A stretch of 63,194 bases of DNA, the filler included, from Octopus bimaculoides (Eukaryota), in assembly GCF_001194135.2 (NCBI RefSeq). It is 7 parts of 6 records of this genome, joined end to end, with 100 filler letters (N's around TTAATTAATTAA, not from the genome) between each part and the next. Parts side by side here need not be neighbours in the genome. Positions count along the whole stretch, not along the records: positions 22,022 to 46,928 come from NC_068993.1; 6 more parts are not named here. The stretch is one strand, 5' to 3'. Below are positions 1 through 63,194 of this stretch, piece by piece; within the stretch, counting starts at the first letter, position 1; each line of letters begins with the position of its first letter. A model generated the notes under the pieces. That model had not been told where the DNA came from and did no database searches. It saw nothing but the letters and a program-made list of their open reading frames with translations. The translations under genes and the position numbers were made by a program.

Positions 1-204
1 CGAAGCGCCTCCCCCTTTGGGAGTTCTACTTATTTATTTATCTATATATTTATCTATTTATTTATTATATCTTTCTCAGTTTTCTTCCTCTGTTTAGACG
101 AACTTCCCTACCTTTTCGGACAAAACCTTTTGTAACCTACGTCCTGTCTTTGTCCTTATATGTTTTTAATTGATATTAGCCCTTGTGGCCAATAAAAGGA
201 ATTA

Positions 205-253
<49 letters not shown>
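205..253. repeat. (TTA)n microsatellite
   Basis: Direct: uninterrupted attattatt run. Confidence 0.95.
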
Positions 254-255
<2 letters not shown>

Positions 256-1620
256 ACATTGAAAAATACCTTAGGAATGAAAACCCAGGTTCGAAATTTC
301 CCCAAGAGACCTGATAAAAGCTGGGGTGTATATTAGTAGAAACGTTGTGATAACAACAAAGAAGATGAGGACAAACGTAAGAAATGTAAATAATGGAATA
401 TTGAAGTTTACAAATCTGAAGACACATTATATATTCTAAATGTTTATTCATGCTTATTAGAAATTTCAATCCTGTTTTGTTTTTCACAAACGACGGATCT
501 TCGTCGTGTTTCTTTTGGAATAGTTCTTGTTGACAAATTTCTTAGTATGTTTCATCAGATTTATCATGTCGGGTTGTGAGTTGGTGTAAATTTGAGTACA
601 TATTCCAGGAGTTTTTTTCCGTTTTCTACGAGGTTACGCTGTAAGAAATTGATTACTTTCAGGTAACTTCCTCCAAAACATTCTTGATTCTATGTATCAC
701 TAGTGCTTTCATGTTGTTTAACTGGAACTCTCGTTCCCCCAAAAAGGTCTCCTGTTTTAAATCATTAGTACTTTGTTTTTCAGTAATCCTGTTGCATTAG
801 AATGGATTTATCCGGTTGTTATATCATTTGGCTTAGTATATTGGTATGTTTCTTTAATATTTCTTTGTTTTAAAGAATGATTTGTTATATTTTGAAGTGT
901 TGGTTCGTTTGATGATATTCTTTCGTTTATTTTCCTAATGTTATTGTTTGTGACTCGTTTGTTGTGGTTGGCCTACTTTAAGTGTGGAAAAATAGGATTT
1001 GTCGCCCTCTGATTAGTTTTAGATTTAGATTTTAAATTATTCCGGAAGAAGTTGCTTTTTTCTGTTGTTCCTTTTGAATTTTGTCGTTTCCCAAATACGT
1101 GTTTTATCATTAATTTTCATTAATTCTGATCTATAATTGCGTTCAAATTTCTGTGACCATTGCGTTCCTTATTTTAGCACTTTATTTGATTTCGGTTTTT
1201 TGGGTTTCTGCATTTTCCCACATAAACCTACTAGTGTTTCACATACTTTTCCGTTTGTTCCTTCGGGTATTTCTTTCTACATTATGGTGTCACATTTTGC
1301 AAATTTCTCTTTAAGGCAAGCTGTGCGAAGTGTTTGTATGTTAATCTCCACTTCGATGTTTTGAAGTCCGAGATTTATTCAGATTTTCCTTTTCCTCATT
1401 GGATTCAAAACTGATAGCCATGAGACGGAATTTACATGTGAAACTAAGTGGTTCTCGGTTTATTCATTTTATGTATGTGTTTGTAACAATTTCATTAATA
1501 ATTCCCTTCCAGTATGTTTGCTTTCTTTCATTCGGTACACTTTTTCATATCTGGTTCCTTTTCTGGAAGGCTTCATTTTCCAAATACATTTCATTTCATT
1601 CTTTAAATAAAATATCCTGA
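256..1620. mobile_element. Decayed Penelope-like element remnant (pLTR-like segment plus stop-riddled minus-strand ORF)
   Basis: CTGA..-stem-GAAACGTT hammerhead-type motif at 306-350, typical of PLE pLTRs. The minus strand of 1140-1400 reads as long Lys-rich coding sequence broken by stops (NLGLQNIEVEINIQTLRTACLKEKFAKCDTIM*KEIPEG...). Family assignment is inference. Confidence 0.45.
306..350 (+). ncRNA. Degenerate minimal type-I hammerhead ribozyme motif
   Basis: gagac-CTGATAA-aagctgg..tagta-GAAAC-GTT-gtgat matches the CUGAUGA...GAAAC-GUH layout with palindromic AACGTT stem III. Core G8 is mutated to A and stems I and II are decayed. Confidence 0.45.
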
Positions 1621-1650
1621 GTGTAGGTAAGTTCTGTTGTTGGTCTAACG

Positions 1651-1980
1651 CAAAGGTTCTCAAAGTGGGCGCTACCGCTCTACCCTCAGTGGGTGTTGAG
1701 AGGGTCCAGGTGGCTGCTGGTGTCTAAGGGGGTAGGGTGGGGTGAGAGAAAAAGGAGGCACTGGGAGGAAGGCAGTGGATTTAGTCGCACTATGTATTTA
1801 TATTATTATCATAATATTGTATATAAATTATATAATGTTATATTGAATATCAAATGACTCATAGTATATATAAATGAGTAAAATATACAATATTTATCTA
1901 TACATAAAAATATGGTGGGGTGATGAGGGTATTATGTGGCCATGAGGGGGGCGGTGGCCCAAAAAGTACCAGAACCTCTG
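1651..1980. mobile_element. hAT (Charlie-like) MITE
   Basis: Ends caaaggttct / agaacctctg are inverted repeats. Flanking 8-mers gtctaacg and gtgtaaca match 6/8 (decayed 8-bp TSD). Confidence 0.7.
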
Positions 1981-2265
1981 GTGTAACAGAAGTCGCAACT
2001 GTATTGTTTGTAGTGCGTCTTAATGTCAACAAAGTTTCTACAAAATTGTAGATATTAATTTCAAAACAAAACCTCTCATCTACTGCATCACATATTCACA
2101 ATGCAATGAAGATACATTGGAGAAACAGGCACAAAATTCACCTATCGTATTAACGTGTTCTGTCATTGTATATACAAAATTATTCCACAAATGTTAGCGA
2201 CATTCTCGTAAATAAAAGACTTTTTTAAATACCTAAAAACTTTTAAAATCTTATTCTAAAATGAA

Positions 2266-2410
2266 GATCGTACTGAAAATCAAGATCGAGCGAGCTTTTG
2301 CCCTTTTGCTCGACGTGTGGTTTCCGTCCACGATTAGCTCTTCTTGGGACACCTGCGTTACCGTTTGACAGACGTACCGCCGCAGTCAAATTCCCCGACC
2401 AACACTGTTC
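2266..2410 (-). pseudogene. Isolated 28S (LSU) rRNA fragment, domain V region
   Basis: Minus strand reads GGGGAATTTGACTGCGGCGGTACGTCTGTCAAACGGTAACGCAGGTGTCC...GAGCAAAAGGGCAAAAGCTCGCTCGATCTTGATTTTCAGTACG, recognisable conserved eukaryotic LSU sequence. About 145 nt only, with no flanking rDNA. Confidence 0.9.
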
Positions 2411-5400
2411 ACGACTAAGGGTCGCGCATCGGCTGTGTAATATTCCAGCGCAAGCAAGAATCAATAAAGATAGATTTTTTTTCTTTTTAGTACAAGCCAC
2501 TGTTGGAAAGGTTATAAAAAATGTTCAATGGTACACAATTCTCTGCTTACATTGAATTAACTATTGCAGACGATCTACTTGGGATCGTTGTTACGAAAGC
2601 CAAAATTCATGTAGCAGCTATCATCTACTTTATTTATTCCACGCCTCGTTGTCTTACTTACCTCACAGCTTAATTATTGTAGAATATCTTCTTGAGTATT
2701 TTGGAGGAACCCAACAGAGTGACATCCAACATTTGAATGAAAAGAATGCTGAATTTTGTTCTGATTCTTTTATATTTAATGTTACTACCCATAACCAAAT
2801 AAATCATATATCAATGCCATTGATATCTATCTAATGTTACTGCCGACCCAAGTGAAAAATATCTAATCAAGCATACCCATCCAACTTGCTATTATGACCG
2901 GATTCCTGAAAACAGTGGTAAAGCATCTCCAACATTTTGTTCCAGGCAAACCTCACCTTAATTGGTGTGATTACGCAATACAGATCTAGAAAGAATGTGC
3001 GACCTTGCAGCTACACACAACTTGGGTGTATGCAAAGGTAATTGTAAGAGCCGTTATGCAAATCCCTAGTCTTCTTTCAGAAACAGTGATAAAAATAAAG
3101 CTATTAAGTTTCTTAGCCATGTATGCGATCGGAAGACCAACTGCGCACCACATACAATCTTGAAGAAAATCGTGGAAAAATATACACCATATATAAATGA
3201 ATCAGAGTGATGTAAGTTATATGCATTATTCATATCTGTTTTAAAATTTTAGCCTTTAATTTTCTATGTATTTTTATTTTCGTTTTTCTCTTACTTTGAA
3301 ATTACTGCATTCAATTATGTAGTGATTTACGAACATACCGTAATTACCCCTCTGAAATTATCGCACAAATCATGAATTTTAAATTATAAATTTCTTTGCT
3401 TTGTTCCTATATTCAGTGATATTTTACTTTAAGTGATGTTTCCTATTTTAGCAGCCGCCTTGAAAATATTAAGAATAAGTTCTCTTATATTTATCTAATT
3501 TACACCCCATTAAATTTAATTCCTTTAAATCCCATTTATTAATCATTGCTTTCCACTTTTTAGATTCTTAATTTTTTCAAATATGCACAATGTATTCAGT
3601 AGCCCATATTGCATATGTGTTTGGAATGCATATAAGAATTATGTTAACCATATTGAATATATTAAAACAGAAAATATAAAATGCATTCAGTATTACAATT
3701 TAATACTAGTCGATTTTGCAAGTAAATACGTTTATTCATTGATCAATATATACTCACATTCATGTACGACTATAATATTTAATTATTTAACGTAAATGGC
3801 AAGTGCCTTTTTTTTTCTTTATATATCTTTATTACATTTACTGCCTGTTTCACCCCGGGTTTCGTTTAAGCGCTATGATAAATTAGATAAAATATTTGAA
3901 TTAATTTTTTTATATTTAGGTTTTGATACTTCTCATTCTATTAATGTTGATATAATAGTCATTGCTAAATATATTATAATTTGTTTGTTGTTGTACTTAC
4001 ATCTCTCTCCCTCACATCATTCTTCATTTAAGGAATATATTTAACAATATTTTTATACTTTCACTTACTTCACTTTTTACACTTTCTTAAACTTACTCTT
4101 TCTGTCTTTGGTACGTTACCTCTAGTTTACCTTATTTCACATTGTAAATAACATTCAGAATTTAAGAACTCTCATTAGTTTCGTAAATCTCACGCATTTA
4201 TGCATCATTGTCGGTTCACTTCGTTCTTCTTTACATACAATTACTAATATTTCATGGTTGTTCAACCTTAAAAGCTTCGTATTTTACATCCCTGTCGTTT
4301 GTTTTTCATATGAATCTCGTTCGTCTATATTGTTTCTTTCCTTTCCACTGGTATATATTCTGAAGGAAACTCGTTGTAAAAATACAGATAGACAAATTAC
4401 CAAGAATGTTTTGGGAATTTTCCCATTTTTTGTTTGTGACTTCAGCAAAGTATGTTTTCGCTAATATCACTATCGAACCCAAAATTGTACTGATATTTAT
4501 TCTACCGAAAAGCATTTTATTGACAATGTTGTAATATTAAAATATACTTTACTGAAACTGTAATATGTATGGAAATTCTTATATATAAATATATGTGGAC
4601 ATGCGAGCGGATATATTGCAACGATATAGAAATGAGCACAGTAGACATGAGGTCTGATTCATGTGGAAGGTGTTACAAATTATTTCCAGCTTTTGCTTGC
4701 CCGTCTATCCGTCTATGTATGTATGTGTCTATCTCTCTATGTATCTATATATGTATGTATATATATATATATATATATNNNNNNNNNNNNNNNNNNNNNN
4801 NNNNNNNNNNNNNNNNNNNNNNNNNNNNNNNNNNNNNNNNNNNNNNNNNNNNNNNNNNNNNNNNNNNNNNNNNNNNNNNNNNNNNNNNNNNNNNNNNNNN
4901 NNNNNNNNNNNNNNNNNNNNNNNNNNNNNNNNNNNNNNNNNNNNNNNNNNNNNNNNNNNNNNNNNNNNNNNNNNNNNNNNNNNNNNNNNNNNNNNNNNNN
5001 NNNNNNNNNNNNNNNNNNNNNNNNNNNNNNNNNNNNNNNNNNNNNNNNNNNNNNNNNNNNNNNNNNNNNNNNNNNNNNNNNNNNNNNNNNNNNNNNNNNN
5101 NNNNNNNNNNNNNNNNNNNNNNNNNNNNNNNNNNNNNNNNNNNNNNNNNNNNNNNNNNNNNNNNNNNNNNNNNNNNNNNNNNNNNNNNNNNNNNNNNNNN
5201 NNNNNNNNNNNNNNNNNNNNNNNNNNNNNNNNNNNNNNNNNNNNNNNNNNNNNNNNNNNNNNNNNNNNNNNNNNNNNNNNNNNNNNNNNNNNNNNNNNNN
5301 NNNNNNNNNNNNNNNNNNNNNNNNNNNNNNNNNNNNNNNNNNNNNNNNNNNNNNNNNNNNNNNNNNNNNNNNNNNNNNNNNNNNNNNNNNNNNNNNNNNN

Positions 5401-5655
5401 NNNNNNNNNNNNNNNNNNNNNNNNNNNNNNNNNNNNNNNNNNNNNNNNNNNNNNNNNNNNNNNNNNNNNNNNNNNNNNNNNNNNNNNNNNNNNNNNNNNN
5501 NNNNNNNNNNNNNNNNNNNNNNNNNNNNNNNNNNNNNNNNNNNNNNNNNNNNNNNNNNNNNNNNNNNNNNNNNNNNNNNNNNNNNNNNNNNNNNNNNNNN
5601 NNNNNNNNNNNNNNNNNNNNNNNNNNNNNNNNNNNNNNNNNNNNNNNNNNNNNNN

Positions 5656-5690
<35 letters not shown>

Positions 5691-6585
5691 TAGACACACA
5701 CACACATATTTTTCTGAGGGACAGGGCAACAACGTACGTAGAGTAGAATAATATAAAATTGCGTTTATCTTAGTTTAACCTTGTTTATCCTAATTAATCT
5801 GCAGACTTACATGCATACATACGTACAGTATAAACATGCATGCATACTTGCATTCATGCATACATACACGCATGCAATCACTCACACACATATATAATAC
5901 ATACGCACACACACATACATACATACATACACACATACATACATAAAGTAAGTGTGCGCAAGCGGATGGAATGAATTCCACGTAGTGTCAATAAGAGCTT
6001 AACAATGTGTTTTATACAGGGTGCAGAAAGTAAATACTAAGAAGCTGACGAATGCTATTCTTCTATGTGTGTGCAGGTGTTATGCAGCTAGCTCCTCTAG
6101 GACAACAGACGCTAACCTATATAGCGAAAGAAGATACCAAGAAAGAGAACCTCACTAATGGCTATGAATTGTTGGTTAAATCAAATATAATCAATTAAAT
6201 TTCATTTTTTAATGACTGAAGTATTTTTGGGTGCAATATCACATTCATTACCTGTGCACGGATTAATCACTATGATACTTGAGAATAAATAGTATTGTAG
6301 CTTTGTTTTTTGAAAACTGTGTATCGAGTTGTTTCGCTCCAGCTAAAATCCTATCGACTATCCATAAGATCAAACTTATTACTGTTGTAACAATACCTTT
6401 TTTGGACATCTTCCCTAGGCCTACAATATATATCTATTCATTTCTTGAATTAAGAATGTTAAATGATATTTTGTTACTCATATCAAATTGTCGAAAAGAT
6501 ATTGCATGATATAATTATTTGTTCTGTATGTACTCAGAGAAAGTACTTAGAAACTTAAAAACGAACCCTCCGTTTTAAATTGCAG

Positions 6586-6629
6586 GCATATATGTGTCTT
6601 AGATATACCACTTTTGCGTACACAAGATG
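6586..6629 (+). other. Candidate 44-nt exon, possibly a 5' exon of the membrane-protein gene
   Basis: Acceptor ccctccgttttaaattgcag and donor gtaagg. The phase2-to-phase1 frame reads HICVLDIPLLRTQD. Linkage to downstream exons is not demonstrated. Confidence 0.3.
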
Positions 6630-7926
6630 GTAAGGGTTAATCACCTTTCCTTCCAAGTTTCATTGATCTCAGACTACTCATTAAATTCGCTACTACAACT
6701 ATAATAATAAAACAAAATCTTATGTACCCTTTGATGAAACTGCATTTTCTGATCCTATCATCATCGATGTGACCTTAGCAACACCCGTAGTGAGAACACG
6801 GAGCAGCTAATTAATTCGCAACTGATCGAAATTATGTTGCTAAAACCTGGTCAATAATAAACCAGTCCTCCTCAGTTTCTTGCAGTTCTGGAGCATAAAG
6901 TATTCAAGTAGCTCACAGGAAATTAATAGCTTCAACGATAACTTATTTTGCTTCAGAGAGATTGAGAGAGTAAAATATTAATTTAAGTATATAGTTATCT
7001 GTATAAAATATCAATTTAAAAATTTTGTTAACTGTATATTCAAGCCAATGACATCAGAGATCGTTCGAAAATATAAGAGAATATAAGAACCTGAAGAAGT
7101 GCATATGTTTATACGGGTATTACACTATGCGTGTGTGTGTTTGTTCGTGCGTGTATGTGTTTGTGAGTGCGTGTGTGTATGTATGTGTATGTGTGCGTGT
7201 GTATTCGTACATGCACATGCGTATATGATAGCTCGTACTTCAAATTTTACGAAGACATGGTAATTGATATTAAATAATTAGATAAAAATGAAAGAAAAAA
7301 TAGAAAACAGTTGGAGATGTTCAAAGTCATCTGCTAATGACGATCAATGAAGACTATAACTTTACGTCCTCAACGCTTAAATATATAAAGCATTCATGCA
7401 TACGCCGGTGAATCATAACTGCATTAGCTTATACTACTGTTTCTGTAAGCTACGGAAGAACTGATATCTCCTTTTGGCAAGTGAGTGATCCACGCACTCG
7501 CGCCATTAAATATCTAACGTCTATATCTCATAACAAGTTAAAGTCACCGGTTATCATAGAAAACTATATATGAATGTGCGGAATTTCAGCAAGTGATACA
7601 GTCACATCTGCAACATTGAAAGTTGTTTTTGACTAAATTACACCTTCCATGCTCCAGAATCTAAAGGAAACATGACATTCCAATGTTGTTGGGTTAAGGA
7701 TTACTCCAAGAACCGCAAAAGGAGAAAAAGCGGAGCACATATCCGTATAACTCACTCCTTCTCACACAACAAGCCTATTGGAAAAATTAAAGTCAAGAAA
7801 ATTAAATACTTATGAAAATATAGGAGATTGAGAAAGAAGCTGAAGATATCTCCTTAACACGCAACACCACCTAACCTATATGATGTATTATACTGTTGCG
7901 TGAAGGTAAGATCAAAACAAAAAGAG

Positions 7927-8834
7927 TACTCCGACTGATCAATACGTATCAGAACTGTTGATATAGTGACGAAGCAGAGTAACACATGCAAAGTAACGCC
8001 GCTAAGTCAAGATTGACCTTGGCCTCTGCTGTGCATGCACACAAAGATTTAATGGTCTAGCTTACTTCCACTGTTTACAGCAATGCTTGAAAGGAAGGTG
8101 TGTAGCGTGTGATCGTCGCATTGAACATGACAGAAAACGTTGTCATGCCGATACTTGCTTAGAGGCCTGCGCAGTATTACAGAAAGTGTATCGAGAGGAA
8201 TGAATGAGCCGCACACAAGTGTACGATTGGTTCAGACGTTTCCAAGACGGCTAACAGAATGTCGATATTAACGAACGTTCTGCAAGGCCCGCAACCAGCA
8301 CAACAGAGAAAAACATCGCAGATGTACGTGCAGCTGTGAGCAGAAATCGTCGAACCAACATTCATGAGATATCAGAGGATATGCAGAGTAGTTACGCTTC
8401 ATTTCAGTCCATTATCAATGAAGATGTTGGTATGAGATGCGTGTGTGTCAAGTTTGTGCCAAAACTGCTTTCAGCTGACCGAGAAAGGCACTCGAGTTTT
8501 AGTTATACAATATCTCTAGTTATACAATATCTCTAGAATGATGAAAACCTTTTGAAAACTTCGCTATGCTTTTGGGCAGGTATCACGAAGCTTTTGTCAA
8601 AATTTGATGAAGATTTCCTGCTCAACTACCTCTGTCTTCGTCAATGCGACGATCACACGCTACATACGTTCCTTCCAAGCACTGCTGTAAACAGCGGAAG
8701 TGGGCAGCAACGTTAAATTTTAGTGCGCACGCACAGCAGAGTTCAAAGTCATTCTATGCCAAGAGGTTTTACTGTTTGTGCTTTAGCTTCGTTACTATAG
8801 GAATAGTCCGTATACTTATTGATCAGATCACGTA
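7927..8834 (+). mobile_element. Mariner derivative with two inverted 5' ends
   Basis: 8204-8490 translates MSRTQVYDWFRRFQDG*QNVDINERSARPATS...VKFVPKLL (mariner HTH and WVPxxL-like motif). About 8640-8834 is an inverted copy of about 7927-8125. Confidence 0.8.
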
Positions 8835-9019
8835 TTATTTAACACAGTATACATACTTATGAGCTACTAATGGTTTAATGCTAGGAAAATGACTAACATA
8901 TCAGGTGCCTAAGGATTACGTGGGCACAATAGATGTGTTATAAAAGATATCTCAATTTCATCCCATATAAATTAGTAGTTCATAAAAATATATAAAATGT
9001 GTTTATTAATACTTACATA

Positions 9020-9274
9020 GGCGCAGGTGTGCTTCAGTCCTACAGCATATATATGTTTTTCTGTGTCTGTGTTTGTCCCACTACCGTTGCTCGACAACCA
9101 ATTTTGGTGTGTTTATGCCCCCGAAACATAGTGGTCAGGCAAAAGACAACGAGAAAATAAGTACTAGGCTTACAAAGAATAAGTCCTGTAGTCTATTTGT
9201 TCGACTAAAGGCGGTGCTCCAGAATGGTCGCTGTCAAATGACTGAAACAAATAACAGAATAAAAGAATAAAAGA
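9020..9274 (+). mobile_element. tRNA-derived SINE family A, internally deleted copy
   Basis: Shares ggcgcagg head and 3' body (aataagtactaggcttacaaagaataagtcc...gactgaaacaa) with the complete copies at 47187 and 54284. Confidence 0.8.
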
Positions 9275-9327
<53 letters not shown>

Positions 9328-9651
9328 NNNNNNNNNNNNNNNNNNNNNNNNNNNNNNNNNNNNNNNNNNNNTTAATTAATTAANNNNNNNNNNNNNNNNN
9401 NNNNNNNNNNNNNNNNNNNNNNNNNNNAACTAGTCAATAAACTATATATTATTCATATAAATATTTATATGGATAATATATATATATATATATATATAGA
9501 TGAGTATTTTTTCAATGTGTACAAATAACACGGAAAAAATAAACAAATAGTTACCAGGGTAGCAAAAATTTACATAAGTCCCAAGGATGTTACAGCCTAT
9601 TCATAAAGGGAGAAATTCCAGGGTTTAGTGAAATGTTTTTGTATGACATAG

Positions 9652-9730
9652 ATAAATTAAGAAATAGAGTTAAACGCAGGTGTTATTTAAATCTTTGAAT
9701 AACACCTGCGTTTAACTCCATTTCTTAATT

Positions 9731-9733
<3 letters not shown>
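9652..9733. repeat. Near-perfect palindrome (40-bp arms, 2-nt loop)
   Basis: ataaattaagaaatagagttaaacgcaggtgttatttaaa versus tttgaataacacctgcgtttaactccatttcttaatttat; 2 mismatches. Confidence 0.9.
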
Positions 9734-9765
<32 letters not shown>

Positions 9766-10076
9766 AATGGACTCCTCTGTCAAAGACGACAATATAAGTG
9801 TTCAGTTTTTGCTGAATGGCCTGCACACAAATGATTTGCTTATAGTGATCAAATGCATGTGCTGTATATTAGCCCAGTCCCTCCATCAAATCGATGTTGC
9901 CTGACCAGGTGCATGGTGTACCAGGCATCAAGTGTTGAAGTGTTTGCAGAGCAATGTGAAATGAAGTGTTTCGCTCAAGAACAGAATGCACCACCTGGTC
10001 TAGGAATTGAAACCATGATTGCTAGATTGTGAGTGCAACACCCTAACCATTAAGCCATATATACATATGTATATGC

Positions 10077-10287
10077 TTTTCTACTCTAGGCACAAGGCTT
10101 GAAATTTTGGGGGAGGGGGGCAGTCGATTAGATCGACCCTAGTACGCAACTGGTACTTGATTTATCAACCTCGAAAGGATTAAAGGCAAAGTCGACCTTG
10201 GCGGAATATGAACTCAGAACGTAAAGACAGACGAAATACCGCTAAGCATTTCGTCTGGCGTGCTAACGTTTCTGCCAGCTCGCCATC
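10077..10287 (-). mobile_element. tRNA-derived SINE family B (Meta-core-like), complete copy
   Basis: Minus strand has a tRNA-like head (gcgagctggcagaaacgttagc...gagttcatattccgcc) then gtcgactttgcctttaatcctttcgaggttgataaatcaagtaccag. Multiple copies in the window. Meta-core label is from memory. Confidence 0.8.
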
Positions 10288-10426
10288 TTATACATATGTA
10301 TATTGAGAACGAGAGAGAGAGAGAGAGACGCACACGTGCGTGTACACATTATATATGTGTATGTGTATGAAAATGAGGAGTGAACAAAGCTGCTGGATTC
10401 TGTGATGTAAACGACTTGATGATCTG

Positions 10427-11336
10427 TATGAGGTGGTATCAATAGGTTCCTGGAATTAGAGATGCTTAATGAAAAATAACTTATTTACCTAAGTTTTACC
10501 ATCATCTCCTTCGAAATAGTCACCTTGCACAGCAATACACTGGTTCCAGCATTCCTGCAACTTTTGGAATCTAGTCAGGAACTCGTTTTCTCAAAGTGTG
10601 TTGAAGACCTTCTGCGATTCACTCTGAGTCTTGACAATGGTGTCAAAACGGTGGCCTTTGAGCTGTGTTTTCATCTTGGAGGAAGAGGTGGAAGTCTGCA
10701 GGTGTCAAATCTGGTGAATAGGACAGGTGTGCAAGTGACACCATGTTGTTTTTGGTGAGAAACTCACAAGTGAGGAAGAGCTTGGTCAAGAATCCAATTC
10801 TTCACGCTCCACAGAATTGGTTGGTTTCACCGAATGTCCTCCCTCAAATGCTTCAAAGCATCAGAGTAGAACTCCTGATTGGCAGTCTGGCCCTGGGGGA
10901 CGAACTCTCAATGCACAATACCACATTTCTGTGGGTGACACTCGTGGCAAGTCTTCCAGATCGCTCATTCTTTCAGAGATGTTCTTCCTCTTTTGAAGCA
11001 CCTGTACCACTCAAGACATTGCATACGACCCATTGCGTTGTCGCCATGAGCTTGCCAAAGAATGTGCAGTGTCGCTGCAGCAGACTTCCCAAGTTTAATG
11101 CAAAATTTCATGTTGGCTGTTTGTTCCTCTCCAAGACAAAATTGCAGACTACAGCATACATCATCATGTGATCATAAAAAACACAAATTTCTCAAATTGC
11201 GAAGTAAACACAGTGATGTCACGCGGCACACTGCCTCATGAAGGTCATTCCTAGCTTTTACTGTGCATGCAACCTGTGCTGCCATCTGTTGGTGTGCTAC
11301 AAAATTAACCCAGGAACTTTGTGATATCACCTCGTA
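10427..11336 (-). mobile_element. Internally deleted mariner with both TIRs
   Basis: TIRs tatgaggtggtatcaataggttcctgg / ccaggaactttgtgatatcacctcgta with terminal TA. Minus strand carries YSPDLTPADFHLF and the transposase C-terminal remnant. Confidence 0.85.
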
Positions 11337-11377
11337 GCGCTAACTTCAGGAAAGAATTCAGGGAGAATTAAAACGTT

Positions 11378-11600
11378 GTGGAAGAGGAATGTGTACAGAT
11401 GGATAATGGTAGACTTGTACTGAACGATTTTGGAAAGGAAGAGACATGGAAATGTTTCTATGAAAGACTATTAAGCATGGAGAATGCATGGGAGAAAGAG
11501 AGCCTTCCAAATGTAAATCCAGTGACGGGACCAGCAATTTTAGTTGATGGCAGTATGAGAGAGAAGGCAATTAGAGAGGAAAAACTCCGGGTCCATCAGA
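11378..11600 (+). mobile_element. RTE LINE ORF fragment
   Basis: EECVQMDNGRLVLND..YERLLSMENAWEKESLPNV matches 44450-44600 of the long element. Confidence 0.85.
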
Positions 11601-11616
11601 CATTATCACAAAAATC

Positions 11617-12437
11617 ATCATCGTTTAACGTCCGCTTTCCATGCTAGCATGGGTTGGACGATTTGACTGAGGACTGGTGAAACCGGATGGCAACACCAGG
11701 CTCCAGTCTGATTTGGCAGAGTTTCTACAGCTGGATGCCCTTCCTAACGCCAACCACTCAGAGAGTGTAGTGGGTGCTTTTACGTGTCACCCGCACGAAA
11801 ACGGCCACGCTCGAAATGGTGTCTTTTATGTGCCACCCGCACAAGCCAGTCCAGGGGCACTGGCAACGATCTCGCTCGAAAATCCTACAGGAGCCAGTCA
11901 GGCGGTACTGGCAACNNNNNNNNNNNNNNNNNNNNNNNNNNNNNNNNNNNNNNNNNNNNNNNNNNNNNNNNNNNNNNNNNNNNNNNNNNNNNNNNNNNNN
12001 NNNNNNNNNNNNNNNNNNNNNNNNNNNNNNNNNNNNNNNNNNNNNNNNNNNNNNNNNNNNNNNNNNNNNNNNNNNNNNNNNNNNNNNNNNNNNNNNNNNN
12101 NNNNNNNNNNNNNNNNNNNNNNNNNNNNNNNNNNNNNNNNNNNNNNNNNNNNGACATTACACATCCAACGGAGCATACTGGCTTCATTCCTTGCGAGCTT
12201 ACGTATGTCCTCAGCAGTTACAGCCCATGTTTCACTGCCATGTAGCATGGTTGTTCGTACGCATGCATCATACAGTCTGCCTTTTACTCTGAGTGAGAGT
12301 CCCTTTGTCGCCAGCAGGGGTAAGAGCTCTCTAAACTTTGCCCAGGCTATTCTTATTTCTAGCAGCTACACTTTCAGCGCACCCACCCCCACTACTAACT
12401 TGGTCGCCCAGATAGCGGAAGCTATCGACTACCTCTA
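11617..12437 (-). mobile_element. 5'-truncated RTE LINE (ORF end, 3'UTR and (GAT)n tail; contains gap)
   Basis: MLHGSETWAVTAEDIRKLARNEASMLRWMCNV on minus strand; tail catcatcgtttaacgtccgctttccatgctagc. Confidence 0.9.
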
Positions 12438-12702
12438 GTTTTTCACCCTGGAATGAGATAGAAGTTGTTTCCTGTTTGTTTGCAGTCTTTATAATAATCC
12501 CTAGCGAAGTGAGGTTTGGCTTTGTTACCCAAATGAGTGAATTAGGTTGTATAGAAAGGTAGATCCAACAACTGTTGTAGCAACATTATAGTCAGCTGTT
12601 ACAACACATGGCACACTTGCTCCAAAAAGACAATGCTACACACACACACACACACTTGACAAGTATTTGGTGGTGCAATAAAAACATGCACTTGAAAACA
12701 AT

Positions 12703-13000
12703 AATTGTTTTTAAAATAAGTTGAAGGCTAGAAATTTGGCAGAAGAAGAATAATTGATGACATTTATCTCAACCCCTGACTAACACTCTCCAATTAGAGA
12801 GCACAGTGAGATGAGAGAGAGTGAGAGAGAGTCCAGAAAAAGAGAGAGAATGCATCATGAGGGGGAGAGAGAGAGAATGCCTCATAACAGAGAGAAAGTA
12901 TGTTGTGTGAGAGTGTGAGAGAGAGAGTGTGTGGTGAGAGAGAGAGAGATTATGGTGTGAGAGGAAGTCTATGGTGTTCGACAAAAGAGAGAGAGAAAGA

Positions 13001-13047
<47 letters not shown>

Positions 13048-13458
13048 ACAGAAGACAGAAGAGAAAAGTGGAGTTAAAAAGAAGTGGAGGGTACATTAGA
13101 TAAGGTGTATACCCCTAAAAATGCGGATAGACATGACTAGAAAGTTTAAGGCTACAAAATAACCGCCATCACCTCAAATTAAACCTTATTATTGTTTTCA
13201 AAATAGGTTGAAGGCTAGAATTTTGGAGAAGAAGAAGAATTGATAACGTTTCTCTCAACCCCTGAGTAACACACTCCAATTAGAGAGCACAGTGAGATGA
13301 GAGAGAGTCCAGAAAAAGAGAGAGAATGCATCATGAGGGGGAGAGAAAAAAAATTCCTCATAACAGAGATAAAGTATGTTGTGTGAGAGTGTGACAGGAG
13401 AGAGTGTGTGGTGTGAGAGAAAGACTATGGTGTGAGACAAAAGAAGAGAGAGAAAGAG

Positions 13459-13493
<35 letters not shown>

Positions 13494-13640
13494 CAGAAGA
13501 CAGAGGAGAGAGGAGAGAAAAGGGGAGTTAAAAAGAAGTGGAGGGTGCATTAAATAAGGTGTATACCCCTAAAAATGCAGATAGACATGACTAGAAAGTT
13601 TAAGGCCACACGATAAGCGCCACCACCTCACACTAAACAC
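12703..13640. repeat. Tandem duplication, about 2 x 480 bp, each with GA/GT microsatellites
   Basis: gttgaaggctagaa...acatgactagaaagtttaagg occurs at about 12718-13150 and 13207-13605. Confidence 0.9.
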
Positions 13641-14214
13641 TAAGAGAGCAGCATTTGACAAATCATAAACAGCAGCAATAGTATTTGGGTCAAATAGGTG
13701 TGGTACCTACTTACTATGCCACACATACACAACATACCTGGGATGGATGATCAGGTGAAGAGGTGTGTGTGTGTGAGTATTTCAGGAATGGCATTTAAAA
13801 GGTAAGTAGAGTAGAGGGTGGGGAGTGACTGAAACTAGTTGTAACTGGACTAGATAGGTAGGTAAAGGTGGTTGATTGAGGTCAAACAGGGTGGAAAAGG
13901 GGTAGGGATGAATTTTAATGGCATCTCAGGGAGAATATTATATTAACAGGTTTCTTGCATGTGTTTCCAGTGTGTGTGTGTGTGTGTGGTTGTTTGCAGG
14001 CATAGATCTGGAAATGTGAGAAGGCATTATGTGTCGGTGTGCTTGCATGCTCATCTTGCATTGAAAACACTTTGAACATCCTGATGAAAAACATCATTGC
14101 CAAAACAAACACGTGATGAAACATTTTTGGATGGATTTGAAACACTGCTTTTCCTTTATTAGATTTATCTGATTTGATTGATGTACAAATATGATTATTA
14201 TTATTATTATTATT

Positions 14215-14550
14215 ACTACTACCTCTGCTTTACTGAAGGCGAAGGTATTGTTTTCAGTTGTGTTTGTTTGTTTGTCTGTGGACAAGATATCTCAAGAACC
14301 GCTGGATGGATTCAGATGAAACTTTCAGGGATGTTTGACCTCATGACTGGCACAAGCTGATTAGATTTTGGGATCAATTGGATGTTGGATTATTTTTCCG
14401 TTTTTTAAAAATTAATTTTTGAGAGCGGTTGGGTTCATTTTTAGTATTTTTTGTTTGTGAGAGCGGTCGAGTTTATTTCAGATATTCTCATTTAAAAAAT
14501 CATCTCTGGCTAATCATTGAGAGGACGTTGGTGTTACCTTGGCAGAGGTT
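14215..14550 (+). mobile_element. Non-autonomous Helentron-associated (HINE/DINE-like) element
   Basis: 5' tacctctgc...gaaggtattgttttc, (GTTT)n, caagatatctcaagaaccgctggatggattcagatgaaactt; 3' subterminal ccttggcagagg complementary to the 5' cctctgc. Confidence 0.55.
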
Positions 14551-14555
14551 TCCAG

Positions 14556-14690
14556 AGGTGGTGAGCTGGCATAATTGTTAGCAAGTTGGGCAAAGTGCTA
14601 AATGGCATTTTGTCTGTCTTCACAGCCCGAGTTCAAATTCTGTGAAGGTCAACTTCGCCATTCATCCTTGATAAAATAAGTGCCTGTTGA
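14556..14690 (+). mobile_element. SINE family B, degenerate
   Basis: gaggtggtgagctggcataattgttagc...gagttcaaattctgtgaaggtcaacttcgccattcatcc. Confidence 0.75.
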
Positions 14691-14939
14691 TGTAAGTGAC
14701 CAGCTCCCACCCTTCATCATCATCATCCAGTGTTTTAAATCTGAGTTTTGTCCCCGTTAACGGGGGGTGGCCGGATCTACCTGAATGCCATAGCAACTGA
14801 GGTAGGCAGGAGCAGCCCACCCCAACCTTTAGGCTGGTTGGTGCCCATTCTCCTTTGCTATCATGAGGTTCTTTTGGAGCTGGATTTTCTACAGGGAGCA
14901 TGCCCTTGCTTACCCCCAACCTCAGTTTCTAGCCTCTTT

Positions 14940-15110
14940 CCACAATACTTAACACCCAAGTATCAACCTCAAGATCCTCACTGTCCCCAATAAAGCAGTT
15001 TTCTGAGCATGTTCTACCCTCAAGTCAATCCCAGTTTCTCCAAAAATTTCTTAAACCTGGTTGTTACTGCTCCAGGATCCCCAACAACTACTGGGATGAC
15101 AGTAACCTTC
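14940..15110 (-). mobile_element. C-terminal remnant of a restriction-like-endonuclease (RLE) LINE
   Basis: Minus strand VTVIPVVVGDPGAVTTRFKKFLEKLGL resembles the VPVVIGALG motif region of R4/NeSL-type LINEs (recalled). Confidence 0.5.
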
Positions 15111-16526
15111 TTCGTTCTTCTTCTCCTCCTCCTCCTTTTCATTCTTCTTCTTCGTCTTCTTCTTCGTTCTTCTTCTTCTTCTGCTTCTTCTTCGTTCATT
15201 CTTCTTCTTCGTTCGTTCGTTCTTCTTTATTATTATTATTATTATTATTATTACAATCATCACAATGGCAAAGATGTGCCTCAAATTACACCTCAGTGAC
15301 TTACAAATAAAATAAAAACAAAAATGTCAACAAAAAAATTATGTAGAAATAAAAAAAAATAACAGTTGTAGATATTCCTAAAAAGAAAAAAAAAATAGTC
15401 ATAGGTGGAATGTCTTTGATCATAGGTTTACTGGGTCAGGGGCTGACCTGGGGTTAAACAATAACATATGATGGGAAATAGGTATGTGTGTGCTGTTAGA
15501 ATTCAGTCTTGTCCGTTAACAATAAACTGATTCATAACAACTACAATTAATAAAGCAAACATCGTTGTTATAATTATTATTATTATCATTCTTCTTCTTA
15601 TTTTTATTGTTATTCAGTAGCAATCATCATCATCATCATCATTCTACAGTGTACTCCAGATATAAAAAAAAACATTATTATAGCCACAATAACCATTATC
15701 AGTTCCAATGTCTACCTGCCGTATAAAAATATTTTTTCTTCTCTGGACACACAGACAGAATTAAAGAAATTAAATAATTTTACACAGAGAAATAAAATTA
15801 CTGAGGAATCTGTCTATTGTTAACTTCCACCACCACCACCACAACTACCGCCTCCGCCACTGCATCTGACTCCCCCACTGCTGTCGCAAAATGAGAAGCA
15901 GCAACACCATCACCACTACCATCATCATAACACACACTACTACCATTACTACTTCCAATACTACAACAAATTTCACCACTACTAGTATTTCAGCTACCAC
16001 CACAGCAGGAAAACAACAGCCTCTGTCACCACCATGACAACCCCNNNNNNNNNNNNNNNNNNNNNNNNNNNNNNNNNNNNNNNNNNNNNNNNNNNNNNNN
16101 NNNNNNNNNNNNNNNNNNNNNNNNNNNNNNNNNNNNNNNNNNNNNNNNNNNNNNNNNNNNNNNNNNNNNNNNNNNNNNNNNNNNNNNNNNNNNNNNNNNN
16201 NNNNNNNNNNNNNNNNNNNNNNNNNNNNNNNNNNNNNNNNNNNNNNNNNNNNNNNNNNNNNNNNNNNNNNNNNNNNNNNNNACCACCACCACCACCACCG
16301 TATAACCACCATTATTACCATCAGTGTTCAATCAAATGTACGTATTATTACTACTTATATAAAACAGGTTAAACTTTTTTTTACCTGTCTAGAAACTTAT
16401 TCAAACCTTCAGACATGTGAAACACTTCGCAGTCACCATCAAACCCCTGACCCTGGCTACGTCCAGAACCCTGTCTTTCCAACACTAAATGTTTGCTGTT
16501 GTTTATTCTTTACTTATGCTAACATT

Positions 16527-16637
16527 GTGAAGGTGCAATGGCCCAGTGGTTAGAGCAGCGAACTTGTGGTCATAGGATCGCGGTTTCGATTCCCAGACAG
16601 GGCGTTGTGAGTGTTTATTGAGCGAAAACACCTAAAG
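16527..16637 (+). mobile_element. tRNA-like SINE head (third family)
   Basis: A-box tggcccagtggttagagc and B-box ggtttcgattccc, followed by non-tRNA sequence. Confidence 0.65.
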
Positions 16638-17040
16638 CATGGGTTGGACGATTTGACTGAGGACTGGTGGACCAGGTGGCTACACCAGGCTCCAATCTGA
16701 TTTGGCAGTGTTTCTACAGCTGGATGCCCTTCCTAACGCCAACCACTCCGAGAGTGTAGTGGGTGCTTTTACATGCCACCGGCACGAAGGCCAGTCACGA
16801 GGTACTGGCAACGGCCACACTCGAAATGGTGTATTTTACGTGTTACCTGCACGGGAGCCAGTCCAGCGGTACTGGCAACGATCTTGCTTGAATGGCTTTT
16901 CACGTGCCACTGGCACAAGTGCCAGGAAGGCGATGTTGGTAACGATCATGCTCAAATGGTGCTATTTAAATGCTACTGGCACGGAAGCCAGGCAGCTGGT
17001 GCTCTGGCAACGATCACGCTCGGACGGTGCTCTTAGGAGG
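16637..17040 (-). mobile_element. RTE 3'UTR fragment with hairpin-unit array
   Basis: gcatgggttggacgatttgactgagg...ctggatgcccttcctaacgccaacc followed by repeated gtgccacc.gcac units. Confidence 0.85.
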
Positions 17041-17464
17041 TATGTATGTGTATATGCATGTTTGTATGTAATAAATTGCATGTGATAAAAACACTGTGCA
17101 TGTGGCAATCACTTATAATCATGATGTTGTCCATCAGTATCCAAGCATGTTCTTCCTTTCATGTGTGCATGATCAGAAAATCTCGCATTGGCAGTTCAGG
17201 TAGATGTCAGGGTGAAGAGAGTTATTTAGTATAGTTCTTTTCTCCATCAGGCATAACTTGCACCCCTTACTATTATTGAAGCAAGGCTTACACCCCTCCA
17301 ACTCTCAATGGTGCTTTCCTTCAATGACCATATATGCTTGGCTAGGGCTGTAACATTTTGCATCTTCTGGATAATAAAAGGGTACTTGTGGTTGTTAAGC
17401 CTGGGCCTTACGGAACTGTCTGTTATGCTCAGAAACATTACCTTGCTTGGAAACAGGTGAGCAA

Positions 17465-17640
17465 ATGGGCTATGTTGATTTGTGGTAAAAAAATGTTGAT
17501 TCCCAATCGCATAATTATGGGTTCAGTCCCACTTTACAACACCTTGGGCAAGCAATTTCTACTATAGCCCCAGGCAAAGCCTCGTGAGTTGGTTTGAGAA
17601 GCAGAAACTGAAAGAAGCTTATTGTGTGCATGTATACATG
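17465..17640 (+). mobile_element. SINE family A, degenerate 5' half
   Basis: gggttcagtcccact...accttgggcaag...actatagcc...gaaactgaaagaagc. Confidence 0.7.
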
Positions 17641-17930
17641 TATGCACAAACACACATATACAGCTACATAAAGCCATCTCAGACATTCAAATCTCCTAGT
17701 GAAAATCATACAAGTACACACTCACACACACATATATTTATACCTGCAATTCTGTTTAATCAGATGGAAAGAATGTGCCAGATGAACCTTTTACAGGCTC
17801 CGTAAGGTTTTTGAGGGGTAGAAAGGTATCCTCAAGCTGAAAACCTAGCTTGAATGCTTGCAATAGATTAGACCCATCAAAAGGAGTTAAGGACCAGGTA
17901 GTAGTGTTAAAGAGGGAGATGGCAACAGTC

Positions 17931-18078
17931 ATCATCATCATCATCATCGTTTAACGTCCGCTTTCCATGCTAGCATGGGTTGGACGATTTGACTGAGGAC
18001 TGGTGAAACCAGATGGCAACACCAGGCTCCAATCTGATTTGGCAGAGTTTCTACAGCTGGATGCCCTTCCTAATGCCA
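17931..18078 (-). mobile_element. RTE 3' tail
   Basis: (cat)n-cgtttaacgtccgctttccatgctagc...gatgcccttcctaatgccaac. Confidence 0.85.
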
Positions 18079-18864
18079 ACTGCCCTTCCTCTACCATCCA
18101 AATATGCTACAGCTGGATTTGAGCTCAGAATGCATATGGCTAAAGTAGTTCAGGTAGGCATCATGTCCAATGCCATAATGATTGTACTAGTCCACTATAC
18201 AGGTACTCAATTCAGCTCCAGAGAAATAAAAGGACAAGTTGATCTTAAGAGCCAAAATAAAAACCTCAAAACATTATAAAGAATGCAAATTTAATACACG
18301 AAACTCAGTTTAAATTTAGAAAATGGTTTCTGTTTTGAGATTAAACAACCACAACCTGTTCTATGTATAGACAATGTAGCGAAGTTAGAAAGAGGACTTG
18401 AAGTTAAAACAATGGCAAAAAACACCAAAATATAAAACAGCTGTAACTGAAACATGCAATGAAGCTTATGTAATTTACTAGTTAATACCTAACTATTAAT
18501 TAACTATTGAACTGTGGTACAAAAGAATTACAATTAGAACAGCACTGAGAGGCAGCTATCAAGAGGGAGAGAGTGAGAGAGAGAGGAAGGGAGGAAGGCT
18601 GTGTGTGTGTGAAGGGGTACGTACATGTGTGCATACAAATCTATAAACAAAAAAAACTCAACTTGCCAATGAGTGTTACCGTCTGCCGTGTGTGTTTTTT
18701 TCTTCTTAGTTTTCATATTCATACTAACACATACACACATTTATAGCAATTAGTATATACTACCCTTTCTTTCCACAGTTAATGTCTCTTGCCTGTCATA
18801 AATGATTATACACACTGTAAGAATATATATATAATGTACAGACATATGTATAACATGCATATAC

Positions 18865-18930
<66 letters not shown>

Positions 18931-20649
18931 GTTTAACTCATATTAACCCACTGTCTTTGTTCAAGGACAGTTGTATTTGGTTTATTTAAAGTAAAAAGGG
19001 TTAACTGGATGCAAAAATAGTGCTTATTGTATTTGGTTTATTTGCTGTAAAAAAAGGTCAACTGGATGCTTCTGTATGTTTGTTGTCCCTATTTGTATAA
19101 CTATCTTCAAAATTTTGACAGAAATCCCAAAATTAAAAACCTGGGTTAAAATGGGTTAATGTCCATGTTTCATGGATGGTTTGTTAGGATCCAATAGCTC
19201 CATGAACTGCATCATGCTTCACTGTGCACTAGGGCATGGTTTCTCCAGCTGGATGCCCTTCCTGATGCCAACCACTCAAGAGTTTTTTTGTGGCACCAAT
19301 ACTAATGTGGTCACCATGCAACTTGCAAGACTAAGATCCCCTTCAACTGTGAGGGGCTACAATAGAGGGGATGGCAACTATTTTGCTTTGGAAAATGGGT
19401 TATGGTATAAGAGAAGAGGCTGAAACAGAACAGAGGGACTACATGGCAATTTACATTATAGAAGAGAGGGTGGGAGTGACCAGGGTGTAGTTGGAGACAG
19501 AACAGCAGTAATAAGGTATCAGGGTGGCCCTCAAGAGACAAGTTAAGTAAAAGTGAGTGAGTAGAGATTACAACAGAGTATGGGAGAGTTAAAGATGGTG
19601 AATGAGTGAAGGGGTTAATACAGTGAAGAAGATGTATTGTCAGAAAATATATAGGGAAGAGTAGGTGACAACTGTAGAGACTGTAGGGTCAAGGAATGGA
19701 TGTAGGAAATGACGGATGACAGGTGTAGCCAATGATATGTATGAGTTGGTTTGAAGGAGGGGGAGAAGAGATGGCTGAGGATGCAAAAAATAATTACAGA
19801 CAGATACAGGTCAGTGGACACATAGAAAGGTGTGCGAGGAATCTTAATCCTAATTTCCTAATTTTTCCCTTCTATCAATGTTCATAGAACACCTCAACAC
19901 AACAAAGAATGAATAAAGAGGCAACTTTCATTAATAAATATCTTCCTCAACTAAATATGAACACATAACATAATACAGAACACTACTAATCTTCCATTTA
20001 ATACCACTAACCTCCATGCATCCCATACACCATTCACATTACAGATCTAGATCTATCCTAATTGCACCAAATCCAGAACTACTTACCTCCCTTACACATA
20101 ATCTTTTTACTCAGGGACTAATAGACCTGACACCGTTCAGTATTCGGTGTGCATTCAAAGCAATGATTAGTAACATTACGAAACCGGTATGCTTTTGAAT
20201 CTCTTTAACAACTCACAATAATGNNNNNNNNNNNNNNNNNNNNNNNNNNNNNNNNNNNNNNNNNNNNNNNNNNNNNNNNNNNNNNNNNNNNNNNNNNNNN
20301 NNNNNNNNNNNNNNNNNNNNNNNNNNNNNNNNNNNNNNNNNNNNNNNNNNNNNNNNNNNNNNNNNNNNNNNNNNNNNNNNNNNNNNNNNNNNNNNNNNNN
20401 NNNNNNNNNNNNNNNNNNNNNNNNNNNNNNNNNNNNNNNNNNNNNNNNNNNNNNNNNNNNNNNNNNNNNNNNNNNNNNNNNNNNNNNNNNNNNNNNNNNN
20501 NNNNNNNNNNNNNNNNNNNNNNNNNNNNNNNNNNNNNNNNNNNNNNNNNNNNNNNNNNNNNNNNNNNNNNNNNNNNNNNNNNNNNNNNNNNNNNNNNNNN
20601 NNNNNNNNNNNNNNNNNNNNNNNNNNNNNNNNNNNNNNNNNNNNNNNNN

Positions 20650-20684
<35 letters not shown>

Positions 20685-20686
<2 letters not shown>

Positions 20687-20836
20687 CGGGCTTCTTTCAG
20701 TTTCCATCTACAAATCCACTCACAAGGCTTTGGTTGACCTGAGGCTATAGCAGAAAACACTCGCCCAAGGTGTCACACAGTGGGACTGAACCTGGAACCA
20801 TGTAGCTGGGAAGCATGCTTCTTACCACACAGCCAC
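20685..20836 (-). mobile_element. SINE family A, 5' half
   Basis: Reverse complement of the head seen at 47187. Confidence 0.85.
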
Positions 20837-21289
20837 AACTAGCTTTACATATCTCCTGAGGAGCAATTTAAGACTGAACAGAAATACTTTTACACCAAGA
20901 GAAGGTGCTGTTACAGAGAATTTGTATGTCACAAAAAGCCTGTATCTGGTGGAATTTAAACAATGTTTTCTGGCTGATCTTATCTTGGTCTCAGTTTAAA
21001 GAAAAATTTTAAACTTCTCCAGAGTCCGAAGTAGGATAAAATGCAGTGCATTTCAGATTGCTTGGTGATAGGAAAAGTATCCAATTACAGAGGAGAAATA
21101 CCAAAATGATGACGTACATGAGGACAGAATTTTCTGGCAGGGTATCTGTGGTCTGTAAAGCAGATGTATTTCAGCTTTAAATTAGCACTGCATGATATAA
21201 GCTCCATTTTCTAAGCAGTGGCAAAACAGTAAACATGTAAAATTGCTTTGACTTGCAAGTTATTCGGCAACCTCACTGCGGTGCCATGT

Positions 21290-21520
21290 AGTGAAGCACC
21301 TGTGCCGGTGTCATGAATAAAGCACAAGTGCCAGTGCTGTGTAAAAAGCACTTTGTACACTCTGTGAAGTGGTTGACATTAAGAAGGGCATCCAGAAATA
21401 GAAACCATGTCAAAACAGACGACTCATGTCTGGTGCGGTTCTTCAGTTTGCCAGCTTTTGTCAAACTGTCCAACCCATGCCAGCATGGAAATCGGACGCT
21501 AGATGATGATGATGATGATA
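21290..21520 (+). mobile_element. RTE 3' tail
   Basis: aagaagggcatccag...aacccatgccagcatggaaatcggacgctagatgatgatg. Confidence 0.8.
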
Positions 21521-21853
21521 CACCGAATTAAAAATCCTTCAGCAGGTGTAATTAAAAAAGAATATATATGATCAGTTAGTAGGTATTTCCTATCATGGAT
21601 GAAAAATTACAAGTGAATAACAAGCAACCAGAGCATTGTTTAAAAATAAGATCTGCTCATAAGAAAGGCCATTGAGTCAAAAACAGCTAACCAGTTTTTC
21701 TGTGCTTAGGAAGACCCTTAGACAGCATCTTCTTCCCACACTGGAGGAGCATATATATTTTTTAACTTGTACTTGTTTCAGTCACTAGACTGCAGCCATG
21801 CTGGGGAACTGCCTTGAATTTTAGTCAAACGAATTGACCCCAGTATCTATCTA

Positions 21854-21901
<48 letters not shown>

Positions 21902-22021
21902 GGTGCTTACATACTTTAACCNNNNNNNNNNNNNNNNNNNNNNNNNNNNNNNNNNNNNNNNNNNNTTAATTAATTAANNNNNNNNNNNNNNNNNNNNNNN
22001 NNNNNNNNNNNNNNNNNNNNN

Positions 22022-22089
<68 letters not shown>

Positions 22090-23033
22090 TATTATCGAGT
22101 TAGAAAACAGAGTTCAATTCAATAATAATAATAATCATGAATGTAATATATTCTTATATACATATACGTGAGCAGATACACACACACATGCACTTACAAA
22201 CATGAGTATAACTTATTTCACTTTTACTTTCTTTTATTCATTATATTACTTTACTCGTATATAATATAACCCATCATTCATGATGATTATCATTATTATT
22301 GTTGAATCGAAATAAAAGGAATAACTTTAACGCATACATACACAGCCATGTATACATACACAAAAAATAAACATGTCTTTATATTCTGAGAATTCCAAGC
22401 ATATCCTAATGTAATCCTTATTGTCCTTTGTTCACCTTGATGATTTTCCATACTAGGTATTTAAAATGCAAATTTATATACTTATATTTATTTATATGTA
22501 TTTTGTAAAAGGTACAACTCTGTAGTTATGCCGGTCAGGGAGGAATTTAAGTGCCTTCCAAAGTCGGTGGGGTACAACTCTGTAGTTATGCCCATACATC
22601 AAGGTATATTTGTAAAAAATTTCACGAAAAAATATTCATTTTCCTGGAAGTTAAGAGGAATTTAAGTGGACTCTGTTGGAATTTCCGAAACTTGTCCCCC
22701 ACCCCCATTCCAAAACACTTTTCTTGACCATATTATACTGACGAGTAGAGGTTGTATAATACTACAATAACTACGAAATCATGATCTATAATTTAGTCCG
22801 TTTTTAAGGGGTTGGGTTTGAGAGTTGCATTTCCTCGCGTTCGGTAAAAATGTGTTTTTTATGGTAGTCTGACCTTAGAGTCCCTCATAGCATGAGGCAT
22901 TATTGTATAGCAATGCCCTTATATAAATAAATATATATTTTGGGAATAAATAATGGATTTTTTTCCTCTTATGATGTTTTTTTCACGCTAGCTACTTGAT
23001 AAACTCTTGTAAAAGAATTCATCCTATTATTGA

Positions 23034-23086
<53 letters not shown>

Positions 23087-23106
23087 TGCATATATACATA
23101 CATATA

Positions 23107-24210
23107 TATTGGGTCAGAGGGGAATGGGATATCTACCTGCATCAACTTGCTATAAAAGCAGGTAGTATATAGAACTCTTAGTGCAAGTTTTGAAACGTGC
23201 AGTTTGATCTTAAGTTATTTTTTCAAAGCTACAACGGAATTGACAAAGGAGCATATTCGACATATTTTGCTTTATGAGTTCAATAAAGGCAAAAATGCAA
23301 TGGAAAGTGTGAGAAATGTTAATGTCGTACATGGTGATTGGATAATAAGCATAAGCTAGGCTCAATGGTGGTTCCAAAAATTCCAAGCTGGAAACTACAG
23401 CCTAGAAGACAAGCCTCATCCTGAAAGATCTGTAGAGCTGTTGAAGAACTAGCAGAGAAGCTTGGATTTGGTTATTCAACCATTCATAGACACCTACATA
23501 CCATCAGAAAAGTCAGAAAACTGGGTCAATGGATTCCTGACAAACTTTCCGAGTCTAATCACATGCAAAGAGTTAATGTGTGCTTTTCTTTGCTGTCATG
23601 TCTCATGAATGAAGCTTTTGGAGTGACTTGTGACGAGAAATGGGTTCTCTATAAAAACGTCAAGCACCAAAGACAGTGGGTAGGGAAAGGAGAAACACCG
23701 GCACCCCAGGCAAAAGAAAGTTTTCACTCAAGTAAGGTGTTATCTATTTGGTGGGATATGAAAGGTTTAGTCCACTTTGATCTTTTAAATTCAAACCAAA
23801 TGATAACAAAGGAGATCTACTGTGAGCAGCTAAAGTCAGTGCGAGAAGAAAAACAACCATTTTTGGTTTCAAGATGAAAGGTGTTCTTCCACCAGAATTA
23901 TGCTTAGCCACATACAGCAAGGATGATATTCCAAAGGCTGGAGCAGTCTGAATGGGAAATGATGCCCCACCTACCATATTCGCCAGACATTGTCCCATCT
24001 GATTATCATTTATTCCATAGTCTTCAAAATCATTTGGATAGAAAAAATATGAATTCTGTTGATATTTTGTCATGGACAAGCGAATTTTGGAAAAGGGGCC
24101 TTGCAAGTCTACCAGAGAGCATTGTAGAAAATGAAGAAGAGTATATTTTAGATTTAAAAAGAACTTTAAGAAGTATAAAAAATCCGCATTATTTATGGGA
24201 TGACCCAATA
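23107..24210 (+). mobile_element. Near full-length decayed mariner (D,D34D type)
   Basis: ELTKEHIRHILLYEFNKG, WIPDKL, VTCDEKWVLYKN, YSPDIVPSDYHLFHSLQN. Right TIR ccgcattatttatgggatgacccaata+TA; left TIR remnant TA+tattgggtca. Stops and frameshifts present. Confidence 0.9.
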
Positions 24211-24849
24211 TATATACTAGCTCAAAAGTCGCCCTATTAGGTGGCTTTTCAGCAAGAATATAGCTTTTAATCTACTAACCTCGAATGGGAAGGTCTGCTA
24301 ACAGATCTCTGGCTTGTTTTCAAGAATTTTTTACAATTGTTTCCTCCAGAATCATCTCACACTGATGATGATATTTGTAGCAAAACATCGCCAAAAATTA
24401 TTGCTGGATTTCACAATTAATTTTGATTATCCCCAAAATTTATTTCCAAGTGATAAAAATTGTTATTGTACAAAAAAATTTTGTTGCAAAAAGTCATGTA
24501 AAAAATCGTCAAAAGCAATTAATTACAGTAATGAAAACTGAATCTAAAATATCAGGATGGCGAGTCCAGATTTGGCCCGGAATGTTTTTAATTTACTCAT
24601 GGAGTTGGCTTGGTTCCAAAATTGTATGATATGTTGGGCTATGGCCTCTATGAGTGAAGTTGAAAAAGTGTGACACACTGACAATTCTCTCTCTCTTTCT
24701 CTCCCTCTCTCTCTCTGTCACCCTCTCTCTCTCTTTCTCACGCATATACACACACACACACTCACTCCCACTCATAAACATGTTAATATGAAGTATATCA
24801 CATGCAATGTGATAGTTCTGTAATTAAAATGTTTAACCCTTATTTTCAG

Positions 24850-24999
24850 AATGTCCTAAGACAGTGACCATTTGCAACCAAAATGTAGTTTGTCCAAATA
24901 ATACAGTGTACAACAAGTGTCAAATACCTTTTCTGAAAAATGCCACACTTACATGCAATGACACTCTACAATGGGATCCTTCTTTTCAGTGTCCAAAAG
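24850..24999 (+). CDS. Membrane-protein gene exon A: Cys-rich ectodomain module 1
   Basis: ccctattttcag / gtaaat; 150 nt, phase 1-1, open: (E)CPKTVTICNQNVVCPNNTVYNKCQIPFLKNATLTCNDTLQWDPSFQCPK; sequons NNT, NAT, NDT. Confidence 0.85.
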
Positions 25000-25519
25000 G
25001 TAAATTAGAACATGTTGTTATATTTTTAAGTGTTTATTAAGAAATTACTGTAAAATTAGTGGTTGACAAGCTGAGAAATGTTTATTAGTTCATGTCCCCC
25101 GTCAGTGACACTGCACTTGCATGTGTAACTCTCAAATAGTTAAGCCCACCTTGCTGTAAGTAGGTACCACAGTATAGGATCAACTCATCACTGTAAGGCC
25201 TCAGACCATAAAACAACACAAGTGCTTCTTTAGCTTAATGAGCTGGGTTCAGTTCCTCATGAATTTATCAAGGAAATTGGAATAGAGTGCCCAGTAGAAC
25301 TGTTACAAAAGGTCTGCCTCCTTGGTATGGCTGGAATAATCAGGAAAGTATTAGACAACTGAAAACAATGGATAGCATGATAGTGTAGGCTGCAGGTAGC
25401 AAGCCTGCTACACATGCAAGGCTCCAGGAATTCCAACAAAAAGAAATAATAACAACAATAATAGAAATGGTTTCAAATTCTGGTACAAGAGCAGCAATTT
25501 CAGGGAGGGAATAACTGGT

Positions 25520-26020
25520 ACATATTTTATCAAAAGGATGACAGGCAAAGTTGACCCCAGCAGAATTTGAACTCAGAAAGGAAAAACACAAAATGCTACT
25601 GAGCATTTCACCTGACATCCTAACATTTCTGATTTCAAATTTTGGCACAAAGCCAGCAACTTTAGGCAGGGAGCGGATAAGTTGATTATATCAACCCCTG
25701 TATTCAACTGGTACTTATTTTATCAACTCCAAAAGGATGAAAAGCTAAGTCAGTCATGGTGGAATCTGAACCCAGAATGTGAAAATGGATGAAATACCAC
25801 TAAGCATTTTGCCTGGCATAATAATAATAATAATAATGATGATAATAATAATAATAATAATAATGATGATAATAATCCTTTCTGTTATAGGTACAAAGCC
25901 TGAAATTTTGGGTGGGAGGGGACTAGTCAATTACATCAACCCCAGTATTTCACTGGTACTTAATTTATCGACCCCAAAAATGATGAAAAGCAAAGTCGAC
26001 CTCAGTGGAATTTGAACTCA
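25520..26020 (-). mobile_element. Cluster of three SINE family B fragments
   Basis: caaaaggatga..ggcaaagttgacc / actggtactta.tttatc.acccc motifs at about 25530, 25700 and 25950. Confidence 0.8.
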
Positions 26021-27574
26021 CAAAGCATTTCAATCAGTATGCTAACAATCTTGCCAGGTTGCAAATGATTTTCATGGCTTTTCATCTTTACTGATTGGAA
26101 GTGTTATCATGTGCATCGTTTTGTCTTGGTATAAAAGATGGACTACAGCAAATATTCTGCTCAATACCACAGATTTGCTTGTCAGTTGTTTGACCAGTTG
26201 AGCATGTCCCTTGGTGGCTGATGATAGACAAACTTATAGGAAAAATACACACTGAAAATAAAACAAAATGCTTAGCAACTCAAAACAGTTTGCTACAGCA
26301 AAAGAAAAATAGCACATCAGATGCTATATCTCCAGAAATGTATAAGACACATAAAGAAAAAAAAAAGAAAGAAACATAACAGAGGTAGCCATGCATACAG
26401 CAAACAAAAAGCTAAGCTAAAGTAAAATTTCTACACAGCTACTCATACCGGGAATAAATAGTACAGTACAGGAAAACAGCAACATAGAAAAGGAAACACT
26501 GAAACACAAAACAAGCAAAATAACACACACCATGACAGGCCAGCTATAATTGATGATGGGGATAAACTCACTGAAGAAATAGCAAAAATAGAAGAAAACA
26601 TCACAAAATCAATAAACAGTGTCCCCCTCCTATCAGTGTAAATGTCTCCCCAAATTACAAAAAAACACAGCAAAAACAAACAACTCTGTGAAAGGATAAA
26701 TAGATACAACAGAGCCCTACATGAAATAATGACCATGTCAAAAGATATCTTAGATATCTTTTCCTTACTTAGGAACATTACACAAATAAACCTCTGAAGT
26801 CATGCAAACTTCACAATCCCTGATAACATTGGGGAACATGATTTTTGTTCTCTCGAATTGGAGGCATGGTTTTCCTAGTAGCTTTGAGGTGATGATTTCA
26901 AAAATGAAATCAATTTTTCATGAACTCATTTTCCAACATTTCTGATATTTTCACCATTTCTAAGGATAGTTGGCTTCAAAGGCACATCCATATATGGAGC
27001 TTGACATAACTTTGAAAAACATAGTTTATCATTTGAAGTAAATACAACTACAAAGACGAAAACAAAAAGCCATGATTTTAATATTGCCAGTAAATAAAAA
27101 GCATCAAACCTGAGCAACTTTCACTATTTTCAATCTAACCAGTCTTAAATGTCATAATGATGACTGAAATGTCTTTTATATGATTAGATATTAATAAACA
27201 ATATATTTCTGTGGTCTTTAACATCATATATGTCTCATATTTGTGGAATTTGTCTGCAGATATGCCCACACTGTACTTGATTTAGTGTGACTATCATTGC
27301 AAACTAGGCAAGACGTGTTTTGTTGAACCATTAATTATTTCTTATGAAAATCTGTATTTTGAAGGTGCGCTTAATGTTTTAATTGTAAGGTCACATGGGT
27401 CAGGGTCACTTTTTGTCAAACATGGTCAAAGAACTGTAGAAAGAATTTCATGGTGTATACGTTTTTTTATGGAACTTTGCCATCACAAATCTGCATTTGC
27501 TGATTTTATAACTTTTGAAAATTCTGAAAATGCTTTACTCAGTAGCATGAATATGTTTTTTTGTATTTCAGAAA

Positions 27575-28020
27575 TATGACCAGTTGTGAAAGAATAAAAT
27601 GCAAAAACAGCCCAAGTCTTTTGCTTATATTTGTGGATGTTACACTTAACTAAGCAGCAAAACAAAATCATAGATTTTTTTTGTGAAGAAAGCTTACTTT
27701 GGCATGAAATTAGGTGGTCAAGACAAAGCCTGGATATTCCATATAGTGTATAAAACATGTGTTGAAACACTGAGACAGTGACTGTTTCAAATAATTAGGC
27801 AGAAGGCTTCCAGTTTTGTCTTGTGAGAAAATTAAGGTTGGTGTATTTAACAGGTTACAGATGATATGGGTAATGCAGGATAAGCAGTTTTTGAGAGATC
27901 ATGTCTGGCAGTGAAAAGAAGCATGGAATGCTTTTGCTAGAGCTGTGTCTGATTTCCTGGGGAAACAGGAAGTCATCAAATTATTAAGAACTTATGCAGA
28001 CTCTGTTAACCAATGTTTGA
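27575..28020 (+). mobile_element. Decayed, internally deleted DNA transposase, probably CMC/Chapaev3-like
   Basis: Fragments CKNSP..YICGCYT, GMKLGGQDKAWIFHIVYKTCVETLRQ, EAWNAFARAVSDFLG..NY*ELMQTLL..LGCNM resemble recalled FCYICG / GDQDKxWAPH / NFLGN..LGCNMS transposase motifs. Confidence 0.6.
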
Positions 28021-28416
28021 TAATTGGGCTGCAACATGTATATGATGAGATGCTAAAAAGTTCCTGGCCTTAAAGGGTATCATGAAAGGCCTGGCTACAT
28101 GCCTTCATATAGAAACTAATATTATAACAAAGAAAAGACAGAGAAAAAGAATCCAACATTTTGGTAGATTATTGTACTTATTCAGAGATTAAGGTGTAGG
28201 GAAAAAACTTGATAGAAGAAAACTGATAGAAGCTTTTAAATCAGCATGCTAATTTTAGTGTAGATCAGGGGAAAAAATAAATTGAACAGAAATTATGTTC
28301 AAAATTGTTCCCTTGTGTAATCATTCATAACACGATGATGATGATGATGATGATGATGAAGGTGATGATAATTTTAATCCTGTAAACTGATTTTGTTGTT
28401 TTGCTTAAATTTCCAG

Positions 28417-28602
28417 TTAATCAAAGTAAATTTTCTCCAAAAGAACAAGAATGCCCTCACAATGTTTCTGTCTGTGAAAAAAATATTCAACCAAACAAAA
28501 CAGCTGTTGGCACTAAGTTTGAGGAATCACTATTTGGCCATCGTATCCATTTTAAATGTCAAAATAACTTTGAATGGCAATATGATTATCAATGTCCAAA
28601 TG
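28417..28602 (+). CDS. Exon B: Cys-rich ectodomain module 2
   Basis: ttgttttgcttaaatttccag / gtaagt; 186 nt, phase 1-1: (V)NQSKFSPKEQECPHNVSVCEKNIQPNKTAVGTKFEESLFGHRIHFKCQNNFEWQYDYQCPN; aligns with exon A. Confidence 0.9.
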
Positions 28603-29177
28603 GTAAGTAAGAATAACATTTTTCTTACATATATAAGGTGATGATAATGGTGGTGGTGATGTTGAGAAAGTAGTTATATCTGTGACATAAGTAGGAATTG
28701 GAGATCTATATGATGTCCTCACTGTCTGCTCAATTCTTTTCTGTTTTCAGTTTCTCAATATATTCACTTAGATCTAGGCATTGCATCACATAAACATGTA
28801 CATATATGCATGTCTATGTGCTTGTTTGTGTTTGTATGAGCTATGCATACAACTGATAAGGTAATCTGCATAGCAGTAATTATTGTTAATAGTGGTTTTC
28901 ACTAACAGTCTCAACTACAACTAAAAACACTTAACTCTGTATGGATTACCTTACAAGTGTGTTATACCAGTGTGTATAAGCAGGAAAAAGTAGTCGTTTT
29001 TTTTTTTCTGAAATATCTTGTAAAACAACACTTGAGACTGTGATATTGGTGTCAGTTTATGTATTTTTGTTTATATTGTATATATCATGAGTATTTTTGC
29101 CTTATAAGTCTTACTATAACATTTTGATGTATGAGTCATGTTAACCCAGTTTAGACCAGTTGTTGTTTTTATTGCAG

Positions 29178-29294
29178 GTAAAGTATCAAAAGCTAAACGA
29201 AATATAATAGTAATCACCTGCTTAGGAGTATTTGTTCCATTATTATTGGTGTTGCTAGCAATAATATGTTGCTGCAAATCACATACAAAGAAAG
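29178..29294 (+). CDS. Exon C: transmembrane exon
   Basis: gttgtttttattgcag / gtttgt; 117 nt, phase 1-1: (G)KVSKAKRNIIVITCLGVFVPLLLVLLAIICCCKSHTKK. A hydrophobic span of about 22 aa is followed by a Cys cluster and basic stop-transfer residues. Confidence 0.85.
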
Positions 29295-29958
29295 GTTTGT
29301 ATAATATTAGAGCTTAAACTTTCTAATAACATTGTGTTGAGTGCGTCCCAAGTCTAAGAAACATTCTCAATTTCACTTCACATCACATTAACAATTCTTG
29401 TTTCTCTTTACCTTAAAAATACAATAATGAATGCTTTGTGTGTATTGTATGTAACTTACTATCACCGTCTCTGTGCATCGCCAACCAACACCTAAACATT
29501 CCAAATATCCGATCTCCTTCTTAATTCCCAAACCAGCCTCACTTACCATCTTTGTATCTATTAAACTGCCCACTCACTACCTAATCCTAACTACTTAACC
29601 ATATATCTAATACTAAGCCATTCTCCACTGTCTGGAACCTACAAAGGTGGGACCTCTGATTAGGCATAGGTTTCACCAGCTTTTTGTTACTGATCTCTTC
29701 ATACATAATTGTTTCAAGACAGCTAAGAGGGTGATGAAAACTATTCTCTAAGAGATTACATCAAATCTACCAAATGATATGTTTGTAATTGTACGATAGT
29801 ATCACAAGTGAAGAGCGTAGTTTATGATCTACAGAAGAGGCAGCAGCCATAGCCTTTACAACCCGTCTTCTCTAATGCACTTATCTAATTCTGTTTTATA
29901 TTGTTATATCTAATGTACTGTTTGATATTGTTTCTCTTTTCATAAATTTGTTTTTAAG

Positions 29959-30159
29959 GAAGCCCTATCTTACAATATTTTAAGGCTGTAGTAGGGAAAT
30001 GTATCTCATGCAACTGTCCACGTAAAAGAGAGGTCCCAGATGTTACAAATGGGGAGCAAAATGAATTATTTGTGTTGCTAGAGCGCAGCGTTACTCGTGG
30101 TAATGATACTTCAACTGTTGAGGAGCAAAGACAATTATCCTGTACAGATCACATTTCAA
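29959..30159 (+). CDS. Exon D: cytoplasmic cassette 1
   Basis: tttctcttttcataaatttgtttttaag / gtaagt; 201 nt, phase 1-1, open: (G)SPILQYFKAVVGKCISCNCPRKREVPDVTNGEQNELF...RSVTRGNDTSTVEEQRQLSCTDHIS. Confidence 0.8.
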
Positions 30160-30328
30160 GTAAGTATTAAGAAATTGTGAAACATTATCGTACTTCTGGT
30201 TACATAATTGTCAAAGTGGTTAGGTTGCAGAACAAACATGTTCACTGGTGATGTACTGTATATTTCCATGTATAAGACGATCTTTAGATAAGATGAGATT
30301 AAGGTTTGTAAAAAATTTAAGGAATTTG

Positions 30329-30660
30329 TCATCATCATCATCATCATCGTGTAATGTCCGCTTTCCATGCTAGCATGGACAATTTGACTGAGGTGAACCA
30401 GATGGCTGCACCAGGCTCCAATCTGATCTGGAAGAGTTTCTACGGCTGGATGCCCTTCCTAATGCCAACCACTCCGAGAGTGTAGTGGGTGCTTTTACAT
30501 GCCACCGGCACAAGAGCCAGTCAGGCGGTACTGGCAACAGCCACACTGAAATGGTGTTTTTTATGTGCCACCTGAACAGGAGCCAGTCCAGTGGCACTGG
30601 CAATGACCTCACTCAAATATTTTTTCACGTGCCACCGGCACAAGTGCCAGTATGGCGACA
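30329..30660 (-). mobile_element. RTE 3' tail (intronic)
   Basis: (cat)n tail, gatgcccttcct motif and gtgccacc units. Confidence 0.85.
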
Positions 30661-30739
30661 GACGACTGCTAAATTACAAAACCATCTGTGTACAAGCTAG
30701 CTTTTGCATCAAGTGAAATTTATAATTATTTTATACCTA

Positions 30740-31140
30740 TATCAACATGCAACCACCAGCAAAAGAAGAAAATATGAGACTAGTTTCAAATTGAAAGTTA
30801 TAGAAGTAGCCAAGAGTTTAAATAATCGTGCTGCTGCTAGAGCATTCAATGTTACCAAGGAGATGGTACGAGAATGGAGAAAGAATGAGGAAAAATTAAG
30901 ACAAATGCCCAAACAAAAATGTGCAATGAGAAGAGGAAGCACTCGTTGACCAAAGTTGGAAAATGATGTAGCAGAATGGGTACTCCAGCAAAGACAAGAT
31001 GGCTACATTGTAGCACAAAATAAAACAAGATCTTATGCCCTAAAATGGGCTAAATCATATAAAGAAAAAAGTAAGATCTTAAAGCAACAGTAGCCTGGTG
31101 CAATCATTTTATGAGCAGACAAAAACTGGTAATAAGGGAC
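30740..31140 (+). mobile_element. Pogo/Tigger-like transposase N-terminal fragment; probable terminal piece at about 32230-32330
   Basis: KRRKYETSFKLKVIEVAKSLNNRAAARAFNVTKEMVREWRK...R*PKLENDVAEWV (HTH_psq / CENP-B-type HTH pattern). Confidence 0.8.
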
Positions 31141-31254
31141 TGTGTTGAAACAGATATTATTGTATTTCAGGATGGTCATTTTTTTTTTTTTGCCAAATAA
31201 ACACACGCACTATATATTTATTCTTCACTTGTTTATTACTGTTCTTATTTTAAC

Positions 31255-31800
31255 TCATGTTCATTGTCTGGAAATCTTTCATCAAACAGCTGTGACCTCT
31301 TTAAGTACAGAGGCCTATCTTTAGCTATATATTGCTCCTGCTGCTGCCTTACAAGAACTATAGCATTGATGGTGCTTCTCCCTGGCATAAAACCAAACTG
31401 CATCTCATCTAGACTAATTCTCCTCCACATTAGTTGGGCTATGACTCTCTCTGTAACTTTCATCACCAGACCCAACAATATGAGACCTCTGTAATTATTT
31501 CTATCTAAGGCATCACCTTTACTTTTCTAGCAGTTGACTATGGTGCTGCTACACAAGTCATTGGGTATGACTCCTTCGTGAATTACCTGATTTACAATAC
31601 AGGTGACTAAACCATAACCTACACCACCAGATATTTTAAGCATCTCAGCAGTGACTCCTGAAGGGACAGGAGCTTTCCCTGTCTTCATGTCCTTAATTGC
31701 TTTACCAGGGTACTACTGATTCAGGTAGCTGGTCCTTCAATTGGGTCCACATTCATTTTCTACATTCATAATGGCATTTCCAAGCCTCTTTCTTTTCAGA
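31255..31800 (-). mobile_element. RTE RT fragment (intronic)
   Basis: VMKVTERVIAQLM..ISLDEMQFGFMPGRSTINAI matches 44860-44960. Confidence 0.85.
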
Positions 31801-31873
31801 ATCACCTAATGCATGTGCAACAGCATCCATTTCTCTCCTATAATATTTATCTTTTCCTACAATTATTTTCAAG

Positions 31874-32050
31874 ATATTAACAATGAAAATACTTGTGAAG
31901 TAGACCAGCTAAGAGAGCTCGGTGGGCCAGCCAATGAATCTAAGAGAAATAATGACAAAGATAGTGGATACAGTGAAGAAACTCATCAAGATGATGTACA
32001 ACAGGAGAACTGTGGCAATGATACATTGTCGCATACAGCTAACAATATGA
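31874..32050 (+). CDS. Exon E: cytoplasmic cassette 2
   Basis: ttttcctacaattattttcaag / gtaagt; 177 nt, phase 1-1: INNENTCEVDQLRELGGPANESKRNNDKDSGYSEETHQDDVQQENCGNDTLSHTANNM. Confidence 0.9.
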
Positions 32051-32654
32051 GTAAGTATTAAGCAATTGTGAAATATTATCATACTTCTGGTTACACAATT
32101 GTCAAGTGGTTAGGTTGCGGAACAAACATGTGTTCACAAGAGATGTAGATTTAATCTTTTGTATCTGATATATTTCTAGCAAAGCTACATATTACATAGT
32201 AATATGTGAGTCGAGCTGCACAGCAGACAAATATATTGATGAGGCACCTAACCTTGCTTTGATCCTCTAGCCTCGCTTTGATACAGTAGCCTCATTCTGA
32301 GACACTAGCCTCGTTCTGAACTACACTGTAGAAACAGCCTCAGTTCCTGCCAGGCTTTGGTCAAAGACTCATGTCTTCTCTACAGCTCCACATACAATCT
32401 CCCACATGCAACTCACATGTCTATTCACCAACGACACAAAATATATGGTTCGTAAACAAGGATATTTTATCACATACACATTCTCAAAATGACTGTTCTC
32501 ACATATGCATACACACTGTGATACAAATATTATATGTTACTTCTTTCAGTGCAAAAACAAAAATCAAAACTTTCTTTGTATGTAAACACACGTTTTTGTA
32601 TTATACTACATACTTCCACCACAAAAAGTGAACACAGAATAGACAATATATTTC

Positions 32655-32965
32655 ATCATCATCATTGTCGTCGTTTAACGTCCGCTTTCCATGCTAGCAT
32701 GGGTTAGACGATTTGACTGAAGACTGGTGAAACCAGATGGCTACACCAGGCTCCAATCTGATTTGGCAGAGTTTCTACAGCTGGTTGCCCTTCCTAACGT
32801 CATGCCCTTCCTGTCTTATGGTGATTCATACTATTTTTCCATCTAATAACATGCACTTGAATGTCCAGCAAATTAGCCTGGTGCAGCCATCTGGTTCGCC
32901 AGTCCTCAGTCAAATTGCCCAACCCATGCTAGCATGGAAGGCGGACGTTAAACGATGATGATGTA
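32655..32965. mobile_element. Two RTE 3' tails in opposite orientation (about 90-bp inverted repeat)
   Basis: About 32660-32755 (minus) and 32876-32963 (plus) are reverse complements. Confidence 0.9.
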
Positions 32966-33081
32966 TGTATGCAATATGTGTAGGTGTGTGTATGTATATA
33001 CACTTTACCTCTCATTCTAGCCTAATGCAGTTATCTAGTGTTGACTTTATTATATTGTTTTTATTTTCATGTAATTTGAAG

Positions 33082-33243
33082 AAGATGACAGCATGTGTAA
33101 TCATGATGAAAATCCACCAACAGACACCCCTCCCCTGAAGATTAGCAAGACTAAAAGAAGTCTTATGAAATCTTTATCATTAGGTGTTCTTTTGACAGCT
33201 GATTCTTCAAATACATCATTATTGAGTCTGCCTGGCAATATAA
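33082..33243 (+). CDS. Exon F: cytoplasmic cassette 3
   Basis: tttttattttcatgtaatttgaag (NAGNAG, alternative start 33085) / gtaagt; 162 nt, phase 1-1: DDSMCNHDENPPTDTPPLKISKTKRSLMKSLSLGVLLTADSSNTSLLSLPGNI. Confidence 0.85.
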
Positions 33244-33824
33244 GTAAGTATGAAGAATTTGTGAAATATTATCAAAGTTTGTCATAGTTCTCATACAGTT
33301 GTCAAATGGTTAGTTTTCAGAAATGGAATCCAAGCCATTTTCTCGCTATTTTGCCTATCATGTCCAAAACTTTAGATCTTCCACAATTCTTGTAGACATA
33401 ATGAGAGACAGATCTAGAGGAGTTGTGAAGCTGCTAGGGAAGTATCATGGTGGACTTGTGCTGTGTGCAATAGGCTAAATGCAGAGAAGCCTCAGACATG
33501 AAACAAAGTACAAGGTTTTCTTGATTGATAGTAGTAATGGTATGAGTAGAATAAGCATACTTTTGTAGAGAAGTGTGTAGATAAAGTAATCAATATCGTC
33601 AGAGTGAATGATAAGATAATTAAACTTTGATTTATTTTACATAATATGATAGCAACAGTTATCTCCACTTACTCTCCACAATCTAGATATTAGCATATGA
33701 ACTGAAGGTCCTGTTCAATGAAGCCTCATTCTTACTACTTTAGCCACAAATAGCAATGACTTCATCATTTTGGCTAATAACTTCAATAAACATGTTTGGC
33801 AACACCCTAGCAGTTTCCATAACA

Positions 33825-34310
33825 TCATCATCATCATCATCCTCATCATCCGCTTTCCATGCTAGCATGGGCTGGACGATTTGACTGGGGACTGGTGAAA
33901 CCAGATGGCAACACCAGGCTCCAATCTGATTTGGCAGAGTTTCTACAGCTGGATGCCCTTCCTAATGCCAACCACTCCGAGAGTGTAGTGGGTGCTTTTA
34001 CGTGTCACCCGCACGAAGGCCAGTCAGGCGGTACTGGCAACGGCCACACTCAAAATGGTGTATTTTATGTGCCACCCGCACAAGAGCCAGTCCAGGGGCA
34101 CTGGCAACGATCTCGCTCAAAAATCCTTACACATGTCACGGGGCACAAGTGCCAGAAAGGCGATGCTGGGCACAGGTGCCATCCCGATTTCACTTTCACT
34201 TGCCCTAATAAGTCTTCGCAAGCTGAGTTTTGTGTCCAATGAAGGAGACGACGTTGGCATGGGTGCCAGTCGTCAAATTTAGTTCAATTTCACTTGCCTC
34301 AACAACATAC
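33825..34310 (-). mobile_element. RTE 3'UTR and tail
   Basis: Same tail and unit array as other copies. Confidence 0.9.
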
Positions 34311-34715
34311 ATGGATATTAAAACTTGGGTCTAAGGGTCAAGGAGGACACAAAGCTCCTACACTTCTATAATGTTGATGAATGACAATTTGCAACACTGA
34401 CTTCAGGAAACCACCTACAAATCAAGTAAACACACAAGCCAGATAAATTTCATTCTTAGATCATGAAATTTTTCTCTGAGAAGAATGTACAACCCAACAC
34501 AGGTTAGTAATTAGTGGCTTCAGAGTAAGATCTAGATGGATTCAGAAATACAGAACTTCACTTAGGGAATGACAAAGGACTGTGACATGCAGTAATGCCA
34601 CAACTGTGATAGATTAGTTATGTTATGCCTAACATTAAGCGTGAATGATGCTTTATACCAAGTTATGTCAATAAGTGAGCAGAAAGGTAAAACCTGTTTA
34701 AAAATTTGCTAAATT

Positions 34716-35000
34716 CATCATCGTCGTTTAACGTCCGCTTTCCATGCTAGCATAGGTTGGACGATTTGACTGAGGACTGGTGAACCGGATGGCCACACCA
34801 GGCTCCAATCTGATTTGGCAGAGTTTCTACAGATGGATGCCCTTCCTAACGCCAACCACTCAGAGAGTGTAGTGGGTGCTTTTACGTGCCACCAGCATGA
34901 TAGCCAGTCAGGTGGTACTGGCAACAGCCACACTCAAAATGGTGTATTTTACGTGCCACCTGCACAGGAGCCAGACCAGCGGCACTGGCACGATATTGAT
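34716..35000 (-). mobile_element. RTE 3' tail
   Basis: Same tail motifs. Confidence 0.9.
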
Positions 35001-35111
35001 TGTTTAAAAAAAAACCCTGCTTCATTGAATGAGAGAATGCATTTCTGAAAATTCATATGAGTTATAAATTTAGCAAACAATATATTCATACTTCCCACTT
35101 TTATTTTACAG

Positions 35112-35147
35112 ATGAGCCAAGGTGTCATTTATCAATGCCAGTACAAG
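35112..35147 (+). CDS. Exon G: 36-nt microexon
   Basis: cttttattttacag / gtaaat; phase 1-1: EPRCHLSMPVQ. Confidence 0.75.
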
Positions 35148-35199
35148 GTAAATAGATCATTATTATTCACATTCTACAGTCTATAATTTCTCTAATACA

Positions 35200-35945
35200 A
35201 AGTGAGCATATTTTTGTTTGTTTGTACATTGACTGCTGAAAGCACTAAATAAAATTGATAATATTTCAGGATTTTCGTCCCATTTAGATTATTTGAAACA
35301 TTTTGCAAATAACTGCACTTATTTTTTAAAAATAGATTGGGTAGTGGGTGGGGTGGGGTGAGTTGGTGGTGTATCGACTCCTATTTCTAGCAATCCATGT
35401 ATTGTCTATTTCACCGTAATGTCTATACATCCTTATAAAAAGCATTGTCTGCTTCTTTGCTTGTACATTGTACATTGATTGCTGAAAACACTAAATATAA
35501 AAAGCAAAGTTTGTTTGTTTGTACGTTGACCACTGGAAATGCAAAATGATATTGATAATATTTCAGGCTTTTCATATCATTACAATTCATTTGATATTCC
35601 GCAGATAACTGCGCACTTATTTTCCAAAACCAGACTGGTAGGAGGGGGACAGTTGGTGATGTATTGGCACCTATTTCTAACAATCTATGTACTGACAATT
35701 TCACTGTAATGTTTATATCGCTGTCCTTATGAAAAGCAAAGTTTGTTTATTTGCACATTGACTGCTGAAAACACTAAATAAAATTAATATTTCAGGTTTA
35801 TCATGTCATTTCAATTAATTTGACCATTCTGCAGATAACTGTGCACTTATTTTATGAAAACGGAATGGATGAGGGTGGAAGCCAAGTTGATGGTGCATAG
35901 GCTTCTATTTCTAGCAATCCACGTACTGTCTATTGCACCATAATA
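35200..35945. repeat. Three tandem intronic units of about 250-270 bp
   Basis: tttgtttg..cattgactgctgaaa.cactaaata..atttcagg..gataactg..cacttattt..ttggtg.tg..ctatttcta.caatc recurs three times. Confidence 0.85.
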
Positions 35946-36557
35946 CTTTTTAGAGAGGGAAAAAATACTCCACCTATCACTCAATCTGCCTCTAACTTTC
36001 TCGAAGGTTATACATTACAGTTATTCTTTTGAAGTTACCACCAGACCTCTGCATTTTCTCTGTCTATATGTCCCTTTCTATGCCTCTGAGAGCATTCTGG
36101 GTGATAGCAGATAAGTAAGGTGTGATAGTAGGCAGGGAAAGATAATGGGAAATGGAAGTGGTTTGGGGTAGGGAAGAAAAGTATCTGGGAAAGGTGGGGG
36201 ATGTAGTATGTGGCTATTCTGCTCTCAGGTGATAGAAAAGTGATGGATGTTTGGGTATGAAATTTGAGGGGCAAAGGTTGACAGTGTGGAACCCCTTATA
36301 TACAAGCATTGCCAAAGTGGTTTTAGGATATCAGTTCTACTGTGGTAGACGAGTCTTTTTAAGAATAGCAAGGTGCCAGTTATTTCAATCCTTTTTCATC
36401 TCTTTTGTAAGGCTCAGCATTTTGAGATCAACCTTCAGCACTTCATTCTGTGTCTTTCTGGGTCTTCCTCTTCCACAAGTTCCAGGAACACAGAAGCATA
36501 ACCTGTATTTTATGCTTTATATAATTTAAACTGTATTTCTATATTTCCCCTTTTCAG

Positions 36558-36587
36558 AACATGGTAGCACAGCAGTGTCAGCTTATG
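36558..36587 (+). CDS. Exon H: 30-nt microexon
   Basis: atttccccttttcag / gtatgt; phase 1-1: HGSTAVSAY. Confidence 0.75.
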
Positions 36588-36639
36588 GTATGTATATCTT
36601 TTTCAACTAAGCTATATACAGTCTGCCAAGTGAAACTAT

Positions 36640-38290
36640 AGTCATAGCCGATGCTGGTGTCACATAACTGGTACCTGTGTCAGTGGCATGTAAAAAGCAC
36701 CCTTTGAATGTTGGGCCTCACAGAGTTAATAAGTGACCAAGACCTTTAGTGATATGCCATGCTTGAGAAGTCTCATCAAGCCAACTGAAATAATAAGTGT
36801 GACTGATGCCTGTGTCATTCAACTGGCACCCATGCTAGTGGAACATAAAAAGCACCCATTACACTTTTGGAATGGTTTGCATTAGGAAGGGCAATCAGCT
36901 GTAGAAACCATGCCAAATGAGATTGGGACCTGATGCGGCTCTCCATTTTATCAGTTTTAGTCAAACAGTCTAACCCATGCCAGCATGGAAAGCAGGCGCT
37001 AAATGATGACGATGATGAAGGTGATGAATCAGCCTGCATTTATCACGCACCATTCCAAGAGTGTAATGGGTGCTTTTACGTGTCACCTGCATAGGTGCCA
37101 TTTGCATGACACTGGTATCTACCATGACTGCAGTTTTACTTGGCTTCATGGGTCTTCTTCTCAAGCACAACATAATGCCAAATGGACTCAGTCCTTGCTT
37201 CTGTGATAGGTCTTCTCTCAAGCATAATATAATACCAAAGATCCCGAACATTGCCTCTGTGAGGCCCAGCATTCGAAAGGAGCTCAATCACTTTTCCTCT
37301 GTGAGGCTCAGCACTTGAATGGTGCTTTTTAAGTTCCACCTGCATGGGTACTGGTTATGTCACACCAGCATCAGCCATGACTGTGAATTCACTTGGTTTG
37401 ATCAGCCTTCTCAAGCATAGCATATTGCCAAAGGTCTCGGCCACTAGTCATTGATTCTGTGAGGTCCAAAGTTCAGAGATCATGCCTCACCACTTCATCC
37501 CATGTCTTACTGGGTCTACCTGTACCACAGGTTCCCTCCACAGTTAGGGATCGGCACTTCTTTACACAGTTATCCTCATCCATATGCATCACATGACCAT
37601 AGCAGTGCATTCGTCTCTCTTGCACACCACTTCTGGTGCCTCTCATGCCTAACTTTTCTCTCAAGATGCTTACATTCTGTCAAACATGCACACTGGCGTT
37701 GCACATCCAGCGAAGCATGCTGGCTTCATTTCTTTCAAGCCTATGCATGTCCTCGGCTGTCATAGCCCATGTTTCACTGCCATGCAGCATAACTGTTCAC
37801 ACACAGGCATCATACAATCTACCTTTCACTCTGAGAGAGAGGCCCTTTGTTGCCAACAGAGACAGGAGCTCTGTAAACTTTGCCCAACCTAATCTTATTC
37901 TAACAGCTATGCTCTCGGAGCATCCACCTCTGCTATAATGTGATCACCTAGGTAACTGAAGTTATTTACTACCTCTAGCTTATCCCCATGGCAGTTGATG
38001 GGGTCTATTTTCTGAACATTTTTGGTGTTTATTGTACCTGTGCATTTACCACACACAAAAGCTATTTTCTCTGTTAACCTTCCTCTGATATTGCTGCACC
38101 TTTTATGTGTCAAGAGCTTACACTGGGTTCATCTTACAGGGTTACTACCTACACCTTTTCTACACATAGAGCAGGGCTATCTACCTGAAGGGACTTGTAA
38201 TTTGTCTGCCTTCCTACTTACTACGACTTTGGTTTTTCGTAGGTTAACTCTAAGGCCCTTCAACCTTGCTTCCATACCTGGAACATCTCC
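36640..38290 (-). mobile_element. RTE LINE 3' portion (minus, about 37020-38290) abutting a plus-strand RTE tail (about 36640-37020)
   Basis: Minus: THKRCSNIRGRLTEKIAFVCGKC, REKLGMRGTRSGVQERRMHCYGHVMHMDEDNCVKKC. Plus-strand tail ends ggcgctaaatgatgacgatg. Confidence 0.9.
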
Positions 38291-38429
38291 AGTTCCAAAC
38301 ACATGAACTCACACGCACACACACACACACACACACAGATATATATAAAAATTTTCATAGAGCCTTTTATCTTCCTTTTGAGGAAGAAATAGAAGCAAAA
38401 AGGAAAAAAAAGAGAAAAATCAAAAATGA

Positions 38430-38850
38430 TTTCAGTGATGACCACACCACATTTCCAGGAGTGTCACTCATGGAAGACCTTCCAGATTGCTCATCCCCTT
38501 CCAGGGATATTCTTCCACTTTTGAAGCACCCATGCCACTGAAAACATTGCGTATGACCCCCCGGTCTCATCGTCATAGGCTTGTCAAAGTATGTTCAATG
38601 TATAGCAGACTTCCCAATTTTAATGCAAAATTTCACATTGGCTTTTTGTTCCTGTCCATGACAATATCACAGACTACAGCTGACATGTCATCACAAAAAC
38701 CCAAATTTCACAACTTGAGAAATAAAGACAGCAATGTTACTTGACACATAGCCTCAAGAAGGTCACTACTAGCTCTCATAGTGCATGCAAACATGTACTG
38801 CCATCTGTTGGCACACTATAGAACAAGTCCAGATTGGAAATAACGATGTC
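38430..38850 (-). mobile_element. Mariner 5' fragment, same family as 10427-11336
   Basis: Shares cagacttccc..tttaatgcaaaatttca..ttgg, gaaggtca.t.ctagct and tgccatctgttgg with the 10.9-11.3 kb region. Confidence 0.8.
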
Positions 38851-38934
38851 ATACACATATATACACACACATTCACATACATACACTCACTTACATATAA
38901 TGTTTTAAACTGTATTTCTATCCTCTCTTTTCAG

Positions 38935-38964
38935 CTATTGATAGTTTCATATCATTAACCTTTG
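38935..38964 (+). CDS. Exon I: 30-nt microexon (paralog of H)
   Basis: tcctctcttttcag / gtatgt; phase 1-1: IDSFISLTF; flanks duplicated from exon H. Confidence 0.75.
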
Positions 38965-39088
38965 GTATGTATATCTTTTTCAACATAACTATATACAGTC
39001 TGTGTGTTAATATTAGCATTTCCTTTAATACATGTAATCAGCCTGCATTTATCACACACCACACTTTAAATATAATTGAAAAGCTAAA

Positions 39089-39173
39089 TTCTTTGAAAAG
39101 CTGAATTTCTAACATGGGATTATTTCCAAGTCAGCTGATTCCTTTCATTAATGCTTTGTCAAGATGTCTCTCT

Positions 39174-39219
<46 letters not shown>

Positions 39220-39223
39220 CAGA

Positions 39224-39257
<34 letters not shown>

Positions 39258-39791
39258 CACACACTCATTCACTCACACACACACACTAACTCGCTCACAA
39301 AATATGCATGTTTAATTTGCTTCATTGTTTGTATAAATCTCATGTTGTTATTCTCTCTCTCTCTCTCTCTTCAGATTCCAGTTTAAATATTGAGTATCCA
39401 GAAGGTAATTTCCAATTAACCACTTCTCTTTTTACACATTTCTCCTTTCACCCTGATAACAGTTTGTGATTTCCAACTTTTGCCGCCTTCCCTCCATCGC
39501 AACACTCGTTCTTCTTAACCGGGGACAGTTATAAAAGGGACACTACTCTTGCAGAAATTTGCTTAGTCAAACCTGGCGATGTTTCATCATATTTGATTCA
39601 CAAGATTCGTCTTTGAGTTTGTATGTCACATATTCACAGATATTCGCTTCTGTGTATGTCTGACTGAGAGTTTATGCCCTTGTATTTAAGGATGCATATG
39701 TATAATGATAGTGACGTCTTTGAAAAGCTGAATTTCTAACATGGGATTATTTTCAAGTCAGCTGACTCCTTTCATTAATGCTTTGTCAAGA

Positions 39792-39810
<19 letters not shown>
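39089..39810. repeat. About 90-bp direct repeat plus (CT)n at about 39089 and 39719
   Basis: tttgaaaagctgaatttctaacatgggattattt.caagtcagctga.tcctttcattaatgctttgtcaagat occurs twice. Confidence 0.9.
39375..39404 (+). CDS. Exon J: 30-nt microexon
   Basis: (CT)n-tcag / gtaatt; phase 1-1: SSLNIEYPE. Confidence 0.7.
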
Positions 39811-39824
<14 letters not shown>

Positions 39825-39869
39825 ATCTCTCTCTATTTCTATCTCTATTTCACTCACACACATGCCAGC

Positions 39870-40280
39870 TACAATGTTGGCAGACAAGACGCTGGCCATT
39901 CCCTGGTTATATCAATTATGACCAATACCAATGCATGATGCAGTCCTATTGTCAGACACAGGGTCTCCCAGCAGCCACCCTCTTGAGCCAGGGTAACACT
40001 ACCTGCTCCAGGCACTTGATGTAGGCCTCCATGCTGAGTCTAAGGCTATGTGGGAAGATGAATGGAGGAATAATGTTGCCCTCACTATTGATCACTCCAA
40101 ACAGCATTGATTTTTATCACTCTCAGTACGTGTTTATATCAGAGCTTCCAGGACTCCGTATTGAAGCTTCTAGTGCTAATGCCAAACAGTACAGCATGTC
40201 GTTTTCAAATCTTTGGAAGAGTAAATTGCATCATGGTACTGTTTTTCTCACAGACGGTGCGTAACTGACCCTGCTATACT
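39870..40280 (-). mobile_element. Tc1/mariner (DD37D-like) transposase fragment
   Basis: FGVINSEGNIIPPFIFPHSLRLSMEAYIKCLEQVVLPWLKRVAAGRPCV*Q*D. Confidence 0.75.
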
Positions 40281-40418
40281 GTGTAGTCAATAGAACCAAA
40301 AACAAACAATGCACATGCATGAAATTAGAAATATAAAATGGCCACAATTTACCCATCGCACCCTGTATATATGTATAGATATATATATATATATGTATTT
40401 AATTTTTTTTTTTTCTAG

Positions 40419-40463
40419 ATACCAATCACATGAGATATGACAGTTCTGTTTTGAGTGTTTAAG
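40419..40463 (+). CDS. Exon K: last coding exon (45 nt, contains stop)
   Basis: (T)n-ctag / gtatgt; phase-1 start: TNHMRYDSSVLSV* with TAA one nt before the donor. Confidence 0.7.
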
Positions 40464-41574
40464 GTATGTATATATTTGTATGTGTTTGTGTGTAGTCATC
40501 ATCCTCATCATCTTTTAATGTCCATCTTCCATGCAGTATGGTTAGTTTGACAGGACCTGAAGAGTCTGAGGATTACTTCATGCTCAAATGCCTGCCTTCA
40601 CATGGTTTCTGTGACTGCCCCCCCCCCCAACCTTTGCCATCCACTTTACAGAGTGTACTAGATACTTTTTTCATGGCACCAAAATTATATTTAGTGAATT
40701 AGTGAATTTGTATCCTTGCTATCGTTATATTCTGAATATTAACATTAAAAAACAAAAGAAACAGAAACTGAGACAAGCCGTTCTACTTTACAAGTCACAT
40801 GACTAAAAAAGACAAAAAACAGTCAACCACTTTTTATCCTGACTGCTTTTCTGCCAGAAGCTACATGACATATATAAACATCGGCATTTTCCCATTTTGT
40901 GAAAGCTGATAAAATCCACAACAATTGCTCTCGAGTAACTATGTCAGACTGCTGTTTCTTGCAAAACGTTCATATAATACATACGGAAAAAAAAATGATA
41001 AAACAAAACATAGGCTCAGATATTAGTGAGATATCAACTCAGAAGAGACAACCATAGACAGCAGTCAATATTAGCCTGTGTTCTTTTTAGCTTAATGACC
41101 CTGCTTTCTGATGCATATTATTTCTGAAGTTCTGTACTCTGCACACATTATGAATTCTCTACAATCAAGAAATCAAGGGCTGACTACTCTTCAAACATTA
41201 TTAGAAAATGTTTGAGAAACAAGAGGAGCCCACAGCTCCCTCAACCATTCAGTTAAATTATTCAAATAGTAATCTTACATTTTCACAATTTAATACTAAA
41301 TCTATTGAATAAGGATCCAGTTTATATATTCATTGAATGCAAACTGGGGAAATGGTACAAGGAAAATCCGTGAAGACAGACTTTTGGTTAAGACCATATT
41401 GATAGTGGAGTGTGGGTGGGGTGGATGTTTGAATATTTGAGGAATGTAGAGTGTTTTACTGTTAAAACTGATCCAAATTATGCTTAGAATCAGTTTTTCG
41501 TGCATCAGGTGTGTGAGAAGTGGAAGGTGACCAGAAACATAGGTCACCCTCATCGAACTTAAATAACCACTTCA

Positions 41575-42330
41575 TCATCATCATCATCATCATCATTTAA
41601 TGTCCACTTTACATGCAGGCATGGGTTGGATGGTTTGACTGAGGACTGCACCAAGCTCCAATATGATCTGGCAAGGTTTCTACAGTTGGATGCGCTTTCT
41701 AACACCGACCACTCTGAGTATGTAGTGGGTGCTTTTCACATGCCACCATCACAGAGCCAGTCAAGCGTTAATAGCAAAGACCATGCTTGAATGATGTTTT
41801 TTACATGCCACCAGCATGGGACCAGTCAGGCAGCACTGTCATTGACCATGTTTGTATGGTGCTTTTTTACGTGCCACCAGCACAGGAACCAGTCTGGTGG
41901 GAGTGACATTGACCACACTCGAATGGTGCTTTTTATGTGCCAGTCAGGCGGTACTGGCATCAGCCACAACAATGATTTCACTTGACTCAACAGGTCTTCT
42001 TAAGCACAGTTTATTGCCCAATGATTGAAGGGTACACTTAAATGGGCTGGTTATACAACACTGGCATAGCCCACAGTTATGGTCTCACTTGGCTTGCCAG
42101 GTCTTCTCAAGCACAACATATCTCCAAAGGTCTCGGCTGCTTGTCATTGCCTCCGTAAGGCCCAATGTTCAAAGGTCATGCTTCACCACCTCATCCCAGG
42201 TCATCCTAGGTCTACCTCTTCCACAGGTTCCCTACACTGTTTGAGTGTGACACTTCTTCACACAGTTGTCCTCATCCATACACAACACATGCCCATACTA
42301 CTGCAATCGTCTCTCTTTCACACCACACCT
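41575..42330 (-). mobile_element. RTE ORF end plus 3'UTR
   Basis: (cat)n tail, unit array, and a minus-strand GRPRMTWDEVVKHDL-type ORF terminus near 42170-42330. Confidence 0.85.
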
Positions 42331-43024
42331 GATGCTTCTCCCCTATCTTTTATTGCCTTGTTTTTTAACATATTTTTTTGAATTATACACTTGATCTACT
42401 TACCTAATTATTTTGTATAATTATTTGTTCTTTTATTCTTTTATTTCAGAAGAAATATACATTTTCATTTATTAAACTACGTAGATAAATTAATTTACAA
42501 GACAACTCAGAATAATGCGACACGAGAAAATTGTTCTGGACTGAACAATAACCTGATTGTTTATATATTAAAAAGCACACAAAAAAACGCTGCCATCTTA
42601 ACTGATTTTTGCACTTCTATTCTAGACCCATTAATGTAAATATCTTCATCTGAATTAAAACCATCATCTGAAAGTTCTTACTTTTGCTGTCTCTTGGTTT
42701 GTATTTTGTATTTGATGTATTTAAAATATTAGATATATTACTTATATATTCGATGTGTCTAATTTATTTATCCACATAATGGTTTCTCTAATCCAGAAGA
42801 TGCTCTCATCTAAATTTGCTAGTTCGCGGTACGCCCGCCCTCCCNNNNNNNNNNNNNNNNNNNNNNNNNNNNNNNNNNNNNNNNNNNNNNNNNNNNNNNN
42901 NNNNNNNNNNNNNNNNNNNNNNNNNNNNNNNNNNNNNNNNNNNNNNNNNNNNNNNNNNNNNNNNNNNNNNNNNNNNNNNNNNNNNNNNNNNNNNNNNNNN
43001 NNNNNNNNNNNNNNNNNNNNNNNN

Positions 43025-46000
43025 TGAACGCTTCTAAAGGCTTTACACCATCCCCACCCCTACTCAGGGTTTATCTCCTATGGAAGGTGGTGATCATATA
43101 GTGCAAAAATCTGATGGTGTAGTGCATGCAGGTTGAATTGAAGGCTATTGTCTGTTTATGAATTCTGCCAAATGCATGCTTTCTTTTCAGGTACATGACA
43201 CTGCTGTCCCCCACCCCAGGGTCTCATGGGCCCACACCTCCCACACCCTCAGGGTTGGTACTCTCAATATCAGCACATTGAAAGGTAGGTCTGGTGAGAT
43301 TGTTGAGTTGCTTGAACGGAGATGTGTCGATATCTGCTGCCTCCAAGAAGTAAGGTGGAGAGGAGGTTCTGCTAGGTTCGTCACAGGCAAAGAACACTGG
43401 TACAAGATTTTCTGGGCAAGGAACACTGACAGGGTCGGGGATGTGGGTATACTTCTTGCAGAGAAATTGGTGGATAAGGTAATCAAGGTAGTCAGAGTGT
43501 GCGACAGAATACTTAGATTAATGCTTCATCATAGGTTAGCAACCATTATCTCGGCCTATGCCCCTCAGTCAGGGTTACCTGGTGGACAAAAAGACCAATT
43601 TTATGGTACCCTCTTGCAGACTACCTCGTTGATGAATGACAGGGACCTTCTCTTTGTGGCTGGTGACTTCAATGGACATATTGGACAACATACAGGGGGC
43701 TTCTGTATTGTACATGGAGGCTATGGTTTTTGTTCCCACAATGAGGAGGGAACCAGGCTGCTGGAGTTCTTATGGTTTGCAATACTAACAACTTCAGGAA
43801 ACCTGCCAGTTACCTAGTCACCTACCATTCTGGCAGACACACTAGCCAAATTGACTACATCCTTGCCAGAAAAAGGGAAAGAGGGCTGCTTATAAATGCC
43901 AAAACCTTTCCAGGCAAAGAATGTACCCCACAACATAAACTGGTAGTTAGTGACTTCAGGATCAGGACTAAGTGGATGCCCAGAAGACGATCAGCATGGA
44001 GGAGAAGAGTCTGGAAGCTTAAAGATCCTGCAAGTGGACAGAAATTTAGAGATATATTACTCGAAGCCATTGATGAAAAAGAAGGGGTTATAGCTTCACG
44101 CAATGTAGAAGACAATTAGAGGTTTCTATGGGACAACCTGCTGAGGGCCACTGACCAGATCTGTGGATGGTGCAAAGTCCCCTCTCAACCCAAAATAACG
44201 TGGTGGTAGAACAATGTTGTTGACAGGGCTATTAGAGAAAAGAAACAGGCTTGGAAGGACTGGAAGAATGGTGGTAGCAGGGAATTGTATCAGACTGCCA
44301 GAAGGGAAGCTAGGAGACAGGTTTGCTTAGCCAGAGTAGAAACAGATAAGAAAAAATTTGCCAATGTTCTGCACTGTGAAGACCAAAGACTTCAGGTATT
44401 TCATGTTGCAAGACAGTGTGTGAGAGAGAATTGTGATGTCGTGGGAAAGAAATGTGTTCGCATGGATGATGGCTCACTTGCACTAAACGAGGCTGCAAAG
44501 AGAGAGGCTTGGAGAGGCCATTATGAAAGGTTGCTCAATAAAGAAAATGAATGGGAGAAAGAGAGTCTGCCAAATGTTGTCCCAACAGAAGGACCAGCTA
44601 TCCGAGATGACAGTACCTTGGTAGATAAAATGATCAAGAGTATGAAGACAGGGAAAGCTCCCAGCCCATCAGGAATCACTGCAGAGATGCTCAAAATATC
44701 TGGCAGTGTTGGCTATAGCCTAGTCACCCGTATAGTTAACCAAGTGATACACAAAGGAGTCATAAACAATGACTGGTGTAGCAGCACCATAGTCAACTGC
44801 TACAAAGGTAAAGATGACGCTTTAGATACAAATAATCACAGAGGTATCAAGTTGTTGGATCAGGTAATGAAGGTCACGGAGAGGGTCATAGCCCAACTAA
44901 TTAGGGAGAGAGTCAGTTTAGATGAGATATAGTTTGGGTTCGTGCAGGGAAAAGCACTGCTGATGCTATATTTCTGGTAAGACAGCTGCAGGAGAAATAC
45001 CTAGCCAAAAATAAACCTCTGTACCTGGCTTTTGTTGACATGGAGAAAGCCTTTGACAGGGTCCCCCAATCCCTTATCTGGTGGTCAATAAGGAAACTAG
45101 GGATAGATGAATGGTTAGTGAGAGCTGTGTGAGCCATGTACAGGGGCGCTGTCAGTAAGGTAAGGGTTGGCAACGAATACAGTGAAGAATTCCAGGTAGA
45201 GGTAGGGGTCCACCAAGGTTCAGTTCTCAGCCCCCTCTTATTTATCATAGTCTCCAGGCAATAACAGAGGAATTCAAGACAGGATGCCCCTGGGAGCTCC
45301 TCTATGCTGACGACCTTGCTCTAATTGCTGAGTCACTATCAGATCTAGAGGAGAAGTTTCAGGTGTGGAAGGAAGGATTCGAATCGAAGGGCCTTAGAGT
45401 CAACCTAGCTAAAACCAAAGTCCTAATAAGTAGGAAGGTTGACAAACCACAAATCCCTTCAGGTAGATGGCCCTGCTCGATCTGTAGAAAAGGCATAGGT
45501 AGAAACTCTATAAGATGCACCCAGTGTAAGCTATGGACACATAAGAGGTGTAGCAATATCAAAGGAAGGTTAACTGGGAAGATAGTTTTTGTATGTGGCA
45601 GATGCTCAGGAGCAATAAACACTGAAAATGTGCAGAGAACAACTAGAAGTAGTTGATAGCTTTCTTTACCTAGGTGACCAAGTCAGTAGTGGGGGAGGGT
45701 GCACTGAAAGTGTAGCTGCTAGAATAAGAATAGCCTGAGCAAAGTTCAGAGAGCTCTTACCTCTGCTGGTGACAAAGGGCCTCTCACTCAGAGTAAAAGG
45801 TAGACTGTATGATGCATGTGTACGAACAGCCATGCTACATGGCAGTGAAACATGGACCGTGACTGCTGAGGACATGTGTAAGCTTGCAAGGAACGAAGCC
45901 AGTATGCTCCGCTGGATGTGTAATGTCAATGTGCATATTCAAGAGAAAAGTTGGACCTAAGAAGCATCAGATGTGGTGTGCAAGAGAGACAACTGCGCTG

Positions 46001-46706
46001 GTATGGTCATGTGGCGAGAATGGATGAGGATAGCTGTGTGCAAAAGTGCCACACTCTAGAGGTTGAGGGAACCTGTGGAAGAGGTAGACCCAGGAAGACC
46101 TCCGAACATTAGGCCTCACTGAGGCAATGACTAGTGAGTGGGACCTTTAGAAATATGTAGTATGTGAGAAGATCCGGCAAGCCAAGTGAGAACATAACCC
46201 ATAGCCTATACCAGGGCTGTTACCTGCCCGCTTATGCGTACCTTTCCTTCATTGGACACTAAACTCTGGTTGCAAAGACCTGTTCAGGCAAGTGAAATTG
46301 AAATCGAATCAAATTCGCAAATTTGATGACCGGCACCCATGCCAGTGAAGCACTAACAGCACCATCCAAGTGTGATCGTTGCAAGAGCAGCTGATTGGCT
46401 TCCATGCCAGTGACACGTAAAAAGCACCATTCAAGTGTGATCATTACCAGAGTTGCCTTACAGGCACGCAAAAAAAGACATTTGTGCGAGGTTGTTGCCA
46501 GTGCCGCTGGAATGGCTTCTGTGCAGGTGGCACATAAAAAACACCATTTGAGCATGGCCATTGCCAGTACCACCTGATTGGCCCTCGCGCTAGTGGCACA
46601 TAAAAGCACCCACTGCACTCTTGGAGTGGTTGGTGTTAGGAAGGGCATCCAGCTGTTGAAACTCTGCCAGATCAGATTGACCTTGGTGCAGCCATCTGGT
46701 TCGCCA
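43025..46706 (+). mobile_element. Nearly full-length, inactivated RTE-clade LINE (APE endonuclease, RT, Cys-rich finger, 3'UTR)
   Basis: APE: LRVGTLN, LQEVRW, AGDFNGH, SQIDYI, QHKLVV. RT: QGSVLSPLLF, LLYADDL (45303). Cys-rich: CSICRKG..CTQCKLWTHKRC..CGRC. Several stops and frameshifts; terminal (GAT)n tail absent. Confidence 0.95.
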
Positions 46707-47186
46707 AACCTATGCACATTTCAATAGGGTATCCCGGAAAAATAAACCACATCATAAGATGTCTCGTAAAATATTGTAACAAATTACAACATATTACAAA
46801 TTTCTGGATACTCCATCTCATCAGGGTCGCATTATTGCCATCACCAATACTATTATTATTAGCAAAACACACACATCATCCAAGAGGGTGAAAGAATAAT
46901 CGATGGCATGCAACCTACCATCGTTATTNNNNNNNNNNNNNNNNNNNNNNNNNNNNNNNNNNNNNNNNNNNNTTAATTAATTAANNNNNNNNNNNNNNNN
47001 NNNNNNNNNNNNNNNNNNNNNNNNNNNNTATGAATATAGATGCTTATATATTTATATATATGTGTATATATGTATATGTACGTATCTATATATATACATA
47101 TGTATATGTATGTTTATATGTATGCATATATATGTATATGTATATACATGCATATGCATATACATATGTATTTATATGTATTTATA

Positions 47187-47355
47187 GGCGTAAGAGTGGC
47201 TGTGTGGTAAGTAGCTTGCTTACAAAGCACATGGTTTCGGGTTCAGTCCCACTACGTGGCACCTTTGGTAAGTGTCTTCTACTAAATCCACGGGCCGACC
47301 AAAGCCTTGTGAGTGGGTTTGGTAGACGGAAAACCAAAGAAGCCTGTCGTATATA

Positions 47356-47399
<44 letters not shown>

Positions 47400-47429
47400 C
47401 GTGTGTGTGTGTGTGTGTGNNNNNNNNNN

Positions 47430-47468
<39 letters not shown>

Positions 47469-47724
47469 CGTGTGTGTGTGTGTGTGTGTCTGTGTGTGTG
47501 TGTGTGTGTGTATCTCTATGTGTCTGTGTTTGTCCCCCCAACATCGCTTGACCACCGATGCTGGTATGTTTACGTCCCCATAACTTAGCGGTTCGGCATA
47601 AGAGACCGATAGAATAAGTACTAGGCTTACAAAGAATAAGCCCTTGGGTCGACTTGCTCGACTAAAGGTGGCGCTCCAACATGGCCACAGTCAAATGACT
47701 GAAACAAGTAGAAGAGTAAAAGAG
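47187..47724 (+). mobile_element. SINE family A, complete (expanded central (TA)n(TG)n, small gap)
   Basis: A-box gtggctgtgtggtaag, B-box gggttcagtccc, central microsatellite, 3' (AAGAGT)n-like tail. Confidence 0.9.
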
Positions 47725-49390
47725 TATATGCTTATATATGTATATATTCTTCTTCCTTCCCTACCGGACCAGGTCACGAAGTGTTAAACGAACACGTTTG
47801 ACCATACTAATACGAAAGCCACGCCTTGTACCTTCTTCTTCTCAGTTTTTTTACTTCTTTCTTCTCCCTTGCTTGGCAAACCCCACAATTTCTTTTTATA
47901 TATAACAGGCCAAATAATCTAAATTTAAACCCCTTTTTGATAAATCTGATAAAGGAAGAAAGCCTAAACGTGTAAATAAAATGTAGATAAAAAATATATA
48001 CACTCTTCCAGCATTGTGACTACCTTATTATTCTAAATATACAATATTTGTACGTCACTTTATAAGCTCTCGTTCTATATATATTTAGTGGCATGGAACC
48101 CGAACGAAACTCTTTTGAATAATATATATATTATATGTATGCATATATCTTGTAAATATTAATGTATACACGCACAAATATTCAGAGAATGATAGATCAT
48201 TTGTTAAACTTGAAGAATATCTAGCAAATGGTAACAACGAAAAAAGGAAGAAACGAAAGATAATTAAATTTTTGAAATGTAGAATAATATATATTAAAGT
48301 ATCATATTCTGTATTTGGCAATCAATAAAGACAATAAGCACGACCTCATCATGCTTCAACTGAGGCTGCTACCATATAGGTCGGAAAATCACAGCTCCTC
48401 TTATCTGTGCTACACTTTCTTTTGAGCTCAAACTAAAGATGTGATGGTATTTTATTGTAGCATGGCAAGACTTCGTTGGAGTACTGTCGGTCGTCTGCCA
48501 AACAGTCTTGTCCACTAGAGATGTTAAACTAGTACAAACATTTCTTTAAGAGACAAAGAGCTAAATATACAATCTCTTTCTCACACAATAAAGCAAAACC
48601 AAGATAATTGAGCTTCTATCAGAAAGCATGAAATAGCGAGAGTGATTAAAACGATCAACATACTCTGAAGTATTTTCTTCTTTGGTGTATGCACAGGCGA
48701 TGAAATTGCATCCCAGATGTTGCTTCTACGCCGTGACTTCTAATCCAATATGACAGTGTTGGCGCCAGCTCCAGTTCTTTTAATTAGACTATTGTTAAAA
48801 GCTATGAAACAGTGTAGATTAAGGGTAACTTTTCTCTTATATGATTCACTGGAATTAAATGATGATATGTGGCTAAACAAAGAGACACATATGTGCACAT
48901 TGTTGAATGACGTTTGTCTGCTCTGAATTCATCTGCTCATTGATAAATCTCGATTTCCATCCTGCAGGGTATCCAAAATACCCCTCCTAACAATCAAGGT
49001 TTTTAGGTTACATGATTCAAGTGCCTCACTTAAACAAGCTGTCTAATGATAAATGTGATCTGTACTACATATATTCCATAAATATGTAGATTATATACTC
49101 GCATAATATACATTTCATAGAATGTATATATGATATCCATATCTATATAGCTGAGGTTGTGAGTGTGTGTGTGTGTGTGTTGCATCTATAGAAATCCTCA
49201 CCTTACAAGATAGCAAACTGGGAGTCGCACCAATGGATTTCTCATGGTCGAAAATGACCGGAATAGGCCATTTATTATTTTTTTTATTGCTTCCTAAGAC
49301 GTGAATTTTTGTATTAAAAATAATTTTAAACCAAAACTTATAACAATTTTAAAGTCGGAGCATGAGTTAAGTCCCCTTATAGCGACGGTG

Positions 49391-49630
49391 ATCCTTCGCA
49401 AACGTTCACCTATTATTTTGTAAACAATGTTACGAAACTGTTCATGTTTTCGCCGTTTCTCCACAACTAATTTCCAAATTTGCTGAATCCGTTGCTCTAC
49501 TTATACCGACATATAGCTGGTCGTGTGTGAACATGGGAGAGAGCAGAAGTTACCAGACCAAAAATCCTAAGTGTTCACTGTAGATACGATCCGTCGCAAA
49601 CGATCAATTATTTTGTAAACAATGGTACGA
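49391..49630. repeat. Tandem repeat of about 197-bp period running into a gap
   Basis: gatcc.tcgcaaacg.tca..tattattttgtaaacaatg.tacga at about 49391 and 49588. Confidence 0.7.
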
Positions 49631-49713
49631 ANNNNNNNNNNNNNNNNNNNNNNNNNNNNNNNNNNNNNNNNNNNNNNNNNNNNNNNNNNTATATATATAT
49701 ATATATATATATA

Positions 49714-50086
49714 TGCTTTCGGTGCAAATGTTTTTGTTATACGACGCCGTATTTTACAATCATGTAAATAATAATAATAATGGTATATTTTATATAAGCT
49801 TCAAGTTTATGGCGTTCACCGTGCAATGACTAAGGGATATAGTCTAATAACGAGGCATATAAGCACACACTCATGTTAACAAAGGGATGTGGATTCGCGT
49901 CCCAAGCGGATGGGAAAGCCTTCTCTTTTCTGTCGAGGGCTTATATGCTCCGTTAGTACACTATTTTCGTTAGTCACTGCACGGTGAACGGCTTAAGCTT
50001 TAAGCTTATGCCGAAAATGCCATTATTATTATTTACAGGATTGTAAAATACGGCACCGTATAATAAAGCGATTCGCACCGAAAGCA
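49714..50086. mobile_element. Foldback MITE with about 150-bp imperfect TIRs
   Basis: tgctttcggtgc..ccgtattttacaatc.tgtaaataataataa..gttcaccgtgca versus tgcacggtgaac..ttattattatttacaggattgtaaaatacgg..gcaccgaaagca. Confidence 0.85.
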
Positions 50087-50392
50087 GACTATCAACTTAA
50101 ACAACACTTTATTCAGGTGGTAAATATATACATCTTTAGTTCTTGTTGTTACAGCTTCTGTGTGTATGAACATAGTTGTTGGGACGTTGTTCTGTAGTTG
50201 TAAGCGAGCTGTCGAGCGTAAGTCCGAAAGATGTAGAGAGACAGCTTAACACATAAAGAGACTGGCTCCAGGTTGGAGTATTAGAGACACTCTTGACACG
50301 TCCGTGCTCATGGTCGGCCGACCGTAAAAGAAATAGAATTAAGCGGGAACGCTTGCTTGTTTAATTCCACGCATGCGCACGGCGTTACTACA

Positions 50393-50445
<53 letters not shown>

Positions 50446-50447
<2 letters not shown>

Positions 50448-50745
50448 TTGCTATAGCCTCAGGCTGATCAAAATCTTGTGAGTGGATTTCGTACTCGGAA
50501 ACTGAAAGAAGATTGTCGTATATATGTGTATATTTGTGTATGTGTGTGCCTGTGTCTTGTGTTTGTACCCCCATCATTCCTTGACAACTGATGTTGCTGT
50601 GTTTACATTCCTGTAACATAGCGGTTTGGAAAAAGACACTGACACAATGCAGCAAGGAATAAATCCTGTGGTTGATTTCTTCGACCAACGACGGTGCTAC
50701 ACCATGGCCGCAGTCACATGACTGAAACAAGTAAAGCAATAAAAA
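50446..50745 (+). mobile_element. SINE family A, 5'-truncated
   Basis: ctatagcctc..gtgagtggattt..gaaactgaaagaag..gactgaaacaagtaaa. Confidence 0.8.
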
Positions 50746-50763
50746 TCTATGCCATTTTAATCC

Positions 50764-50790
50764 CGAGCAAGGCCGGGTATCTCTGCTAGT
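50764..50790 (+). mobile_element. Helitron-like 3' terminus (related copy at 57547-57573)
   Basis: GC-rich cccgagcaaggccggg hairpin followed by ctgCTAGt. Confidence 0.5.
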
Positions 50791-52047
50791 ATATAATAAA
50801 TCTAAAATATTACATGTATGTGTGTGTGTGTGTGTATTCGTGGCAATGCAAGTGTGTTGGTTACTATCTTATATCTGTATATTTATATGTGTACTACAAT
50901 ATTGAATCGCAAATCCCTCTTTGAAATTTTTTTTCTCCAGACCATAGTTTTTCTCTCTCTTCACTTTTCACTCGAATTTTCATTCTTCCAGATCATTTCT
51001 CGCCTACTTATATACACACGGAGCAATTTTTTATCATTCACCCACAGGAAATCTACATAACAATTTTTGCCCATTAATTATAACTTGCTTTTGTCTTGTC
51101 GCATCCAATTAGCAATCATAAACGAATAACTTTTACTTGACGGATAATAATAAGTTTCACGTCCGTAATATACATTGGTAGATGCCTGCTAGTTAGATGC
51201 AATAAATCAAGTCGAATTTTAACATGAAATATTAAATGTTTTTTTGTGATCACCAGATGCCTTGTAATTGACAATAAATTATTTCCCCGGGGGAACTTCG
51301 AAAATCAGTGTACAAATTTCCCCTAACTCGCAGAACATTGATTCCTGTCTTATGTCTAGAAGAGCGTTAGGGAAAGAAACATCTTTTCCCCTCTCCTTCT
51401 CCCCACCTCTCTCTTTCTCTCTCTCTCGCTCTCTCTCTCCTCTCTCTCTCTCTCTATCTCTCTTTCTATCTATCTATATATCTGTCTGTGTATCTGTGTT
51501 TTATTTATGCTTTTGTCTCCTTTTCATTCTTCTTATCTGTGGCTCATTTGTTTTTTTGTTTTAGGAACTTAATGTGGAAGATATTACATCGTTACTGATT
51601 ACAGGGAACCATTCAAATGTTCTGTTATGGAAAATTATCCAGAAAATAAGTATTTAACTACATCATACGAACATTGGATAACTATTACATTTATAGCATT
51701 TATGAATATATCAACTCTTGAGATTAAGATTGGCAGTATGCAAATGAGTATTAATGTAAATTAGGAAACCATTTCCTTCCTTTTTCAAGAGAGAAATACA
51801 AAGTTAATATTTTTCTTCTGTTTAGCATCTTTATACTCTTTGTATACTCAGTGGAATGCTGTGTGAAACAGTGATGATCAGATTCAATACTTTACTTTAC
51901 AATATTAAGGTTCTTCCTTTGTGTTTCGTGCATCTAGAATCATTGTGCGAAATTCGAATGAAATAGCGATATTATATTCAAGGAATATATTGATCTTCTG
52001 ACTGGAAACGATGTTGCCTGCAAATCGCCCTATCTTACTAACAGTAC

Positions 52048-52118
<71 letters not shown>

Positions 52119-52370
52119 TACATACATACATACATACATACACACACATATATATTTAAGAAATATAAATATTATTAAAAATAATATTGCTATTCAGCCA
52201 ACACCATAAAACGTGGAATTATATATATAAAAAGCAGATGTACACAAAGTACGATCATTGCTAGAAATAGTAACCGGTAAGCTATCGGTGCTATGTAGAG
52301 CTTCACTGAATGCTTACAGGCAGAGATGTTTGTGGGTGGTGAATATAGGAACATTCTGTGTTAACCTCTC

Positions 52371-52757
52371 ATGAACAAATTGAATGCAACATGTAGGAAT
52401 GGCTCTAGCTTTTCCTTAGAAGGAAAAATGTGTACAGAATCCTAGAATATTAAGTATTAGACCTGGAAAGTAAAGTACAGAACAAGCAGTAATTAAGCCT
52501 GAAAAAATACAGAACAAGAGGAAAAAAGATTCAACTTAAAAGGTAAGATAATAATAAATGCCCTTTTATATATTTCGTTTACGTTAAAATTTAACTTAGA
52601 ATACTCAAGGACCTATTTATATTCAGTTTTAGTGAAAAGAATTATTGCCTGCAGGTTTACACATTAACAATTTGATATTATAAATCTATGCATTTATACA
52701 ATTATGAACCTTAAGAAAAAGCTAGCCATTCCTACATGTTGCACTTAATTTGTTCAT
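52371..52757. mobile_element. MITE-like element with about 47-bp inverted repeats
   Basis: atgaacaaattgaatgcaacatgtaggaatggct..agctttt versus aaaagctagccattcctacatgttgcacttaatttgttcat. Confidence 0.7.
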
Positions 52758-54149
52758 TAGATTTCAGTTTTTTTAAAAATATTTTTCTAACTGTAACTAG
52801 AAAATACTTGTTATTTGATAATGCTAACTTGAAAGAAATTCTTTTGTTTCTTCAAAAACATTTTGTTTTTACTACTTTCTATTCTTTTGAATTACATATA
52901 CTCTACATAAGCTTAAGTTTATAACACACTATCTATGATTTAAAACTTTTGGATAATGAGTTTTTCCAGAAAATAAAATTATGAAAATATAATACAGAAA
53001 TGTTTTAGCTTAGTACAAAGGATTTTTTTCAAAAATATTAACTCAATTTTAAAAAATTTGTTATAAAACGTAAAAATTAAAAAAAAAAAAAAAGTGCACA
53101 CAGTATTTGATGAACAATTTCAGAAATTTATTTAGCAAATTCTTACTTCAGTAGCAATGTTTTAAGTGTATTTTCTCCTCGTCCTGTAATTTTTCAGGCT
53201 TAATTACTGCTTTCCTAAGTTCAATACTTAAGAATATTCTAGGATCATGCACGCATTTTCCATTGTTCACCTTTTCCAGGCATGCTTCTATTATTATAAT
53301 TAATTGTATTTGCCTGTATCTATACTATAAAAGGCAAATTTTCTCTGTGTGTGTGTATGTTTAAAATTCATACATTTATACAATTCCAAATTTCTTCTAT
53401 TAAACAATCGCAATTAATATTCTAAATACAATAAGTTAGGTCACTGCGTCATTTTTTCATTCCCAAAATTTCCTAATAATGAATAACATCCGTAAAACTA
53501 CAGAAGTAAACATTTTCTCCCTAATAAAATCTAATTTCCTCTTTCTAATACAAATCCTTTCAACTCCTACTTCCTCTCATGAACCTTTACGAAAACTCCA
53601 ACAACAAATACAAAAAGAAAGGAAGGAGAAAAAGAAAACTATCAAAACTGAAACAATCACATTTCGATACTGTAATGACAGATTCTAAAAATTACATACA
53701 AAATGACTTTGCCCCTCTAAAATTAACTATTTCTATTCCTCTTACACAGCGTTTCAATTGCTACTTTCTCTTATGAACGTTTACGAATGATCCAAGAAAA
53801 AAGACAAAGAAACGAAGGGGAGTGAGTGTCAAATAAACAGACACACTGCCAATCATACGTAAATACACACAAATATATGTACCTATGGTTACCAATGACC
53901 TCATTCTAATTGGCGGGAATTATAAGTTTACTTTCCATTTCTAACACCGTCATTTACCAGCGAGACATCTTACTCAAATACGATCAACAAACATTTATTC
54001 CCTACAAGCTGTGAGTTTTTTTTTTNNNNNNNNNNNNNNNNNNNNNNNNNNNNNNNNNNNNNNNNNNNNTTAATTAATTAANNNNNNNNNNNNNNNNNNN
54101 NNNNNNNNNNNNNNNNNNNNNNNNNTTTTTTTCCATAAATATATATAAT

Positions 54150-54265
54150 ATAATCTATATAAGGGCATTATATCGGTAAACATGTGCTTATTTTGGTAGT
54201 TTTGACTTATCAAGTCCCTCTAAGCGTGAGGCTTTATTTTATAATAATGCCCTTATATAGATTAT
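54150..54265. repeat. Perfect 22-bp inverted repeat with 72-bp spacer
   Basis: ataatctatataagggcattat / ataatgcccttatatagattat; related aatgcccttatata at about 22913. Confidence 0.85.
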
Positions 54266-54283
54266 TTTATAAAATATATATAT

Positions 54284-54680
54284 CTTTTACTCTCTTTTAC
54301 TTGTTTCAGTCAATTGACTGCGGCCATGCTGGAGCACCGCCTTTAGTCGAGCAAGTCGACCCCGGGACTTATTCTTTGTAAGCCTAGTACTTATTCTATC
54401 GGTCTCTTTTGCCGAACCGCTAAGTGACAGGGACATAACACACCAGCATCGGTTGTCAAGCAATGCTAGGGGGACAAACACAAACATACACACACACATA
54501 TATATATGCATATATACGACGGGCTTCTTTCAGTTTCCGTCTACCAAATCCACTCACAAGGCTTTGGTCGGCCCGAGGCTATAGCAGAAGAAACTTCCGT
54601 AAATTGCCGTGCAGTGTGACTGAACCCGGAACCATGTGGTTGGTAAGCAAGCTACTTACCACACAGCCACTCCTGCGCCT
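54284..54680 (-). mobile_element. SINE family A, complete and young-looking
   Basis: Reverse complement of the 47187 element, from the ggcgcaggagtggctgtgtgg head to the (AAAAGAG)n tail. Confidence 0.9.
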
Positions 54681-54769
54681 ATATACATATATATACATAT
54701 CTCCATCGGTCCCCCAGCATCTTCCAACTCGTCTTTTTTTAGGTCTTCAATTTATTTATTTTTGCCATT

Positions 54770-55160
54770 TCTTCTGTTTCATGTCTTTCCCTCACTTTCT
54801 CTCTCTCCTTCTTTTTCCTTTTATTCCTTTCTTCTTACTCTCTTTCCTTCTTTCTTCATTTCTTTCTATCTTTCTTCTTCTTTCTACGTAGTGTTTCTTC
54901 TTTCTTCTTCTTCATTCTCCTTTCTCTTTCTTCTTCATTCTTCATTCTTCTCTCTCTTTCTTCTGTATCCTTCTTCTTTCCTTTTCTTCATCTTTCTTCC
55001 TTCCTTTCCTTCATTCTTCCTCTTCTTTCTTCTTCATCCTTCTTTCCCCTTCTTCATTCTTTTCTTTCTTCATCCTTCTTTCCATTTCTTCTTCTCCTTC
55101 TTCATTGTTCTCCTTCTTCATTCTTCTTCTTCTCCTTCTTCTTCTTCTTCTTCTTCTTCT
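54770..55160. repeat. About 390-bp polypyrimidine/(TTC)n tract
   Basis: Direct composition. Confidence 0.95.
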
Positions 55161-55288
55161 TCACACACGCACATATACACACACATATATAAGCACACAT
55201 ACACATACATTTATACACGATGTACTTCAACACAGTCTCCATCTATCAAATTTACTCACATGGCATCGATCGGACAGTGAATCTAGAG

Positions 55289-55698
55289 CAGCGTTTCTCA
55301 ACAACCCTTTTTTCACCTATAGACCCCTTTGGTCCCTATTTTACTCGGATGGACCCTCCTTGCCCATTACCCTTCAGTATTCAAACCGGCCATATCCAGC
55401 CAAAACATTTTACCTGTGTTATATATTCAAACCGGTCAGATCTGGCCTCTCACACCAACCCTACATTATCATTCTAAAAATTAACAGCCACCTCATACGG
55501 ACTCTCAAAAGCATTACTTTTGACAAAATACTGTGAATGCTAAAGGGTTTTTTTTTTTTAATCTATTGAATAGAAAAATTATTAAAATATTTTGTATATC
55601 GATTGTAGAAGTATAACCAATTTATAGCAAATAAATTTTAACAACAAAATCCTATATGAACACCCAAGGGCCGTATGGAACCCGGTCGAGAACTGCTG
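55289..55698. mobile_element. hAT (Charlie-like) MITE
   Basis: TIRs cagcgtttctcaac / gtcgagaactgctg; 8-bp TSD atctagag / atctatag. Confidence 0.85.
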
Positions 55699-56436
55699 AT
55701 CTATAGAACTAACTATCTTATCTAATGCAGGNNNNNNNNNNNNNNNNNNNNNNNNNNNNNNNNNNNNNNNNNNNNNNNNNNNNNNNNNNNNNNNNNNNNN
55801 NNNNNNNNNNNNNNNNNNNNNNNNNNNNNNNNNNNNNNNNNNNNNNNNNNNNNNNNNNNNNNNNNNNNNNNNNNNNNNNNNNNNNNNNNNNNNNNNNNNN
55901 NNNNNNNNNNNNNNNNNNNNNNNNNNNNNNNNNNNNNNNNNNNNNNNNNNNNNNNNNNNNNNNNNNNNNNNNNNNNNNNNNNNNNNNNNNNNNNNNNNNN
56001 NNNNNNNNNNNNNNNNNNNNNNNNNNNNNNNNNNNNNNNNNNNNNNNNNNNNNNNNNNNNNNNNNNNNNNNNNNNNNNNNNNNNNNNNNNNNNNNNNNNN
56101 NNNNNNNNNNNNNNNNNNNNNNNNNNNNNNNNNNNNNNNNNNNNNNNNNNNNNNNNNNNNNNNNNNNNNNNNNNNNNNNNNNNNNNNNNNNNNNNNNNNN
56201 NNNNNNNNNNNNNNNNNNNNNNNNNNNNNNNNNNNNNNNNNNNNNNNNNNNNNNNNNNNNNNNNNNNNNNNNNNNNNNNNNNNNNNNNNNNNNNNNNNNN
56301 NNNNNNNNNNNNNNNNNNNNNNNNNNNNNNNNNNNNNNNNNNNNNNNNNNNNNNNNNNNNNNNNNNNNNNNNNNNNNNNNNNNNNNNNNNNNNNNNNNCT
56401 TCTGTCGCCGCCGCCGCTGCCATCGCTGCTGCCGCT

Positions 56437-56472
<36 letters not shown>

Positions 56473-56981
56473 CTTATTTCTATGACTTCAGTGTCCAACG
56501 TGTCATATATTTTAGAAAATAGAGTGTGATTTGAAGCAGATTTGGCTGCTATTTCTGGCGGGTTGACGGACTACGCGCCTTCGTTAGCCGTAGTGGTAGT
56601 AGAAGAGGTACGGCGGCGGCGGCGGTGGTGGTGATGGTGGTGGTGATGGTGATGGTGATGGTGGTGGTGGTGGTGGTGAACTGAATGCGAAGAAGAGACT
56701 CGCTCGCCATTACAACAGACACCGGTATTTGATGATGTGAGATGATTCTATCATCATACCTACGTGCGCAAGAGCATGCACACTGACGGCCCATATAAAA
56801 CCAACATTCACATGCCTACAGAACATCTGCATTCAAATGCAGCCTCGCAAGCACACACACTATATAAGCACACACACACACACACACTGTATTCTCACAC
56901 ACATACACACATATGCTGGCGAGTTTGATCATACGCTTAACTCGTGTATAAGCTCATGTTCGGCCAAAAGTTTATTCATAA

Positions 56982-57185
56982 AGCGCAGGCGTGGCCGTCT
57001 GGTAAGAAGTTTGCTTCTCAACCACATGGTTCCGGGTTCGGGTCCACTGCGTGGCACCTTGGGTAAGTCTTCAGCTATAGCTTCGGGCCGACCAAAGCCT
57101 TGTGAATGGAAACTGGAAGAAGCCTGTCATGTGTGTTTGTGTGTGTGTGTGTGTGAGTGAGTGTGTGTGTGTGTGTGTGTGTGTG
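56982..57185 (+). mobile_element. SINE family A, 5' half running into gap
   Basis: gcgcaggcgtggccgtctggtaagaag..ggttccgggttcgggtccactgcgtggcaccttggg. Confidence 0.85.
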
Positions 57186-57285
57186 NNNNNNNNNNNNNNN
57201 NNNNNNNNNNNNNNNNNNNNNNNNNNNNNTTAATTAATTAANNNNNNNNNNNNNNNNNNNNNNNNNNNNNNNNNNNNNNNNNNNN

Positions 57286-57324
<39 letters not shown>

Positions 57325-58267
57325 TTTCTTGCAGGACGGGTTCCTAACCTATGGGCAAAGAGGGGTTAGATGATGGCGGTGGTGTTTTCAAAGGGCTGGC
57401 ATGTGTAACCTGATCACCTCTGCCGATCAAACTCCCAACCCATGCGCTCCAGTTGCAACACTGATTCTGCCCAAATTTGACGTCGATGTCACTTAGTTTG
57501 GTTTGAAATAAAGAACTTGATTAGCTTAATAAACCCAACTTAATCCTGGGCAAAGCCGGGCTATACTGCTAGTGTCACATATAGCTAGCTGTTTGATACA
57601 ATTATTTCTTTTACACTGTTCCGTCAATATTAATTTATTCTTTTCTCAAAATCGTTACGAATTTCCATATGAACATTTAAGGTGTCAACACCCAATTGAA
57701 TACTATAGTCTGTGCACTAGAAATGGTAATAGGTAGACCTCGTAAATTATCAGATGTCGGTATTGGTTACCTACACTTATACTGATATTTTCAGGAATGA
57801 TGTATCTGTTGACGGACAATCACGCCTTCTCTTGTCGAAATTTAGTAATTTGCAATACAATGAAATTACTTTTAATAATATTCAATAAAATTGTTGGTGT
57901 ACAGCGTTTTCCCGGAAGTGTGTTATTTCTTGTAATTGAAGAATGTAATTGTTTCTTTAGCTAATATCTAATGCTAAAATATAGAAGAGAGTGAACAATA
58001 GCGCTACATTACTAACATGTAAATAGTTTTGTATGATATATGATACTGTTGTATCATAGTTCAGATTTCTTAACTAGACTCCATTAATTTATTCATATAT
58101 TTTTAGAATAATTGATAGTAACAATTTTTCATTGAGAAATCGATATGATCTATATGCATACATATGTATCTATCTCCCTCTCTTTCTTTTTCTCTCCACA
58201 TATGTGTGTGTGTGTGTGTGAGTGTTTCATATATATTTCTATACATCTATAAGTATATATAATATAA

Positions 58268-58315
<48 letters not shown>

Positions 58316-59259
58316 ATATNNNNNNNNNNNNNNNNNNNNNNNNNNNNNNNNNNNNNNNNNNNNNNNNNNNNNNNNNNNNNNNNNNNNNNNNNNNNNNNNN
58401 NNNNNNNNNNNNNNNNNNNNNNNNNNNNNNNNNNNNNNNNNNNNNNNNNNNNNNNNNNNNNNNNNNNNNNNNNNNNNNNNNNNNNNNNNNNNNNNNNNNN
58501 NNNNNNNNNNNNNNNNNNNNNNNNNNNNNNNNNNNNNNNNNNNNNNNNNNNNNNNNNNNNNNNNNNNNNNNNNNNNNNNNNNNNNNNNNNNNNNNNNNNN
58601 NNNNNNNNNNNNNNNNNNNNNNNNNNNNNNNNNNNNNNNNNNNNNNNNNNNNNNNNNNNNNNNNNNNNNNNNNNNNNNNNNNNNNNNNNNNNNNNNNNNN
58701 NNNNNNNNNNNNNNNNNNNNNNNNNNNNNNNNNNNNNNNNNNNNNNNNNNNNNNNNNNNNNNNNNNNNNNNNNNNNNNNNNNNNNNNNNNNNNNNNNNNN
58801 NNNNNNNNNNNNNNNNNNNNNNNNNNNNNNNNNNNNNNNNNNNNNNNNNNNNNNNNNNNNNNNNNNNNNNNNNNNNNNNNNNNNNNNNNNNNNNNNNNNN
58901 NNNNNNNNNNNNNNNNNNNNNNNNNNNNNNNNNNNNNNNNNNNNNNNNNNNNNNNNNNNNNNNNNNNNNNNNNNNNNNNNNNNNNNNNNNNNNNNNNNNN
59001 NNNNNNNNNNNNNNNNNNNNNNNNNNNNNNNNNNNNNNNNNNNNNNNNNNNNNNNNNNNNNNNNNNNNNNNNNNNNNNNNNNNNNNNNNNNNNNNNNNNN
59101 NNNNNNNNNNNNNTTAGAGAACATGTATTATTTATTTAAAAATTTATTAATGAGGGTAGAAATTGATATTGATCAATTAAAACCAGTGGTCTAGCATATT
59201 AAAAAATCCGAAGATTAAAATTATATTACATACAAGAATAAGAGGAATGACCAGCAAAT

Positions 59260-59689
59260 GTGGATTCCTGAATGCTAGAAATAGATGCCGAATCATCCAA
59301 CCACGAAAAAGAATGTTCTCAGTAGAAAAAATCATAAATTAACTGCAGAATTATTTTCCGGACGTAGCGCGCCAGATTTGAAGACATTTGAAAGGATACA
59401 CTGAGTGTAATTCACGGAGCTCTACACGTGTTCACCTACGGGTGGATGGCTTGTGTCTCGCTCGGTGTGTTACATTCTAAAGGAGACAGATTTACGCTGA
59501 TGACCCCGCAGATATTTACTTATGTAAATGTTAACAGGTGAAACCATGGTACGTAAATTAATCGTATTTTAGTATTTTTCATTTGTCTTACTCATTTACA
59601 GTCTGTTGTGTCGCTGATTTTTTCTACTGAGAACATTCTTTTTCGTGGTTGGATGATTCGGCATCTATTTCTAGCATTCAGGAATCCAC
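59260..59689. repeat. Perfect 75-bp inverted repeat (59260-59334 / 59615-59689) ending at a gap
   Basis: Base-by-base reverse complement. Confidence 0.9.
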
Positions 59690-60082
59690 NNNNNNNNNNN
59701 NNNNNNNNNNNNNNNNNNNNNNNNNNNNNNNNNTTAATTAATTAANNNNNNNNNNNNNNNNNNNNNNNNNNNNNNNNNNNNNNNNNNNNTTTAGACACAT
59801 ATATATATACGTATATATATACACATACATATATTTAGACACATATATATACATATATATATATATAGATATACGTATATGTATATATATGTACATATAC
59901 CTATACATATATATGCATGTCTGCGTATATATATATATATATTTCTATTTATATATATATATATATAGATATACATACATACATGTGTGTGTATATACAT
60001 GCATACATGCATATATATATGTATATATATATATATACACACACACATACATACATGTGTATGTATATACATGCATACATGC

Positions 60083-60117
<35 letters not shown>

Positions 60118-60201
60118 CACATGCACATATATATATATGCACACCCACACACACGCACATGGTTATATTTTTATATGTTGGATTGCCAAATATTATCAAT
60201 G

Positions 60202-60975
60202 TCACATAGCTTGATTATTTATTATATTTTCTTTCTGTGCTGTCGGGTCAAGGCAAGTTCGTTCTGGATTTTGCTGCCAAAGTCTCAGTTCATAATTATT
60301 CTGTGCCGCTGAGTCTTTTGGCTCCGCTCTGCACTGAGGTGATAACCTCCAGTATGGTGGCGTTTGTTCTTTGGGATCAGATCCACCACCACCACCACAC
60401 TGCGGCGATAGCCTCCAGTGTGGAGTCGCGTCATAGGGCTCAACGCCACACTGAGGTGACATTCTGCGGGATGGGGAAGAGTCGTTCGGTTCCGTGCCAC
60501 ATTGTGGAGGCGACAGCCTCCATTGTTGGCTGCGTTCGAAGTCCCTCATTTTGGGGGACGGTGACATGTGTCGGCTGGGAATGTTTATCACGGTGGTCGT
60601 CGTAGCTGCCGTGCTCGCCGGTGGCAAGGAAGTAGGAGGCATAGTCGGCGGTTGGGGCGGCGGCGGTGGCGACGGAGGCTGGGGAGGTGGCGACGGAGGC
60701 GACGGCGGTGGAGGCACAGGCAAAACATCCGGCGGCGACGGGATTCGCTCTGTCTGTCGACCGTGGGGCAGGACTGTCTGGCTGCTCAGTGTACACCAGA
60801 GAGGCAGGCTTGTGTTCAGGCTGGCTGGTATATCACTAGGAGGAAGAGGGTTACTGTTGCGGTTGGCAATGATTTCCGGGAGGTTCCTTTTTTCTTCAGA
60901 GACACTTTTTATTTGCACAGTCTGGTTACGGCATTTCCATTCTGTCCAAATCCGATACTGATACCGAAATGCAAC
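60202..60975 (-). CDS. Main exon of putative secreted proline-rich repeat protein
   Basis: GC-rich open frame VAFRYQYRIWTEWKCRNQ...PPPPSPPSPPPQPP...four W/R-R-L/M-S-P-Q-C repeats...NNQAM*. Preceded by acceptor atcgctatctatttccag (phase 0). Confidence 0.65.
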   Translation of the reverse strand, partial: VAFRYQYRIWTEWKCRNQTVQIKSVSEEKRNLPEIIANRNSNPLPPSDIPASLNTSLPLWCTLSSQTVLPHGRQTERIPSPPDVLPVPPPPSPPSPPPQPPSPPPPPQPPTMPPTSLPPASTAATTTTVINIPSRHMSPSPKMRDFERSQQWRLSPPQCGTEPNDSSPSRRMSPQCGVEPYDATPHWRLSPQCGGGGGSDPKEQTPPYWRLSPQCRAEPKDSAAQNNYELRLWQQNPERTCLDPTAQKENIINNQAM

Positions 60976-61086
60976 CTGGAAATAGATAGCGATATATTTA
61001 TATTGAGTATAAAAAACTATATATACATATATATAACTGAATAGGTAAAAGGCAAGAATGGTGCGTAGCGTTAGATTGAATAATAC

Positions 61087-61155
61087 GGTCCAATATTTAA
61101 ATAGAAACAGAAGAAGAACGAACAGAAAACTCACACAAGATGGGACGTTACTCAT
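61087..61155 (-). CDS. Candidate first exon (signal-peptide-like) of the Pro-rich protein
   Basis: MSNVPSCVSFLFVLLLFLFKYWT then gtatta donor at 61086 in phase 0, compatible with the acceptor at 60976. Confidence 0.45.
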
Positions 61156-61569
61156 TCGTCGTTTGTTATTGTTGTATCGACGCCAACAAACGAAGAAGTA
61201 GGATCGCCCAATACATAAATAGAGGTAGTCTAGCCGTGGTAAAGGAGATGAGTGACTGTTGAGTAACTGTTCAGTAGCTGTTGAGTAGCAGTCGAGTAGA
61301 GATCATCCGAAGGTAGCAGTAGCTTGAGACATAACAGTTATCGTCCAAAAGATCCTTGCAATTACACACCAAATAAATAAATATATGTTCATATTTTATG
61401 TTAGAAATACCTTACTGGTGTAAATATTATCAATATCACATACTTAATGTATGTGTGTTAAAAAATGCTTCAAAGGTACAATTTTTCATCTAAGGGATAC
61501 GCCTTTAAAGATGTAGCGTGTAAAAAGAGAAAAACAGCATAACTTCAAAGCAGGCGAAGCGAAAACGCC

Positions 61570-61578
61570 CCGGAAGTG
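61570..61578 (+). promoter_or_regulatory. ETS-type CCGGAAGTG motif upstream of the minus-strand gene
   Basis: Exact consensus in a CpG-richer patch about 415 bp above the ATG; function is inference. Confidence 0.25.
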
Positions 61579-61709
61579 GAGCACAACAGATATTAACTGC
61601 TTTGCGGTTGCGTTTCCGAATACACACAAAGTATGTAATATTGATAATGTTTACATGTATGTGCGCGCGCGCTCCTATGTGTGAATATATTTTCTTTTAT
61701 TTTTTAAAT

Positions 61710-62010
61710 TCTTTTACTTGTTTCAGTCATTTGACTGCAGCCATGCTGGAGCAACGCCTTAAATAGTCTTAGTCGAAGAAATCGATCCCGGTACTTATTC
61801 TGTCGGTCACTTTTGCAGAACCGCTAAGTTACGGGGACGTAAACACACCAACATCGGTTGTCAAGCGCAACTGGTACTTAATTTATCGACCCCGAAAGGA
61901 TGAAAGGCTAAGTCGACCTCAACGGAATTTGAACTCAGAACATAAAGACAGACGAAATGCCGCTAAGCATTTTGCTCGGCGTGCTAACGATTCTGTCTGC
62001 TCACCGCCTT
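61710..62010 (-). mobile_element. Adjacent SINE A 3' half and SINE B 5' half
   Basis: ttttacttgtttcagtc..aacatcggttgtcaagcg joined to caactggtacttaatttatcgaccccgaaagg..gctcaccgcct. Confidence 0.85.
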
Positions 62011-62721
62011 TTTTTTTAATGATAATGATAATAATAACAGCTACGACATCACAATAAATGTAACACAGTGTTAGTAGTATTTTGTTATTCATGTAACACA
62101 ACAACAGTAACTGAGTCACAGTAATACAATAATTACATAGTAAGAATAACAATTTCATAACAACACAATAACAATAACAATATGGTAATAATATCCACAG
62201 AATTACAGAATAACAGCAAATCCACATCACGATCAAAGAATCCACACAAGAAAACCGTGTTTCAAAATCGTTATCTCATCCCATCATCTCCGATATCTCC
62301 TTCGTCATCATCATCATCATTAGCACCGACAGCAGCAGCAACATAAAAGAGAGAAAAAAAACGTGCAGCAACAGCAGCGTCAATGGCAGCAGCATTTACC
62401 GGCAGCAGTAGCAGTCGTGCTAACACGCGCACACGTGAACATTTTTACACATGAAGACAGCAGAGTCATACATAGACCCGATCACACAAACCCACATTAA
62501 ATTTCACATACGGTATATATATACATACGCAAAAAAAGGGACAAGGAAAGCTGGAGAGATAGAGTCGGTGGGGTGGGCGAATGTCCCACATATTTGTATT
62601 CCTAACACAAAATTGCACTGAAATGTACACACACACACATCACACATGCACAACCATATATTGGCAGCGCACAAACACAAACCGCGCACGAAGTCCTTAA
62701 ACGTGTGTGTGCATTAAACAA

Positions 62722-62752
<31 letters not shown>

Positions 62753-62907
62753 CAAAAGCACGTAAATGCACATAGACACACATACACACACACACACACA
62801 CACAAAAGAAGACACATACAGATAGTTACAGACTATCACACATGCAACATTTCTAAATTACATGATCATACGGAAGCAAAAAAAAAAAAAAAGACATCCA
62901 AATATAT

Positions 62908-63130
62908 CTTTTATCCTTTACTTGTTTCGGGTATTGAACTGCGGTAATACTGGGGCACCACATTGAAAAATATTAGTCGAACGAATCGACCACCAGTACT
63001 TATTTTTTTCTAAGCCAGGTACTTATTGTATCGGTGGCTTTTGCCCAACCGCTAGATTACAAGAACGTAAACACATCAACACCGTTCGTCAAGTGATGGT
63101 AGTGGACAAACACAGACACAAAGACACACA
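62908..63130 (-). mobile_element. SINE family A, 3' half
   Basis: ctttacttgtttc..gtacttattgtatcggt..gacaaacacagacac. Confidence 0.8.
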
Positions 63131-63194
63131 CACGCACACACACAATATATGTACATACATACATACATACATGTATGTATGTATGTATGTATGT

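What the first reader, a model, noticed from the sequence alone, without database searches (positions are those of the whole stretch)
24850..40463. Hidden 11-exon gene for an unrecognised single-pass receptor-like protein with all junctions in phase 1
Eleven exons (150, 186, 117, 201, 177, 162, 36, 30, 30, 30, 45 nt) have canonical AG/GT ends and splice into one stop-free frame of about 387 aa. The order is Cys-rich glycosylated ectodomain, TM plus CCC plus basic residues, long low-complexity tail, stop. Every internal exon is symmetric, so any subset can be skipped in frame: a modular, potentially combinatorial receptor. I cannot assign it to a known family. The architecture recalls lineage-specific immune or allorecognition receptors (inference).
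Basis: partly seen in the sequence, partly recalled or inferred. Interest (0 to 1): 0.85.

Follow-up and report, generated by a model that had tools for sequence, protein, structure and literature searches.

The report
Fast-evolving octopus membrane glycoprotein gene

Summary
Eleven AG/GT-bounded segments of exactly the stated lengths lie at 24850-40463. They splice into one open frame of 387 codons, and every junction is in phase 1.

Ten of the eleven are orthologous, in order and with conserved splice sites, to the exons of Octopus sinensis LOC115218344 (XP_036364319) and O. vulgaris CAI9732129-31. The 11th (40419-40463) has no annotated counterpart. The annotated O. sinensis last exon maps instead to 42450-42475.

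The gene is cut at its 5' end. The signal-peptide exon and the "head" exon seen in relatives are not in the piece.

The protein belongs to an octopod-only family (Octopus spp. and Argonauta). Members have a signal peptide, a Cys-rich head, one to four 47-residue six-Cys modules, a TM helix and a disordered tail. In one paralogue I checked, each module is one 150-nt phase 1-1 exon. There is no Pfam or PDB sequence match. The predicted fold resembles fibronectin type I modules only weakly.

Against O. sinensis, exons differ at 18.2% of sites and introns at 7.7% (p 3e-23). Four-fold sites also differ more (22%). dN/dS is 0.64, so classical positive selection is not shown.

An immune or allorecognition role and combinatorial splicing remain untested.

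The parts
24850..24999 (+). Exon 1 of the piece (150 nt, phase 1-1). It encodes the canonical six-Cys module CPKTVTICNQNVVCPNNTVYNKCQIPFLKNATLTCNDTLQWDPSFQCPK. It is not the first exon of the gene.
   Evidence: AG/GT ends and a polypyrimidine tract. 76-85% amino-acid identity to O. vulgaris and O. sinensis exon 1. AF2 pLDDT 89.
28417..28602 (+). Exon 2 (186 nt). It encodes a linker and a degenerate four-Cys copy of the module (C3 and C4 are lost).
   Evidence: It aligns with the other repeats. The equivalent domain in P0001 has pLDDT 92-95.
29178..29294 (+). Exon 3 (117 nt). It encodes the juxtamembrane stalk, the TM helix (29204-29266), CCC (29267-29275) and the basic stop-transfer KSHTKK.
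   Evidence: The AF2 helix 201-219 in P0001 corresponds to this TM segment.
29959..30159 (+). Exon 4 (201 nt). Start of the cytoplasmic tail, with the conserved stretches QYFK..VGKC.SC and RQLSCT.
31874..32050 (+). Exon 5 (177 nt). Acidic, Asn-rich tail with the conserved stretches INNENTCE, DSGY.E.TH.DD.QQ.NCGND and TANN.
33082..33243 (+). Exon 6 (162 nt). Tail, with the conserved stretches DDS.CNHDE and SLLSLP.N.
35112..35147 (+). Exon 7 (36 nt micro-exon, EPRCHLSMPVQ).
   Evidence: Orthologous to L001 50511-50546 (EPKCRLSIPVQ); flanks about 95% identical.
36558..36587 (+). Exon 8 (30 nt, HGSTAVSAY). Member 1 of a tandemly duplicated exon-plus-flank unit (about 36521-36625).
   Evidence: cross-matches.
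38935..38964 (+). Exon 9 (30 nt, IDSFISLTF). Member 2 of the duplicated unit (about 38895-39002).
   Evidence: Orthologous to L001 58056-58085 (LASLESSFF). Compared with exon 8, the 40 nt downstream are 35/40 identical but the exon bodies only 12/30.
39375..39404 (+). Exon 10 (30 nt, SSLNIEYPE). The O. sinensis counterpart is 31 nt, so the two species read different frames downstream.
40419..40463 (+). Unverified. It may be an alternative or poison cassette, or a chance match.
   Evidence: AG/GT ends are present in the window. The aligned O. sinensis stretch (within L001 61562-61717) also has AG/GT ends but is not in the annotated model and is not frame-compatible there.
42450..42475 (+). Alternative last coding exon (EEIYIFIY-stop).
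   Evidence: The acceptor and upstream intron are conserved. The frame is open from exon 10 to a TAA. ATTAAA/AATAAA signals lie at 42567 and 42654.

Best explanation
**What is shown.** The window carries the 3' four-fifths of a real, intact protein-coding gene of an Octopus species. It is the orthologue of O. sinensis LOC115218344.

The product is a type I membrane glycoprotein of an octopod-restricted, uncharacterised family. Family members share:
- a signal peptide;
- a Cys-rich 'head' (W.YK.KLG..EYCC.C.KDF...EC..KNKND..PFCNC.KG..P);
- one to four copies of a 47-residue six-Cys beta-rich module (CPxxxT[IV]CNRx[IV]xCPExxxYxECxVPFxxxxxLxCNDSLxWExxFxC);
- one TM helix and a disordered tail. In this gene the TM helix is followed by a CCC motif.

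In the one paralogue whose exon structure I examined, each extracellular module is one 150-nt exon in phase 1-1. Paralogues differ in their number of repeats, P0013 carries near-identical tandem repeats, and the tail micro-exons 8 and 9 of this gene are duplicates.

The coding sequence changes unusually fast: exon substitutions are 2.3 times intron substitutions.

**What is inferred.**
- The family grows and shrinks by exon and gene duplication.
- The protein sits at the cell surface.
- The two disulfide-bonded modules and the head bind an extracellular partner.
- The CCC motif is palmitoylated.
- The acidic, Ser/Asn-rich tail carries short conserved linear motifs for trafficking or signalling.
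- The pace of change suggests a partner that itself changes, such as a pathogen or a self or gamete surface, rather than a housekeeping ligand.
For: **Gene model.**
- Eleven AG/GT exons form one frame.
- The only close homologues in 5.8 billion proteins are O. vulgaris and O. sinensis 'uncharacterized' proteins, at 62-66% identity over the full length.
- The window is colinear with the O. sinensis locus, and exons 1-10 align one to one with conserved splice sites.
- The O. vulgaris annotation pipeline used Iso-Seq, RNA-seq and PASA transcripts (PMC10700109). Whether reads support this particular locus was not checked.

**Family.**
- HMMER against 1.84 billion representatives finds seven further clusters, with length-supported hits. 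[quoted passage not shown] One has the accession number next to this gene's orthologue in O. vulgaris.
- 19 repeats were extracted and 17 aligned; the Cys and Trp columns are invariant or nearly so.
- The paralogue LOC115229376 has one module per 150-nt phase-1 exon.

**Structure.**
- AF2 gives pLDDT 90-95 for both modules, a TM helix, and a tail below 40.
- The window's own module has pLDDT 89, with a beta-hairpin plus a three-stranded sheet.

**Constraint.**
- No stop or frameshift in 10 exons.
- dN/dS is 0.37 in the ectodomain.
- All Cys and Trp of the window's two modules are kept against O. sinensis.

**Acceleration.**
- Exon differences 201/1107 against intron differences 420/5421, Fisher p 3e-23.
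- dN 0.197 against Ki 0.082.
- Four-fold sites 19/86, binomial p 2.7e-5.
Against: - No transcript data for the window's species were available, so splicing there is inferred from orthology.
- The 5' end (start codon, signal peptide, head) is outside the piece, so the type I topology rests on the relatives.
- Function is entirely inferred. There are no expression data and no known domain, and I saw no recognisable signalling motif in the tail.
- dN/dS is below 1 (0.64 overall), so classical positive selection is not demonstrated.
- The three codon positions differ almost equally (17.9, 18.8 and 20.4%). That also fits weak constraint combined with a locally raised mutation or conversion rate.
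- The acceleration rests on one species pair and about 1.1 kb of coding sequence.
Confidence: 0.8

Rival explanations
1. The symmetric exons are skipped or chosen in many combinations, so one gene yields a repertoire of receptor isoforms used for immune recognition or allorecognition.
For: - All ten internal exons are multiples of 3 in phase 1, both in the window and in 10 consecutive O. sinensis exons.
- Exons 8 and 9 are same-length tandem duplicates whose intron flanks are far better kept than the exon bodies, a pattern seen at regulated alternative exons.
- O. vulgaris and O. sinensis models use different acceptors for exon 2, and O. vulgaris has three N-terminal variants.
- The protein evolves fast.
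Against: - None of the four annotated isoforms skips a cassette exon, and exons 8 and 9 are both included in series.
- The variable-looking exons are mostly in the cytoplasmic tail, not in the ligand-facing part.
- There are only two extracellular modules and no exon arrays.
- Symmetric phase 1-1 exons are the normal state of shuffled extracellular modules (established knowledge; Patthy's exon-shuffling work), and the paralogue shows the same layout.
Confidence: 0.1
2. The locus is a weakly constrained, young lineage-specific gene drifting almost neutrally. The exon-over-intron excess reflects exon-limited gene conversion from paralogues or a local mutational bias, not adaptation.
For: - The three codon positions diverge almost equally.
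- dN/dS is 0.85 in the tail.
- The C-terminus differs in length and frame among three species.
- Synonymous and four-fold sites are raised too, which selection on amino acids alone does not explain.
- Paralogues exist that could act as conversion donors.
Against: - The frame and splice sites are intact in three species.
- Ectodomain dN/dS is 0.37 with every Cys and Trp kept against O. sinensis.
- Conserved islands persist in the tail (EHGSTAVSAY, INNENTCE, SLLSLP).
- Paralogues are only about 40-50% identical in the modules and share no tail similarity, so they are poor conversion donors for tail exons.
Confidence: 0.25
3. The series is not a functional gene in this species. It could be a decaying copy, or an artefact of choosing AG/GT segments in AT-rich DNA.
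For: - No protein from the window's species was found in the database.
- Many chance 30- and 36-nt candidates exist.
- The start of the gene is missing from the piece.
Against: - About 370 codons are open across ten exons that are orthologous to an annotated gene, with every splice site canonical.
- At the base composition of this DNA, a fixed frame of that length stays open with a probability of roughly 1e-10 or less (my own estimate from the composition).
Confidence: 0.04

Closest known systems
Octopus sinensis LOC115218344 (XP_036364319.1) and Octopus vulgaris CAI9732129-CAI9732131 ('uncharacterized' or 'hypothetical predicted' protein)
   Same: - Orthologous locus with colinear introns that are about 92% identical.
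- Same exon order and same phase.
- Same two modules, TM helix, C(C/Y)C-KSH motif and tail islands.
   Different: - Only 62-66% amino-acid identity.
- The window lacks a recognisable copy of the 24-nt exon GNGEKTTF.
- Exon 10 is 30 nt rather than 31 nt, so the C-terminus differs.
- The exon 1-10 span is 14.6 kb against 49 kb.
Octopod paralogues: O. vulgaris CAI9732128, O. sinensis LOC115229376 / O. bimaculoides A0A0L8H5C1, O. bimaculoides A0A0L8GVR5, Argonauta hians GAB1601604 and GAB1601623
   Same: - The same six-Cys 47-residue module.
- Most have a TM segment after the modules.
- One module per 150-nt phase-1 exon in the paralogue examined.
- The orthologues of the window's gene share the head module with them.
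   Different: - One to four modules rather than two.
- Tails are unrelated in sequence.
- The second module of the window's gene has lost C3 and C4.
Fibronectin type I (F1) modules; Sushi/CCP modules
   Same: - Extracellular disulfide-bonded modules of about 45-60 residues, with a two-stranded plus a three-stranded antiparallel sheet.
- A conserved Trp before the last Cys (Sushi-like spacing).
- Each module is encoded by one phase 1-1 exon (established knowledge).
- The best Foldseek hits of the two-module model are F1 pairs (E 3e-3 to 0.1, probability 0.6-0.8).
   Different: - No Pfam fn1 or Sushi match, even at E below 10.
- Six Cys in a different spacing.
- The single-module model has no structural match below E 1.
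Genes whose exons diverge faster than their introns: abalone lysin and the 18-kDa sperm protein (Metz et al. 1998), crotaline snake venom PLA2 (Nakashima et al. 1993, 1995), Conus conopeptides (Olivera 1999; Conticello 2001).
   Same: - Coding substitution rates exceed intron rates.
- Synonymous sites are raised as well.
- Intron flanks are well conserved.
   Different: - Those are secreted effector or gamete proteins, usually with dN/dS above 1.
- This one is a membrane protein with dN/dS of 0.64.
- It has been measured on one species pair only.

Membership tests
Octopod LOC115218344-type family (uncharacterised; not in Pfam) | Orthology or colinearity with LOC115218344: the same exons in the same order, with conserved splice sites | tested here: met
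   ten exons align one to one; introns are 92% identical and colinear.
Octopod LOC115218344-type family (uncharacterised; not in Pfam) | 47-residue module with spacing C-x6-C-x5-C-x8-C-x11-C-x11-C and a Trp six residues before the last Cys | tested here: met
   Exon 1 fits fully. Exon 2 keeps C1, C2, C5, C6 and the Trp.
Octopod LOC115218344-type family (uncharacterised; not in Pfam) | N-terminal signal peptide and Cys-rich head module | not testable with these tools
   Found neither in the piece nor within 10 kb upstream in O. sinensis. These exons lie beyond the piece's edge.
Octopod LOC115218344-type family (uncharacterised; not in Pfam) | Single TM helix after the modules, followed by a low-complexity tail | tested here: met
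Fibronectin type I module (Pfam fn1, PF00039) | Match to the family profile | tested here: not met
   No fn1 hit at E up to 10 for the window's modules, P0001 or the paralogues. No PDB sequence hit for the 17-repeat profile.
Fibronectin type I module (Pfam fn1, PF00039) | Fold: two-stranded sheet followed by a three-stranded antiparallel sheet, with structural similarity to solved F1 modules | tested here: inconclusive
   The strand order fits. F1 pairs are the top Foldseek hits for the two-module model, but at E 3e-3 to 0.1 and TM below 0.35. The single module matches F1 only at E 9.7.
Sushi/CCP (PF00084) | Profile match, and structural similarity to CCP modules | tested here: not met
   No Pfam hit. 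CD55 and CD46 appear only at E 0.7-7, with TM at or below 0.38.
TNFR cysteine-rich domain (the name UniProt gives the O. bimaculoides paralogue A0A0L8H5C1) | Match to TNFR_c6 (PF00020), or to TNFR structures | tested here: not met
   No TNFR_c6 hit for P0013 or any family member at E up to 1. No TNFR structure among the Foldseek hits listed.
Dscam-like combinatorial recognition receptors | Arrays of mutually exclusive alternative exons encoding ligand-binding domains | tested here: not met
   The only duplicated exons (8 and 9) are cytoplasmic micro-exons, and both are included in the annotated isoforms. No Ig or FN3 domains.

The most novel reading that the evidence does not exclude
This octopod-only family may be a set of surface recognition molecules whose exons are actively diversified. 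In this gene, exon bodies (including synonymous sites, and even 30-nt micro-exons) diverge two to three times faster than the introns around them, while splice flanks stay nearly frozen. That would point to selection-driven or mechanism-driven, exon-targeted hyperdivergence, as in conopeptides, venom PLA2 and abalone lysin, but here in a membrane receptor used for non-self, conspecific or gamete recognition.
Probability: 0.15. Interest if true: 0.75.

Novelty: new member of a known kind. Interest (0 to 1): 0.36.

Why it matters
**What the finding adds.**
- It places a gene in a stretch where no protein of the window's own species turned up in the protein database.
- It links that gene to predicted loci in sister species.
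- It defines, from sequence, an octopod-restricted family built from a 47-residue six-Cys module that has no Pfam entry. In the paralogue examined, each module is one exon.

**Why the evolutionary rate is of interest.** The wider point is the exon-faster-than-intron pattern. If it holds across more octopods, this family would be a candidate for a rapidly co-evolving surface recognition system in cephalopods, whose innate immune and gamete-recognition receptors are poorly known.

**If the pattern does not hold.** The gene is then an ordinary lineage-specific membrane glycoprotein.

Tried and rejected
- **Sequence homology to known families.** Pfam on the spliced protein, the single modules, P0001 and eight family members gave only sub-threshold noise (Mid2 on the TM segment, and others). 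phmmer and a 17-repeat profile against PDB sequences gave nothing meaningful.
- **Profile searches of the 5.8-billion-protein set.** The repeat alignment (A4) found nothing. The head-plus-repeat alignment (A7) recovered only two known members. The word index seems too coarse for these short queries.
- **Structure comparison.** Foldseek gave only weak fibronectin type I-pair hits for the two-module model, and none below E 1 for the single module. I therefore do not file the module under fn1, Sushi or TNFR.
- **Missing exons.** I looked for the 24-nt O. sinensis micro-exon in window intron 1 with blastn, local alignment and a scan for phase-1 candidates; it was not found. I looked for the signal and head exons in the piece and in 10 kb upstream in O. 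sinensis; they were not found.
- **Using low-identity islands to discover exons.** This was rejected because indels and microsatellites in introns create as many islands as exons do.
- **RNA-editing-like A/G bias as the cause of exon divergence.** Rejected: A-G changes are 32% of exon differences and 31% of intron differences.
- **Literature.** No paper in the held library mentions the three LOC numbers.

Full report
**1. The observation**

The piece (22022-46928) is AT-rich eukaryotic DNA, 30-46% G+C, and full of transposon remnants.

| Exon | Coordinates | Length (nt) |
|---|---|---|
| 1 | 24850-24999 | 150 |
| 2 | 28417-28602 | 186 |
| 3 | 29178-29294 | 117 |
| 4 | 29959-30159 | 201 |
| 5 | 31874-32050 | 177 |
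| 6 | 33082-33243 | 162 |
| 7 | 35112-35147 | 36 |
| 8 | 36558-36587 | 30 |
| 9 | 38935-38964 | 30 |
| 10 | 39375-39404 | 30 |
| 11 | 40419-40463 | 45 |

- The six long exons have pyrimidine-rich acceptors. Five donors read GTAAGT or GTAAAT; exon 3's is GTTTGT.
- Joined, they give 1164 nt, or 387 codons, ending in TAA. Every junction is in phase 1.
- The protein has the stated order:
  - 119 extracellular residues with 10 Cys and six N-x-S/T sequons;
  - the helix IIVITCLGVFVPLLLVLLAII;
  - CCC-KSHTKK;
  - a 228-residue tail rich in Ser, Asn, Asp and Glu (net charge -12).
- The short exons could not have been picked reliably from the sequence alone. Twelve 30-nt and eleven 36-nt chance candidates fit the phase between 33244 and 40420.

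**2. Independent support: an annotated orthologue**

- A search of 5.8 billion proteins with exons 1-6 found a single cluster. It holds O. vulgaris CAI9732129-31 (445, 454 and 343 aa) and O. sinensis XP_036364319 (LOC115218344, 365 aa). All are named "uncharacterized" and none has a Pfam domain.
- tblastn of these proteins on the window hits exons 1-8 in order, including EPRCHLSMPVQ and HGSTAVSAY.
- I fetched the O. sinensis locus as L001 and rebuilt its exon chain. The lengths are 150, 24, 192, 105, 204, 186, 174, 36, 30, 30, 31 and 19 nt. All have AG/GT ends, and the translation contains XP_036364319 exactly.
- The window is colinear with L001 along the whole gene. Exons 1-10 align one to one with the splice sites conserved.
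- The O. vulgaris annotation pipeline integrated Iso-Seq, RNA-seq and PASA transcripts (PMC10700109). I did not check whether reads support this particular locus.
- No protein of the window's own species appeared in the search. In that sense the gene is "hidden" there, but it is not unknown in the genus.

**3. Corrections to the model**

- **The gene is incomplete at its 5' end.**
  - Exon 1 starts at an acceptor.
  - The O. vulgaris isoforms carry 75-84 more N-terminal residues: a hydrophobic leader and a Cys-rich "head".
  - These residues are found neither in the piece nor in the 10 kb upstream of exon 1 in O. sinensis.
- **An extra micro-exon in the sister species.** O. sinensis and O. vulgaris have a 24-nt exon (GNGEKTTF) between exons 1 and 2. 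I found no counterpart in the window. Its intron 1 is 3.4 kb against 19.8 kb, and the region does not align.
- **Exon 11 is unsupported.**
  - Its O. sinensis counterpart keeps an AG and a GT. It is not in the annotated model and would not be in frame there.
  - The annotated O. sinensis last exon maps to window 42450-42475. Read from exon 10, it gives EEIYIFIY-stop, and poly(A) signals follow it.
  - Exon 10 is 30 nt in the window and 31 nt in O. sinensis, and O. vulgaris stops inside it. The extreme C-terminus is therefore not conserved.

**4. What the protein is**

- An exhaustive HMMER search of 1.84 billion representative proteins with the O. vulgaris orthologue found seven further clusters matching over more than 50 residues.
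  - The five named ones are from O. vulgaris (CAI9732128, the accession next to the orthologue), O. sinensis, O. bimaculoides and Argonauta hians.
  - The other two are unnamed short-contig proteins.
- The orthologues and most paralogues share a leader, the head module, and then one to four copies of a 47-residue module with the spacing C-x6-C-x5-C-x8-C-x11-C-x11-C and a Trp six residues before the last Cys. Most also have a TM segment and an unrelated low-complexity tail.
- The window's exon 1 is a canonical module. Exon 2 is a copy that has lost C3 and C4 together.
- In the paralogue LOC115229376, the head and each module are single 150-nt exons in phase 1-1.
- The O. bimaculoides paralogue has three near-identical tandem modules, which points to recent exon duplication. 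The all-phase-1 layout is therefore the family's normal modular design.
- Within the window, exons 8 and 9 are tandem duplicates of a unit of about 105 nt.

**5. Comparison with known domains**

- Pfam gives nothing for any member. PDB sequences give nothing, even with a profile of 17 repeats.
- AlphaFold2 with a 16-row alignment models both modules at pLDDT 90-95, the TM helix, and a tail below 40.
- The window's own exon-1 module reaches pLDDT 89. It forms a beta-hairpin followed by a three-stranded sheet.
- Foldseek against the PDB ranks fibronectin type I module pairs first for the two-module model, but weakly: E 3e-3 to 0.1, probability 0.6-0.8, TM below 0.35.
- For the single module nothing scores below E 1. 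Pacifastin-type inhibitors, CD55/CD46 and F1 all fall at E 1-10.
- The UniProt name "TNFR-Cys domain-containing" for one paralogue is not backed by a TNFR_c6 hit.
- I therefore describe the module as a small disulfide-rich beta module that works like F1 or Sushi modules in mosaic surface proteins. I do not file it in those families.

**6. Evolutionary rate**

| Measure (window vs O. sinensis) | Value |
|---|---|
| Substitutions in 13 intron blocks | 420/5421 = 7.7% (Ki 0.082); every block 89.5-94.4% identical |
| Substitutions in exons 1-10 | 201/1107 = 18.2% (Fisher p 3e-23) |
| dN / dS / ratio (Nei-Gojobori) | 0.197 / 0.31 / 0.64 |
| dN/dS by region | ectodomain 0.37, TM 0.43, tail 0.85 |
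| Four-fold degenerate sites differing | 19/86 = 22% (binomial p 2.7e-5 against the intron rate) |
| Differences by codon position | 17.9%, 18.8%, 20.4% |
| Transitions/transversions | exons 1.14, introns 1.64 |
| A-G share of differences | exons 32%, introns 31% |

- The same contrast shows between the duplicated exons 8 and 9. The 40 nt downstream of each are 35/40 identical, while the exon bodies are 12/30 identical.
- Nonsynonymous change runs about 2.4 times the intron rate, and synonymous sites are raised too.
- The ectodomain keeps every Cys and Trp against O. sinensis, and the tail keeps short islands such as INNENTCE, DSGY.E, SLLSLP and EHGSTAVSAY.
- The evidence rests on one species pair and about 1.1 kb of coding sequence. 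dN/dS is below 1.
- Positive selection is therefore a reasonable reading, not a demonstrated one. Weak constraint combined with exon-limited conversion or a mutational bias remains possible.
- For scale, a paralogue's ectodomain is 86% identical between O. sinensis and O. bimaculoides.

**7. Mechanism**

*Shown:*
- An intact multi-exon gene that is the orthologue of LOC115218344.
- A type I-like architecture with two confidently folded Cys-rich modules, one TM helix and a disordered tail.
- One module per symmetric exon in the paralogue examined.
- Fast exon divergence.

*Inferred:*
- Cell-surface location.
- Partner binding through the head and modules.
- Palmitoylation of the CCC motif.
- Short linear motifs in the tail for trafficking or signalling.
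- A changing partner, such as a pathogen or a self or gamete surface.

Nothing here tests an immune or allorecognition role. By my own reading of the sequence, the tail has no [SIVL]xYxx[ILV]-type tyrosine motif.

The combinatorial-splicing idea has no support in the four annotated isoforms. They differ at the N-terminus and at an alternative acceptor of exon 2 only.

**8. Verdict**

- The gene is a new member of an already predicted but uncharacterised octopod-specific family.
- The points worth following up are the undescribed module family and the excess of exon over intron divergence.

Noticed in passing
window 24850-39404 versus L001 9918-59235: The same ten exons span 14.6 kb in the window but 49 kb in O. 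sinensis. Intron 1 is 3.4 kb against 19.8 kb. Much of the extra DNA in O. sinensis does not align and looks like repeat insertions.
   Followed up: partly
window 23563-24240 (+): Two adjacent ORFs of a mariner/Tc1-type transposase remnant just upstream of exon 1. Pfam Transposase_1 scores E 3e-20 on the first. The same stretch aligns to O. sinensis at about 86%.
   Followed up: partly
window 43158-45960 (+), with an assembly gap of 180 N at 42845-43024: A broken LINE-type retrotransposon downstream of the gene. It has a weak AP-endonuclease match (E 4.5e-4, below the Pfam cut-off) and a PHD/C1-like zinc finger (E 2e-6), spread over several frames.
   Followed up: partly
window 30329-30651, 32653-32813, 33811-34169, 34673-34990, 41563-41942: At least five copies of one interspersed repeat sit in the introns. 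It has internal subrepeats of about 64 nt that read ...GAFTCH.H.SQSGGTGNSHTQ... when translated. Each copy matches about ten places in the O. sinensis locus.
   Followed up: no
window 30704-30949 (+), intron 4: A short ORF with a Brinker/HTH transposase-type DNA-binding domain (Pfam BrkDBD, E 6e-12). It is probably a DNA-transposon fragment.
   Followed up: no
window 36521-36625 and 38895-39002; L001 53799-53905 and 58021-58123: Exons 8 and 9 with their flanks are an old tandem duplication present in both species. The paralogous intron flanks are about 88-90% identical, but the 30-nt exon bodies are only 40% identical. This suggests strong constraint on splice-regulatory flanks, or conversion limited to the flanks.
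   Followed up: partly
P0001 residue 98 versus window exon 1 and L001 9918-10067: O. vulgaris has Phe where the window and the O. sinensis genome have the fourth Cys of module 1 (YNEFQV against YNKCQI and YNECQV). That leaves an odd number of Cys in that module.
   Followed up: no
window 39150-39270 and 39780-39870; also 24640-24760: CT/CA dinucleotide microsatellites that read as SLSLSL or THTHTH in the ORF lists. They account for several low-identity islands in the intron alignment.
   Followed up: no

Follow-up and report, generated by a model that had tools for sequence, protein, structure and literature searches.

Exons diverge faster than their own introns in an octopus membrane-protein gene with tandemly duplicated cytoplasmic-tail exons

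Exons D, E and F, part of an uncharacterised membrane-protein gene of octopus, are tandem duplicates with coding sequences that have become almost unrecognisable as copies of each other, whereas the stretches of intron that begin at their donor sites are still clearly alike. This within-genome pattern, in which paralogous introns resemble each other more than paralogous exons do, is mirrored between species. We consider it probable that the three are co-included tail exons, each combining a fast exon with a slow intron block, that D and E have been partly homogenised by gene conversion and that no special RNA device is at work; the apparent excess of intron over exon conservation comes from exons that change fast and from a stretch following the donor that changes slowly. 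The gene lies in a window of 63,194 nucleotides of Octopus bimaculoides DNA (filler included), and all positions given here count along that window unless another locus is named.

Results

Gene model and product

Six exons bounded by AG and GT were recognised (A to F), later extended to eight with G and H; all are of phase 1-1 with no other frame open, and the chance of finding an open frame after shuffling is 0.006-0.035 per exon. Exons D, E and F are preceded by AG and followed by GTAAGT, have only the phase-1 frame open and are multiples of 3 in length; both the lengths of 201, 177 and 162 nt and the coordinates assigned to them in a preliminary description of this DNA hold. The encoded protein has an ectodomain of two Cys-rich modules, one transmembrane helix and a tail built from D, E and F. 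The exons are as follows.

24850-24999, plus strand: exon A, 150 nt, phase 1-1, a splice-bounded open reading frame; Cys-rich ectodomain module with N-glycosylation sequons
28417-28602, plus strand: exon B, 186 nt, phase 1-1; second Cys-rich ectodomain module
29178-29294, plus strand: exon C, 117 nt, phase 1-1; transmembrane helix (NIIVITCLGVFVPLLLVLLAIICCC), then the basic stretch KSHTKK; orthologous exon located
29959-30159, plus strand: exon D, 201 nt, phase 1-1; first cytoplasmic-tail exon; orthologue at 62342-62545 of locus L001
31874-32050, plus strand: exon E, 177 nt, phase 1-1; second tail exon; orthologue at 67439-67624 of locus L001
33082-33243, plus strand: exon F, 162 nt, phase 1-1; third tail exon; orthologue at 72389-72562 of locus L001
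35112-35147, plus strand: exon G, 36 nt, phase 1-1; tail exon after F (DEPRCHLSMPVQ), located by tblastn with the O. vulgaris protein and splice-site reading
36557-36586, plus strand: exon H, 30 nt; further tail exon (EHGSTAVSAY), located in the same way

Exon A is paralogous to exon B (BLASTP E=4e-7) and shares about 76-80% amino acid identity with its O. vulgaris orthologue, the value varying with the span aligned, and exon G has 29 of its 36 nt in common with O. vulgaris. Pfam searches with the model protein and with its orthologues returned no family, and the tail carries no Pfam domain. Two candidates were rejected: a B-like tblastn match at 41509-41631, discarded as an exon because it is located inside a SINE, and a composite terminal exon, in which read-through of the donor would lead in D and E to a peptide ending in SKY and a stop, since neither the D nor the E donor has a poly(A) signal within 700 nt.

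Orthologues were retrieved by an exhaustive search with a profile of exons A and B, namely CAI9732129-31 in O. vulgaris and LOC115218344 and XP_036364319 in O. sinensis, and the orthologous loci (L001 and L002), which are colinear with that of O. bimaculoides, are the basis of our rate estimates. Word-index protein searches, one using D+E+F and the other A-D as query, gave no match and no O. bimaculoides counterpart of the gene, and missed the orthologues as well; these misses are false negatives, because the orthologues sit in the collection searched and share long exact words with the queries. In the orthologues exons D, E and F measure 204, 186 and 174 nt, and they stand in series in each of the four products annotated in O. 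vulgaris and O. sinensis, among which no isoform skips any of the three. As every annotated orthologous isoform has D+E+F, the annotation gives no support to alternative or mutually exclusive use, nor to the term cassettes, under which the exons had initially been described. An adjoining paralogue has a tail of four tandem 1,911-nt exon-plus-intron units. The gene encodes an octopod-specific single-pass membrane protein belonging to a tandemly arrayed, lineage-specific family.

Homology among the duplicated units

The elements flanking exons D, E and F in O. bimaculoides are these.

29839-29958, plus strand: acceptor flank of D, with homology to those of E and F; CTAAT motif resembling a branch point; 104-nt AG-free zone
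30160-30250, plus strand: intron block D, conserved; covers ~85-90 nt from the GTAAGTAT donor into intron D-E
30325-31755, no strand assigned: transposon filling of intron D-E, with a SINE, an HTH fragment of pogo/Brinker type (30704-30946) and, on the minus strand, an RT-like fragment
31754-31873, plus strand: acceptor flank of E, homologous to the other acceptor flanks
32051-32142, plus strand: intron block E, sharing 94% identity with block D
32962-33081, plus strand: acceptor flank of F, homologous to the other acceptor flanks
33244-33330, plus strand: intron block F, the third and more diverged copy

The preliminary description had counted about 75 matches in 81 nt between the introns downstream of D and E and had recognised a third copy behind F, and both observations are borne out: the donor-side blocks of D and E are identical at 78 of 83 positions (94%; z=25 versus shuffles), and block F matches D or E at 61 of 75 (81%; z about 12-13), identity decreasing to about 72-74% when the alignment is made to include the 3' end. 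With up to 3 mismatches allowed, a 30-nt block pattern matched the three donor sites only, where 0 matches were expected, and a chance origin of the block similarity is excluded. Between D and E there is a step at the donor site, with 13 of the last 22 exon nt (originally put at about 12) versus 21 of the first 22 intron nt being the same. Nucleotide alignments of the exon bodies are at chance level (z=2.9 for D-E, z<0 for D-F and E-F), as are the first halves of exons D and E, and BLASTP among the bodies of D, E and F detected no similarity. The sole motif shared by exons is RGNDT..LS / CGNDTLS in the tail of D and E, so the earlier remark that only GNDT-LS is visibly common was accurate.

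The donor-side homology ends between about +85 and +100 of the intron. A weaker homology extends over about 120 nt on the acceptor side, including a common CCTAATGCA (z 3.4-3.8 for D-E and D-F), and beyond the flanks the homology between units stops because transposons fill intron D-E. The three exons are adjacent, of the same phase and of frame-keeping lengths, with homology detectable between the copies, as is characteristic of tandem exon duplication. The two sides of the unit group discordantly, the acceptor flank of D going with that of F and its donor flank with that of E. Furthermore, only 4-5 substitutions separate the E block of O. bimaculoides from the D block of either species, about as few as the 3 by which the two orthologous D blocks differ. 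On the strength of these rates and of the discordant similarity, the extra resemblance of D and E is best read as a putative gene-conversion tract.

Divergence between species

Compared with the O. vulgaris locus, the introns show 720 mismatches in 8664 positions (8.3%), a reference of about 8.6 kb that includes transposon remnants and is uniform, with 87-95% identity per segment. Each of the exons A to F exceeds this rate (13.3%, 13.4%, 23.4%, 18.9%, 16.4% and 22.8%, respectively; p from 0.036 to 2e-8), with an overall exon divergence of 17.7% (p=8e-19 versus introns); these figures represent one independent species comparison, since the O. vulgaris and O. sinensis loci share 99-100% identity. 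At the non-degenerate sites of D, E and F there are 70 changes in 327 (21.4%), 2.6 times the intron rate (p=8e-13 versus introns), and four-fold sites, with 10 in 70 (14%, about 1.7 times the introns; p=0.08), fall between the intron and exon rates, so that part of the excess could be due to an exon-specific mutation bias or to weak intron constraint. Reading frames and lengths divisible by 3 are kept in all three species, in-frame indels being frequent.

The NG86 estimates of dN/dS were 1.06 for D, 2.27 for E and 0.80 for F, with pooled values of 1.10 for D+E+F and 0.49 for A+B+C, and neither the pooled D, E and F (Fisher p=0.79) nor E (p=0.30) differs significantly from 1. Among the paralogous exons dN/dS is about 0.33 in the only alignable stretch, where silent sites are saturated. 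It had been proposed that the exons outpace the adjacent introns under diversifying selection, with comparison of orthologues to neutral expectation as the check. The difference in pace stands, with 16-23% in D, E and F versus 8.3%, far above the introns; as to its cause, positive selection on the three exons is plausible but unproven, their divergence being not significantly above the silent-site rate.

Divergence was lower in intron blocks D and F. They are each identical to their O. vulgaris counterparts at 82 of 85 positions, and their joint 6 mismatches in 170 (3.5%) amount to about 0.4 times the intron rate (p=0.01-0.02 versus introns; p=0.007 versus the first 85 nt of other introns, which diverge by 10.2%). 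The acceptor flanks diverge by 7.6%, similar to ordinary intron. In O. vulgaris and O. sinensis the first 19 nt and the far end of the E block remain and the rest is lost, transposons having broken up most of the block in the vulgaris lineage, yet the annotated product retains exon E. Given this loss with exon E retained, the constraint on the block is apparently mild and the block itself would not be indispensable.

Discussion

The history that we favour would start with a short unit, an exon with about 120 nt of flank on its acceptor side and about 85-100 nt on its donor side, which was tandemly duplicated long ago, transposons filling the introns between units afterwards. All coding exons, and the tail exons most, gain substitutions as well as in-frame indels about 2-2.8 times as fast as the introns of the gene, with dN/dS around 1, and the first ~85 nt past the donor sites of D and F evolve at about 0.4 times that intron rate. 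The exon tail and block of D and E would have been homogenised once by gene conversion, shortly before the split between O. bimaculoides and the O. vulgaris lineage. We infer that the fast exon rate may reflect diversifying selection and not a total lack of constraint, and that the slow block may enhance splicing from its place next to the donor, a help where the exon itself cannot keep a constant sequence.

The tail could instead be unconstrained, D, E and F drifting neutrally as disordered sequence, with no positive selection, next to introns that are weakly constrained or slower-mutating. The pooled dN/dS indistinguishable from 1, four-fold sites that differ at about 1.7 times the intron value, which would put omega at about 1.3-1.5, the frequent in-frame indels and a tail devoid of Pfam domains all agree with such drift. 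However, constraint throughout 8.6 kb of intron, transposon remnants included, at a uniform 87-95% identity is hard to credit, and neither the 2.6-fold rate at non-degenerate sites, nor the position of even the Cys-rich exons A and B above the intron rate, nor the preservation of frames and multiples of 3 in all three species would be expected of it; we therefore hold neutral drift to be a real but minority possibility. Much less credible is a choice among D, E and F by competition of the three blocks for pairing with one docking site, as in Dscam, 14-3-3zeta and ATE1. A conserved intronic element does adjoin each duplicated exon, and tandem duplication is known to create competing pairing arms (PMC6071210). 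There is also a perfect complement of 13-14 nt, TGATAATATTTCA, at 35255 and 35552, but it sits in a tandem repeat (nhmmer E=0.8-1.8). Searches for a docking site by ungapped helices, RNAduplex and opposite-strand nhmmer stayed at chance level, and pairing of the blocks with the left intron or with 2.7 kb of right intron gave z from -0.06 to -1.5 in eight of nine block-target pairs (dinucleotide shuffles), z=-2.5 being reached only by block F versus its immediately adjoining sequence, with no consistent excess. The unequal exon lengths (162-201 nt), the loss of the E copy in O. vulgaris and O. sinensis and, as far as annotation goes, the presence of D, E and F together in all four orthologous products likewise argue against such a choice, which we deem very improbable.

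Recoding editing is common in octopus, and a block that begins exactly at the donor site invites the thought that it is an RNA in itself (a tailed mirtron or a snoRNA) or that it pairs with the exon as the intronic strand of a duplex edited by ADAR. This is hardly tenable in view of folding z-scores of +1.3, -0.8 and -0.8 for the blocks and of -0.2, +0.1 and -2.2 for exon plus block, which reveal no stable fold, and of a consensus structure of -4.5 kcal/mol with no compensatory pair. Moreover, Rfam held no match below E=2.8, exon-block duplexes are no better than shuffles and the A/G excess among exon substitutions is not significant (p=0.18). The preliminary description had offered a constrained splicing or editing element in the intron as the alternative to selection; what survives of it is the slow pace of the D and F blocks (p about 0.01), whereas editing and long-range structure find no support and the E block is mostly lost. 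It had also asked whether the block is a piece of a dispersed repeat, inserted three times beside exons, and the introns are indeed crowded with SINEs and other transposons. Yet in every copy the first nucleotide is the donor G, homology extends to the acceptor flanks and to the exon tail of D and E, nhmmer on the 25-kb piece and the 88-, 63- and 93-kb octopus loci (about 270 kb) found only the three donor sites and the orthologous positions, and a pattern scan of metagenome contigs was empty, making repeat insertion the least probable of the explanations weighed here.

Accelerated evolution, with introns more conserved than exons, is a feature of venom and recognition genes such as those for snake venom-gland phospholipase A2 isozymes and conotoxins. 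The octopus gene resembles them in a gene-wide excess of exon over intron divergence, in which silent and replacement exon sites are both above the intron rate, in a dN/dS at or above 1 and in its membership of a tandemly arrayed, lineage-specific family. It departs from them in that its product is a single-pass membrane protein with the cytoplasmic tail as its fastest part, not a secreted toxin, and in that dN/dS is not significantly >1 between the two lineages compared.

In a survey of tandem exon duplications, intron similarity grows with exon similarity, and conservation is higher in exons than in introns (Ivanov & Pervouchine 2018, PMC6071210; review PMC9013439). The octopus exons share with these duplications the copying of the exon along with part of the adjacent intron and the arrangement in adjacent, same-phase copies with a common intronic motif, but here introns beat exons in conservation and the annotation bears no sign of mutual exclusivity. 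ISRE1 and ISRE2 of SCN-alpha exon 5a/5b, a complementary pair with a verified hairpin conserved from human to shark (PMC12772994), are comparable as conserved elements lying a few nt downstream of a duplicated exon and found by comparing paralogues; unlike them, the octopus block has neither partner nor stable structure among those searched for, and its constraint is mild. Co-inclusion of D, E and F beside slow blocks would provide a worked case of a conserved intron block next to duplicated exons that is not a docking or selector device.

A broader proposal, which we regard as rather unlikely in its entirety, would be that of an octopod-specific family of receptor-like membrane proteins in which diversifying selection acts on the whole gene, cytoplasmic tail included, the tail growing by tandem exon duplication and splice recognition having moved to a strong donor and an intronic enhancer of ~85 nt, copied with each exon, because the exons cannot stay constant. 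Genes with exons that outpace their own introns are few, and since they usually serve recognition, immunity, reproduction or venom, the octopus gene, like its neighbours in the tandem array, is a good candidate for a rapidly adapting surface molecule of cephalopods.

Structure and annotation of the tail exons

The three consecutive, tandem-duplicated exons D, E and F each follow an acceptor rich in pyrimidines, end at a GTAAGTAT donor and are open in one frame only (two bases at the start, one at the end), with a chance of 0.007-0.022 per exon of staying open in that frame after shuffling. Exons A, B and C, 5' of D, are all phase 1-1; given Cys-rich A and B and the transmembrane helix in C, the product is a type I membrane protein whose cytoplasmic tail comes from D, E and F.

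Exons of the gene
24850-24999, exon A: Cys-rich module with N-glycosylation sequons, paralogous to B
28417-28602, exon B: Cys-rich module with N-glycosylation sequons, paralogous to A
29178-29294, exon C: transmembrane helix, then basic residues
29959-30159, exon D: 201 nt
31874-32050, exon E: 177 nt
33082-33243, exon F: 162 nt
35112-35147, exon G: next after F
36557-36586, exon H: next after G

Exhaustive search with a profile of exons A and B recovered orthologues in O. vulgaris (CAI9732129-31) and O. sinensis (XP_036364319, LOC115218344), together with paralogues, among them the O. vulgaris gene next door and a protein of Argonauta. Word-index protein searches with the window exons gave no match, a false negative since the orthologues are present in the same collection; the queries and the missed proteins have exact long words in common (e.g. 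NINNENTCE, LTCNDTLQW, ECPHNVSVC). Pfam assigned no family to any of the gene's proteins, paralogues included. All four annotated orthologous products read ...D-E-F-DEPKCRLSIPVQ-EHGSTAVSAY... with nothing omitted; their differences are confined to the N terminus and to minor details at junctions. On present annotation the exons, called cassettes in the preliminary description, are thus used together and are neither alternative nor mutually exclusive. The O. sinensis product has one more alanine where E joins F (TANNIADDSICNH, against TANNIDDSIYNH in the O. vulgaris products) and its segment 5' of exon B is longer, differences that point to alternative acceptor choice or to annotation.

Several further features of these exons were recorded. 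Long AG-free zones precede the acceptors of D (29854-29958, 104 nt), E (31826-31873, 48 nt) and F (33041-33081, 41 nt), whose flanks have in common CCTAATGCA, with a branch-point-like CTAAT, at -84, -65 and -57; this combination suggests distant branch points. In-frame read-through past the donor would give SKY-stop after D (30160-30171) and E (32051-32062), and SKYEEFVKYYQSLS-stop with two YxxPhi-like motifs after F (33244-33288). No poly(A) signals were found near the D or E donors; the two 3' of F (+376 and +542) equal background density. Residues KISKTKRSLMKSLSLGVLL of exon F (33138-33194) resemble the start of exon C, KVSKAKRNIIVITCLGVFV (29180-29236; tblastn E=0.11), with different codons used, probably by chance.

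Paralogous similarity steps at the donor site

The arrangement originally reported holds in its coordinates and its donor-side homology: over the first ~85 intron nt (hereafter the block), D and E match at 78/83 positions (z=25), and D-F and E-F at 61/75 each (z about 12-13), with exon bodies at chance level except where D and E end (RGNDT..LS / CGNDTLS). Identity per 10-nt bin is 5, 6 and 5 of 10 across the last 30 exon nt and 10, 9, 9, 9 and 9 across the first 50 intron nt, which places a step at the donor site. The ~120 nt 5' of each acceptor are weakly homologous among copies, and no similarity was found past about +100 nt of the introns; the original duplicated unit was therefore short, comprising acceptor flank, exon and donor flank.

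Exons diverge faster than introns between species

The O. vulgaris and O. sinensis loci (L001 and L002) are colinear with the window and 99-100% identical to one another, so that they amount effectively to one species comparison.

Mismatches between the window and O. vulgaris (p against intron)
aligned intron, reference class: 720/8664, 8.3%, K=0.088
exon A: 13.3%, p=0.036
exon B: 13.4%, p=0.022
exon C: 23.4%, p=1e-6
exon D: 18.9%, p=2e-6
exon E: 16.4%, p=5e-4
exon F: 22.8%, p=2e-8
non-degenerate sites, D+E+F: 70/327, 21.4%, p=8e-13
non-degenerate sites, A+B+C: 13.3%, p=0.006
four-fold sites, all exons: 10/70, 14%, p=0.08

Tested against this neutral reference, the central claim that exons evolve faster than adjacent introns is borne out, their rate being ~2-2.8 times higher; exon G is also fast, with 7/36 bases differing. 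Exon length differences between species are multiples of three and every frame stays open. The diversifying selection proposed as the cause fares less clearly: the exons are indeed the fast part, but Nei-Gojobori dN/dS (D 1.06, E 2.27, F 0.80; D+E+F pooled 1.10; A+B+C 0.49) is significantly above 1 for no exon, nor pooled, between the window and O. vulgaris. Only 13 paralogous codons of D and E can be aligned, and with silent sites saturated (pS 0.56) and dN/dS about 0.33 this comparison alone gives no sign of positive selection. With two lineages compared, fast exons would be compatible either with positive selection or with exons free of constraint alongside introns that change slowly.

Constraint on the intron blocks

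Blocks D and F both match their O. vulgaris orthologue at 82/85 positions. Pooled, the two have 6/170 mismatches, a rate 0.42 times that of introns (p=0.01-0.02) and also below that of the first 85 nt of the gene's other introns (10.2%, p=0.007), the sign of a real, mild constraint. Of the E block, O. vulgaris and O. sinensis retain only the first 19 nt, with the C at position 13 that is specific to E; the stretch just past the ~92-nt block is also kept and is still similar to what follows the D block. About 76 nt in the middle have been replaced by about 1.86 kb of lineage-specific insertions (L001 67644-69514; L002 34446-36342): a foldback element with inverted arms of ~350 nt and a tRNA-derived SINE in several copies, 89-95% identical. 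Exon E is present in all annotated products despite this loss, and the block is therefore not indispensable. The constrained intron element initially offered as an alternative finds some support in D and F.

As to its nature, a dispersed repeat is contradicted by the lack of further copies in the octopus sequence scanned, about 270 kb, and in metagenome contigs. The D, E and F blocks revealed no stable fold or compensatory pairs, no Rfam match, no coding frame common to the copies on either strand and no consistent excess of complementarity to flanking introns over shuffles, the sole outlier being block F against its own adjoining sequence (z=-2.5). Common to all copies are the complete U1-complementary GTAAGTAT, two TTGTSAA motifs and TGGTTAG. 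Our working idea is a putative donor-proximal splicing enhancer, which would suit exons too unstable in sequence to carry enhancers themselves.

Sequence setting

The piece at 22022-46928 is AT-rich and crowded with SINEs and other transposon remnants, and beyond their flanks the D-E and E-F introns are mostly transposon sequence.

Mobile elements and gap
23229-24240, mariner transposase remnant (Pfam Transposase_1)
30704-30946, pogo/Brinker-type HTH fragment
43158-45656, LINE-like element: endonuclease ORF (43158-43817; identity 82% with a protein of Octopus bimaculoides and 60% with one of O. sinensis) and PHD/C1-like finger ORF
~42840-43030, run of N, assembly gap

Intron E-F holds an inverted pair of SINE fragments (32663-32731 and 32895-32963; 87% complementary, 163 nt apart) that could form long double-stranded RNA in the pre-mRNA. 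Just 3' of exon G, 35213-35950 comprises three tandem copies of a ~230-297-nt unit, two of them with TGATAATATTTCA, whose sequence is perfectly complementary over 13-14 nt to blocks E and F; such complements at 35255 and 35552 were rejected as candidates, lying within the tandem repeat and at chance level.

Origin of the D-E likeness

Between the window E block and the D block of either species there are 4-5 substitutions, near the 3 differences between orthologous D blocks, so that the two blocks must have been almost the same when the species split. Yet exon D, and likewise exon E, can be recognised from one species to the other, and D and E do not resemble each other. With the rates measured (relative to introns, 0.42x for the block and about 2.3x for exons), duplication of the whole unit at that age would leave D-E exon identity of about 70% along the full length, against the observed 67% over only the last 40-60 nt, with first halves at chance. 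Moreover, D groups with F in acceptor flanks (74% identity) and with E in donor flanks. The simplest reading would be an old triplication of the unit, giving D, E and F, followed by gene conversion between D and E along a tract that spans the end of the exon and some 100 nt of intron; conversion probably accounts for part of what D and E share. The figures for F (block 72-81% identity, acceptor flanks 60-74%, exon unalignable) would fit old duplication combined with the rate contrast.

Relation to known systems

Tandem exon duplications that include part of the neighbouring intron are well documented, and in a published survey intron similarity tracks exon similarity, the exons being the better conserved part (PMC6071210), an order reversed in D, E and F. 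In SCN-alpha genes, paralogue-shared intronic elements adjoining duplicated exons form a verified hairpin (PMC12772994), unlike our blocks, which lack a stable fold. The opposite pattern to D/E/F occurs next door, in the tail of the O. vulgaris paralogue CAI9732128.1 (OX597826.1, L003 65117-72760), which consists of four 1,911-nt units in tandem; every unit contains an exon of ~93 nt that encodes GQDPENGIPLRPLPNGNAGGDAENNEGNDIP. Units 1-3 have identical exons and differing introns (6%, units 1 vs 2, p=0.004). Units 2 and 3 are near-identical throughout, which could reflect very recent duplication or an assembly artefact.

In snake venom phospholipase A2 genes and conotoxins, exons, silent sites included, diverge faster than introns, and the gene-wide pattern found here, with exons and silent sites above introns, is the same. 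We file the D/E/F case among known kinds rather than as a new mechanism.

What the first reader, a model, noticed from the sequence alone, without database searches (positions are those of the whole stretch)
36520..39005. Paralogous 30-nt microexons H and I: about 40% identical exon, about 90% identical flanking intron
Downstream gtatgtatatctttttcaac....ctatatacagtctg is nearly identical and upstream tttaaactgtatttcta...cttttcag is shared. The exons match at only about 12/30 nt while keeping length, phase and an open frame. This is a second independent case of exon hypervariability in the same gene, and the pair may be mutually exclusive.
Basis: seen in the sequence. Interest (0 to 1): 0.75.

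Follow-up and report, generated by a model that had tools for sequence, protein, structure and literature searches.

The report
Duplicated octopus microexons with conserved splice flanks
Two neighbouring 30-base coding exons in an octopus-only membrane-protein gene are old tandem copies in which only the intron bases next to the splice sites have stayed alike, a tidy but fairly ordinary case of selection on splicing signals rather than on the encoded peptide.

Summary
Exons H (36558-36587) and I (38935-38964) are both 30 nt and in the same phase. They are 12/30 identical, which is no better than chance. About 39 nt upstream and 38 nt downstream are nearly identical.

They are real exons of an octopod-specific single-pass membrane-protein gene, the ortholog of O. 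sinensis LOC115218344. They lie in a run of four microexons (36, 30, 30, 30 nt) that encodes the end of the cytoplasmic tail.

Both exons and both flank boxes are present in O. vulgaris and O. sinensis. Paralog-specific differences are shared by orthologs, so the duplication is old and gene conversion has not homogenised the flanks.

All four annotated products in those species contain H followed by I, so mutual exclusivity is not supported.

H is not hypervariable. It is the best-conserved piece of the protein (10/10 residues, 3 synonymous changes). I changes at 9/30 nt, like the rest of the tail, which evolves without codon-position bias at about twice the intron rate.

Best reading: an ancient tandem microexon duplication whose splice-proximal intron elements are under purifying selection. 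An 8-mer, TACAGTCT, sits at +28/+30 after three consecutive microexons. Its mechanism is unresolved, and an RNA-pairing model found no support.

The parts
36525..36539 (+). U box of H: TTTAAACTGTATTTC, about -33 to -19 from the 3' splice site
   Evidence: Identical in H and I of all three species. Apart from one 2-mismatch minus-strand site in L001, the only matches at <=2 mismatches in about 200 kb of octopus DNA are these six copies.
36540..36557 (+). Pyrimidine tract and acceptor (…TTTTCAG) of H
   Evidence: The tract differs between H and I and between species. TTTTCAG is invariant.
36558..36587 (+). Microexon H, 30 nt, phase 1-1, encodes (E)HGSTAVSAY
   Evidence: Matches the C-terminal part of O. 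vulgaris and O. sinensis proteins 10/10. There are 3 nucleotide differences, all at third codon positions.
36588..36625 (+). D box of H: GTATGTATATCTTTTTCAACTAAGCTATATACAGTCTG, donor plus 32 further intron bases
   Evidence: 35/38 identical to the I copy. One of the first 40 intron bases differs from O. sinensis. A transposon fragment starts at 36626.
38904..38918 (+). U box of I
38935..38964 (+). Microexon I, 30 nt, phase 1-1, encodes (A)IDSFISLTF
   Evidence: The ortholog in O. vulgaris and O. sinensis encodes ALASLESSFF with the same boundaries. 9/30 nt differ. The codon count (8 codons) gives 7 nonsynonymous and 0 synonymous.
38965..39002 (+). D box of I
   Evidence: One of the first 40 intron bases differs from O. 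sinensis.
35112..35147 (+). Preceding microexon E7, 36 nt, phase 1-1, encodes (N)EPRCHLSMPVQ
   Evidence: Orthologous to DEPKCRLSIPVQ. Exon 7/36 changed; downstream 40 nt 1/40 changed.
35175..35182 (+). TACAGTCT at +28 after E7, the same 8-mer as at +30 after H (36617) and I (38994)
   Evidence: These are the only three occurrences in the 24.9-kb piece. All three are conserved in both other species.
39375..39404 (+). Following microexon E10, 30 nt, phase 1-1, encodes (D)SSLNIEYPE
   Evidence: The ortholog is 31 nt in O. sinensis (frameshift, DISLNHEFSR) and has an in-frame TAG in O. vulgaris (DIS*). Its flanks lack the U and D boxes.
42450..42475 (+). Coding part of the last exon (…EEIYIFIY*)
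   Evidence: Aligned to the O. sinensis terminal exon, which encodes RKNFTF* in another frame.
24850..33243 (+). Upstream exons of the same gene, all phase 1-1: 24850-24999, 28417-28602 (acceptor uncertain), 29178-29294 (transmembrane), 29959-30159, 31874-32050, 33082-33243
   Evidence: Splice-site and frame scan, then tblastn of the O. vulgaris protein.

Best explanation
H and I are two consecutive 30-nt coding microexons near the 3' end of an octopod-specific single-pass membrane-protein gene, and every available gene model includes both. They arose by an old tandem duplication of a small splice cassette made of acceptor region, exon and donor region.

Since then the exon bodies have diverged until no similarity is detectable. 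H became fixed as a short conserved peptide (EHGSTAVSAY) in an otherwise unconstrained cytoplasmic tail. I drifts at the rate of that tail.

What has stayed alike is the splice-proximal intron: a 15-nt box about 30 nt upstream of the acceptor, the acceptor itself, and 38 nt starting at the donor. These are held by purifying selection, most probably as cis-acting signals that let the spliceosome recognise exons too short to carry their own enhancers.

Shown here:
- the anatomy and the orthology;
- the age of the duplication relative to the species split;
- the absence of concerted evolution;
- the conservation contrasts between exons and flanks.

Inferred:
- that the boxes act in splicing, and by what factor or structure;
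- that the annotated models reflect real transcripts.
For: - The flank boxes are non-random and are effectively unique to these cassettes.
- H, I and the boxes are all present at syntenic positions in O. vulgaris (L001) and O. sinensis (L002).
- The annotated proteins read ...PVQ|EHGSTAVSAY|ALASLESSFF|DIS..., using exactly these boundaries.
- Paralog-specific states are shared by orthologs: the 2-nt tract length, the tract sequence, and T against A in the D-box variable stretch. The sequences therefore group as (H,H,H)(I,I,I).
- H has 0 changes at 20 first and second codon positions and 3/10 at third positions. The cytoplasmic exons change at about 20% at all three positions.
- The four microexon bodies differ at 26/126 positions against 20/312 in their +/-40-nt flanks (p=4e-5). 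The donor-side 40 nt differ at only 6/160. The intron-wide figure is 929/11115, or 8.4%.
- The U and D boxes of H and I show 2 differences between species where about 9 are expected at the intron rate (P=0.006).
- Transposon fragments abut the H cassette on both sides (36483 and 36626) but do not enter it.
- TACAGTCT occurs only three times in the piece, each at +28/+30 after a consecutive microexon, and is conserved in three species.
Against: - There is no transcript data. That both exons are always included rests on gene models whose RNA support I could not inspect.
- The exon bodies share no significant similarity (12/30, P about 0.11). Paralogy of the exons themselves is therefore inferred from flanks, length and phase only.
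- If I's peptide is unconstrained and skipping it would keep the frame, it is unclear why its splice flanks should be so strictly conserved.
- The boxes are invariant rather than merely motif-like, which is stronger than typical degenerate splicing enhancers require.
- No known regulator motif was recognised. There is no UGC near the acceptor and no GCATG downstream (my reading of the sequences).
- Local intron divergence near H is already low (about 6-7%), so part of the ortholog conservation there is background.
Confidence: 0.62

Rival explanations
1. H and I are mutually exclusive alternative exons. Choice is directed by competing RNA pairings between the D box (ATACAGT) and the U box (ACTGTAT), in the manner of docking and selector sites.
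For: - The two exons have the same length and phase, so either one alone keeps the frame.
- ACTGTAT in the U box is the exact reverse complement of ATACAGT in the D box.
- E7 carries the D-type 8-mer downstream but no U box upstream, as a docking-like site would.
Against: - All four annotated products in two species contain H followed by I.
- The peptides are unrelated, unlike typical mutually exclusive pairs.
- Including both or neither keeps the frame, so nonsense-mediated decay cannot enforce exclusivity.
- The intron between them is 2.3 kb and both are GT-AG, so steric or spliceosome-type incompatibility is excluded.
- Duplex energies of cognate intron ends (-9.8 and -9.4 kcal/mol) are matched or beaten by 276 and 189 of 1000 shuffles, and by many non-cognate pairs.
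- Cassette folds have z-scores from +0.44 to -1.09.
- A U-like box upstream of E10 in the window is deleted in the other species.
Confidence: 0.1
2. The flanks are alike because gene conversion between the two cassettes keeps homogenising the intron while the exons escape.
For: Very high paralog identity in the boxes (0/15 and 3/38 differences) despite saturated exon bodies.
Against: - Differences that distinguish H from I are the same in all three species.
- No site shows a change shared by H and I within one lineage.
- Conversion would need two separate tracts of under 40 nt stopping at the exon boundaries and skipping 30 nt of non-homology. From general knowledge, that is far below the usual homology needed.
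Confidence: 0.05
3. Diversifying (positive) selection drives the exon bodies apart while the introns evolve neutrally, as in venom-peptide genes whose exons diverge faster than their introns.
For: - Exons diverge 17.5% against 8.4% for introns at equal GC content (p=8e-20).
- dN/dS is 1.4-2.2 in exons E4 and E5.
- In I the codon count (8 codons) gives 7 nonsynonymous and 0 synonymous changes.
- The ectodomain family is octopod-specific, with a paralog encoded by the neighbouring accession. This is typical of fast-evolving receptor-like genes.
Against: - Third codon positions in the cytoplasmic exons change as fast (18.4%) as first and second positions (19.8%, 20.8%).
- H's third positions change at 3/10. 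The excess over introns is therefore not specific to amino-acid-changing sites.
- Overall dN/dS is about 0.75.
- The tail end tolerates a frameshift and a premature stop between sister species, which looks like relaxed constraint.
- This reading does not explain why the flanks are more conserved than the average intron.
Confidence: 0.15
4. The shared unit is a fragment of a dispersed repeat (transposon or MITE) that happens to carry splice-like sites, and one or both 'exons' are not real.
For: The locus is packed with SINE and LINE fragments, and the H cassette is flanked by them. The U and D boxes contain a 7-nt inverted repeat.
Against: - Apart from one 2-mismatch minus-strand match to the U box in L001, no further copy of either box exists in about 200 kb of octopus sequence from three genomes.
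- The interior differs completely between the copies.
- Both are used as exons in two independent annotations.
- H shows a clear coding signature.
- There is no Rfam match above threshold.
Confidence: 0.03

Closest known systems
Tandem exon duplication (paralogous neighbouring exons, e.g. as reviewed for human tandem duplicated exon substitution events, PMC9741552)
   Same: Two adjacent exons in one gene with identical length and phase and homologous splice-site surroundings. The pair is old and retained in orthologs.
   Different: The exon bodies and peptides retain no detectable similarity. Gene models include both exons rather than substituting one for the other. Homology survives only in about 39 + 38 nt of intron.
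Conserved microexon programmes with highly conserved flanking introns (neuronal and islet microexons dependent on SRRM3/4; e.g. bioRxiv 10.1101/2024.09.17.613571; Irimia et al. 2014 from my own knowledge)
   Same: Very short, frame-preserving exons whose adjacent intron sequence is more conserved than ordinary intron. Recognition is presumed to depend on intronic elements.
   Different: At 30-36 nt they sit at or above the usual 3-27 nt limit. No UGC element lies next to the acceptor. Three of the four exon bodies are poorly conserved, whereas classical microexons are highly conserved. Tissue regulation is unknown.
Competing RNA secondary structures (docking and selector sites) in arthropod mutually exclusive exon clusters such as Dscam and 14-3-3 zeta (from my own knowledge)
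   Same: Repeated, conserved intronic boxes next to duplicated exons, with complementarity between a box after one exon and a box before the next.
   Different: The complementarity here is only 7 AU-rich base pairs, no stronger than chance. There is no covariation, because the boxes are invariant. The exons are co-included in the models.
Genes whose exons diverge faster than their introns (conotoxin and snake-venom PLA2 genes; from my own knowledge)
   Same: Exon divergence is about twice intron divergence across the gene.
   Different: The excess is equal at all codon positions and overall dN/dS is below 1. The product is a membrane protein, not a secreted toxin. The pattern fits relaxed constraint plus slower-evolving introns better than diversifying selection.
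Schistosome micro-exon genes (MEGs; from my own knowledge)
   Same: A run of symmetric (phase 1-1) microexons of 30-36 nt encoding a fast-evolving peptide segment.
   Different: Only four of at least a dozen exons are microexons. They encode a cytoplasmic tail of a transmembrane protein, not the bulk of a secreted protein. No alternative combinations are documented.

Membership tests
Tandemly duplicated exons | Adjacent exons in the same gene with the same length and phase | tested here: met
   Both are 30 nt and phase 1-1, 2347 nt apart, with no exon between them.
Tandemly duplicated exons | Detectable sequence homology between the two exon bodies or peptides | tested here: not met
   12/30 nt, P about 0.11 by chance. 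In the peptides HGSTAVSAY and IDSFISLTF only one position is identical.
Tandemly duplicated exons | Homology of the immediately flanking sequence, showing a common origin of the cassette | tested here: met
   U box 15/15, TTTTCAG 7/7, D box 35/38. 0 matches expected by chance.
Mutually exclusive exon pair | Transcripts contain one or the other, never both | tested here: not met
   This was tested only against annotations. All four products in O. vulgaris and O. sinensis contain H followed by I. No RNA data were available.
Mutually exclusive exon pair | A mechanism enforcing exclusivity (short intron, incompatible splice sites, frame/NMD coupling, or competing RNA structures) | tested here: not met
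   The intron is 2.3 kb, both exons are GT-AG, and both are multiples of 3. Box pairing is no better than shuffles.
Classical regulated microexons (SRRM3/4- or eMIC-dependent) | Length 3-27 nt and a multiple of 3 | tested here: inconclusive
   They are 30 nt and a multiple of 3, just above the usual cut-off.
Classical regulated microexons (SRRM3/4- or eMIC-dependent) | Flanking intron more conserved than ordinary intron | tested here: met
   The donor-side 40 nt of the four microexons differ at 6/160 against 8.4% intron-wide. Both flanks together differ at 6.4%.
Classical regulated microexons (SRRM3/4- or eMIC-dependent) | UGC-containing enhancer just upstream of the acceptor | tested here: not met
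   There is no TGC in the last 33 nt upstream of H or I in any of the three species (sequences).
Classical regulated microexons (SRRM3/4- or eMIC-dependent) | Neural or endocrine-specific inclusion | not testable with these tools
   No expression data.
Concerted evolution by gene conversion | Paralogs within a species more alike than orthologs between species, with shared lineage-specific changes | tested here: not met
   Paralog-specific states are shared across the three species, and there are no concerted changes.
Positively selected 'fast exon, slow intron' genes | Exon divergence exceeds intron divergence | tested here: met
   17.5% against 8.4%, p=8e-20, at equal GC.
Positively selected 'fast exon, slow intron' genes | The excess is specific to amino-acid-changing sites (dN/dS > 1) | tested here: inconclusive
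   dN/dS is 0.75 overall and 1.4-2.2 in two exons, but the three codon positions change at equal rates in the tail.

The most novel reading that the evidence does not exclude
The invariant U box and D box mark a dedicated cis-acting code for splicing a chain of consecutive microexons across long, transposon-filled introns. The D box includes TACAGTCT, placed at +28/+30 after three successive microexons. The code would work through an unidentified sequence-specific factor or an RNA switch: the D box's distal arm can pair either with the donor-proximal TGTATAT or with the U box. It would be conserved independently of what the exons encode. Exon I would then be kept mainly as a splicing stepping-stone or length spacer rather than for its peptide.
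Probability: 0.2. Interest if true: 0.55.

Novelty: new member of a known kind. Interest (0 to 1): 0.3.

Why it matters
This is a clean natural example of selection on splicing signals separated from selection on the encoded peptide. The same about 100-nt cassette occurs twice in one gene, once around a strictly conserved peptide and once around a freely drifting one, with the same invariant intron boxes.

That makes the boxes, and the TACAGTCT element at a fixed distance from three donors, easy to test in minigenes as microexon-recognition elements in a cephalopod, a group where splicing regulation is little studied.

Beyond that, its importance is modest.

Tried and rejected
1. Intron-bridging or docking-selector RNA pairing between D and U boxes. 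Duplex energies for the cognate pairs E7>H and H>I (-9.8 and -9.4 kcal/mol) were reached by 276 and 189 of 1000 shuffles and exceeded by many non-cognate pairs. Cassette folds were not more stable than shuffles. The U-like box before E10 is not conserved. I kept this only as a low-probability idea.
2. A known non-coding RNA in the flanks. Only two Rfam matches appeared, both far below gathering score and lying largely on microsatellite-like sequence upstream of I. No tRNA was found.
3. A dispersed-repeat origin. Neither box has a further copy in about 200 kb, apart from one 2-mismatch minus-strand site in L001. Extra AACTGTAT/ATACAGT hits in L001 and L002 belong to an unrelated palindromic MITE-like insertion.
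4. Residual homology of the introns beyond the boxes, to size the original duplication. None was found apart from transposons and microsatellites.
5. The candidate 45-nt exon 40419-40463 as the terminal coding exon. I rejected it: the annotated O. sinensis terminal exon aligns to window 42450 onwards.
6. The first automatic collinear chain for intron divergence was corrupted by transposon hits. I redid it with hand-checked blocks.
7. A base-composition explanation for fast exons. I rejected it because GC is 0.36 in exons and 0.37 in introns.
8. Function of the protein. There is no Pfam family above threshold and no PDB relative. Remote homologs share only the ectodomain.
9. The look-up of P0001's locus failed because only the longest product is indexed. 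It was solved with P0002 and P0003.
Full report
**What is in the sequence**

The piece is AT-rich, transposon-laden animal DNA. At the reported place there are two cassettes with the same layout:
- TTTAAACTGTATTTC
- a pyrimidine tract
- TTTTCAG
- a 30-nt exon
- GTATGTATATCTTTTTCAAC, about 5 variable bases, then TATATACAGTCTG

Exon H is 36558-36587 and exon I is 38935-38964.

The exon bodies agree at 12 of 30 positions, which is not more than composition alone gives (P about 0.11). The 21-mer spanning the donor occurs exactly twice in the window, with none expected in 100 shuffles.

Only one reading frame is open in both exons. Both start with two bases that complete a codon and end with one spare base, so both are phase 1-1.

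The similarity is confined to about 39 nt upstream and 38 nt downstream. A sensitive comparison of the neighbouring introns finds nothing else in common except transposons and microsatellites. The H cassette is hemmed in by transposon fragments ending at 36483 and beginning at 36626.

**The gene**

A scan for splice-site-bounded open segments found a series of plus-strand exons, all in phase 1-1:

| Exon | Coordinates | Note |
|---|---|---|
| E1 | 24850-24999 | |
| E2 | 28417-28602 | acceptor uncertain |
| TM | 29178-29294 | transmembrane segment |
| E4 | 29959-30159 | |
| E5 | 31874-32050 | |
| E6 | 33082-33243 | |
| E7 | 35112-35147 | microexon, 36 nt |
| H | 36558-36587 | microexon, 30 nt |
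| I | 38935-38964 | microexon, 30 nt |
| E10 | 39375-39404 | microexon, 30 nt |

The joined translation hit a single protein cluster among 5.8 billion proteins (E=6e-115). That cluster holds three hypothetical proteins of Octopus vulgaris and 'uncharacterized protein LOC115218344' of O. sinensis.

The protein has cysteine-rich ectodomain repeats, one membrane span and a long cytoplasmic tail. It has no Pfam family above threshold and no relative in the PDB. An exhaustive HMMER search found eight further proteins. The six I read share only the ectodomain, and the five of those that carry a source name come from Octopus or Argonauta. One, from its adjacent accession number, is probably the neighbouring O. 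vulgaris gene. No paper mentions the locus.

**Are H and I real exons, and are they alternative?**

The orthologous proteins end ...PVQ EHGSTAVSAY ALASLESSFF DIS(LNHEFSRRKNFTF). This is E7, H, I and E10 in a row, with exactly the boundaries seen in the window. All four annotated products in two species carry both H and I.

I could not inspect the RNA evidence behind the models. Since 30-nt exons are rarely predicted without transcript support, this is reasonable though indirect evidence that both are spliced in together.

Nothing in the anatomy would enforce mutual exclusion. The intron between them is 2.3 kb, both have GT-AG sites, and both are multiples of three, so any combination keeps the frame.

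**Comparison with the orthologous loci**

I fetched the O. vulgaris (L001) and O. sinensis (L002) loci. The whole piece is collinear with them. H, I and both boxes are present in each, so the duplication predates the split of the three species.

In the six-sequence alignment, the features that distinguish H from I are the same in all three species:
- the 2-nt length difference and the sequence of the pyrimidine tract;
- T against A in the variable stretch of the D box.

No change is shared by H and I within a lineage. The sequences group by paralog, not by species. That excludes gene conversion since the split and makes it an unlikely cause overall.

**H is conserved, I drifts**

Between the window and O. 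sinensis, H differs at three bases, all at third codon positions and all synonymous. Its ten residues are identical although the protein as a whole is only 56-58% identical.

I differs at 9 of 30 bases. Over the 8 codons counted, 7 changes are nonsynonymous and none synonymous. E7 differs at 7/36 and E10 at 7/30. E10 is 31 nt in O. sinensis, which shifts the frame, and carries an in-frame TAG in O. vulgaris. The three species therefore end the protein differently.

H is thus not hypervariable. It is an island of constraint in a tail that is otherwise free to change.

**Exons against introns, gene-wide**

| Comparison (window against O. sinensis) | Differences | Rate |
|---|---|---|
| Aligned intron, hand-checked collinear blocks | 929/11115 | 8.4% |
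| All exons | 193/1106 | 17.5% |
| Four microexon bodies | 26/126 | 20.6% |
| Their +/-40-nt flanks | 20/312 | 6.4% |
| Their donor-side 40 nt only | 6/160 | 3.75% |

- The exon-against-intron contrast has p=8e-20, at equal GC content of 0.36 and 0.37.
- In the cytoplasmic exons the three codon positions change equally (19.8%, 20.8%, 18.4%). H's third positions change at 3/10.
- Overall dN/dS is about 0.75, with values above 1 in two exons.
- I read this as little or no protein-level constraint on the tail, combined with a synonymous and exonic rate about twice the intron rate. Clear positive selection is not shown.
- I's 30% is within what the tail's roughly 20% predicts for 30 sites.
- The microexon body-against-flank contrast has p=4e-5.
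- The U and D boxes of H and I show 2 differences where about 9 are expected at the intron rate (P=0.006).

The boxes are therefore under purifying selection of their own.

**What the boxes might do**

The 8-mer TACAGTCT occurs only three times in the 24.9-kb piece: at +28 after E7 and at +30 after H and after I. All three are conserved in the other two species. This points to a position-specific intronic element shared by three consecutive microexons, and it suggests E7 is an older relative of the cassette.

ACTGTAT in the U box is the reverse complement of ATACAGT in the D box. TGTATAT just after the donor can also pair with ATATACA. The positions that vary between D-box copies fall between these arms. 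I tested pairing models and found no support:
- Cassette folds are not more stable than shuffles (z from +0.44 to -1.09).
- Duplexes between cognate intron ends are matched by 19-28% of shuffles and by many non-cognate pairs.
- A U-like box before E10 in the window is absent in the other species.
- No covariation can be assessed, because the boxes are invariant.
- No Rfam family matches.
- The familiar microexon enhancer (UGC next to the acceptor) is absent.

The mechanism therefore remains an inference. The most likely role is sequence-specific intronic splicing signals needed to define very short exons.

**Verdict**

The 'paralogous microexons' reading is supported through flanks, length and phase. 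'Hypervariable' applies to I and the rest of the tail, but not to H. 'Mutually exclusive' is not supported, and neither is gene conversion.

This is a new example of known kinds of things: tandem exon duplication, and microexons with conserved flanking introns. It comes with a neat internal control and a candidate fixed-distance intronic element, and is of modest general interest.

Noticed in passing
window 24850-39404 against L002: Across the whole gene, exons diverge about twice as fast as aligned introns (17.5% against 8.4%) at equal GC. In the cytoplasmic exons all three codon positions change at about 20%. Synonymous and exonic sites therefore evolve faster than introns here, which remains unexplained. 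Introns may be broadly constrained, or the exons may have a higher mutation rate.
   Followed up: partly
window exons against L002: On the coding strand, A/G differences outnumber C/T differences in exons (64 against 38) but not in introns (299 against 284). This could relate to cephalopod A-to-I editing or to amino-acid effects. I did not pursue it.
   Followed up: no
window 39375-39404; L002 about 59205-59235; L001 about 92280-92310: Microexon E10 is 30 nt in the window and 31 nt in O. sinensis (frameshift), and carries an in-frame TAG in O. vulgaris. The three species therefore have three different C-termini (EEIYIFIY*, RKNFTF*, DIS*).
   Followed up: yes
window 35213-35944: Three tandem copies of a 230-290-nt unit (67-85% alike) lie in the E7-to-H intron, each containing a TTTCAG. 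The region aligns poorly with O. sinensis. It is probably a satellite-like repeat, not exons.
   Followed up: no
window 39090-39235 and 39717-39862: A 146-nt direct repeat (88%) brackets microexon E10 at a spacing of 627 nt. Both copies have counterparts in O. vulgaris and O. sinensis. It may be the remnant of a further tandem duplication whose second unit lost the exon.
   Followed up: partly
window 36626-36815 against 37297-37478 (minus orientation): Inverted copies of a repeat element (about 75% alike) lie within the H-to-I intron, the first starting exactly where the D box of H ends. The first copy aligns to the orthologous position in O. vulgaris.
   Followed up: partly
window 40419-40463: A 45-nt segment with a strong acceptor (T-run plus TAG) and a GTATGT donor is open in the gene's phase until a TAA near its end. 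The orthologous O. sinensis sequence is about 78-80% alike but is not in the annotated model. It could be an unannotated alternative terminal or poison exon, or nothing.
   Followed up: partly
L002 58440-58700 (and L001 about 91540-91800): A perfect-armed palindromic, MITE-like insertion sits in the I-to-E10 intron of O. sinensis and O. vulgaris. The BLAST blocks of window 38359-39079 and 39090-39707 skip it, so it is probably absent from the window at the orthologous place.
   Followed up: partly
L001 32036-32182 and 32336-32485: In O. vulgaris an N-terminal exon (KYKTKLGHIEYCCRC...) has an unannotated tandem copy 300 nt upstream with 71% amino-acid identity. This is another exon duplication in the same gene, outside the window's piece.
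   Followed up: no
window 23563-24240; 43158-45250; 42845-43024: There are mariner-like transposase ORF fragments (23563-24240) and ORFs of a LINE-type retrotransposon whose product reads like endonuclease and reverse transcriptase (43158-45250; my reading, no domain search). Multiple SINE copies occur (for example 30329-30650, 33821-34180, 34706-35000, 41575-41970), and there is a 180-nt run of N (assembly gap).
   Followed up: no
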